Shown here: one piece after another, positions 1 to 64,000 of the stretch
Layout: each line of letters begins with the position of its first letter
Numbering within the stretch: position 1 is the stretch's first letter
Source of the DNA: Magallana gigas
Taxonomy: Eukaryota
Assembly: GCF_963853765.1 (NCBI RefSeq)
Contig: NC_088858.1
Location: 7,936,001 to 8,000,000 of the forward strand
Direction of reading: 5' to 3'
DNA length: 64,000 nucleotides
Notes under the pieces: generated by a model
Databases searched by the model: none
What the model was told of the DNA's origin: nothing
The model's input: the letters and a program-made list of their open reading frames with translations, nothing else
Position numbers and translations under genes: made by a program

Positions 1-498
1 ATGCACAATTTCCAAGAAACACTTTTAAGACTATAAAGGCAATCATGCATGGTTTAATGTTGGGGGCCAGATAACAAGTTATTGATAGTTTAACAGGAGG
101 TGAAAAAACAATTCTCAACAGGGAATCCATGGACTTGAAAGTCAAAATGATCATTCTTGAGACCAGAGCAGATCTCCTGACTGAATTTATTTTACCCATT
201 CTCTTCCTTTTCCAGTCAAAAACCTGACTCAGTGGCATTTAAGCAGAGTGGATGCTTGCAAATGCTTGCCAAAATTCCCAGAAAACAAATTTTTAGTTGC
301 AAGCACCTGCTCTGCTAAACACGCCTCTGAAAACCTTCTGACAGAAATAATTCTGTTTAGATGTGGAAATTATTGCATTACTTATATCATTCACATTAAA
401 AAAAAAAAAATCATTTCCATTTTTTTTTAGGATCATTAATATATATTATATTTAGTCAAACCAAACAGCTATAAATATTTTCCTGCTTGTATTTAGAT

Positions 499-3400
499 AT
501 GTCCAATAATAATTCGAATGGTTACTCCTCCAATGGTTCGTTGGTGGTTGAGACCCATCACCACTTCCTAGACGAGCTGTACAAAATGATGGTTAAAGAT
601 GTTTATGACGGAGGGAGAAACCGGGACTCGAAAGTGGTGGAATTCAAACATCCCAAAGAGTTAGAGGCCTTGATGGATCTAGGGCTTAATAAGGAGACAT
701 CAGATGATAATCTACTGAAAATCTGTCAGGACATCATCAAATATAGTGTCAAAACAGGTGATTTGTTTTCTGAAATTTTTGAAGCAATTATAAGTACATA
801 TTGTGTATTACCAGTGCATACTTGACATTATACAGAAATCATTTTATATGCTAAAATAATAAATTGTAAACTGAGTAATAAAGAAATATAAAGTGTTTAG
901 AAAAATTGAAAATGAAAAATAAACTGGTACATGTTAGTACATTGTATTAGGTTAGAATTATTAAATCATTTTAGGGAATCCCCACTTCTTTAACCAGTTA
1001 TGGAGTGGACTGGATGATTACAGTTTGGGAGGGGCCTGGCTCACTGAGGTCCTGAATACAAGTGTGTAAGTCTATGTACTAGTGTGTAAGTACAAGTCTG
1101 TGTACAAATTTAGGTGCAAGTGTAAGTACAAGTGTACCAGTATGTACAAGTGTATGTAATGGGTGCAGTTTGTAGGTAAAAATGTATGTTCAAGTGTATG
1201 TCCTACCTTGAGAAGCAGGGTCCTCAGTACAGAAATGACTCGAACTGAATTAAAGAAGTACTAAGTAGAGAGATGTACTCAAGTGTAGTCTTCAGAAGCA
1301 AGAAGTACAGCAATGTCCTCAAATGTAGTCTGTAGAGGCACTAAAAAGAGAGATGTCCTCAAGTAATGTCTCTAGAAGCACTAATTACAGAGATATCCTC
1401 AAGTGTACCATTGTCTATAGAAGCATTTAGTACAGACATATTCTCAAGTGTAAGTCTTGCACATATTAAGTATCCTTCAGTGAGGTTTGTAGAGGCAATA
1501 ATTACAGAGATGTCTACAGCAGTAGTCTGTAGAGGCACTGAATTTGAATTATTATAAGAACCGGTACAGATATCTCAAGTGTAGTCTGTAGAAGCACTGA
1601 GTACAGAGATGTCCACTGTGAAACACACATTTCTTAATTACATTTACCGGTAAACATAAATAAAGACATTCCAGTGATGTTTGTACCTTGTTTTCTTCTC
1701 AGATATACATATGAAGTGTCACCTGTGTTTACATTAATGGAGAAGACACTGATAGAAAAAATGTTGAATCTCATTGGCTTCAAAGATGGGGATGCCATTT
1801 TTACTCCAGGTTTGTAAATGGTCTTCATGTTTTAAGTCCAACATCTTACCAAAATTTGATATACTTTCATGTAGAGAAAATGGATTAACTTCTAATCGTA
1901 CCAGTATGCTATATATATCAGTTTATAATATTCTTATGTCATGTTTTATGTGCTGTAGGTGGTTCCTTGGCCAACATGTATGCTTTGAACGTTGCTCGAT
2001 TCAAAAGGTTCCCAGATGTTAAGAAAACGGGGGTGTATGGTTTGCCCAAACTTTGTGTGCTTACTTCTGAAAAGGTTTGATAATTATCATTTTATAGCTG
2101 AAACACTTTTATGTTATATTTTATTTGTTAAAAAATATTTTTTTACACATTCATGATGAAAACTTTTATTAGATGTCAATTTGAAAATCATTAAACAACT
2201 TCATTATCAAATAAAGCATTTTTTCTTTAAATTTACCTGGGATGTAAATTCACTATGCTATAAATGGCTCAACAAATTCTTTTGTCAGGGTCACTACTCC
2301 ATTAAGAAAGGAATGGCTTTCCTAGGACTTGGTTTGGATAACTTAGTTAATGTCAAGGCTGACAGTAAGGGAAAGATGGATGTCCAGGACTTGGAGGACA
2401 AAATTCTTCAACTACAGAGTGAGGTAAGATATGATATTCAAACGTGTTCTGTGCTGTAGCTATTTTAAGGTCTCATATTTCCTTTCACATGTTTTCAACA
2501 AGGTTTGGAAAATTAAGCTTGAACATTATAATTTGTAAATTCATTGTCCAGGTTGATGAAAACTACATGTAAATGGGTAGTAATTTAATTTTGCTTCACA
2601 ATCAAAGACATAAGATTTACAATAAAATAGAATGAACTGTTTGTTAATTGCAAAATTGCATGTGAAACAAACACCACAGTTGAGCTCAGTACAATTTTCT
2701 GCTTGCTGATGAATTTTCCAGTCCAAGGTTCCCTACTTTGTGAATGCCACTTCTGGAACCACTGTGTATGGGGCGTACGACCCACTGGATAAGATAGCTG
2801 ACATCTGTCAGAAGTATGGTCTCTGGATGCATGTGGATGGGGCTTGGGGAGGCAGTGCCTTGTTGTCCAAGAAATACCGGGCCCTGATGAAGGGCATTGA
2901 TAGGTGAGGTACTAAAGAGACTATATTAACTATGCATTTATGTTACATTTATGGTACGTTTACAGTACATTTACATTACATCTACTTTACATTACATTTA
3001 CATGTAATAAAGAAGTTAAAAATCATTTTAACCATTAGCTTTCTCATAGCCAGAAACTTAAGGACAGATATATTTGCTGACTGTGGGCCAAGTTGCTAAA
3101 TTTTCTCATCTCTTATATACAGTACCGATTAGACCCAACCTAACACCAGAGTTTACTTTTGGGGTTTATTAGGGGTTTACTCTTGGTTTACTTTTTGAAA
3201 ATTTGGGTCCACTTGTGGTTTACTTTGGGTTTACTTGGAAATTGCTCTTGAGGACAACTGAACGCAATGAAGTGTAAAACAGATTTGTCTTTTATCTTAC
3301 CACCCTACTGCCTGTAATTCCTTCCCCTTGTATATTTCGAATACACAGTTAGCGTCTGCTTTCAGGGGTATATTTTTTACCGGGTTTATTCGCTGTGTCC

Positions 3401-5971
3401 ACTCTGGGTTTACTTTGGGTTTACTCTGGGTCCACTCTAGTAAACCCAGAAAGTAAACCCATGGTTTAGTTGGGGTTTACCTTCTGTTAGGTTGGGTCTG
3501 ATCGGTACTGTATTTTATGTCAACATCCTATTCTGTTTACCGTGCCTCTTTACACCTTTGTGAAGAATTCTCACAATTGATTCACATAAAATTTACACAT
3601 GCCTCTATGAACAACTGCTAACATTCAGAACCTGATCTTTATTTTTCATACCTTCAAAAGGAAAAATTTTGCTTTCTCATTGGTTTTCGTAAAATACCGT
3701 AATACCTATTCATGAAAATAACTTTGTCTACAGTCAGAAATCATTATTATAACAGTAAATAAGTTCACACTTGAATCTGGATGAGACATTTTTCAGAGTT
3801 GACTCAATGACATGGAATCCCCACAAAATGATGGGCTCTCCCCTCCAAACTGCAGCTTTCTTTACAAGACACAAGGTTTGTTACAATTCAAATGCTGTAG
3901 AGTGTAGATTTTCTTAGAATCTCTCCAAAGACAATAATGTTTCAAAATATTTTGTACCGGTAGTTGTATATTAAAAATGTCAATAATCCAGAATTGAATA
4001 CAGAAACTTAAACCACTAAATGTTTTACATTAGTTACTACACCGTGAAAAATCTATAGTCATTCAAATTTTTTGTCCAAATAAAACAAAGGTGTATTCAT
4101 TCTAATTTACTCGGTTATTTTGTCAGTCCTATAACTTTGAACTTACTACCTGCCGTATATTTGACATTGCTCACGGATTGTGTTGACAGAATCTCCTCCC
4201 TCCCTGCCACTCGGCCAATGCTGCCTACCTGTTCCAACAGGACAAGTTCTACGACGTCTCTTACGACACAGGCGACAAGTCCATACAGTGTGGCCGCAAA
4301 AACGATTCCCTCAAACTTTGGCTGATGTGGAAGGCCAAGGGAGATCAGGGCTTTGAAAGGGACATTGATAATCTCTTTGAATGTTCAAGGTAAAATATAG
4401 TGAGATTGACGATCCATAAAAATTTTTGCCTTAATTTTTCTTGTTTGATAATTTGATTAAAAGTGAGGAATTGATATCCGAGAGAAGCAGATCTCACAGA
4501 TTTTAAAAATCTCACTTTAATTTTTTAGACGCAAGTTAACTATAAGAAATCATGATAAAAATTCAGCGTTCTTGATTGGATTAAATACAATTGAATCGCA
4601 GAATTAAGTACTCGCGTAAAATACTAGTAAGGAATCATAGTATGTATCATATACCTAGCAGTGTATCAGCCCTGATACAAGTGTTTTGGACTAAGTGAGA
4701 CACCAACGGAAAGCTTGGGTTATATCGCTTTCAAAACGATACTTTTGTCAAGGGGGTGTATTGCCCTTAAATTTAAAATCATAAATTACCCATTACCTTA
4801 AATTAAAAATTTAAATTTTTATTAAATTTTTATTATATGTTTTCATGGCCCCTGTCTGTATTTGGGTCTGAAACTTATCACATGTATTTGATACCATAAC
4901 TACTGATTCTATGTATAGTTCTATGATATTTCTGAAATAATTCAACTTGTCAAGAAGTCTACAGTAAATGCAATTTTAGTATGATGTCAGCTGTCTATTC
5001 TGTTCATTTGTTTTCAACATTTGTTTTCAGATATTTAGCCAATTTGGTCAAGGAAAGAGATGGATTTGAATTGGTCATTGAAGTAAGATGATGTTGATTT
5101 TTAGAGAGATATAAGAATAATGGTCAATGGATACTTATTGATAACTTAAAACTTGAAGTTAAGCTATCATGATTAAATTTTATGTGATTGTTAGTACATG
5201 TACATTGTGATAGTTTTTTTTAAAATGCTGGTTTTTTTTAAATAATTGAGTTGGTTTGGGTTTCTTTTTTTTCAGCCTGAGTGTACCAATGTTTGTTTCT
5301 GGTACATACCGGCCAGCATGAGGGACCAGACCAGAGATGCTGATTGGTGGGAGAGACTGGGAAAGGTACATGTATAAACACACCCTTAATATAACTCAAA
5401 ACGTAGCTTGTATCGGTAATGATCTCTTGTTGTACTTAGCAGAGTTTGGTCAAGAGGAAAACCTCTCTCAATATTACTCATAATATAGATTGTACTCAGT
5501 CTTCTGGTAGCAGCAAGGATAAATAGAAATGATATGCTGTGATGCAGTAGGTTATAAAACTACATGTACAGATAAAAATGATGGTGGTAAATGAGACCAA
5601 GTATATAAAGCTTGTCCTGATTTACAACAAAACTTAGCATGGTCATCTTATAAGAGCAATGATAATTTAAAATATTCATCATGTATCTGCAAATCTTTAC
5701 TTGTTACTGAAATGTTGTATAATGAATGTAGAAATGTTTTAAGCACTAGCTATCAAATGACAACTTCTTTCTTTTCATTCCTACTTTTACATTAAAGGTG
5801 GCTCCAAAAATCAAGGAGGGGATGACCAAGGCAGGCACCATGTTGATCGGGTACCAGCCGGATGAGGAGCACGTCAATTTCTTCAGGATGATCATCACAA
5901 ACCTGGAGATCCTGAAATCCGACATGGACTTTGTAGTTAACGAGATTGACAGGCTGGGAAAGGATTTATAG
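499..5971 (+). CDS. CSAD: Cysteine sulfinic acid decarboxylase / GADL1-like group II PLP-dependent decarboxylase (11 coding exons)
   Basis: Exons read manually with GT-AG boundaries and a continuous frame: 499-757, 975-1065, 1703-1809, 1959-2074, 2289-2423, 2722-2903, 3797-3875, 4190-4389, 5031-5082, 5276-5365, 5798-5971 (TAG). Family motifs: [63 protein letters not shown]-lysine motif [55 protein letters not shown]. The selectivity triad is W-x19-S-x-Y (CSAD-like), not S-x19-N-x-F (GAD). An AG acceptor at 495-496, 2 nt before the ATG, implies an upstream non-coding exon. CSAD versus GADL1/ADC cannot be fully separated without a phylogeny. Confidence 0.9.
1066..1620 (+). repeat. Degenerate repeats in CSAD intron 2: a junction-derived ACAAGTGTGTAAGT-like low-complexity tract followed by a ~39-bp minisatellite
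   Basis: 1066-1200 reiterates acaagtgt/gtaagt, the exon-2 end plus donor. ~1260-1620 repeats ctcaagtgtagtctgtagaagcactaagtacagagatgtc-like units. Confidence 0.7.
3120..3510. mobile_element. Tc1/mariner-type MITE (391 bp)
   Basis: Terminal inverted repeats CAGTACCGAT(T/C)AGACCCAACCTAACA with one mismatch in 26 bp, TA on both flanks (3118-3119, 3511-3512), and internal GGGTTTACT subrepeats. Located in CSAD intron 6. Confidence 0.85.
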
Positions 5972-6723
5972 TTTATATCTCTGTAAATGGGGATCGCCCT
6001 GCGAGACAACAAATGGCATGCATTGACTGGATGAAATTTTACTGAGTACTGAGAAGGACATACCCAGATTTTTTTTGTTATGACAAAATAATTATTTTGT
6101 TTTCTCTTTAAATTCATGTTTGTTTTACCGGTACCTTTTGAATTTTTCACTTTGAGTGTTTCAAAGAAAGAAATTATAAGTGTTGTTTTTTTTTTCTCTT
6201 TTGAGAACTGATATACAGGTATATGCCGGTATTATCTTAATTTCCCTTTTATATTCTACATGTATATATTAATTTTAAAGATGCATATTTTGATTCAGAC
6301 TTACACAAAAATAGCAATTTAACCAATGTGTATTGTGCCTTTTTATGTTATTATCTAAACCAGTTGATCGTTTACAGAAAACTGCTTTGACCATGACAGT
6401 TTATTATACTTTACATACACCTCCCAGTGTCACCCAGTTTACAACTTGTTCAATTTGTTTTCTTTTATTTTTTTAACATGATTCATGGCATGTGAATGAT
6501 AAATTGGTCACATATATAGACTACAGGTATATTCATATTTTCATGCATTTGAGCAGCTGACTGTTTGATGTTATAAACACCGCATGATAAATTGCTCCAT
6601 ATTTTTTAGGCATTTATGAAGGGTTTTAATGCAATATATATCTGCTTTGGATACATGCATGTTCATATTCTCAGCTGTTTTTGTAATCAGTTGTTACATT
6701 TAAATGGAATACTATCTAAAGAT

Positions 6724-7551
6724 AATAAAACAATTATTAATATACATACAATCTGCTGGTATACCACATGATTATTATACCTATATTTGCTTTTTGTGTA
6801 ATCCGTTTTGAAATTTAAAACAATATTTATGTATCTTATGTTAAAATTACAGATGTTAATGTATGATACAATGCAGTAAGTACATTTATATTAAAGTTCG
6901 AGCATATGCATTTGCTGGTAGATAAGAGCAAGAGAGAGTTTTACAACTGACACTGCTGCTTTAAAGAATCTTTTCTCATCTCTTTATGCTGAATAAACAT
7001 ATTCCTGAACTTTTACCTCAATCTAGAAGACATACTGTGCGAGTTTCTAGTCTAGAATTACCTTTTTTCCCCCAAATATCTTGGCTTAATTTATATTAAC
7101 ATAACGAAATGTTTATAAAACATGATTTTATTTTGTTACATGTATCAGGTTCTGTGTTTCTATGTTATATGTATACACATAATGCTGTTAAAATTTGTGA
7201 ATTTGTGATGAATTGGTGCATGTTTAGTCCAGTTTTAATTTAAATATACAAGTGAGTATATTCTTTTGTGAAGAACTTGGTTGTTTCACTGGCAAAAAAA
7301 CATATTCACTGGTTAATAGAATTTAACTCATAAAGTATTCTTCTTATTTTATGCAAACAAATAGATCCAATTGCATTTTTTGTGAGTTAAGATTTTTCAG
7401 TTACTGTATGTAGTGCTTTTTTTTTTTCATTAGTCCACAATAGAGTCTGATTAAAACCGCCCCTGTCGCTGACAAGGGTAAGGAGAAAGGGCCCTCAAGG
7501 GGGGTTGGTTTTAATCAGACTGTTTACTATAGTACCAGTATTTGTAATAAA
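6724..7551 (+). terminator. Candidate CSAD polyadenylation signals
   Basis: AATAAA at 6724-6729, 6992-6997 and 7546-7551, downstream of the CSAD stop. Which one is used is unknown. Confidence 0.35.
7444..7521. mobile_element. 78-bp mini inverted-repeat element (MITE remnant)
   Basis: Perfect 15-bp inverted repeat AGTCTGATTAAAACC ... GGTTTTAATCAGACT around a GC-richer 48-bp core. Confidence 0.55.
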
Positions 7552-8256
7552 CACCTATTTGTTTACTTTATTATACTACAATCTGTTGATCTGCACAAGT
7601 TTGTTATGTATTGGTTGTGTAGCTGTCGGACATATTAAAATAAGTTGATCTTGATTTATTGTTTGGTTGTTTATCACAGAATCAACTCTCCATGTCATAT
7701 TGGTGAGGAAGACAAGGATTTGCTATGGTTGCCACATATGCTACTTAAACTGCTCCAGATTTTTCCAGACTTCATTTAATTCACTTATACTGATCGAAAT
7801 GAAAAAGACGGTTGTAATAACACCTTTCCAATAGTACATGATGCAGAGTTTATCCCTATGTTATCAAAAATATATAATTTATCATTTTCTGTGTTGTGTA
7901 TTTTTATATTTTGAACTCATATTAGCCCCCTTCTCATCCTCAATGGTCATTACGTAAGGTCTGGAAAAAAATGCGACATCTTCAGTGAAATGAATACACC
8001 AAAGATCCTCCATCTTCCTGTAGAACTGTTCATAATGCTTGTGCCTTTTTGTGATCAGTCTGCATCTGTCCATACAATATTATTTGTAAGAAGCGCAGTT
8101 ATATTCTATTTGACTTATTTGTACTCAGACTCTGTCAATACAATGCCTACGATAAGAGCTAGTATCTCTAAATCAATTTTCTGGACTAACAGGTCAAGGT
8201 AAAAAGGAAACCCTACATGTAAAATTCTTTCTTTTTAATTTAAGAGCATATTTTTT

Positions 8257-8278
8257 CTCTCTCTCTCTCTCTCTCTCT
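8257..8278. repeat. (CT)n microsatellite
   Basis: (CT)11 read directly from the sequence. Confidence 0.9.
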
Positions 8279-8328
8279 GGGTCCAGTTGGACTTGAAACT
8301 TCAACCCATAAAACAGTGCAGTCACCTT

Positions 8329-8413
8329 AAACCACAATTTTCAAAGGTCAGGGTCAAACCACAATTTTTTAAAGGTCAAGGTAAACCACAATTTTTCAAA
8401 GGTCAAGGTAAAC
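8329..8413 (+). repeat. 3 x ~28-bp tandem repeat, each unit carrying AAAGGTCA, upstream of ATG2
   Basis: Unit aaaccacaattt(t)caaaggtca(a/g)ggt. AAAGGTCA at 8343, 8371 and 8398. Confidence 0.8.
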
Positions 8414-8769
8414 TCTCGGTAAACATAATTTCCCATTTGGCTTCAGATGTGTGACTTGGACCAATATTTATTTGTCTTAAACAGCTGTTCAAAGATAAAT
8501 ACGAAAATTAAAAAGAAATGCTAAATTTGTTTAGAGTCATTAAATTGGTCTATGTTAGAGTTATCCTTTGGTCTTAGGCCTGTATTTTTAGACAGTCCCA
8601 AGGAAGTTCGATTGTTCACACGATGCAAAAAACGTTGTTTTCTTTTAAGTAAACTAAATTTTGCCCGATGGCAATCAAAGTCAAGGATCCGCCTTTAAAA
8701 AACGGCATTGTTTGACAAATACGCAAATCAATGCTTAGAGTGACCTCCCTTAGTGAACTCTTCAGGAAA

Positions 8770-8895
8770 AACATCAAACTACGTCAGAACTGTAAATAAA
8801 GAGAAATGTATTGCTCACTTACTGTCAATGTTTACGTTTTCTGAGCAATGTAATTCTGTGATATTTGATACAATTTTATATTCAAATGTAAAAAA
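8770..8895 (+). promoter_or_regulatory. Putative ATG2 proximal promoter/5' leader with a CRE-like site and a Forkhead core
   Basis: TACGTCA (CRE-like) at 8780-8786 and TGTTTAC (FoxO/FoxA core) at 8829-8835, within 120 bp of the ATG. Short motif matches only; TSS unknown. Confidence 0.3.
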
Positions 8896-11800
8896 ATGCC
8901 TTGGACATTTCCATGGACAGAATTTTTGAAGAAAAGAGCATGTCGATACCTTTTACAACATTATTTGGGACAGTTTTTGAAAGAGAAACTGTCTCTAGAT
9001 CAACTGAGTGTTGATCTGTACAATGGAAGAGGCTCGATCAAAGATTTGGAGCTGGATGTGGAGGTACCGTTTATATTTTGAGTTGTCGGAGCTTTATTCA
9101 ATTTGAATGTGTCATGGGTAATCTCGGGCAAGACATGGACATGGGGTCTTGCATTATTCTGTTATAATTGAGAAAGGGAACTTAAAAGAGCAGAGACAAT
9201 AATTTACTCAAAGTTCAGATGAATTAAAAAAAATATAATAAGTTTCACATGTGCAATTAAATTTCATTTGAGGCCACCCATGTTAAACCATCATTTTAAG
9301 ACTGGGGGGTTTTTTTGTCCCGTAGACATGCAAGTCGGTCTATAATAATGTTGTGTCGAATCATATTGGATCATATGAACAGTCACCAATGCAATATGTA
9401 CATGAAGTTTGGTGGTGAAGTGCTTGAACATATTTAACTCTATGCTTTCAGGCTTTGAATGAAGCCTTGGATTCCAGCAGTGTACCACTAGAGATAGTGG
9501 ATGGCTTCATTAACCAAATCTCCGTGTCTGTTCCCTGGACCAATCTGATCCAGAGCAGCACAGAGATGGAGATCCAGGGACTAGAGATCACAGTACAGCC
9601 CAAACAGCGCATGGAAAATGGTGGGCAAAACTCACAATATAATACACATGTCATATTCACTTTACTGTGGAATTATATATTTTTTCCTTTATTTCTTTCT
9701 ATTAGTTATTGTGACAATTTATTCTAGACTATTTGAAATAAGTGTCATTGATGAAAAGTTTCATGTGAATATTTGCAAATTTTCAATAAAGACAAAATGA
9801 ATTTTACCATGATCTGAAAAACTTTGATACATGTTGTAATTTACTATGAACACTGTGCTTCATATAAAATATTTGCTTTTTAAGAATACTTAAATACCAG
9901 CTAATATTTGTGTATAATTATTATTTCTGTGTTTTCAGTGGGGGGCCTGGAGACCATGTTCAACAGCATGTGCAGCATGACCAGCAGTCTACAGATAGCG
10001 GAGGACTGCCTCAAGTCCACATCAGATGCAGACCAGGGCCAGGACCTGGGCACACCTTTTGAGGGCGTGCAGAAGTTTGCCCAGACCATTGATTCTGGTG
10101 AGTAAGACCTATGGTGAAATGGAGAAATGCCTGTAGAGATATTCCAACCATACATCAAACTTTTAATGAATTAAGCTTCCTTTATTGGTGTCAGGGTTTT
10201 TGGCCTATTATAAATTGGTAATTGGTATTTGTGTAAAATAGCCATAATTAGCTTAGACAGAATTTTAATTAATCTGCGTTATAAAGGACTTTTTGTGAGC
10301 TTTGTGACTATCAAAGTTAAATTATGTTTAGTTATTAAAAGTTTAACCTTTTAATGTTTGGTGATGTATGTTTAATGTTCATTGCATACATTGTGCATTG
10401 AAAGATAAGATGTTATTTTCAAATTACTTGAAAAAATCACAAAAGATGAGAACACATGTATATTAATTAAACAAGGAAATACCTTCTTAGTTGATCAAGT
10501 TTTACGTTTTTTCTTAACATATTTTTAAAAATTGTAAAATCTTTATAGAGAAAAAATCTTTCATTAAAAAAGAATGGAATGCAAGATAGGAATAACGTAA
10601 ATGATTACTGGTATTTTAAATTTTATTTTGCATTTTATTCTTTTGGACGGCAAGATAGCAACACACATCTGTACACATTACAAACATTCTCCGATAACAT
10701 GAGAAGAAATAACCAGAAGTTCCTGGTTGGTGTATGAAATTAAAATTCAATACAAGGAAACATTGCTGAATTGATAGGAATAAGATTTGATCAAATAATT
10801 TACGTTTCCGTGATTGATTTCAATCTCTTACAATTAGTAAAATGCTTGTTATTTCACTCTGATTGGACATATCTATTTATAGTGCTGTGCAGGGTGAAGG
10901 TCACCTTGATTGACACAGTTGTGAGGGTGGAGCACCTCCCTGACTCAGCAGAGAAGGGCGTGGCACTTGAAATCAAAATCAAACGGTGATTATTTGATAT
11001 TCTACAAGTGGAAACTTGTGTATAGATTGATAGAGGAAACTGCAATTTGTTTCATTGAGATCTCCACAAAATGAACTTCTTTCTAATTTAATCTTTCGGA
11101 TATACTTATTTATGAAATGGATAAATACTTCGGATCTGTTCTCTGAAAAAAATCTTGGAACAAGTGAAAAAAAAATTCCATTCATTTAAAGTTTATGAAT
11201 TGATTTTGTTGCTATACAAGCATATGTAGGTACATATCTCTCAATACGGACTAACAGTTTTCTTTCCACTTCAGAATAGAGTACTTTGACGACATGGCGA
11301 AGGAGGAGGGCAGTCCAGTGGATGATTCCTCCAGAACCACGTGGGAGCCAGCAGCCATCGCCCACAAGAACCTGCTGATAGACGGCATGCAGATTCTGTG
11401 TGACGAGTTCAGTCGCCCCACTCATCAGACCCCCTCCAGAATGTTCTCGTCTGACTCGTACCAACAGGTCTTATCTACCATGGTCATGTATCTGATGTTG
11501 GATGTATATCTATAGTTTATGCTTTGTTAAAATTCTAAATGAGGAAAGCTTATGAAATAATCTTTTAATTTAAAGTTCATGTGTTTCTCTGTAAAGGAAA
11601 ATTTAGATAAGGAATCTTTGAGGTAATGATGACCATGTATCCTATTATAAAAGTGTGCTCTTCTTCATATCATTATTCTTTAATTATAACACTGGTAATT
11701 AAAGGATTTCATATATTTTTTAAGCTTTTTTAATACAACATCAAAGAAATTGTAAAGCACACTCTACCTGTGTCAGTTTTTGCGCAGATTTTAATGGATG

Positions 11801-12475
11801 CGTATTATCTAGTATATAATGTTTCATGTGATGATGCATTTGGTTGTACAGTTTACTTTAACAGTTTATCAGGATACAGAAAAAGTACAAAAATTAAAAA
11901 AAATTAACTGTATTGGTTCATTATATCATTTTTCCATCACTCATACAAACCATTCATTCTATCTCTGTGTGGTTTGACTTTTTTCAGACTTTCATGTCCA
12001 CTACAAGTTCCCCACCCTCTCCACTGGACAATCAAGGTGGGACAGTCCCGGTATCGGAGGTCTTCTCTGACCCGGTACAGATTGCCGGATTCACAGGAAA
12101 GTCCAGTCTGAAAGTCAAACTCAAACAGGAGGAAGGCGTGCAGGGGCCAAAGGTATATCAGTCAGTCAGCAAATTGTCCTAACCCTCTAGTGAATATCCT
12201 AGCTCTATATCACATTCAAGGTTGTCAGTAAGCCTTTTTTACTGTCAACTGTTTACAAGAAGTGCACAAGTTTTGCACATATTCAAAATACCTGGTAATA
12301 TAATGCACATTATTAGGGTCCACAAGTATTACATGTATATGGCTCTGAAATGAAATCGGGGATAAATAATCATGAAAAACTGAACAAGAATTTATTTATT
12401 TAAAGATGTCCATAATTGTATATGTTATTACATACCATATACATTATTACTTATTAGGTTAGTTACTGACTCACT

Positions 12476-12512
<37 letters not shown>

Positions 12513-12529
12513 GAGGCGAAGCCGAGCCG

Positions 12530-12562
<33 letters not shown>

Positions 12563-13834
12563 AGTGAGTCAGTAACTAACCTAATAAGTGTTTTGTTTTC
12601 CCGAGGACTATTAAGTGACATATTTATTCACAAATAGCGATGATCATGGCACAGCCATGTACAAGATGCCTAACATCTCGTCCAATTTAACTCATTTAAA
12701 CTCTTCAAAATTTTCAATCTCACCTTTCAATACTCTTTAAAAATCTTTGCTTCACCCATGTTTACCTACAATGTTTTGTTGCTATTCATTTGTAAATGTT
12801 TTCTCCCTTTTCTCTGAAGAGATTTGAGCAAATTTCGACGCTGCCATTTTGTTCTGCTTCAGACAAAACAATGTGACGTCAATATTCTAAGGGCAACTAC
12901 TCTAATTTTAAAGAATTTCAAAGGGCGACTACTCCTTATACTTTAAGAACTTACGGCATGCGGTATATGTATTGAATACTATGAAATGTCGAAATGAGTA
13001 AGCGAAGCGTTGACCAATGACGGCCATATTGCCTAATATTAATTCTCACAGAACAAATATAGAGATATATGAGGCAATCACGTGCTATGTTTAAACCAAT
13101 GTAAATGTGACATTTCAGTCCAAGGGAAAACAAATATGTGTATACTGCTATAGTAAGTATCAGGCTTGGGGTAATGCTAAATGTAATGGTAATGCATTGC
13201 AATGCATTACATGTTTTCAAAGTAATGCTAGTAATGTGTAATGCCACAAAATTAGCATTACAAGTAATGGTAATGTAATTAATTACTTTCCAAAATCTAA
13301 TGTAATGCTGGCATTACATGGCATTACTTTGCATTACTATGCTTATTTATGCATGTTCTCTTTTAAAAATGTGATAAAAAAATGAATATTTGAAATTAAA
13401 TTTGATTAAATTTATTTATAAAGAAGAAAGAAATAACTCTTGAGATAAAAATGTTTTAATGGTATTATTAAAAAAGATTTTTAAAAAATTCATATTTGAA
13501 TTGTTAATATTACTAAATATAACAGCACAATTTCATAACATTTTTAAGAGTGTTGTTATTAAGAGTTTTTAATCATTTAAACAATTTACTCCAATAAGTT
13601 TGCACTTCAATAAGAAATGTGTCAACAACACACTATGTCCCCAGGATAATCTAAGTATCAAAACAATCTATTGTTATAAGAAGTGCTAAACACCCCAATC
13701 CCCTTCCCTTCGCTATGTCCCAATAGAGTAGGAGACACATGCACCTTTAAAAGCATAATGAATGCAATGTCCATCCATGATGAAAATAAATATCACTTCC
13801 AATATTATAAACCATTTGAAAATAATTTTACTTA

Positions 13835-13887
<53 letters not shown>

Positions 13888-16800
13888 ATCTTAAGTACTC
13901 TGTACATTAGTTTGGACTGATAGAAAATACAAGATTCATGTATTTTTTCTATTATTGCACTTAATATATCCTTAGATAAAGATTGTCAAACAGTACTTTT
14001 CAGTCCAAGCTTCGACTCCTCCTGTAAAACATTTATTTAGTATAGCTCGGAAGTTTTTTTAAACTAACAGGATGCAGTTAAAAGATGAACCCTTTGAAAC
14101 TTCGATCATAAAGTGAAACAGCAATCTTTTGTCTTACAGTGTCCTTAGTAGAAAGAAATACGATTAAAACACAGTATCTTAAGAAATATAACTGGGAAAA
14201 ACCATCTGTTTATGAATTAATACAATTAAGTGTCCAAAATTATAGAGATTTGTGTAATCTGGGGAAATATCTCTATTTAGCTTTTAATAACCGCAACATT
14301 ATTCCTTAAATTGTTTTTTGTTATGCATGTAATTCTGTGTCTCTATTTCGTATCCTACATTGTATCAAGCCAAATGTCAATAAATATCATTTTACTTATT
14401 TGATACGCATGTTGTTCATAATGCCACAAGATGATTATATATTGAGCAAATAAAGAATGACTCTTGTATAGTCATTGAATTTGAACCTGATACTGAGCAT
14501 GAACCTGTAGATATGTTAAAGAGTGTTTTATATTTGAAACATTTGCAAAAACTCTTTCTTAGCTTTGGTTTTTTAAAACAAAGTAATGGTAATGGTAATG
14601 CATTACTTTACTCATGTAATGGTAATGTAATGCATTACTTCAAGAAAATCAAGTAATGGTAATGGTAATTTAATGCCCAAATTCATGAAGTAATGGTAAT
14701 GTAATGCAGCATTACTTTACAATGTAATTCGCCCCAAGCCTGGACTAAGTATTCCTGTTATTAGGACAAAAAATGTTAATTTCTTAAATTGTAGTTTCTT
14801 GCTTGTGCCACAGTAAGATATAAAGTTATAGAAAACTGGCATCTTATTTCCTTTACAGTGAATAGCAAACATTTGAAAACCGTAGTAATGTAAAAAGGCA
14901 GTTTTATATACATCATTTAACCTTAGAAAATCAGTCAGAAGAATATAGATTTGTTGAATAAAGTATGCTGAAAATTCAAAAGTGTCATGACATGAACAGC
15001 TTCATAATAATATTAAAAGTTGAGTAACTGGGCATACCCAAAACACATGGCGCTTTCCTAGGGGAAAAGTACCAGTAATGTGCAGATGTTTTGTCTTTGA
15101 TAAAACTGTTTTAAGGGTCCTAGCTATAGTTTTGTATGTTCTAGGTGGAGATTGAGCTGGAAGTTGGAGGACTCCATTTGTTGCTCAGTCCCACACAGTT
15201 CCACGCTGTCCTTGACCTTGTTAATGGCTTCTTGTCGCCAAGTAAGGAACTGAATACCAGAAAACGCCTATTGTCATGCACATGTTTACATTGTTTATGG
15301 AAATAGTTAAAAAAAATGTAGGCTGATACTTAATAGTGGGGGATTCCTTAACACAGTGTATGTGCCAAACTAGGGATCAAGCAATATCAAGTATCATATA
15401 TTGCAGACCCAATTGGGTTAACCTTGCTATTTTGAATTTAATGTTAATTGACCTAAAATTTGACATAAGATGTACTGGGCATGACATTTAAACAACTTAC
15501 GAAGTAAATATAGATGATTTTTATTAGCATATATACATGTTATACATGTATAGTGTGGCTCATTTTGTGCCTATATAATGGAAACATTTTGATAAGTTTT
15601 CTTCTGTTTAGAATCCAGCAATGAGGGCAGGGAGCGGGCGAGGAGTAAAAGTAAGCCAATGAATGAGGAGGATTACAGGAAGGTGGAGACGGAGTTACAG
15701 AAACAGCTCCACTCGGACCGCTTCCACCCCAGCCACATGGACACACTGACTGCCACCGATCTCCAAGACATCATGACACATTCCATTGGTAATTTGTCAT
15801 TGTGAAACTGTCAACTCTTCTCTGATAAAGGAGACTTGTAGAGGCAGATTTTCAATGTAAAATAGTCAATTTCTTAATAGAGAAAGATTCTGGTGAGCTT
15901 TTAAACCAAGAGCCACTCAGGGATTTATTAGTGACTCTCAAGTGAGAATTTTAACTGAGCAATCAAAGCTTCATGTTCTCTGATTCATTATTTACATATC
16001 ATTTCTTTTAGCTGGTCATTTTTAATGATGTTGATCATTTGATTTATTACATTGACATTACATTTCTTTTTGTAGGGGATGAGCAGTATTTTTCACTGGC
16101 TCCTGACCCAATGGAATCATCAGTCAACAGTAACTTTAGCTTGGCTTCAGGCAGATCTGGAAGCACTGTAACCAGTAAGATAAAAAATATGCACACCCCT
16201 TATCACATGCATTTTGTTGATTGGTTGTAGCAATGTTGTTGGAATAGTTTAGCTTCTCGAGAAGAGCATAATTCACCATGCCTTTTGCCCTCTGTGAATA
16301 TTATCCATATCTTTACCATACCTTTTTCCCTCAGTGAATATTATCCGTATATTTACCTTACCTTTTTCCCTCAGTGAATATTATCCATACTTTTACCTTA
16401 CCTTTTTCCCTCTGTGAATATTATCCATATCTCAGGCAGCTACCAGTAAACCAAGATATTATCTGGATAATGTAGTGGTTTTTAGCTCACCTGGGGCATC
16501 TGTCCGTCTGTAAACTTTTTACTTTTATGACTTCTTCTCCAGAACCACTGGGCCAATTTTAACCAAACTTGGCACAAAACATTATTGAGGTGAAGGGTTT
16601 GTTAAAAATAAAGGGCTATGCTCCTTTTGAAGGAGAGATGATTAAGAATTAATGAAAACTTCTTGGTAATATTTGAAAATCTTCTCAAAAAATCTACTTG
16701 CCAGAAAAGCTGTAATTTATATGGAAGCATCCTCAGATAAAGTAGATTCAAGTTTGTTCAAATCATGTTCCCTCGGGTAGGGTTGGGCCACAATGGAGAG

Positions 16801-19800
16801 TCAAATTTTTACATAGGAATATATTGAGGAAAATCTTTAAGAAGCTTCTCTTTAAAAACAAATAGGCCAGACAAGCTGTAACGTCTGTGGAAGCATGTAT
16901 AGGTAATTTATATTTAAGTATATTTAAATCAAGATCCCAGAAGTTAGGGGGCCACAATAGGGGTCAAATTATTACATAGGAATATATAGAAAAACCAATT
17001 AATTAGAAAAGCTGTAACTTGTGTGGAAGCATTCTCAGGTAATGCTGATTCAAGTTTGTTCAAATCATGATCCCCAGGGATAGAATGAGGACATAATGGG
17101 AAGGGGGTGGTGAATTATAACATAGGAAATGAATTTGATGATTCTCAAAACTCAAATGTTATGATATATGGTATTACCCATACATAAGCATCTTGACATT
17201 TGTTGATTCTCAGGTGTTGGCAATTTTGCGACACACAAGGGGTTCATAGTTTGATGTAGGGTTATATTTTTATGAACAGTTGTTCAAGATCTCCTTGAGA
17301 AATGCATTGCTCAATATTTGATGTGACTTTAAAATCATCTAGTTATTGTTTATTATGGTTATTGTTGTTCAGACAAGCGATGTGGCCCATGGTCCTCTTG
17401 TTTGAAATTGATATTCTATTGTGGTATTAACTTTTTTGAGGTTGATATCTGAAGTACATTTGAAAATGACCTTCTTTTGGGTGACTTAAGAATCTTGTGT
17501 AGTGATCAATCTATAGAAGTAGATCAAAGGATCTGATTTAATGATATTTTACTTTGGGTTCTTCACTATGTATTCGATCTGTTTTAATAATGATTTTATA
17601 TATTGCAGCCACACGTTCGGGGCCAAGAAAAGATGGGAAAGCTGCAAAAGGTGAGTACAACTGACTCAACGTCCAACATCCATTTATAAATGTATGAATT
17701 TTTGCTTTTGTGTTTATGACTCCAACTTAATTATACATGTTGTACAATGGAACTGAAATTTTACAAATTCAATATATAATACACTGTAGAGCAGGCTTGG
17801 GGCGAATTACATTGTAAAGTAATGCATTACATTACCATTACTTCATGAATTTGGGCATTAAATTACCATTACTTTATTTTCTTGAAGTAATGCATTACAT
17901 TACCATTACATGAGTAAAGTAATGCATTACCATTACCATTACTTTGTTTTAAAAAAGTAAAGCTAATAAAGAGTTTTTGCAAATGTTTCAAATATTAAAC
18001 ACTCTTTAACATATCTACAGGTTCATGCTCAGTATCAGGTTCAAATTCAATGACTATACAAGAGTCATTCTTTATTTGCTCAATATATAATCATCTTGTG
18101 GCATTATGAACAACATGCTTATCAAATAAGTAAAATGATATTTATTGACATTTGGCATGATACAATGTAGGACACGAAATAGAGACGCAGAATTACATGC
18201 ATAACAAAAATCAATTTATGGAATAATGTTGCAGTTATCAAAAGCTAAATAGAGATATTTCCCCAGATTACACAAATCTCTATAATTTTGGACACTTAAT
18301 TGTATTAATTCATAAACAGATGGTTTTTCCCAGTTATATTTCTTAAGATACTGTATTTGAATCGTATTTCTTTCTACTGAGGACACTTTCAGACAAAAGA
18401 TTGCTGTTGCACTTTATGATCGAAGTTTCAAAGGGTTCATCTTTTAACTGCATCCTGTTAATTTGAAAATCTACCCAGCTATACTAAATAAATGTTTTAC
18501 AGGAGGAGTCGAAGCTTGGACTGAAAAGTACTGTTTGACGATCTTTATCTTAGGATATATTAAGTGCAATAATAGAAAAAATACATGAATCTTGTATTTT
18601 CTATCAGTCCAAACTAATGTACAGTGTACCTAATATACAAGAGAGAGAGAGAGAGAATAAGTAAGTAGTAAAATTATTTTCAAATGGGTTATAATATTGG
18701 AAGTGATATTGATTTTCATCATGTATGGACAGTGCATTCATTTTGCTTTTAAAGGTGCATGTCTGTCTCCTATTCTATTGGGACATAGTGAAGGGAAGGA
18801 GATTGGGGTGTTTAGCACTTCTTATAACAATACCTTGGTAGATTGTTTTGATACTTAGATTATCCTGGGGGCATAGTGTGTTGTTGACACATTTCTTATG
18901 GAAGTGCAAACTAATTGGAGTAAATTTTTTAAATGATTAAAAACTCTTTATAACAACACTCTTAAAAATGTTATGAAATTGTGCTGTTATATTTAGTAAT
19001 ATTAACAATTCAAAAATGAATTTTTAAAATCTTTTTTAATAATACAATTAAAACATTTTTATCTCAAGAATTATTTCTATCTTCTTAAAAAATAAATTAA
19101 GTCAAATTCAATTTCAACTATTCATTTATTCATCACATTTTTTAAAGTGAACATGCATAAATAAGCATAGTAATGCAAAGTAATGCCATGTAATGCCAGC
19201 ATTACACTAGATTTTGGAAAGTAATAAATTACATTACCATTACTTGTAATGCTAATTTTGTGGCATTACACATTACTAGCATTACTTTGAAGACATGTAA
19301 TGCATTGCAATGCATTACCATTACATTTAGCATTACCCCAAGCCTGCTTTAGAGCAATTCCTTTTAGCTAATCTGAGCCAAAGGCTCAAGTGAGCTTTTC
19401 TAATCAAAATTTACCCGATGTCTGTCATCATTGTCATTGTTGTCATCATCATTGACACGTACCATACGCTTTCCTTTTTTCATCCTCTTCTCCAGACCAA
19501 TTGTGCCAATTTTATCCAAACTTGGCAAAAAACATCCTTGGGGGAATGGCTTTCAAGTTTGTTCAAATGAAGGGCCATTTCCCTTCAAAGGAGAGATAAG
19601 TTAGAAGTGAAAATTGGGTTCAATATTTCAAAAATTTTCTTCAGAACCACTGATCCAATATGAACTTCAACTTATTAATTAAAATCACTTAAGGGGAAGG
19701 GCTTTGAAGTTTGTTCAAATAAAGGACCATTTGCTCTTCAAAGGGGAGATAATCAGGTAACACTGAAAATTGTTTGGTGTTTGAAAATTTTACTTCCCTA

Positions 19801-21072
19801 GAACCATTGGATCAGTTTCAACCAAACTCGGCACAAAGTATCCTTGGGGGTGAACTTTCAAGCTTGCTCAAATCAAGGGCCAGTTCCCCTTCAAAGGGGA
19901 GAGAATTAAGAGGGAGTAAAGATTCGGTGAGGAAATTCAGAAATTTTCTTCTTCAGAACCAAAATGCCGTAGTAATGTTTTATCAGACTGGATAATTTGG
20001 CTTTGATTCCAAACACTGCCGCTAGCTGATTATGGTTATGACCATCCTTTGCATTGTATACTAGTAGCAATAAACCGCATGCATGTTGTGTCAGTGTGCA
20101 TTATAAATGAAACCGAATAATACTGTGTTACCCTTGTCTGTCTGTCCATAACAAAAATTTCCATCACATTTTTCTGAGCAACTATTAATCACAGGTGTTT
20201 GAAATTTGAACACACTCTTTGTTAAGACTTGGCATATGGTGGGATCCATTTATGTACCAACCGGACATCAACTTCCTATTAAATGATGACTTTGTCTATT
20301 TTTTGGCCAAAATTTTCAAACATATTCATCAAAGATTTCTTAGCAACTATTCATTGCAGATGCTTAAAAATTTAACACACTCTTTGTTTAGGCATGCTTT
20401 TTGATAGGATTTATTCTGAACCAATCAGATTTCAACTTCTTGTTAAATGTCAACTTTACTAATTTTTATATATTCACATCAGAGTGGGGGTATTGGCTCA
20501 CAGATTTCTTGTTATAAAAGATTGACCATTAAAGGTCTGCAGGTTTCTTTTTACCAAAAGTTCACAATTTTTAGCCCCTAGAGGGGTACCTGGAGGTAGG
20601 GTAGAGATAACTCTAGATTCTTCTGACTCATGCCATACACACCCTCCTCGGAGGCTTCCCATTCCTATTAATGAATTGATGTTTGCAAACGTCAAATAAA
20701 AGTGGGACCATGTCAATGCACTTTGAAATTTTTTTCAAAGCGTGTTGATATCATTGATATTAACACACTTTTTAAAAAATATTGTGCAGGGGTTATTAGT
20801 TGTTAGAAAACAAAGAAAGGATGTGAAAACATCAGAACCAAATGGTATGAATTCCATCTACGTCCTTTGATAGGTCCTGGAATATTAGCTAATGTTAGTT
20901 TTTACATAGTTATACACATCTAGTGTGATTATTACTACAATGCTTCCTATTGTGCAATAGCCATTGTTCGAGTTTTCATGGTCTGGAAGACAACGCAATA
21001 GAAACGCTGTGGGAGCACGGTACAAACGCAGAAGAAACGTCAAGAGAGCGCGATGAATGCAGCAACAGCTCT

Positions 21073-21107
<35 letters not shown>

Positions 21108-21779
21108 AGGCACTGCAATACAATAATTAAAGCTATAAATGTCATCTTGTGAAAGATTTTTTGCTGTTTAAAAACAGTGTAACATCGTGTAGTTTACGAT
21201 TTCATTCTAACCCACCAATTATTGATCCTAGAATGACATGAATAGTGCACATCTTGGGATTTATTGAGTGTACATAAGGACCTACTGACTACTGTTAAAG
21301 TATTAAACCCCTGTCACACCGGAGCTGCGTCCTCACGGCAATTCCACTGCGTCCTTGAATAATATAAAAATGCCAGGGTAAACGCAGTAGAGTCTCCTAC
21401 AGTGCTGTAACTACGCAACAGCATCTTCGTTTGTCACAATAGAATTTGAACATTTTAGAATGCCATGCGACGGCGCGCACTTTGAACATGCACACGTAAC
21501 TTTGAACGCGCCATGGCTCAGCGTTTTGATAAACATGCCATAGAAGCGGAGTGATGTCGCCGTGACAGCGCCGTAAGGTCTCCAACAGTGCCTCGAGAGG
21601 TCCATTGGCGTCCTCAAAGAATGTAGCTAATCGCAGTGTAGACTCAGTGATAAGTCAATTGTCCTTGCACAGAGACTTCTCGGAGTCCTTTGAGATCTTA
21701 CTGTGTCTCTATCGCGCTCTCACTGTTCATCCACAGCGTTTGAACAAGTCGTTTTTTCATTTGGCTGCGTTCCCAAGGG

Positions 21780-21824
<45 letters not shown>

Positions 21825-22507
21825 GGCACTTTAAATGTTTCAATCTTTAGTCTCCTCCTGAGAAAGGATTACATTTTACATTTACCAAAAAATACTTTAA
21901 GCAATCTTGCAGTTCACATACATTTATTAAATCAACAGTCTATCGTTACTACAAAATCACTTACAAATGACTGACAACAGGCATCAGTGAATGGCCCTTT
22001 CAATTCAGGAAACATGGCAAAGGAAACATTGCAAAAAACTCTTTGAAAAAGTTCTGCATTAATCAAAATATTTACAGTAGCTGGTATAATACGTTAGATA
22101 ATAAAAAATAATCTACATTAAACACATCGTTTTATTGTTATTGTATTTGATTAATATTTTATTTGGGAGGAAAGGGTTAATATTTATTGTCGGATGATTA
22201 AATCACATTCACAAAACTTATTACATATAATATCAAACCTTGCATACAAGATAACTTGACATTATAAGAAAACACCTACTTAGTAGTAATCTGTAACTTA
22301 ACAATGAAGTAATTCCACTCTTGGTTAATTGCATGATCTTTTGCCTTTTCATTTGCCTATAAATAAAATACATGTAAACAATTCAATAAAAAATTCATAT
22401 ACTTTGTACATGTACTTTTCAACAGTGCTTCCTGATAGAATAGAAATATGTGCATATTAAGCACTTGAAACAAAAGTGTTTTGTCTTCTCATGAAGAACA
22501 TTATCAG

Positions 22508-22539
<32 letters not shown>

Positions 22540-25500
22540 GGGTCTTCCGTCCGATTTTTGAATAGATTAGATTAAACTTATCACTTCAAAGATAAAATCG
22601 TAGATCTAAGCGAAAAATAGTAAAAAAAAAAAATTTGTGGCAATCTGGGCTTGAACCCGGGTCACCTGGGCCATGTCCACTACTCTATCGACTGAGCTAC
22701 TCAGACTCTTGCTTCAGAACTTTGATGCTTAATTTCTCGAGAATGCCTGAATTACCTGAAAGCACCTTGTTGCGAGCAACAAGTGGGTCTTTTGTTAGAT
22801 TTTGAATTGATAGGTTTCAATTAAACTGTTGATATTTGGTACGATTTACTATCATATTAACTTCCTTTTAAACTAATTTTTCAGCCTACACTGCGAAATG
22901 CAGATTTCCAGAAAAGGTCATTTTTAAACTTCAATATCTCTGCAATGCGTTGTCCGATTTTAAAACGGTTTTTAGTTTTGTATTCAGTACAAAAATGTCA
23001 ACAAAACGCTAATGCTTTAAAATTCAAAAAAATCGAAATATTAGAATCACTTCTGGTGACGACCGGAAGTGACGGACGACCTGCTCATATTAAAATTTGA
23101 TAAGTTTAAAAACATATTCTGATGGAAAAAAAATTGTAGATTATTTGATTTAAAAAAAATTTTAAACACAATTTTCCAAAAATGCTGTTTGAGCGGACCG
23201 GCAGTGAGGGACGATCGTAGTTTTACCTGATCGGCCCTAGAAATTCAAAAATCTATTATTCCTGAAACTTTCAGTTTTCTATCTTTAATCGTTTTTGCGA
23301 AAAAGGGAGGACAAGATCACTTTTTACAAAAAGAAAAACGAATATAACGGCCGACCAGAAGTGACATCATCAACAAAAATGTACATGATAAAAGACCTTG
23401 ATATTTTGTATTATTCGTGAAATTTTCATAAAAATCCGTTGTAGCATATTTGAGATATTTGAGTTTTAAGAAAAATGTTAAGAAAAAACAGAATAATAAT
23501 AGTGAAAAATAGAGAAAAAGAAACCTAACAAAAACAATAGGGTCTTCCGATGGAAACGGAAGACCCTAATAAAACAAATATGGTACAACACAAAAATTAA
23601 CAAGAAATTGATACAAATGCATGACGAATTACATGGGAGATAAAATAGCAATACCCAAATTGACACCAATATTAGCAATCGAAATTTTAACAAAGCATTT
23701 CTTTAAACAAATCTCTAAACCTGTTATCACTAAAGAAGTAGACAAAAGGATTCAGAATGCTATTAATTGCACCAAAATGTGCAAGCACACCAAACAAAAC
23801 ATAGGTGGATCTATCAATAGCAATGTAAGGGTCGTAATAATTCTTATACGCAACCAATGTGTTTATCGTGACAAGAGGGAAGTAGCTGACAATGAGAAGA
23901 ACCGTTATGATGCAGAACGTAAGTGTTATTTTGACGTTGTCATCTTTCGCAGCTCGCCTAGCAGCTTTGCTGTCTTTTGAAGTTGCATCCTGATTCTTAT
24001 TACCAAAATTTTGACCATCTCTTAATTTTTTTCTTGCTGCTTTTTGAGCCAGAATTGTCTTCCAAATGATTACCTGGAGGCATACTACAATAATGGCTAA
24101 GAGAACAGATGTCGTGAGGTTGGAAAGGTTGTAAATAAATGGCCAAACCTTGCGTTCACCTACGTTTCCAATCATACATTGGGAAATGGTACGTCCTTCC
24201 ATTTTCGTGTACCAGTTGCCAACCATAAATGGAAATGGGAGACCAGTCATGCATGCAAAACCAAAACAAGCGAGACAGATGCGTTTTGCGAAAGAAACAG
24301 ACATCTGGGACTTCAGTGGATGGCATATCTTCCGGTATCTCTCGATTGCAATGACGAAAATGATGCAGTAAGATGTAGTGCTTACAATGTAAGCGGCGAA
24401 GTAGGTAACTCTGCACTCTATGTCACTGGTATCGTATGATGGAAACCACAGCTGTTCTACCTCTTTCATGAGATGCGCAAAAGAGGTGCTTAGATCAAAA
24501 TAAGCCAAAATAAAGACAAAGATTTTGTACGTAGAATCGTATTGAATTTTACGAAAAATGTTCAGGACTAATGAATTTCCTACTATTCCTACAACACATA
24601 GAAATAGAATGAATATCCCCAAAGGCAGGCGATTCATCCTTTCTTTGACAATCTCGGGATGGGTCACTACAGAAGCATTTTGACCCATGATGTTCTTCAC
24701 AGTTTGAATTCCTTTGTGCTCGTTAGTTAGAGACATTGTTATTTATACCAGTGAGTTGGTCACAAGTGCATGTCAATGTAATGTAATTTCATAAACTGGA
24801 GATTCATTTATCGTTGAGAACTCTTTTTAGTATCTGCTAATGATACTTTTTCCCATATTCATAAGAACTACTTAAGGTTAATGGTTTATTTATTTTCTTT
24901 ATACATGAAAGCAATTCAGTTCTTCTCCTTTAATATTGGAGTAATGAATTAAAAAAGCAAACTTGCACAGCAATATACTTACCATCATGTAAAGAAACAA
25001 AACCCTTAATGAGGAAAAGTTGCATTAGTGGCCAAGAAATGGTAGAATCTTTTGTCAGCAAATTATACACCGTGCTCATTTATGACTACTGGTATGAGCT
25101 CCCTCGCAGTTAAATTTTATGGTACTCTCTCCTTTACATGCAATGCTAAAGTGTAGAGATAAGTAATTATGTACCACATGCATGTCGAAGATTTCCATGT
25201 CAGAAACTTACCATTCTGTAGTCTATGCTATCTTCTTAACCAATGCTTTTCAAGTTTTTAGGTTACCTGAAAATTAATTTAAACCATTTGAATTTGCCCA
25301 GTCTTAAATTTGCTCAGTTACAACGAGAGCAGAAGTGGCAAAAATAAACCAAGAGGGAATTTCCCTGTTTACAGTAAATTAAATCTTAAGAAATCTTTAA
25401 ATTTTCTTTACTCCCATAAATATTTAAATAAAATGAATTCATGGTAATGATGTCCATGAAGCCCTATTCCAAAAGTGTGAAATGAAAGGCCCCTCAGGGT

Positions 25501-37500: not shown

Positions 37501-40500
37501 ACATACAAACACACCAGGCATTCTTCATGGTTTAACGAAATACAGTTTTTTCTCTGAAATATATATTTTTTCCAATGAACAGAATGAATATCTAATTATC
37601 AGAACTAATTAGCGATGAGAATAACACAGATCGATTTCTAATGTGTCACAATGGTTTAGCAAGGACATAATTTGCTAAGTGATATCTTTTCCTTGACATA
37701 ATTCGGACATTGTTGCATAAACATGTTTGTTATACTTTCATGTTAAATACTGAAATCTGATTGGTTAAGACGCAGTTAATAATATTTACTATTACCCTCA
37801 GCGTTAGCAACGCACTTGGCAACGGGTAACATTAAAAAATGTTACATGCGCGAAAATTATGCGCGTACGGTTCGCTGTAGAATTCACGTTATTCCTATGT
37901 AAAAGCAGTAAAATTTTCTTAAAAATTTTAAAAAAGACATTCAGTATAACAAAATAAATAGTGCCTGTTTGGGAGGATAACAGTTGAAATTGACACCCCT
38001 CGAAAACCATTGTCAACCTCCGCTTCGCGTCGGTTGACAATGGTTTTCTCGGGGTGTCAATTTCAACTGTTACCCTCCCGAACAGGCACTATTTATATAA
38101 TAGTTGTATATGTTAAAAGAGTCAAGAAGACTACTCAATATATATAGACATGAAAGTGGGTTTGACGTGAAGTGAAAGTGAAATTGCCTCATAAACGGAG
38201 CCTTTCAGATTCTAGTTTAGATACATCCATGTATCAAGGAATAAACAAGGGAGATCCAGGCCCCGTAAAACCGTGGATCCACCACTGCTTTATACTCAAT
38301 GCATATAAATATATCGCATAATTTGCATGAAGTTTTTGAGATGAGAAATGTTGTTAGAAATTAAGATCCTCTCGCACACATATTTTTACATTAATATTTT
38401 TGCATATAATCCTTACACAACTTGCATACTGTTCTAAGATATGTACACATTATAAGCACCATGATTCTTGTATAATAAGGTAATAGGACGTTGAAGAATT
38501 AGTTTAAAATGGGATATTACCACAATTCGCTTGTTTTACAACAGTCAATATAAAGTGTAATTAAGCTATGTACCATAATACACTGGTAACTATAGTTCAT
38601 TCAAGTGTAATTATTGCCGTTGAATCCCTAACACTCATTGCTATCATCGTAACTTCTTCATGTAGTTTTTCTTTTTTTTAAATGTTGAATAAAATGCACA
38701 ACATTTAGATTTCAACCTATTTTGTTGTCTCTATTAAGTAACATTCTAGCCCCGGAACAAATTTAATTTCAAAAGTAATATATTTGTACCTGCATGTACA
38801 TGTAAGAGCAATCAGCAATTTTCATAGTAAATTGATCAGCTTTGGTAAAAACAGTTTGAAATGTAATTTTTTTTGGTATATTCAGCATTTTTTATGTGAA
38901 GACAAAAATGTGTCTTTATGACAATAATTTATTATGCTCTAGTTTAATAAAGATTAAAGCAGCTGATTAAAGGTTTTAATATATTGAATAAAAAGTCTTA
39001 TAATTCTATGTGTTTAATTAATATTATGAAAAAAGCAAATTGATTTTTGGACTTGATTGTAAATCTTTTTTTTTTCATTACTGCATTAGAATTTGAATAT
39101 CAATGATACTATATGAAATACAGGTATTAACTTAATTGCTTATGAAACCTTTAAGCTATTTATGGTGGAGTTTTGAATAGAGAAAAAGGTATTATCCACA
39201 GACATAATATAATTTGAAACATTTTCAACTCATTATTGTTGACACTCCCATGTACCCAGTACATGTTTTACTTGGAAGGGATGGGAAGAAGTTTATTGGA
39301 GGGTTAAAATTGACCCCCATTTGTTTTGTATCCATCCACAACCACTGGAATATCAATACCATAGGAATCCATTGGTACACACACAGCTCCATATGGAAAT
39401 AGCACAAATATTGGTAAACTCCATTTCTCAATGTATTTGATTTTACACCACTGTTCCAATATTTTCTTCAAATTGTGGTGCTTCAATATTATCTTGAATC
39501 TCACTGTACACTTTGTCTGTGGGACTCGATGAAAATCCATGATTTAGGAAGCCACCCCCAGAGGAATGGGACATAGGGTCTCTGTTTGGGGTCTGTGGGA
39601 GGGGTCGAGTCTCCACGGCATTGGTGTAGTGGTCTGCTGGAGCCATCATTCTGTTGACTTCATTCACATAGTTAGGTTTTGGGGCAGTAGGCATTACAGT
39701 GTATCGACCTGCATCTCGAGACCCACCCTCAGGCTTATGTTCTGGAGGAAGTTTTACGCTTAGCTGTTTGGGGTCTCTTCCTCCTCCCCCACCTGTGGCC
39801 CCTTTTGTTGGATAGGGATCATTGCTTACTGCTGTGTCATCAATGTTTTGGTAACTTCCTGCAGATAACCCTGATAATCTTGACGAATCAAGGTTCCCAT
39901 TGGATATGGTCATAACTTGCATTTCACCATTGGCTTTCCTCACAAACACTTTGGGTTGACTGGTTGGACGTGGCTGGTTTTGATATCCAATGGGTGTGAT
40001 ATGACCATTGGGTAGAGGTAGCGGTGGTTTGTCTTCCTTTTTCTTCCTACAGATGACGAAAACAAATAACAAAACAACGATGAGAGCTATAAATAAAACA
40101 CCTCCAAGAACACCCCCCACTATTTCAACTGTTTTATCATCTGAACCAGTGTTGGCTTCTGTTGTGGCAACATCTGTTAAGGAACCTTGGGTAGTGCCTG
40201 TTGGACAGGATATCAGGATTTGTTTTGATGATCCTGTCAATTCAATGAAGAAACAGATCTCATAGCGAGACCCGGGGTTAAGTCCAGTTATGGGATGATC
40301 CCTTTTGGATTTGTCCAAAGGAAAACTTTTCTCCTGAGGATTGTTTATGCCTAACTGTTTATATTGCACCAAAAAGTTCTTTAGATAAGTCATATCTCCA
40401 CTGACTGTCCAAGAAATCACTATTGTATTTTTTGTTTCACTTGAAATTCCAAACCGAATATCTGGTAATGGGACAACAGAGGTTGTTCCAATTGTTGAGG

Positions 40501-43500
40501 TGGTCATTGTAGTGGTTGTAAAGTCTGGACAAGCAGCAGAATTTGGTGGATTAGAGCAGAACTGACCAGTTTCCAAAGTAAGTAAAGACTTGCCTGCTAA
40601 ATTTGCTGGATTTTTACATGTCAAAATAACTAAACCTGGAGAAGGTATTGCTTTCAAAATCTGGTGAAGTCCATAGAGATTACAATCACACACAAAAGAG
40701 TTCTGTGGGGCAAAAAAGAATTTGAGTTTGTTAAATCCTTCAAAAACACATTTTTCAATAGTATATATTTGGTTGTTAGATATATCAATGACCTCCAGTG
40801 AATATTTTAACCCATAAAGAGATTCTTGTCTCAGAACTGTCATGTTGTTGTTTCTCATAGTAAGACTCCCAAGATTGTTGTGACTGTAGAAAAGCAAGGA
40901 TGGAATGTCAGAAAGTCCAGTTCCAGATATGTCTAGATTGACAAGATTTTTCATAGCACCAATAGCCCTCCAAGCATACTGATCAATTAAATGGTTGTCC
41001 TGTATATGTAGGGTTTTCAGGGCAAGCTCTGCTCCTTCTAAGGCATCTAGGCTAAAATTCATTGGGTTGTTAACATTTGAGTCATACTGACTTCGTAGAT
41101 CTAATGTATCCAGCCTAGTCATGGGAGACAGTGCTCCTCTTTGAATTGTGTGGATCCAATTTTCAGACAAGTCCAAAGAATGCATATTTCCAAGGCCTTG
41201 AAAATCGTTGCTTTTAATCACTTTCAATTTATTACCAGGCATCATAAGGTTAGCTAGCTTTGGCATGTTTCTGAATAAACCATTGGGAATGTCTGTAAAA
41301 TCAGCCACCATATGACCTAAATTAAGCTGTTCCAGTTCAGGCCAATTATGATTGCCTAATGGTATAATTGCTTCTTTTGTAATTCTGTTCAGTTGAAGAC
41401 TCAAAAACTCAAGCCTATCGGTGATTCCTATGAAACTCCCATTGAACATCTCCCTAATATCATTACCCCTCAAATCCAGTTCAATAAGAGAATTCAGAGA
41501 ATCAAACGAGCTGTAGGAAATAGTTGTCATTCCATTGTGTACCCAAGAAAGATGTTGTAGCTTACGAAGTCTGTTTATAGCAGGCTTTGGAAAAGTTGGC
41601 ACTTGGTTATTTGCAAATTCAAAAACGGTCAGTTCCTGTAACTGATTTTTGAAAGATTCAGATGAAACAAAGTTTGTGTTCATATTTCTTAACCTTAAAG
41701 TTCTCAGATAAGGAAAGTAATTGAATTCTGTACTTTCTTCAATAGTAGGCATGTTAAAAAATTGTAACTCAAGCACTTGAAGATTAGTGATGTTTTTCAG
41801 TTGTACAAAGGGAGGGGGAAGTACAGTATCACCCTGGAGTTTCACTATTGTCAGATGTTGCTCCAAACCAAAAAAGGCCATTGGGTGAATGCTTTGTAAT
41901 TTGATATTTTGGCCACTCATATCAATTTCTTCAACTTTTATTCCACTGAATGCATTGGCTTGAATAACTTGTATATTATTGTTTGGATTATCCATGTCCA
42001 ATTTCTGGAAAATTTCTGGAGAGGAAGTGAAGGCTGGGATCTGTGTCAGACCAACACACCTGATGTTTCTCCTGCTTTGGGCAGTTACATTCTCACAAGT
42101 ACATGCTTGCACCGTGCTGGGGCACTGTGATAAGGAGTAGCCAACATGTAGTAGAACTATAGTCACCAACACTAAGGGTTTCATCCTGTAAAGAAAAAAA
42201 AGAGTCAAACTCTGTTTCACTGTCAAAAAAGTTGAAATTGTTTAGCTTTAAACTGGTAACTCTTTAGACTCTCAATGAAATAAAGTTTAAGAGAAATTAC
42301 ATTTCCCATGTCATTCATTCAATGTATAATGCAATGGAAGTGTGGAAACATTCCATGTTCCATGATCGAAGAAATTTTTGTTTATTTCATTGGGAAAAGT
42401 CAGGATTCCCAGAAGAATTGACAACCAGGATTTGAATACAAAACCCTAGGTTTTTAAGTTCGATGCTATACACTGACACATATATAGGTCTTCTAGGAAG
42501 TGTATCCTAGAAATTTTAGAGATAGGACAAAACCCCAAATGTAATGGGAAGGAGAAAATTTGACCTAGCAGACTGAATTGAGTGCTCTATTCTGTATTGT
42601 GATCTCTATTGTGTTGGAGTAACTAGTCCTATCTAACTTGACAATGACACCTGATTGCTATAAACTAATTAATAGATGTTCAGATTTTTTAAAGGACACC
42701 TTAATTTTTGGTGTAGCAGACTTTGTTCATGGACAGTAGTAATATCTTTTTGTAATGAAATCCTTTATATGATAAGTCAGAAATTTACCACAAATTTCTC
42801 AACTTTTAGTTGACAGGAGTTATGCTAGTATTTAGAGTTGTCACCCCCTCCCCCAAACACTTAATCATCTCTGACAAGTTCCCCTACAATATCACTCATA
42901 CATGTACATAATGTACTTAATGATAACAACATATTTGAGACATTATGAAGTTGTTAGGTCCTGTATCCCCTACAGGTAAATATAAGGAATATTGCCGAAA
43001 ATTAAGTAACTATTTCATACCTGTACATGAAATGAAGGCACAGGTGCCTCCTGAATGACCTCATTTCTCCTTTAAATTCTTTGTGACTATAATCAGTTAC
43101 ATACGGGTAGTTAATGCATGTATTTCAGTTATTTAGGATAAGAGGAATTTAAAGTGATTAATGCCAGCCACATTTATTGTATCAAAAAAATTGTAATATC
43201 TATGAGTGTTCATGAATTGTTTTTGTTATTTAAGTTAATTGAATAATGAGTCTATTTACCAGTGAGTGTGAAATCTTAATTGTCTGCATGCTACATTATA
43301 ATTACTCCCACCATGTTACCCTCCCTTTAAATTTCTCAGTGGTGTCAATTATGATAAGTTGTAAACAAAGTTCTCAAATTCTGTCTTGCATTGTCATTTT
43401 AACTGCATGTTTACTATCACACAGGTTATCGGTCACCCAAGAAGGAAAAACAAACATTTTAAAATAAGTACATAGCGAATAGCAGTTATAAATAAAAGTC

Positions 43501-46500
43501 TTGGTGGCTGACTTCATTTTATAGGCAGCCATATTTAGTTTTGGTCTATGGATATCTATAAGAATGTCTCTAACTGTGATATTGAATTAAATATCTCTTG
43601 CACACATGAAATAATAAATGACATTAAAATGACAGTTAAAAGTTCATTATATGTTTATGGTTGAGTGGATGACATATGTCTCTCTGGGTCTGCTGTCTCG
43701 TAGTCAGTAGGGATTAGGTGTTGCATGGTCCATTTAATTTTCCTCCATGGTGTGATGAAGGTTAAATGTTGACAAGATCACACATGTTTACAGATTGAGT
43801 GACCATATCTTGTATCTATGTTTAGTATATACACCCCCCCTCAAGTGCCCATATCTGTTTACAAGGTTGGGCCTTGTTATTTAATTCCTACACAATGTCA
43901 AAATTTCTTAGGTGTAAATTTAAACATTTTAATATGTGTAATAGGGTTATAAAGGCAATAGCTTAGACTGAAATAACATAATTTATTTGCATTTTATTTA
44001 TTATTATATATTTACACTTTTTATTGTGAAATGCAAAAAGAAAGGATGATAATTCATTTTCTTACATTAATGGGAGACTAGGAGACAAATCTAATACATT
44101 AATATACAGAAAACCCTTCATAAGTTATGCAGACATGTAGATTTAAGCTTTCATTGATGTTGAATTAATGCGGCCAAACGCTATAGATACTGTGTTAATA
44201 CACTAGTTAGTATAATATAAATGTCTATCACAGAAATCCTGGGCAATAATGGTTATTGACCTATAATGCCCCTGACAAATTGATTATCCTAGTCCAGTTG
44301 TTGTTTACACACACAAAAACACAGTCATTGCCCGAAGCTTACCTGTCTCGTCTAGTTTTGCAATAGTGTCACTAGAATATGAAAATTCCAATTTCACTTT
44401 GATCAAATAACAGTTAACATCCAAGCTTAAGCAACTTCACTAAGTCCTTTGTTTCCTTATAAGTTTATGAATCATTTTCACATCAAAATGGGATTGTAGA
44501 TCTCTTTCCACTTATTGTTTAAGGTGTCTTTAAGAATGAAAAAAGAAAACACACCTATGCTGTGGAAAGCAAAATAAGTCTGACTCACGAGAATTTACCT
44601 GGCTACGTAATCAACATGGCGGTTTTGTAGGTCATACCTGAGTGACCAAGATCAATACACCTGAATGATATCAGGAATCTAACGAACACAGGTGAACTTA
44701 CCTGCCCCCCTCAGGTAAATAACAGTCTGCCTGGACCCTAGGGTGGACAAAATGGTCATTATTGGGTACTCCAGCAGAAGTGTCGATAATATATTATTGC
44801 TCAAAGTTTAATTCACAGAAACTTGAATTTCACTATCCCCTGATTTGCTGAATAATATTAGCTGATTTCTATCAGGATTGTTAAATTTGGACAATCGATG
44901 TACAATGTGATTATGGTTTTCTCTGTAGTAAGGATATGATTGGTTTCTATTGTTTGTAAACTTCCGTTTTTCTCACAAGTGGCCTTTTTGATTTTAAGTG
45001 TGAATCATCTTTTTGTTATGGGGAGCAGCTTGTAAGATACTGCAGGGCCAGTAATTTAGATGACAAAGATTTATGAGAGATGAACACGTTTATAATATAT
45101 GTACAAGCATATAAGAATGCTTTATCACTGCACGCCACAAGTAAACTTAAGCTCAGATCGAGTGTTCGCTTCCTGAATTGCTTTAACTTCAGTCACCAGG
45201 GCTTAAAACAAATGAAGACAATTTTGTTCAATGTATTCTGAAAATTGGACAATAGTAATAATACTTCTATCCAATCAATGGAAAATCTACAATTCTAAGT
45301 TTGTACCTAAATTGAACATATCATTTGTTCTTAGCCAGCATTTGACTTGAACATTTACTTACTATGTAGAAAATTTAGATGACCCTTGATTCAGGGTTAT
45401 ATAGTTAAATTTAATTATTAGAAATGTAAATTTATAAATATAATGTACTTCTATATACGAATGATACTTATATAAATACATTTGTAAAACTTTTGCCTCT
45501 GTATATAAATATAAAATACCGGTAAAACATATTGATATTCTATTTGAATTTTAAAAAGTGACTTAAAGCAAAAACTATTTTCAATTTTGAAGTTTTGGTG
45601 AGAAATGGATAAGATAAGCATTCGCCAATTGTTTTTTTTTTATGTTTCAGATGTTTGTTTTTAGAGCAACTTTTAATAATTATTAAAAGTTGCCTCTAAG
45701 TGATCTCGTAAAGAACGATCAAGTAGGATAAATAGGATTGTCTGGGGGAGACTGTTTACATTTGTTGAACAAAGTACATTTAATAGACATAAAATTTATT
45801 GCCATCAAAAAGGTTTCATAAAACTTGAACCAATAAAATTCATAAAACAGAAATTATTTCAAAATAAACAAGGAAAATTTAGAGCACTTACGAGTCTTAA
45901 TTTTAGGAATTTTGTTTTGACACTGTCTGAACATTATGGATATAATTGTACATATACCTTAAACTTTTAAATAAGATCCGTACAATTTTTTAATTTTTCG
46001 AGAAGAAAACTTTATATTGATTATATTGTTAACTTATTGCAGCAACATATTGGTTCAGACTTTTATTGGGGGGGGGGTGGTGTGAATTATCCTAAAAAAA
46101 ATATTTCTTTTTGAGGTTCTTTGATTAATATTACCACTAGTCATTCCTGCAAATGGAAGCTAGATTACCGATAATGGCTCACCGATCCCATAGAGAAGAG
46201 GGATAACTCTCATTGCCAATGATATTGTCAACTATTATTCCTTCAAAAGCAATTTAGGCCATTTTGTCTAATTTTCTTCTGCAAGTTATGATGAAATTGC
46301 AGGTGTGGCTTGTGCATGTATTAACTGAAAAATTTCTTTTGAAAAATTCACATTTCTAGAACAAAACTTCATGGAATTTAATTAACAGTTAGATGAAAAA
46401 CGGGGGGAAGCTAAGGGATATAAAGCTTAAATTGACTTGGCTGTCAATACCGTAAATATATCATAATCAGGCATGGGCACGATTATTCAAAAATGTAATC

Positions 46501-49500
46501 GATTAATAATCGATTACTCAGGGGAATTTTGTGTAATTGATTAATAATCGATTACATTCATTTTTGTCCAGTAATCGATTGTAATCGATTACTTTATAGC
46601 ATGTAATCGATTATAAATCGAATACTTTAGAAAAAAATACATTAAAATGTTAATGGTACCTGTTCTGAACATATTATATAAAAACTATTCAAGTTAATTT
46701 GGTTTTAGAGTTAAGGGGTATTTTCATTATGAATGATATGAAAATTTGAGACTTCATATTTCAATCTTCATAAAATAACATTTTTCATTTTTAACATGAT
46801 TCATAATGAACATGTCAGTATCTATGACACTTTTAAAGAAAGTGACTGTTTTCATGTGACAATTAAAAGCCGGTACTTCAAACAATGATAAAAACAATAG
46901 TTTATCGATCATTACTTTGTGACTTCATGGTCTAAGTGATATTTTAACATGTGAAAATCAGTTTAACATTAAGAATTGCTTATTCATACACCTTTTCTTC
47001 CTGACATCTGACATGTACACCTATATCTATAGTATTGAAAATGAAACAGGACTTTGAATTTCAAGTGACTTAAAAGTGCTTTATTTTTAGATTCTGGTAT
47101 TCCCCCGAGATGTCTCAACCAAACAGGGGCACATGTACAGTAGCATGCACTCAGGTGCACCTGCACTCAAGGCCCATGTCAAGTCAGTGCAGCAAAACAA
47201 GGTAATGTTATACAAAAAAAGGTATAAGAAGAAAGGTAGGGGTTTATAGTATTGCTCACAAAGTAAATTGCCTCGCACGACTTCTACATATTACCCCCCA
47301 GCGAGACCCATACAATCCATAGCATTCTCAACTCCCTGGGGAGCATACAAGCAGAGCTGCCAAATTAGGGCGCTTATGCTTTACATTCACAAAATCAGCT
47401 CATCTCATGTGCCAGGTACCCATTTTAACCCCTGGGTGGAGAGTGCACTAGTAGAGTAAAGTAACTTGCCCAAGGTTACAATGTTACCGCGATAGCGACA
47501 GACCGGACTCGAACCCGGAGCTTCCCTGTCCAAATCAGTCAACGCTATCAAATGCACCAACACCTCAACAGCTGATTGATGAGCAAGATTATAGTCTCGT
47601 GTAATGTAGAATTTAGTACTTACAGTATGTAACATTAAAAGTTTGACTTGGAAAGACTTTATATGTACACTATATGTCACTTATACATTTGGATCACCAT
47701 AAAATTCTTTATTTTCACATGCATGTACAATCTGCTTGTTCAAATTTAGGAAATAGATTCTTCTTCAATAAAAAAAAAAATTAGATATGGCAACTTCAAC
47801 ATGAAAGTTGGATATGAAAAGATTATTTCTCTGATTTCAACGGTATTACAACTTTTAAATCTTTACTATAGAGATCACAGAGGTCTTCAGGTGGACCCAG
47901 GACAGAGATTAGCGTCAATTTGGCCAAACTGGAGTGTGAATTGGATGTGACAATTATAGACAGGATAGGAAGCCTGATAAAGCCCTCTCCTCACCGCCCA
48001 TACAATGGCAGCACTGCAGCCTCACAGGGGGTAGGTATAAATTATTCAACAGCACTACTCCACAGGGAGTAAGTATGAGTCATTCAACACCACAACCCCA
48101 CAGGGAGTAAGTATAAGTCATTCAACACCGCAACCCCACAGGGAGTAAGTATGAGCCATTCAACACCATAACCTCAAGGAAGGGGGGGGGGGGGAATAAG
48201 TATAAGTCATTTAACAGCACCACCTCAGAGAGGTAGATATAAGTCATTCAACGCCCCAACCTTAATGAAGGGGATGGGTAAGTATGAGTCATTCAACAGC
48301 ACAACCTCAGGTGGGTTAAGCATGAGGTATTATTTAACAGCAAACCTCAATGGGGAAGGGGGTTGTATAAGTCATTCAACAGAACAACCTCACTGGGGGT
48401 TAGAATGAGTCATACAACAGCACAACCTCATGGGGCTGAGAATTCTGCGCAGAACAGTATTAGTTCATTGGGAACCAGAGCTGGTCCATGCATTAAACTT
48501 TTTTCACTAAATATAATTTTGGGTCTTCAAAGAACAAAATTTTTACCCAATGAGATAGCCTGTTGATATGTTGGTACTCTGTTACAGGGTCCATTGTACA
48601 GTTTCTCCCAGACGATGGAGGATGAGTCTGCTTCAGACGAGACAAAGATCGATCTCAGTGTCAACTGTCCTGAGGTCAAACTCACAGTCAGGTCAGCAAC
48701 TCAGTCTCTCATAATGATTCAAGTTAATCCCTTATCCCCTTTCTAAATATCAGTGAAATGAATGTAGTGTTTCAAATTCCCATGTTAAGTGCAGTTGACA
48801 TTACAAATACAGGTATATGTACTGCATGAAATGGTACACTGCCATTCTGTGCACTGTATTATAGCAAGGTACTAAACATGTTTGGTATTGGATGTACATG
48901 TTTCATGCAAGTAACATATACATGTATCAATCACTAAATTCACATCAAAATTCTTGCAAAACAGTAGAGGTAAACTTTTTAACACCTCGATATTGGCATA
49001 CCTTGCCTTTGTAATGACAGATTTCCAATCCCTGATCTGAGGAATGGGTCAGAGGTCACTAAGCTGCCCTGGTGGCAGAAGAACCTGAGGGACGAGCTGC
49101 TGATCCTGGATTTACAGGAGGCCCGGTTCCAGACTTCCTTCCTGTCTAACCAGCCAATCCAGCAAGTCGAGGTCTCCAGCAGAAATGTGCTAGGTAAGCC
49201 AGGAAAGGAAAGAAATACTAAGTTTCTTAGCATAGTGACAATGAGGGAAAATAGCTCTAAGGTGGAAATAAAATAAAGACAATTTAAAAATATTTTCTTT
49301 CACAGTAGATTAAAGATACCTCATGATTATGATGTTCATGAAAAACTTTTGCTTGATTTTGATAGGGTCTTTCCGTATTGATCCAAACCAGAGTGCAGTC
49401 CCTTTTGCATTTGTTAGCTGTGAAGGAATTGATGGACAAGAGGGCTTCAACTTCCCACAGTAAGTAGTACCGATAGTTAAAAATGAGAGAAAGGGGAGAG

Positions 49501-52500
49501 AGAGAGAGAATGTCTTTTTTTTTTTTAGAATTGATGACCAAGAGGATTTCAAATTTCCACTATAATGAAGTACAGTAGTAAATAAAACTAAGTGATTCCA
49601 GTAAGAGTGAAAGAAAATAAGAAAGGGAAGAGTGTCTTTTTATGATGAATTATACTAGTATCATTCTTGTTCAAATTTCAGGATAATAATTAAGTTTACG
49701 GAACAGACCATCTCTGTTCTGGATGAAGAAAATCCAGACTCAGATAACAGTATTCCTATGGACTCGTTGAATGGTGCTTGTGAATTTGCCAAACAAGACA
49801 CGTCACCTTTTTCTACAAAGAAACACATGTATGGGAAGGGGGAGATGTCGGACCAAGCTACTCAGCATGTCAGTGATGAGGTGATTAAAAGAACACTTCT
49901 TTGTTAAATGTAATACAGCCTTTGATTGTTACATGAGGCAATGGGTTCAAAGCATCAATACGTTTTCATTGGTTTGCCACATATCTCTTCATATCCTATT
50001 ATGCATTACCTCATTTTGCTGATACTTTTCTTAAATTCATATGTCAGAAGTAATAAATTAAGCAGCATTTGTATGGAAAAACAAAGTTCAGGACAGAAGT
50101 TCTGTTGATTTCTTGTTTTGAACTGTGAGTCTATTGGTTTTTTGTCATCAGATGGTGATGCCTGGCAACAGAGAGGACATGGCCGACTTCCAGGAGAGAG
50201 CCTCGGCCAACTGCCTGACCCTGGTCCAGCTAGTCCTACCCCTCATCAACCTCTACATTCCAGACCAGAAGTTCTATGAAGTTCTGTACAATAGGTACAA
50301 CAATCCACACTTACTTCCCTCAGAGATGCACCTACTCTTTGTTCTGGTGTATTGTTCTAGTTTTGGTTACTCCCCTGAATGACTAGAAAGTAGTGGATTG
50401 GAATATATGTTTGTTTTTCTGGAACATTAAAATTCATACATTAAAGGATGTAACCTGATGTATGATTTAAATATGCTTTATTTGTAGGATTAGCAATGAT
50501 CTGTTGCTATGGGAACCAATGGCACCTGCTCCAATTCCGACCCAGGAAGTTGGGCCTGGGTCTATCCAGCCATTTGATCTTAGCTGTTATACTCATGTCC
50601 TGCAGGAAAATTTTAGTATGGCAAAGTCAGCTATACAGTATGGTAAGGGATTACAGACAGAACATTTTAGTATGACAAAGTCAGCAAGACAGTATGGTAA
50701 GGAATTACAGACAGAACATTTTAGTATGGCAAAGTCAGCAATACAGTATAGTAAGGGATTACAGACAGAACATTTTAGCATGGCAAAGTCAGCAATACAG
50801 TATGGTAAGAAATTACAGACAGAACATTTTAGTATGGCAAAGTCAGCAATACAGTATGGTAAGAAATTACAGACAGAACATTTTAGTATGACAAAGTCAG
50901 CAATACAGTATGGTAAGGGATTACAGACAGAACATTTTAGTATGGCAAAGTCAGCAATACAGTATGGTAAGGGAATACAGACAGAACATTTTAGTATGGC
51001 AAAGTCAGCAATACAGTATGGTAAGGGAATACAGACAGAACATTGATGGAGACAAAAAACTGGTCATTATGTTGGGACTGTTATTATGTTAGCAAACAAA
51101 CACGAATAAATAAAACTACTGAAAGAACAAATAGACAAACACACTAGCAGAAAACTTGTATGTTGCCCATAATACCATGACATTTCTTACATTTTTCAAT
51201 TAACAAACATACAGAAATATCACTCTGAACTCATTATTATGAGATGTTGAAATTCAATGGACTATTTAGAGGGAATGTTAGAGTTTTGCCTGCTATTTAA
51301 ATTTTGTCACATCATCTTTCGGAGTCAGTGAGTCAATTTCGAATAGGACTAATTTAGAACAGTAAATTTTATAAAACACAATGCCAAATTTTTTCAAGTG
51401 TGATCAGGCTTAAATAGTATTGGAACAAAATAACATAATAGAGTATACATAATACATATGTAATTGTAATGAATCAACAGTTACCTGAATCATATATTTT
51501 CTTCTAGAGTGGCAATAATCCTAAAATGATAATCAAGTTATATCTATAGTTCTTAAGATCAATTATGAAATATGATTCTGTTGGGAAAAATTTGATTCAA
51601 ACTGCACATTCTAGACTAATTGTGTAATTAGCACATATAGTTGTTACTGATGCAGGAAGAGATAAGATTTGTCGGAACTGTTCTGAAAGGAAATACAATG
51701 CAGTGATAAGGAAGTTATTTTTTTATTTGCATCTTTTTTTATTATTCTTTAAATTGTTTCAGCAATGTGAGCTGCAATTTTCTTGGTGAAATATTTTTAT
51801 TGTCAAATTACAATTCACTACTAAGATGACAAAAAGGTTTATGGTTTACAAACTTCTGTTATGTTTTGAGGAAATAGCTATTTAGAGGCCCTGATTGAAT
51901 TAAAATTACTTCATTGTTATCATTTACTACAGTAATTGGTTTGCTTAGAAAAGAAATCTGTCTTTTAAAAAAAAATTATTGATTATTTTATTCTTATTTA
52001 TCACAATGGTTTAAGATACAGGCAAAATAAACAAGATTGCAGGTTTTTGCAGCAAAACTAAATTTTCAAAAATACAACTCAATATAAATATTGCTTTGAT
52101 CCATGTATAATGACTGGAATTGGTTTGGCATTTTAAGATGTTAAAGAGTATAACAGTGGTACCAACATTATTGTTTACAAACGACAAGCATGATTCTGAT
52201 ACACGAATGATTAGCATGGTACACTGATAATCACTAACTTACTGAATTTTCACGATACACGAACAATAAAATGTGCAAACAAATGATCCTACACCATTTA
52301 ACACGCAAAATCAAAATAGATTTTTAAGATCAAAGGTAAAAAAATGTATTGTTTTATTTATATATTATAATATGCTTATGTTTTATTGAAAAGCGGCATG
52401 AACAGTAGCCATACACTGTTTTATTTTTACGAGTAAACGATATGTTAGAATGCATATACTTAATTACTTAATCATTATACTTAATTAAATTGTTTTGTGT

Positions 52501-55500
52501 CCACAACAAATAGTAACTTCTATGATAAGTTAAAGAAAATTAAGAGTAAAAGGAAGGAAGATAAAGCATAATTACTACATGAAGTTATTTACATACGAGT
52601 TGATATTTATTTATTCCATACCTCTACATACAATTATTCGTAATTATGAGAGATACAGGTAAATTTGTTGCCTTGTTTCAAAGAATTTCGATATTACACA
52701 TCCCATATTTTTATTATATACAGTACATAATTGATTGAATTCTATTTTTTGTAAATCCAATTCTTACAGCGTCTCAATAAATTTTAATTCGAATTAATCT
52801 TTATACAATGTAACAGAGAGGAATGCATATCGAATTTCATTTTAAAAAAACCCGGAATAATTGTTAAGTTTTGAACAAGGAATGGGTAAGCTTGACCTTT
52901 TTATTCAGCGTGCCTCACTTGATAATATGATTAATATTATGTGTTCATAATCGTAAGAATACTTGATATAGACTGATTTCAAAACTCTGGCATTCCATAA
53001 AAAAAGTTACAAAACGAAAAAACTGCATGATCAGGCTCGATCACACATGGTAAAAAACGCAAACTAATTTTTCTGATACACACATGGTCCAACACATTAC
53101 AGAAAGGGTCACCCATGAAATATGAACTATTCAACACAATTGGCTTGACAACAATAACGATGTTATCACTGTAGTCCCTTCTGTATATATTCACAGACTC
53201 TTCAGATGAGGAGGAAGATAGTAGTTTTGGTTACTACAGTATTCATGACAACAAGCATCCACGCAGGACATTTGACCAGAAGTCAAGGCCAAGTAAGATG
53301 TGTCTGTCACTCAAGATAGACAAAGGGAAAATCACAGCAAGGACCGACTCAAAGGTAAGATGTGTCTGTCACTCAAGATAGACAAAGGGAAAGTCACAGC
53401 TCGGACCGACTCAAACGTAAGATGCTCTAAATTGCGATTAACCGACTAGCAATTCTGCCATCTATTGCCATCCCCAATTTTTGCTTAAAATATGAAAATT
53501 TTCCTATATCTTGATAAAGAACTCATCTTCATAAGGAGATCAAGATAACCTAAAAATCGCCACAACAATCTAGGCCTCCTAAAGTTTAATAATTTTGATC
53601 TACACTTACCTAGAGTTAATCTCACTAATCCTTAGTAATGATCACAGGGATTGTGATGACCACAAGGAGTCTGTTTTACTGTACTGGTAGGTGTGGTACA
53701 AGATATCACCCAGGTTTATTACTCCCTACTTCATGTTTATTATATATTTCAACAATTAATCCAAAGTTAGATGAGGGAAATAATAAACAGGTTACTTAAA
53801 GTAAGGTTTGTTCAAATAAATATAGCTGTATAGTACAGTGTACTGCTTTGTTTTATGTTACACATACACAAAGGCCATATTGTTCATATGATAAGCTCCT
53901 AGGATTGTTATCAATCAAAATAACAAAAAATAATTCTATATTCTATGGCTTCAATGCAGCTTTATCTTCATTGTAAAGTTTCACTTTGCAAGAGACTAAT
54001 ATTAATAAAAGCTAACAGTATAAGAGTGTAATTTGATTTTGTCTGCTCTGCCATGTCAGCAGATTTTTTGATCTAATGTATGTTCATCTACAGTACATGG
54101 AGTACAAGCAGTCAATTAATTTACCAGTATATGTTTTTTTCAGGCTGAGGATTGCCATGGGGAAGTTATGGGTGTGGTCAAGGATGCCAACCTGTTTGTG
54201 GCCTCCAGTTACCAAGGAAACCCACTGCTTCAGTATATCTGCTTCTATTGCAATAAAGCAACTTTATATCATAATGGTAGGTAGTCAATGTTCATCAGTC
54301 AAAATTCATAAACTACCACCCAAAACAAGTAAAATAAAAGGGTTTTTAACTAGATATGACTGTTAAGTTGACTGTATCACTCCTAAAATTTCAAGCCCTT
54401 ACAGCCACCAGTTGTTTTCATTATTCCATGAAACAATTGTGTTTTATATCAAAATTTGAAAAAAGTAAACAGAATTGAACATAAACATAAGAAGGAAATA
54501 ACCTTTTTGAAGACATTTCAGATGATAGCAAGAATACAGATACATTGTGTATGCAGCATGAACTTCAAGGTTGTTAGGAAGGTCTAAAGATGTATCCAAG
54601 AATACAGATATACAGCACAAGATTTAGGTCATTTAGGAAAGTCTAAAATGTACCACAGAGTTGTAGTACTCATCAGGTCTTCTTGACAAAGTTAAACTTC
54701 TACATGCAGTATGCACAGTTTTACACAGACATATGCTTGTGAAATGTTTTGTTTCCCCAAAAACATAAACATGTAGATTCAATTTGTAATGATCTTTTTT
54801 TCAGCTGCAGTTCCAGATAAAAAGGAAGAATTTGAGATAGAGAATTTGGACTTTGAGACAATCCCTGCCCACCTGGAGAAGAGTTGTATTATAGATAGAT
54901 CTGAGCCTGGGGTTCTGTGTCACCAGTCAGCTGATGTCGAGTCCACGGTCAGGGACATGGTGTCAGTGGCGGTCAGAATCAAGCTCGACTCCACCCCCCT
55001 CAGTGACCTAACGCGGGATGAGAAAATCAAGGTCAGCTATCAGGAGCACTATTAGCTACATACGTGTTGTGCTGGAAATGGTACAGGTCTAAAGGGTTCA
55101 AAGAATTTAACTTTCATTCATTTTAAACATGATAGCAGTAGATCTACTGGTTGAATTGTATCTTTGTGAGACTTGATCATGCATATAATCTTGTGATGTT
55201 TTGCCAAGTTCATCTATTACTAGTACCTACAAATTATCTGCTTTATAGAGGGAATAGTTAATTCACCCAATTTTCTGTCGTGTTATTCAGAAGTTAATTT
55301 AGTCAGAAATAATTAGAGACCACTCAGCGGCTACCCTATAGTGATCAATCTGTCCATCCATCCATCCATCCATCCTGCTGTCCGTCCATCTGAGATCACT
55401 TGTTCGGAGCATTTTTTCTTTCTCTCACCTTGGCTCAATCTGGCTCATACTTCACCCACTGAGTGTCTTTGGGTAAAGGGTGTGCAATGACCTTGAACCA

Positions 55501-58500
55501 AGTTTCTAGATCTAAGGTCAAGGTCATAGCAGAATTATATAAAAAAAACCTTGACTGGATCATATATATTCTTTCCTCTTGATCCAGTCTGGCTTATACT
55601 TCACCAACAGAGTGCCTTGATCAAAGATTGTGCAATGACCTTGAACAAAGTTTTTTGGTCAAGGTCATATCAGACTAGTTTAAACAAAAATTTTTGTATC
55701 ATATATTCTGCACATACTTCACATTAACTGAACTTTAGTTAAAGGGTTTGCAGTGATCTTTAACCATATATCTAGATCAAGTATTAAGGTCATAGCCATT
55801 TTCATTAAAATTCAGTTTTTAGTCTTGCTCAGATAAAACCAAACAATTTCATTAAAGGTAAGCAGTGAGTTTGAATTTAAGTTCTATACTAAATGGAAAA
55901 TTTCTAAGTCCTAGGTTGAGGTCAAAGCAAGTGTTCTGAAATGCTTTTAATCCTAATGTCCAATATTTAAGGGTGACTCTTTGAGAGGGTCACTATCTCA
56001 ATAATGTCTAGTTACATTTTATATTTATTACAAACAACAGATACCAGTAAGTTCAGATAGATATAATCCATAACAAACTAAATTTATAAGAACAGTGTCC
56101 ATCTGTCTATCTGCCCATCCCAGTATTATGATGTAAATTGCTTATGGCTTATGGATTTTTATTTACCTTGATCCAAGGTCATTCTATCAGGGTCAAGGTC
56201 AAGACATGGCAATTAACAAAAAAGGGGGAGGAGGGACTAGCTAGAGTATTAATCCTTTTGAAAAGCTCAGAATTTTAAAAACAGCTATTATTATTTGTAT
56301 CCTCTGTCTCTCAGGAGTTTACAGTAGCAGTTGGTGTCACTGGAGCAACTCTAAGACACAAGATGGCCGAAACAGATATGAGCTGGATATCTCAAGTATG
56401 TTATCAGCAAATCTCATTTATTTAATTAAATTATATAAAAGAAATTCGTACATTCTATAAATTGTATAATAATTGAAGAAGGAAAAACATATTCAAGTTT
56501 TCTATTGCTTGTGTATATCTTAAGCCTTTTTCTTTTCACTGAGAAGTAAAAATTCATATAAATTGGCAAGATCAAGGTCCTAAAATAGTTTTCAAATTAA
56601 TTTTGTTATGTCAGCATACACACATTGTATAGTAGAAGACTTCAATGCAATCAACATCAAAGTAGCAGAATAAGTTCTATAAATGGCAGAATCTTTTCTT
56701 GTAGATTTTGAACTTTTTGGATGTGAAGGACTACGACATCCTTGGATATGTTACTCCAAAAATCCTGACCGAGCTACACGTACATCTCTGGGACTGCGCC
56801 GTGGATTACAGGTCAGTCGAATTCTCCATTCTAATGAACTTACTATTTGTTTGACCATTACTCCTGCATATTTTCTGTTGATTATGTTTATTTTCTTAAA
56901 AGAATTTTAAAATATTATTGTTTATTGCATTTGATCTTGTTGCAGACCATTGCATCTACCAACCAAAGGAGTAGTAGCAGCCAATTACTTCAGTATTTCC
57001 AGTAACATCGTGGCCAACTCCCAGACCTCGCTGCTGAGGTATTTCTTCATTCACTGGAGAGTGTGACAATGCACTTATACATCCATAGAAGAAACTGTCC
57101 TAAAAAGCAACATTTCCTTTTTGGGAGTTGATTTTAATCAACTCTCCTATGCAGTTACTTTGGCAAACCGAAAGTGAAACAGTGTTTGGACCTAAGCACA
57201 AATCATCACCACTGACAAGACTAAGTTCTTGAAAATAATAGAAAAATATTCGATGTAATGTATGCTGAAGCATTGTTTTTCAAGGAAACTTATCTATAAA
57301 CACTTTGAAAATATTCAAATTTTATATACCAATACTACAAACAATTTAGATATTTTTGTAGTCTCATGTATTCTTACGCCAGAGTGAATATAGTCTCATA
57401 CATTATTAATACTATAAGTTCTAAGTTCTAATAACTTGTAACTAACTTTTTTTAGACTTGCTGTACAAAGTGCAGTGTATTGAGTTATTTGTATAATGTA
57501 ATCCAATGACCAAGCTTCAAACATTCGTATAATACATTGTCATATTCTTGGACTCCCTCTGCAGGTTTGTCTTGGAGGATGCTGGGATGTATTTGTCTCA
57601 AAAGAAAGGGAGAGAATCCACTGTCAACCTCAAAAAAGGTAATGTGGATCATTATAATATTAATTTTGTGTTGTATTTAATGGTCTGTTTTTCTTTTTTT
57701 GAATTTACATACACATAGATAATGAGATAATTTTTTTGATAAATTGCTACAAATGATTTTAATGATCGATTTTGTTTTTACATAATTATACATGTGTATC
57801 ACACATCCAGGAAATATTGGAGTGTGTTTGATACTATCTGTACATTAAAAATCTGTCAAGGGTTTTTGGATATAATTTAACACAAAATCAGTGATTTGAT
57901 TGACTGCATAGTTAAAATGTTTCAGATTATGTATGTGTGCTTGATGTGGAAAGTTTTGAATTGGAATTGCGTACAAGTGACGGAAAAGATCCAAAGTTTC
58001 CAAAGATGGACTTGCGGCTCCGAACCAACAAGATCAACATGAGGACGTGTACCGACTCTTGTAAGGCTCTGTTTGAGTTGATTCGATACTTTGCTAACGA
58101 TGGCGACCTCGTGGAGTATGAGGAGGAGCCCACCAATAAACGCCAGAGTCTGGACCTAGAGATGATGAATAAGGAGGAGGTATGCTATGGTTGAACAGTC
58201 AGTCATTGTAGTGTCAGACTGGCCAGACAAAATAATCAAGGAGAGAGAGATATAATATGTGATTGTTCAGAATTTAATATTCTTCCAAAATAGTATATAC
58301 TTGTAATTTCAACACATGTATCCTGTTCTTGTTATTACTCAAGATGGCTCTTAAGATGATAAGGTTTGCATGTTTTATTAGTTTGTGTGAATGGAAATGG
58401 GCTTAACATTTGATTAACTCATGCAGCAAAACATCTGAATCTTTCTATCTCGTAGGACTCTCAAAGTTCTAGAGAATACACAGTGACTGTAAACAATGAA

Positions 58501-61500
58501 CATCTACATATATCTCAATATTCATTGCTCAGAAAAAAAACAAGGCAAAATCTTCTGACCTCACACACCTTTCAATTACAGGCCTCTAGTGATGAGGACT
58601 CCAAGAAGAAAGAGTTGAGTGAGTCCAGATTGGAAAACCTTTCCTCTCATCTGGAGGATGCCATGCAGGAATCTGGATCCGGATCAGATAATGGTGAGTC
58701 ACTGCTTCCTTGGGTAATTTCTAAAATTATGGTTTAATTCCATTATCTATGGTATGAAAGTGTTTGTTCATCCACACTTTGGTTATGAACAATCAGGGTA
58801 TGTGCATCTTTTCCTTGTGAGTAATTTTTTGGGATTATTTCCAGATGGAAGTGAAAGCTCCAAGCAAAGTCCTAACAAAACAGAAGTGTTCTTCGTGGCC
58901 CAGGGGGAGAGGACGGATGCCCAGGTGCCCCCCGCAGGGGTGATGCGACCTATTGTGATAACAGCCAGTGCCGACTCTGTAACCAGTAGTGCTGTGTCAG
59001 AGAGAACTGATATCTTCAGCGATGAGGAGGAGGAGGAGGAGGAAGAGGACTTCTGTATCATTGATGATGCAGGGCTAGGCATCACTGTAAGTTGTTGTGA
59101 TATGTACATAGGGTGTATAAGAGGAGAAGACCACTGTAAGTTGTGAAACGTTTAGGATGTGGATTGTATCTCCAGAGTGGAATCAAATATTTGGATGATT
59201 GATTTTTTTTATGTACATGTTTCCGTAGATGTCAAAAGAAAAGAGGACAGACAATGTTCTTCTACTTGGATACTTTTTTAAAAAGAGCGTACCCCTACTG
59301 CTTTGCCTAATGGCCAGTAATCTATTGATTGATATCATAGACAGAATTTACACTTCATATATGAAAATTTTATCCACATGAAAACAAATTTTCTTCTAAT
59401 TTACTATAGCCAAGAGATGGAAAGCCAGAGGTAAAGATATTCACCGATGAGCCGATAGAGATCAAAGACAACTACTTCAGTCAGCCTCATGGTAAAACGG
59501 ATCTCCTGAAAGCCCCCGACCACTTCCCTAACGCCGAGTACAGGTACACCCTAAAGGAGCTGACCATCGTCTGGCATATGTATGGAGGGAGCGACTTCTC
59601 CGATACACCTGTCCAACAGAAACCGGTGGAAACAGAAGTGGTCATGTCTAGAAAAATGAAGGATTATGGGTAATTGCAGAGCTTTAATGATATTTATTTG
59701 TGATAAAAGTAAATCATTCATGAAATGAATTTAATTTGTATTGCCATAAAGGGCTTAAAAATAAATATCAAGTCTACTCTTTTCTAAATTTCAGAGAATA
59801 TGTAACAGAGCCTTCCATACGATTTGCCTCCAAAGGGTCGTCAGTGGACCGTATCCCGTGGACACAGCGCGGAGGGGTGGGGAGGGACCACGACACTCTG
59901 ATGGAGCTCCAGCTCACTAAGGTAAGACAGGTCAACTACTGGTTATTGCATTAGTCTAAATACTGAGACTAATCTCATCCAACACCTACATGTAACCTTC
60001 TGAATTTTCTTTACATCTGGATCAAATTTTGTTGAGATGATCAAAGCAGGTTTTGTTTCACTTTCTGAATGATGTCTTCACTCGCTGTAGTGTTAACATG
60101 TAATGCTTTTTTGAAACAGATAAAAATGTATGTTTCAATTTTTTCTGTCATCACCAGTTAGTTTATTACCAGTAATGTTGATTCATGAATTGCTTCACAC
60201 TGATTAACACTGTCAAGTCCTTCTCTCAATTTCCATATTAAATTGAAAATTTATTGGATTTACTGATGTTCTTAACTGATTTTCTAAGCTAAAGTTTAAT
60301 CACAAATTTCAGAAACACAACAAAAAAGCAATAACACTTTGAATAACTGTGTCCATCTATAATGGATGTCATATATTTTTAGGTGAGATTTCAGCATGAG
60401 AGGTACCCTGGTCACACAGAGCAGGCCTCTAGACAGGTGCTGATTATCAGTGATGCCGAAATCAGGGACCGACTGTCTGACTCCAAGATCAACAAGTTTC
60501 TGTACCAGTACTCCTCTGAAAACTTGCCAAAACAGACCAACTCCAACATGGTTAGAACCTAATCAAATAGTCTGTAAATCAAAAATCCAACTCTTAAAAT
60601 GGTTATAACTCCTATCATACACTCTGTAAATCACATGGCCAAATATAATTAAAATCATGTAAAAATGGGATTTAGCAAACAAAAATTCATTAACATTTAC
60701 TACAAGAAATATGAGTTGGTAATATTTATACTTTGAAAAAATCAGTTTATAATGAGATAAGTTTATGATATTTATAACGGTACTTTGGAATAATCTGTGT
60801 ATAATGTCCTAGCTGTAATTCCTGTATCCACCCTATACCTCAGGTACTTCTGAACCATGATATATGTCTTTAACAATAGCTAAACAAATTGATTGAAACT
60901 TAGTCATTATGACATATAAGAATACAAAATATCCATCACTTGATGCTTTCCATTCAGGTGTACATAAAAGCATTACACAAGAGACCAGATCCCAGTGTAA
61001 AGACTGAGGAGTGCTCACTGAGAGTTTCTCTACAGCCACTGAGACTCAATATTGACCAGGTATCTAGCCAGGTTTTGTACCTCTTTAAAAAATAAAGCTT
61101 TTTAAAAATGGCCACATTTTTTTGCTTGCAATAAGTAATTTTTGATCCAGAACAAAGACATCAATTTTTCTTACATACAGTGTATTCAAAGAGATGATGA
61201 CAAAAAAAACAAAATTTTAATGGTGCAAAATTTTCTATTTGCAATTTTTGTATGATTTATCTATAACATTTAAAAAAAATGTCTTCTTTATATTTAGGAC
61301 TCCTTGTTCTTCCTGAAGAAATTCTTCACAGAAATAACCGGTGGTAATGTAGATGATCCCTCTGACCCTGACCCCAAACAAAGGGCAAGGTCAGTATCTG
61401 GAGCCAGTGGAGCTCCAGCCCCTGTGATAACAGTCGGTCAACCAGAGTGCCCCGGGGAGGAAAGAACCCCCCAAGAACTATTGATGAAGTTTGATGAGAT

Positions 61501-64000
61501 GCAGCAGAGCTTAGCCAGTCAAGGGTCGGTGATGTCGTCTGCCTCTGTTGCCAGTAGTGACTCAGATCGCACAGAGCAGTCTCAACCAGTGTTCATCAAG
61601 TACGAAATTCATTTAGTTAATGTGTCAGTAATAAATGGACACAGTTGTCTTGCAGTTGTGTCTGATAAAGTGTTTTTTTTATACATCCTGTTAAAAAGGC
61701 CATAAAGAAAGCATTATTGCTTGTTTTGAACTTCTATATCTATTATATGGTTATGTTGTAGAAACTTCATGTTTTCTCCTGATGTGCCAATCAGACTTGA
61801 CTACCATGGAAAGAAGTGGGTCGACAGAGAACATGTAAGTTCTGAAATATCTCAAGTACTGGTGCGTTATTCACTCTGAATCTTACAAAAATAAATTACC
61901 GGTATCATAATTATAGTACACATAATGCAATTTTTGCCCTAGTTTCAAAGAACAAACTGTATTTTAAAAAATTCAAATAAATAAATCTGAAAATATTGTG
62001 TATATGAGGCAGTATCTATATAACTTCTCTTATTTCCCTGAACTTTAGGGGACCCTGGCAGGTGTGTTAGTAGGACTGGCCAGTCTTAACTGTTCTGAGC
62101 TGAAGCTGAAGAGGCTAAATTATAAACATGGGTCAGTAGCATTTTGAAAATTTCTCTCAGAGAAAAATTCAGAGGGTTTCAATAAAACTCACAAATTTAG
62201 ATACTGTAGATTCCTAATTAAATGCAAGGAACTTATATCATGTAAAATTGTTAGAGGCACTTCAAAGATCTCGCTTGTATTTTTTGGACAGATATAAACT
62301 TGAGAAAATCTGATAAAAGTATGGCAAGAAACTATGATAAAAGTTTAGCATTCACAATTTGATGAAAGATGGTTGAATCGCGTAATGAAGTTCTCAGGTA
62401 AAATAAGGAATCTTCAGTAGCCTCTGCCGTGATTTCATCAATAATTGCTGTATATCTATTACTGTATTTGATTTTTTTGTTGAGTCTATCCACACCATCA
62501 AAGTATTGAATGTGACACAAATTCTCTCACTAAAACTTCTGTCAATTCATGTATCCTTGAAAGTGATATTTACTCAATCTTCAAAAACTGATAACTGCAA
62601 GTATTTTAATTTGTTTGAGCCCCTTGATTTACTATAAATATTCCATAGAGTGGTCTTTCCTTTACAGGCTTCTAGGGATGGATAAGCTTCAGGCTTACTG
62701 TATCAATGAGTGGGTCACGGACATCCTGAAGAAACAGCTTCCCAGCATTCTGGGTGGTGTAGGACCAATGCACTCATTTGTACAAATAGGTAAAACTATA
62801 TAAAAGATAAGTACTCATTGTAAATTTGTAAGGTTAGAAATATGATTATATGTATGCTTGTCCATCAAAACTAGCACATGTATAATGCATGGTAATTCTT
62901 CCTCCTCTAAGCAATGGGGCAGTCAATTTTAAGTAAAACCATATTAATATTTAAGATAATTATCAGGAAGAAAAAATCTCCGTTAAATGTACAAAACTTA
63001 ATGATAAAAGTTATTATGCTTAAAATTGATTCTACTTTGTGTAATTTTAGCACAAGGAATTCGAGATCTCTTTTGGCTGCCTGTGGAGCAATACAAGAGA
63101 GATGGCCGATTTGTTCGGGGGATGCAGAGAGGGGCGACCTCCTTCTCCACCTCCACTGCCATGGCGATGTTAGAACTGACCAACCGAGCCGTCCAATCTG
63201 TTCAGGTAAATCCACATCTGAGAAAGGTACACTGTATTGCAAAGGTATTTACTGTGAAAGCAGAAATATTCGTAGATTAGATTTAGTTAAGTTTGTTATC
63301 AACAAAATTATATCCCTCATGAAAATCTTTATGGTTTCATGTTTAATGTGGTTATATAAAAAAATGATATTCAGTTCAGGAAAAACCATGTCAGATCTGA
63401 AGTCAACCAAGTTTAATCTCCAAAAACAATTCTGCTTCTGTACATGTGTACTGGTATACATATAATTCATAAGGAATGATTTTGTAATTCAAAGGATCAT
63501 TTTCTTAGTTTTATAAGCTATTGTTTGATAATTTAATAGTACGTTGCTGAAGTGACGTATGACATGGTGACACCTGGACCCAGCTGTCGAGTTCAGCGAC
63601 GCAGACTGAGGGGTCCTCCAGCTGATGTCAGAGAGGGTGTGGAGAATGCTTACATCGCCATAACAGAGGTAATTAAATACACTATTTAACAAATCAAATT
63701 ACATAACCTATTTTTAATTTCTGTAGCTTTTCGAAACAGTTGATGTGTCAGGAGATTTTTTTTTCTGAAAATGCAAGTAAAAACGAAATTTAATGTATTT
63801 CACTATGTGATTTCTAAAACCGCTGGAAATTTAATGTATTTCACTATGTGATTGCTAAAACCGCTGAAACTCTTTGCAGGGCTTCAGTAACACAGCATAT
63901 AACATTGTGGAGGTGGCAACAAAAGAACACCAGCAGAAAGGAATGACGGGGGCGGTGGGGGCGGCCATTAGACTGGTTCCCCCAACAGTTCTCTCCCCTG
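8896..64000 (+). CDS. ATG2: Autophagy-related protein 2 (bridge-like lipid transfer protein); 3' end runs off the window
   Basis: N-terminus MPWTFPWTEFLKKRACRYLLQHYLGQFLKEKLSLDQLSVDLY is the typical ATG2 Chorein_N start. Further ATG2 motifs: RFPIPDLR, NDLLLWEP, CAD motif RTCTDSC, LIR EEDFCII, YFS motif, and C-terminal IRLDYHGK, QLPSILGGVGPMHS, LPVEQYKRDG. Exons (GT-AG, frame-continuous): 8896-9063, 9452-9620, 9939-10097, 10883-10985, 11275-11467, 11988-12152, 15145-15241, 15612-15788, 16076-16174, 17609-17650, 27793-28060, 28506-28656, 47091-47201, 47872-48030, 48588-48691, 49021-49193, 49366-49459, 49682-49880, 50152-50294, 50488-50642, 53197-53354, 54144-54276, 54805-55031, 56315-56395, 56705-56811, 56946-57038, 57565-57638, 57926-58179, (candidate 58456-58482), 58582-58693, 58845-59086, 59410-59669, 59795-59921, 60383-60550, 60958-61059, 61298-61599, 61762-61834, 62049-62131, 62668-62789, 63051-63205, 63540-63668, 63880->64000. 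Confidence 0.96.
12449..12589. mobile_element. Long palindrome A (64-bp arms), probably the end of a non-autonomous DNA element extending to ~13050
   Basis: Arms acttattagg...catagatggc / gccgtctatg...cctaataagt with one mismatch. Centre GGC-GA-GGC-GAA-GCC-GA-GCC (12510-12528). Confidence 0.75.
13161..14742 (+). mobile_element. hAT-type MITE, copy 1 (~1.58 kb)
   Basis: TIR CAGGCTTGGGG...CCCCAAGCCTG, subterminal GTAATG/CATTAC arrays and an internal (CT)n. Reverse complement of 17792-19346. Flanks are not a clean TSD. Confidence 0.85.
16281..16431 (+). repeat. 40-bp tandem repeat (~3.8 copies) in ATG2 intron 9
   Basis: Unit cctttttccctc(a/t)gtgaatattatccatatctttacc(a/t)ta, starting at 16281, 16321, 16361 and 16401. 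Confidence 0.9.
16479..17402 (+). mobile_element. Helentron-associated non-autonomous element (HINE/Helitron-N-like)
   Basis: 5' TTTTTAGCTCACCTG, a ctgtccgtctgt microsatellite, central degenerate satellite-like repeats, and a 3' GCGATGTGGCCCATGGTCCTCTTGTT end. This matches the known bivalve HINE layout. Confidence 0.75.
17792..19346 (-). mobile_element. hAT-type MITE, copy 2 (inverted relative to copy 1)
   Basis: Same TIRs as copy 1. The 8-bp flanks CTGTAGAG / CTTTAGAG (7/8 match) fit a hAT TSD. Near-identical reverse complement of 13161-14742 with a shorter (AG)n. Confidence 0.88.
19362..20800 (+). mobile_element. Cluster of HINE/Helitron-N-like elements (truncated copy 19362-~19990 plus a second family ~20110-20800)
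   Basis: 5' TTTTAGCTAATCTGAGCCAAAGGCTCAAGTGAGC hairpin, a gtc/tgt microsatellite, recurring cttcagaacc...ccaaactt...ggggga...tttgttcaaat units, and a second ctgtctgtcc microsatellite start. Boundaries are approximate. Confidence 0.6.
21076..21106. repeat. (GA)n microsatellite
   Basis: Read directly from the sequence. Confidence 0.9.
21306..21782 (+). mobile_element. Truncated PIF/Harbinger-like MITE
   Basis: Starts TTA|AACCCCTGTCACAC and has a CpG-rich body with GCGT/ACGC subrepeats. No matching right TIR; it ends in (CT)n. A related fragment lies inverted at ~20950-21065. Confidence 0.45.
21783..21822. repeat. (CT)n microsatellite
   Basis: Read directly from the sequence. Confidence 0.9.
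22508..23572 (-). mobile_element. HINE/Helitron-N-like element with an internal tRNA-like segment
   Basis: On the minus strand it starts TTATTAGGGTCTTCCGTTTCCATCGGAAGACCCTATTG (hairpin) and ends GGAAGACCCACTCGTTGCTCGCAACGAGATCGTGTCTAGTT. A-box TAGCTCAGTCGA and B-box GGTTCAAGCCC lie at 22647-22699. Confidence 0.75.
23687..24736 (-). CDS. Intronless orphan class A (rhodopsin-like) GPCR nested antisense in ATG2 intron 10
   Basis: 349-aa ORF with 7 hydrophobic segments: GIVGN (TM1), LAYFD (TM2), C3.25 in IECRV, ERYRKICHPL (TM3/ICL2), an ECL2 Cys, SYFP (TM6), NSILNPFVY (TM7), and an N-glycosylation site NAS. The true start may be Met17. Confidence 0.92.
   Translation of the reverse strand: MSLTNEHKGIQTVKNIMGQNASVVTHPEIVKERMNRLPLGIFILFLCVVGIVGNSLVLNIFRKIQYDSTYKIFVFILAYFDLSTSFAHLMKEVEQLWFPSYDTSDIECRVTYFAAYIVSTTSYCIIFVIAIERYRKICHPLKSQMSVSFAKRICLACFGFACMTGLPFPFMVGNWYTKMEGRTISQCMIGNVGERKVWPFIYNLSNLTTSVLLAIIVVCLQVIIWKTILAQKAARKKLRDGQNFGNKNQDATSKDSKAARRAAKDDNVKITLTFCIITVLLIVSYFPLVTINTLVAYKNYYDPYIAIDRSTYVLFGVLAHFGAINSILNPFVYFFSDNRFRDLFKEMLC
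25410..25730 (+). repeat. Two degenerate ~166-bp satellite-like units (HINE central repeat fragment)
   Basis: The catggt.atgatgtccatgaagccct...gtgaaa...aggcccaagg...atatggcc units match the array at 30530-31330. Confidence 0.6.
25807..25896. repeat. 3 x 30-bp tandem array of self-complementary units
   Basis: Unit CCGGTCAATAGACT(G/T)(C/T)GATCTATT(A/G)GACC(A/G). Each unit folds as GGTC-AATAGA...TCTATT-x-GACC. Confidence 0.9.
26277..26456. mobile_element. Long palindrome B (~82-bp arms)
   Basis: Arms acaattatttaatg...gatctattgccc / gggcaatagatc...cattaaataattgt with a few mismatches. Minus-strand centre CCC-GA-GGCC-AAC-GGCC-GA-GGG (26356-26376). Confidence 0.8.
30356..31484 (+). mobile_element. 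HINE carrying a ~166-bp satellite-like array (Cg170-like by unit length)
   Basis: 5' TTTTTAGGTCACCTGAGTAAACTCAGGTGACCTA hairpin and a gtccgtcgtc microsatellite. Repeat anchors at ~30653, 30791, 30956 and 31122 (spacing 138/165/166). 3' end CTCAGGTGACCGTTAAGGCCTATTGGCTCTTGTT. Confidence 0.85.
31563..31879. mobile_element. Kolobok-type MITE with TTAA flanks and an internal tRNA-like segment
   Basis: TTAA-AGTGGTATGGGACATC ... GATGTCCCATACCACC-TTAA (RR...YY termini). A-box TAGCGCAGTGG at 31671 and a degenerate B-box at 31714. Confidence 0.75.
37954..38096. mobile_element. Long palindrome C (~65-bp arms), likely the end of an element starting near 37740
   Basis: Arms ataaatagtgcctgtt...ccattgtcaacc / ggttgacaatgg...aacaggcactatttat. 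Minus-strand centre ACC-GA-CGC-GAA-GCG-GA-GGT (38016-38034). Confidence 0.8.
39443..42184 (-). CDS. Leucine-rich-repeat + fibronectin type III single-pass transmembrane protein (913 aa), nested antisense in ATG2 intron 12
   Basis: One coding exon, with an acceptor tttctttacAG|G-ATG at 42186-42187. Domains in order: signal peptide MKPLVLVTIVLLHVGYSLS, LRRNT CPSTVQACTC, many LxxLxLxxN repeats, LRRCT NSFVCDCNL...C...C, Thr-rich stalk, FN3 (ISW...Y...LNPGSRYEI), TM IVGGVLGGVLFIALIVVLLFVFVIC, and a ~200-aa cytoplasmic tail ending GTVV. Confidence 0.93.
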   Translation of the reverse strand: MKPLVLVTIVLLHVGYSLSQCPSTVQACTCENVTAQSRRNIRCVGLTQIPAFTSSPEIFQKLDMDNPNNNIQVIQANAFSGIKVEEIDMSGQNIKLQSIHPMAFFGLEQHLTIVKLQGDTVLPPPFVQLKNITNLQVLELQFFNMPTIEESTEFNYFPYLRTLRLRNMNTNFVSSESFKNQLQELTVFEFANNQVPTFPKPAINRLRKLQHLSWVHNGMTTISYSSFDSLNSLIELDLRGNDIREMFNGSFIGITDRLEFLSLQLNRITKEAIIPLGNHNWPELEQLNLGHMVADFTDIPNGLFRNMPKLANLMMPGNKLKVIKSNDFQGLGNMHSLDLSENWIHTIQRGALSPMTRLDTLDLRSQYDSNVNNPMNFSLDALEGAELALKTLHIQDNHLIDQYAWRAIGAMKNLVNLDISGTGLSDIPSLLFYSHNNLGSLTMRNNNMTVLRQESLYGLKYSLEVIDISNNQIYTIEKCVFEGFNKLKFFFAPQNSFVCDCNLYGLHQILKAIPSPGLVILTCKNPANLAGKSLLTLETGQFCSNPPNSAACPDFTTTTMTTSTIGTTSVVPLPDIRFGISSETKNTIVISWTVSGDMTYLKNFLVQYKQLGINNPQEKSFPLDKSKRDHPITGLNPGSRYEICFFIELTGSSKQILISCPTGTTQGSLTDVATTEANTGSDDKTVEIVGGVLGGVLFIALIVVLLFVFVICRKKKEDKPPLPLPNGHITPIGYQNQPRPTSQPKVFVRKANGEMQVMTISNGNLDSSRLSGLSAGSYQNIDDTAVSNDPYPTKGATGGGGGRDPKQLSVKLPPEHKPEGGSRDAGRYTVMPTAPKPNYVNEVNRMMAPADHYTNAVETRPLPQTPNRDPMSHSSGGGFLNHGFSSSPTDKVYSEIQDNIEAPQFEENIGTVV
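44343..44720 (-). promoter_or_regulatory. Candidate 5' non-coding exon/promoter of the LRR-FN3 gene
   Basis: Strong minus-strand donor CAG|GTAAGC at 44341-44342, a YY1-type CCGCCATGTT at 44613-44622, TGACTCA at 44581, and six CAGGT/ACCTG words in 44597-44716. Confidence 0.35.
46468..46930 (+). mobile_element. Truncated hAT-like MITE (left end only)
   Basis: Starts CAGGCATGGGCACGATTA and carries GTAATCGATTAC subterminal repeats. No right TIR found. Confidence 0.4.
47245..47566 (-). mobile_element. tRNA-derived SINE with a CORE-like domain
   Basis: On the minus strand: degenerate A-box TGGTGCATTTGA, perfect B-box GGTTCGAGTCC (47505-47515), CORE-like CCTTGGGCAAGTTACTT, then CTCTCCACCCAGGGGTTAAAATGGGTACC. 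Confidence 0.75.
48031..48430 (+). repeat. 38-bp minisatellite (~10 degenerate units) derived from the ATG2 exon-14 donor junction
   Basis: Unit cacaggga|gtaagtat(g/a)agtcattcaacaccacaaccc, with GT positions at 48031, 48069, 48107 and 48145 (period 38). Later units are degenerate. Confidence 0.9.
50611..51043 (+). repeat. 8 x 54-bp in-frame tandem array spanning the ATG2 exon-20 3' end and donor
   Basis: Each unit encodes FSM(A/T)KSA(I/R)QY(G/S)K(G/E/K)(L/I)QTEH. GTAAG donors at 50643, 50697, 50751, 50805, 50859, 50913, 50967 and 51021. First stop is TGA at 51044-51046. Confidence 0.95.
53293..53422 (+). repeat. 62-bp tandem duplication of the ATG2 exon-21 3' end
   Basis: Copies start GTAAGATG at 53293 and 53355, with a third GTAAGA at 53417. 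The copies differ at 4 positions. Confidence 0.93.
55313..55999 (+). mobile_element. HINE/Helitron-N-like element
   Basis: (CCAT)n/ctgtccgtcc microsatellite near the 5' end, repeated gtgcaatgaccttgaac...ggtcaaggtcata units, and a 3' hairpin GTGACTCTTTGAGAGGGTCAC. Confidence 0.6.
63785..63866 (+). repeat. 41-bp tandem duplication just upstream of the last visible ATG2 acceptor
   Basis: gaaatttaatgtatttcactatgtgatt(t/g)ctaaaaccgctg x2. The acceptor AG is at 63878-63879. Confidence 0.9.

What the first reader, a model, noticed from the sequence alone, without database searches (positions are those of the whole stretch)
13161..19346. Inverted ~1.56-kb hAT MITE pair brackets ATG2 exons 7-10: predicted circRNA/dsRNA switch
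Seen: two near-identical copies in opposite orientation. Copy 1 ends 402 nt before the exon-7 acceptor (15145) and copy 2 starts 141 nt after the exon-10 donor (17650), with 3049 nt between them. Established: reverse-complementary repeats in flanking introns drive back-splicing and ADAR editing. Inference: a 415-nt circATG2 (97+177+99+42 nt). Linear skipping of the block would join phase 0 to phase 1, causing a frameshift and NMD, so the pair could act as a rheostat on ATG2 output. At the DNA level it is also a substrate for inversion, or for mobilisation of the four exons as a 6.2-kb composite via the outer TIRs.
Basis: partly seen in the sequence, partly recalled or inferred. Interest (0 to 1): 0.72.

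Follow-up and report, generated by a model that had tools for sequence, protein, structure and literature searches.

The report
Inverted transposon pair flanking ATG2 exons
Two young copies of a 1.6-kb hAT-like DNA transposon sit in opposite orientation in the introns on either side of exons 7-10 of the Pacific oyster ATG2 gene. This is a real, textbook set-up for intronic double-stranded RNA and exon circularisation, but nothing available shows it is used, and the sister oyster assembly lacks both copies.

Summary
Copy 1 (13161-14742, +) and copy 2 (17792-19346, -) are 95.9% identical and are the only inverted pair of 100 nt or more in the 64 kb. Each copy has an 11-bp TIR, about 28 subterminal GTAATG repeats and its own 8-bp target duplication fitting nTnnnnAn, so they are hAT-like and non-autonomous. 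At 1.56 kb they are large for a MITE.

The window is Magallana gigas chromosome 6 (xbMagGiga1.1). Its ATG2 gene maps exactly onto 41 coding exons. Exons 7-10 (97+177+99+42 = 415 nt), the 402/141/3049-nt distances and the phase 0 to phase 1 frameshift are all correct.

New here: the Crassostrea angulata assembly has precise empty sites at both positions. The insertions are therefore genuine, young and lineage-specific or polymorphic, not conserved.

The two arms can form a stem of about 1,490 bp (-2313 kcal/mol), looping out exons 7-10. The circRNA, ADAR-editing and "rheostat" reading is a reasonable prediction from a well-known mechanism, but it is untested and untestable here. All transcripts found carry exons 7-10 linearly. 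Composite mobilisation is unlikely, because the outer ends are two copies of the same end.

Verdict: an ordinary, well-described kind of locus, with a useful natural presence/absence contrast.

The parts
13161..14742 (+). Copy 1 of the non-autonomous hAT-like element (1582 bp) in ATG2 intron 6. It has an 11-bp TIR (CAGGCTTGGGG), 28 GTAATG/CATTAC hexamers all within the terminal 200 bp of either end, an internal (CT)23 run, and no coding capacity.
13153..13160 (.). Left target-site duplication of copy 1, GTAAGTAT.
   Evidence: single-copy target in C. angulata
14743..14752 (.). Right target-site duplication of copy 1, G(AC)TAAGTAT: the 8-bp target with a 2-bp insertion.
17792..19346 (-). Copy 2 of the same element (1555 bp), reverse orientation, in ATG2 intron 10, 141 nt downstream of the exon-10 donor.
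17784..17791 (.). Left target-site duplication of copy 2, CTGTAGAG.
   Evidence: C. angulata has this octamer once with no element
19347..19354 (.). Right target-site duplication of copy 2, CTTTAGAG (7 of 8 identical to the left one).
11988..12152 (+). ATG2 coding exon 6, ending in phase 0. Intron 6 is 12153-15144 (2992 nt).
15145..15241 (+). ATG2 coding exon 7 (97 nt). Its acceptor would be the back-splice acceptor.
15612..15788 (+). ATG2 coding exon 8 (177 nt).
16076..16174 (+). ATG2 coding exon 9 (99 nt).
17609..17650 (+). ATG2 coding exon 10 (42 nt, 14 aa), with a strong donor AAG|GTGAGT that would be the back-splice donor. Intron 10 is 17651-27792 (10,142 nt).
27793..28061 (+). ATG2 coding exon 11, entered in phase 1. 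The start is exact; the end is approximate.

Best explanation
These are two bona fide, evolutionarily young insertions of one family of about 1.56-kb non-autonomous, hAT-like cut-and-paste transposon. They landed in opposite orientation in introns 6 and 10 of the Magallana gigas ATG2 gene. Shown: the element anatomy (11-bp TIR, subterminal GTAATG repeats, separate 8-bp target duplications), the exact exon context, and the absence of both copies from the C. angulata assembly. Computed: in one pre-mRNA the arms can pair into a nearly continuous stem of about 1,490 bp that loops out exons 7-10. Inferred by analogy with other animals: the stem is hyper-edited by ADAR. In the minutes before the acceptor of the 10-kb intron 10 is transcribed, the stem may also bring the exon-10 donor next to the exon-7 acceptor. 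That would yield some 415-nt circular RNA and some exon-7-10-skipped, frameshifted mRNA. The most likely status is a neutral or mildly costly by-product of transposon activity with at most a small effect on ATG2 output, not an evolved switch.
For: Pair and ends. Only inverted pair of 100 nt or more in 64 kb, and no competing cross-intron complement in 8000-29000. TSDs GTAAGTAT and CTGTAGAG both fit the Hermes/hAT target pattern nTnnnnAn (PMC10368747). 28 GTAATG/CATTAC hexamers are confined to the terminal 200 bp, against about 1 expected. No Pfam domain in element ORFs and no Rfam family. The window is identical to GCA_963853765.1 OY970750.1. C. angulata GCA_025612915.2 has precise empty sites for both copies and no inverted repeat of 60 nt or more in the same 20 kb. 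Gene model. Frameshift and stop codon on skipping. Duplex energy is -2313 kcal/mol with 1487 intermolecular pairs, against -342 and -356 for self-folding; perfect runs reach 122 nt. Known mechanism: reverse-complementary matches promote both back-splicing and exon skipping (PMC8330042), and ADARs act on such stems (PMC8938519). Young nearby inverted repeats are the main A-to-I targets across animals, in a survey that included C. gigas (PMC9989829). Oysters have ADAR1 (PMC6651903, PMC9044936). Inverted hAT and nMITE pairs are among the commonest (with LTRs) in newt circRNA flanks (PMC11872487). C. gigas makes thousands of circRNAs, peaking at 300-600 nt (PMC13685108).
Against: No RNA evidence of any kind could be consulted, so pairing, editing, back-splicing and skipping are all inferred. 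Intron 6 may be spliced out co-transcriptionally before copy 2 is made, which would prevent pairing. The hAT assignment rests on ends and target sites only; no transposase-bearing relative was found. Only one comparator assembly was available, so whether the copies are fixed, polymorphic or heterozygous in M. gigas is unknown. All ATG2 products found carry exons 7-10 linearly. That shows normal splicing predominates in assembled transcripts but says nothing about minor circular forms.
Confidence: 0.75

Rival explanations
1. One reading: the pair is a working circRNA/dsRNA switch (rheostat). It diverts a meaningful share of ATG2 pre-mRNA into a 415-nt circle or an NMD-targeted skipped mRNA, tuned by ADAR.
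For: The geometry is favourable. Arms lie 402 and 141 nt from the splice sites, the loop is 3 kb, the downstream intron is 10 kb, splice sites are strong, and no competing complement exists. Skipping gives a premature stop. The mechanism has precedent (PMC8330042, PMC8938519, PMC11872487).
Against: Both copies are missing in C. angulata, so there is no conservation. Annotated and RNA-derived ATG2 products all include exons 7-10. A search for short predicted proteins carrying the back-splice reading found only two genomic contigs, though this test has low sensitivity. Most repeat-flanked exon blocks yield only trace circles.
Confidence: 0.07
2. The element belongs to another 8-bp-TSD superfamily (P-like, for example) rather than hAT.
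For: No transposase was available to test. The fifth TIR base (CAGGC) departs from the hAT YARNG motif as I recall it. Subterminal repeats also occur in P and CACTA elements.
Against: Both targets fit nTnnnnAn, the TIR is 11 bp and starts CAG as in Ac and hobo, and the subterminal hexamer arrays match hAT anatomy.
Confidence: 0.12
3. The second copy arose by a local duplicative hop of the first (hAT elements favour linked sites), rather than by two independent arrivals.
For: The copies lie 3 kb apart and no other copy exists in 64 kb. Their 4.1% divergence is no larger than allelic divergence of the surrounding introns: 90-97% against C. angulata, 93-95% against Logan genomic contigs.
Against: Several indels and 64 substitutions separate them, which equally fits two different source copies. 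Nothing here can decide between the two origins.
Confidence: 0.35
4. The pair is an assembly artefact or a segmental inverted duplication rather than two transpositions.
For: None beyond the general risk with repeats.
Against: Homology stops exactly at the TIRs. Each copy has its own different TSD, and the copies differ at 4% of sites plus indels. The assembly is 48x HiFi. The empty sites in C. angulata reconstruct the uninterrupted targets.
Confidence: 0.02

Closest known systems
Inverted-repeat (IRAlu-type) flanked exonic circRNA loci of mammals; reverse-complementary matches in C. elegans (PMC8330042)
   Same: Complementary transposon copies in the two flanking introns, close to a back-splice donor and acceptor. 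The expected outcomes are circularisation, exon skipping and ADAR editing of the stem.
   Different: The arms here are about 1.5 kb at 96%, five times an Alu pair, and come from a DNA transposon. No circular product has been observed. The host is a bivalve, where the dependence of back-splicing on intron pairing has not been shown in anything I could find.
Inverted hAT / nMITE pairs flanking circRNAs in the newt Pleurodeles waltl (PMC11872487) and hAT MITEs at poplar circRNA loci (PMC12595863)
   Same: Same transposon superfamily, same arrangement, same proposed role.
   Different: Those are genome-wide correlations with detected circRNAs, and minigene tests in poplar. This is a single predicted locus without RNA data.
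Ac/Ds, hobo, Hermes: the hAT superfamily and its non-autonomous derivatives
   Same: 8-bp TSD fitting nTnnnnAn, a short TIR beginning CAG, dense subterminal short repeats at both ends, and internal sequence without a transposase.
   Different: No autonomous partner has been identified, and family copy number is unknown. At 1.56 kb it is longer than what most authors call a MITE.

Membership tests
hAT superfamily (non-autonomous member) | 8-bp target-site duplication | tested here: met
   Copy 2: CTGTAGAG / CTTTAGAG. Copy 1: GTAAGTAT / G(AC)TAAGTAT. Both targets are single-copy at the empty sites in C. angulata.
hAT superfamily (non-autonomous member) | Target preference nTnnnnAn (Ac/Hermes type) | tested here: met
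   Both octamers have T at position 2 and A at position 7. The pattern is as stated for Hermes in PMC10368747. Only two sites were available.
hAT superfamily (non-autonomous member) | Short terminal inverted repeats (about 10-25 bp), typically starting YARNG | tested here: inconclusive
   The 11-bp TIR CAGGCTTGGGG is perfect in both copies. It starts CAGGC, matching 4 of 5 positions of YARNG, a motif I recalled from memory.
hAT superfamily (non-autonomous member) | Subterminal short repeats at both ends (transposase BED-domain binding sites) | tested here: met
   27-28 GTAATG/CATTAC hexamers per copy, all within 200 bp of an end and none internal, against about 1 expected from shuffles. Binding itself was not tested.
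hAT superfamily (non-autonomous member) | A related autonomous element encoding a hAT transposase (BED finger, RNase-H-like core, hAT dimerisation domain) | not testable with these tools
   No oyster whole-genome search is offered. Element ORFs have no Pfam hit. Metagenome scans gave nothing or chance hits, and the ORF-based protein search found nothing.
MITE | Miniature size (commonly under about 800 bp) | tested here: not met
   1555 and 1582 bp. PMC12595863 notes there is no agreed upper limit.
MITE | TIRs, a TSD and no coding capacity | tested here: met
MITE | High copy number in the genome | not testable with these tools
   Two copies in this 64 kb and none in the 62-kb C. angulata locus.
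Intron-pairing-driven exonic circRNA locus | Reverse-complementary sequences in the introns flanking the circularised exons | tested here: met
   Stem of about 1,490 bp at -2313 kcal/mol, with arms 402 and 141 nt from the splice sites.
Intron-pairing-driven exonic circRNA locus | Canonical acceptor and donor at the back-splice junction | tested here: met
   AG before 15145 with a pyrimidine tract, and AAG|GTGAGT after 17650.
Intron-pairing-driven exonic circRNA locus | Observed back-splice junction (exon 10 joined to exon 7), RNase R resistant | tested here: inconclusive
   One indirect, low-sensitivity test was possible. A search of predicted proteins 76-241 aa long with the exon 7-10 peptide returned two hits, both genomic contigs reading exon 7 into intron 7. 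No RNA reads are accessible.
Intron-pairing-driven exonic circRNA locus | A-to-I (A-to-G) editing clusters in the paired arms | not testable with these tools
   No RNA data. By analogy only: PMC9989829 and PMC6651903.

The most novel reading that the evidence does not exclude
The insertion pair is a segregating cis-acting allele in Pacific oysters. Through stem-driven back-splicing, frameshifting exon skipping and ADAR-sensitive dsRNA, it measurably lowers or conditions ATG2 dosage, and hence autophagy capacity, relative to animals (or the sister taxon C. angulata) that lack one or both copies. The circle might even be translated: it carries a 147-codon ORF that starts at an ATG in exon 10 and crosses the junction.
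Probability: 0.04. Interest if true: 0.55.

Novelty: new member of a known kind. Interest (0 to 1): 0.25.

Why it matters
If the prediction held, this would be a clean natural experiment in a mollusc. The same gene exists with both, and probably one or neither, intronic arms, which would allow a direct test of whether intron pairing drives back-splicing and exon skipping outside vertebrates, nematodes and plants. The gene is also central to autophagy. As it stands, it is one more example of a common consequence of transposon-rich introns. Its practical value is as a well-characterised genotyping and minigene target, not as a discovery.

Tried and rejected
(1) Looking for further family members or an autonomous partner. 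Two metagenome scans with TIR-based patterns gave 0 hits and then 2 chance hits without GTAATG repeats. A protein search with the 56-aa ORF conserved in both copies found nothing. Pfam on eight element ORFs gave nothing meaningful.

(2) Looking for other M. gigas haplotypes to genotype the insertions. Exact look-ups failed for the nested GPCR protein of the window, proteins P0262 and P0261, and a 98-aa ORF spanning the copy-1 junction. The C. angulata GPCR only returned the same assembly. Logan genomic contigs L007 and L008 cover 14965-16323 and stop short of both insertion sites.

(3) Indirect search for a back-splice product among predicted proteins: only genomic read-through ORFs. This negative carries little weight.

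(4) The oyster circRNA paper PMC13685108 has no supplementary tables held, so ATG2 circles could not be looked up.

(5) Rfam on 11500-28500: no family.

(6) Segmental duplication or assembly artefact: rejected on the TSDs, the sharp homology borders and the empty sites.

(7) Composite 6.2-kb transposon: considered unlikely because the outer ends are L and L and the inner ends R and R. By my recollection of Ac/Ds alternative transposition, the two different ends are needed.
Full report
**Where the window comes from.** The 10-kb stretch 11000-21000 is 100% identical to locus L003, which is GCA_963853765.1, record OY970750.1. The genome note names this as Magallana (Crassostrea) gigas xbMagGiga1.1, chromosome 6, assembled from 48x HiFi reads. 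The record position equals 7,936,000 plus the window position. The window has no N runs.

**Is the repeat there?** Yes.
- The repeat finder tiles 13161-14747 against 17787-19346 with arms of 39-608 nt at 92-100% complementarity.
- Aligning copy 1 with the reverse complement of copy 2, including 20 nt of flank, shows similarity beginning exactly at CAGGCTTGGGG and ending at CCCCAAGCCTG. The flanks are unrelated.
- Within the element there are 64 mismatches in 1545 aligned positions (95.86%; 23 transitions, 41 transversions) and 47 gap columns. The gaps are mainly a (CT)n tract of 23.5 units in copy 1 against a much shorter (CT) run in copy 2, plus 8-, 6-, 3- and 2-bp indels.
- Copy 1 is 13161-14742 (1582 bp, +) and copy 2 is 17792-19346 (1555 bp, -).
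- A self-BLAST finds no other copy in the window, and this is the only inverted pair of 100 nt or more in the whole 64 kb.

**What the element is.**
- Each copy ends in a perfect 11-bp terminal inverted repeat.
- The hexamer GTAATG or its complement occurs 27-28 times per copy. Every occurrence lies within 200 bp of an end and none is internal, against about one expected from shuffles. This is the subterminal-repeat architecture of hAT elements, where such repeats bind the transposase BED domain (Hermes, PMC10368747).
- The interior is 29% G+C and has no ORF above 75 aa. It has no meaningful Pfam match and no Rfam match.
- Copy 2 is flanked by CTGTAGAG and CTTTAGAG. Copy 1 is flanked by GTAAGTAT and G(AC)TAAGTAT. 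Both octamers fit nTnnnnAn, the Hermes target pattern.
- I therefore accept "hAT-like, non-autonomous". The defining transposase could not be tested, and 1.56 kb is beyond what most authors call a MITE, though no limit is agreed (PMC12595863).

**Proof of transposition and of youth.** The protein cluster of this ATG2 contains a member from GCA_025612915.2, which is Crassostrea angulata. Its locus, L002, aligns with the window on both sides of each copy but lacks both.
- At copy 2, the L002 sequence reads straight through a single CTGTAGAG.
- At copy 1, it reads straight through a single GTAAGTAT.
- L002 contains no fragment of the element and no inverted repeat of 60 nt or more in the first 20 kb of the gene.

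So these are two real insertions, each with its own target duplication. They arose on the lineage leading to this M. gigas haplotype, or are still segregating. Intron sequence around them differs by 3-10% from C. angulata and by 5-7% from Logan genomic contigs of other oysters. The 4.1% divergence between the copies is therefore within allelic range. It cannot tell whether there were two independent arrivals or one arrival followed by a local duplicative hop.

**The gene.**
- Pfam places ATG2_CAD/VPS13_N matches along the + strand.
- A representative search with one exon retrieved full-length ATG2 proteins.
- tblastn with the Solemya, Crassostrea virginica and cluster proteins lays out the exons.
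- The annotated protein P0259 (2053 aa) matches the window exactly over 41 coding exons, covering residues 1-2017.
- Coding exons 7-10 are 15145-15241, 15612-15788, 16076-16174 and 17609-17650, all with AG/GT borders. They encode P0259 residues 320-457 without a mismatch.
- The 42-nt exon 10, which is too short for tblastn with distant proteins, is confirmed by this protein and by RNA-derived Logan contigs of related oysters.
- Exon 6 ends at 12152 in phase 0 and exon 11 begins at 27793 in phase 1. The four exons total 415 nt. Joining exon 6 to exon 11 gives a stop after 18 codons.
- Intron 6 is 2992 nt. Intron 10 is 10,142 nt and contains an antisense GPCR gene.

**RNA-level potential.**
- Folded alone, the arms reach -342 and -356 kcal/mol. 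Folded together they reach -2313 kcal/mol with 1487 intermolecular base pairs and no intramolecular pairs. There are 25 perfect runs of 20 nt or more, the longest being 122, 115 and 81 nt.
- No other cross-intron complement exists between 8000 and 29000 to compete with them. The other inverted repeats there are local hairpins or microsatellites.
- The exon-10 donor is a consensus AAG|GTGAGT, and the exon-7 acceptor has a pyrimidine tract.
- The stem is therefore thermodynamically dominant and well placed.
- Whether it forms depends on kinetics (inference). Intron 6 must survive until copy 2 is transcribed about 4.2 kb later. After that, the exon-10 donor waits for the 10-kb intron 10 to be completed, which favours back-splicing.

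**What is known.**
- Pairing of flanking introns promotes both back-splicing and exon skipping (PMC8330042).
- ADARs bind and edit such stems and modulate circRNA output (PMC8938519).
- Across 22 holozoan species, including C. gigas, young repeats with a nearby inverted copy are the main A-to-I substrates (PMC9989829).
- Oysters have an active ADAR1 (PMC6651903, PMC9044936).
- In the newt, inverted hAT and nMITE pairs, together with LTRs, are the most frequent repeat pairs in circRNA flanks (PMC11872487). hAT MITEs flank tested circRNAs in poplar (PMC12595863).
- C. gigas gonads yield 5963 circRNAs, peaking at 300-600 nt (PMC13685108).

**What could be tested about function.** Very little.
- All thirteen ATG2 proteins compared (twelve of the 90% cluster plus C. 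virginica), among them eight from RNA-derived contigs, carry the exon 7-10 segment without gaps. Linear inclusion is therefore the rule.
- A search of short predicted proteins with the exon 7-10 peptide could have caught a contig spanning the back-splice. It found only two genomic contigs that read exon 7 into intron 7. This negative has low sensitivity.
- The one oyster circRNA paper found has no tables held.
- The absence of the pair in C. angulata shows the arrangement is not conserved. This argues against an evolved "rheostat" and for a by-product, possibly mildly deleterious.

**DNA-level ideas.**
- Inverted 1.5-kb repeats 3 kb apart can in principle recombine to invert exons 7-10. Nothing here shows such an allele.
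- The composite-transposon idea is weak. Copy 1 lies L to R and copy 2 lies R to L. The outer ends are therefore both L ends, and the inner, facing ends are both R ends. hAT transposases handle the two ends asymmetrically (Hermes). By my recollection of Ac/Ds, macro- and reversed-ends transposition need one end of each kind.

**Verdict.** The functional interpretation is plausible in its weak form (some dsRNA, editing and perhaps trace circles) and unsupported in its strong form (a switch). It is a new member of a known kind and of low to moderate interest. The useful addition from this work is that a natural presence/absence contrast exists.

Noticed in passing
window 50606-51044 (ATG2 exon ending about 50641 and the intron after it): A 54-bp minisatellite of 8 units at about 94% identity begins inside an ATG2 coding exon and continues in frame into the intron. 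Seven of the eight units carry the same G|GTAAG donor at 54-nt (18-codon) spacing. One database model of this protein (P0262) is 54 aa longer exactly here. The array may therefore offer alternative in-frame donors or variable-length alleles.
   Followed up: partly
window 23687-24736 (-): An intact single-exon 349-aa rhodopsin-family GPCR ORF (7tm_1, E = 6e-29) is nested antisense in ATG2 intron 10, about 4.3 kb from copy 2. It is a called gene in the C. angulata locus but not in the gene list returned for the M. gigas locus.
   Followed up: partly
window 39443-42226 (-): A 927-aa leucine-rich-repeat plus fibronectin-III membrane protein gene is nested antisense in the 18-kb ATG2 intron between exons at 28656 and 47091. 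It is also present in C. angulata.
   Followed up: no
window 12445-13129: A 685-bp segment in intron 6 is absent from C. angulata. It starts with a 141-bp near-perfect palindrome (arms 12449-12517 and 12521-12589, 96%), so it is probably another young insertion. It ends only 31 bp before copy 1.
   Followed up: partly
L002 5526-6124 and 6249-7715: C. angulata has its own insertions of about 600 bp and 1467 bp in intron 6 that the window lacks. The second lies about 56 bp from the empty site of copy 1. This intron is a hotspot of insertion/deletion differences.
   Followed up: no
window 16271-16470 (intron 9); L002 9180-9581: A 40-bp tandem repeat has 4 copies in the window and roughly 10 in C. 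angulata.
   Followed up: no
window 16533-17079 and 19486-19906: Related interspersed repeats of about 150 bp lie in direct orientation in intron 9 and just downstream of copy 2 (69-81% identity). Being direct, they cannot pair in the RNA. The family was not identified.
   Followed up: no
exons 7-10 joined as a circle (15145-15241, 15612-15788, 16076-16174, 17609-17650): The hypothetical 415-nt circle contains a 147-codon ORF. It starts at an ATG in exon 10 in another frame, crosses the junction into the normal ATG2 frame for all 138 codons, crosses the junction again and stops after three codons. This is purely a sequence property.
   Followed up: partly
window 487-2459 (+): Exon-like ORFs of another gene lie upstream of ATG2. 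By eye the first resembles a PLP-dependent decarboxylase, but Pfam gave no hit for the piece tested.
   Followed up: no
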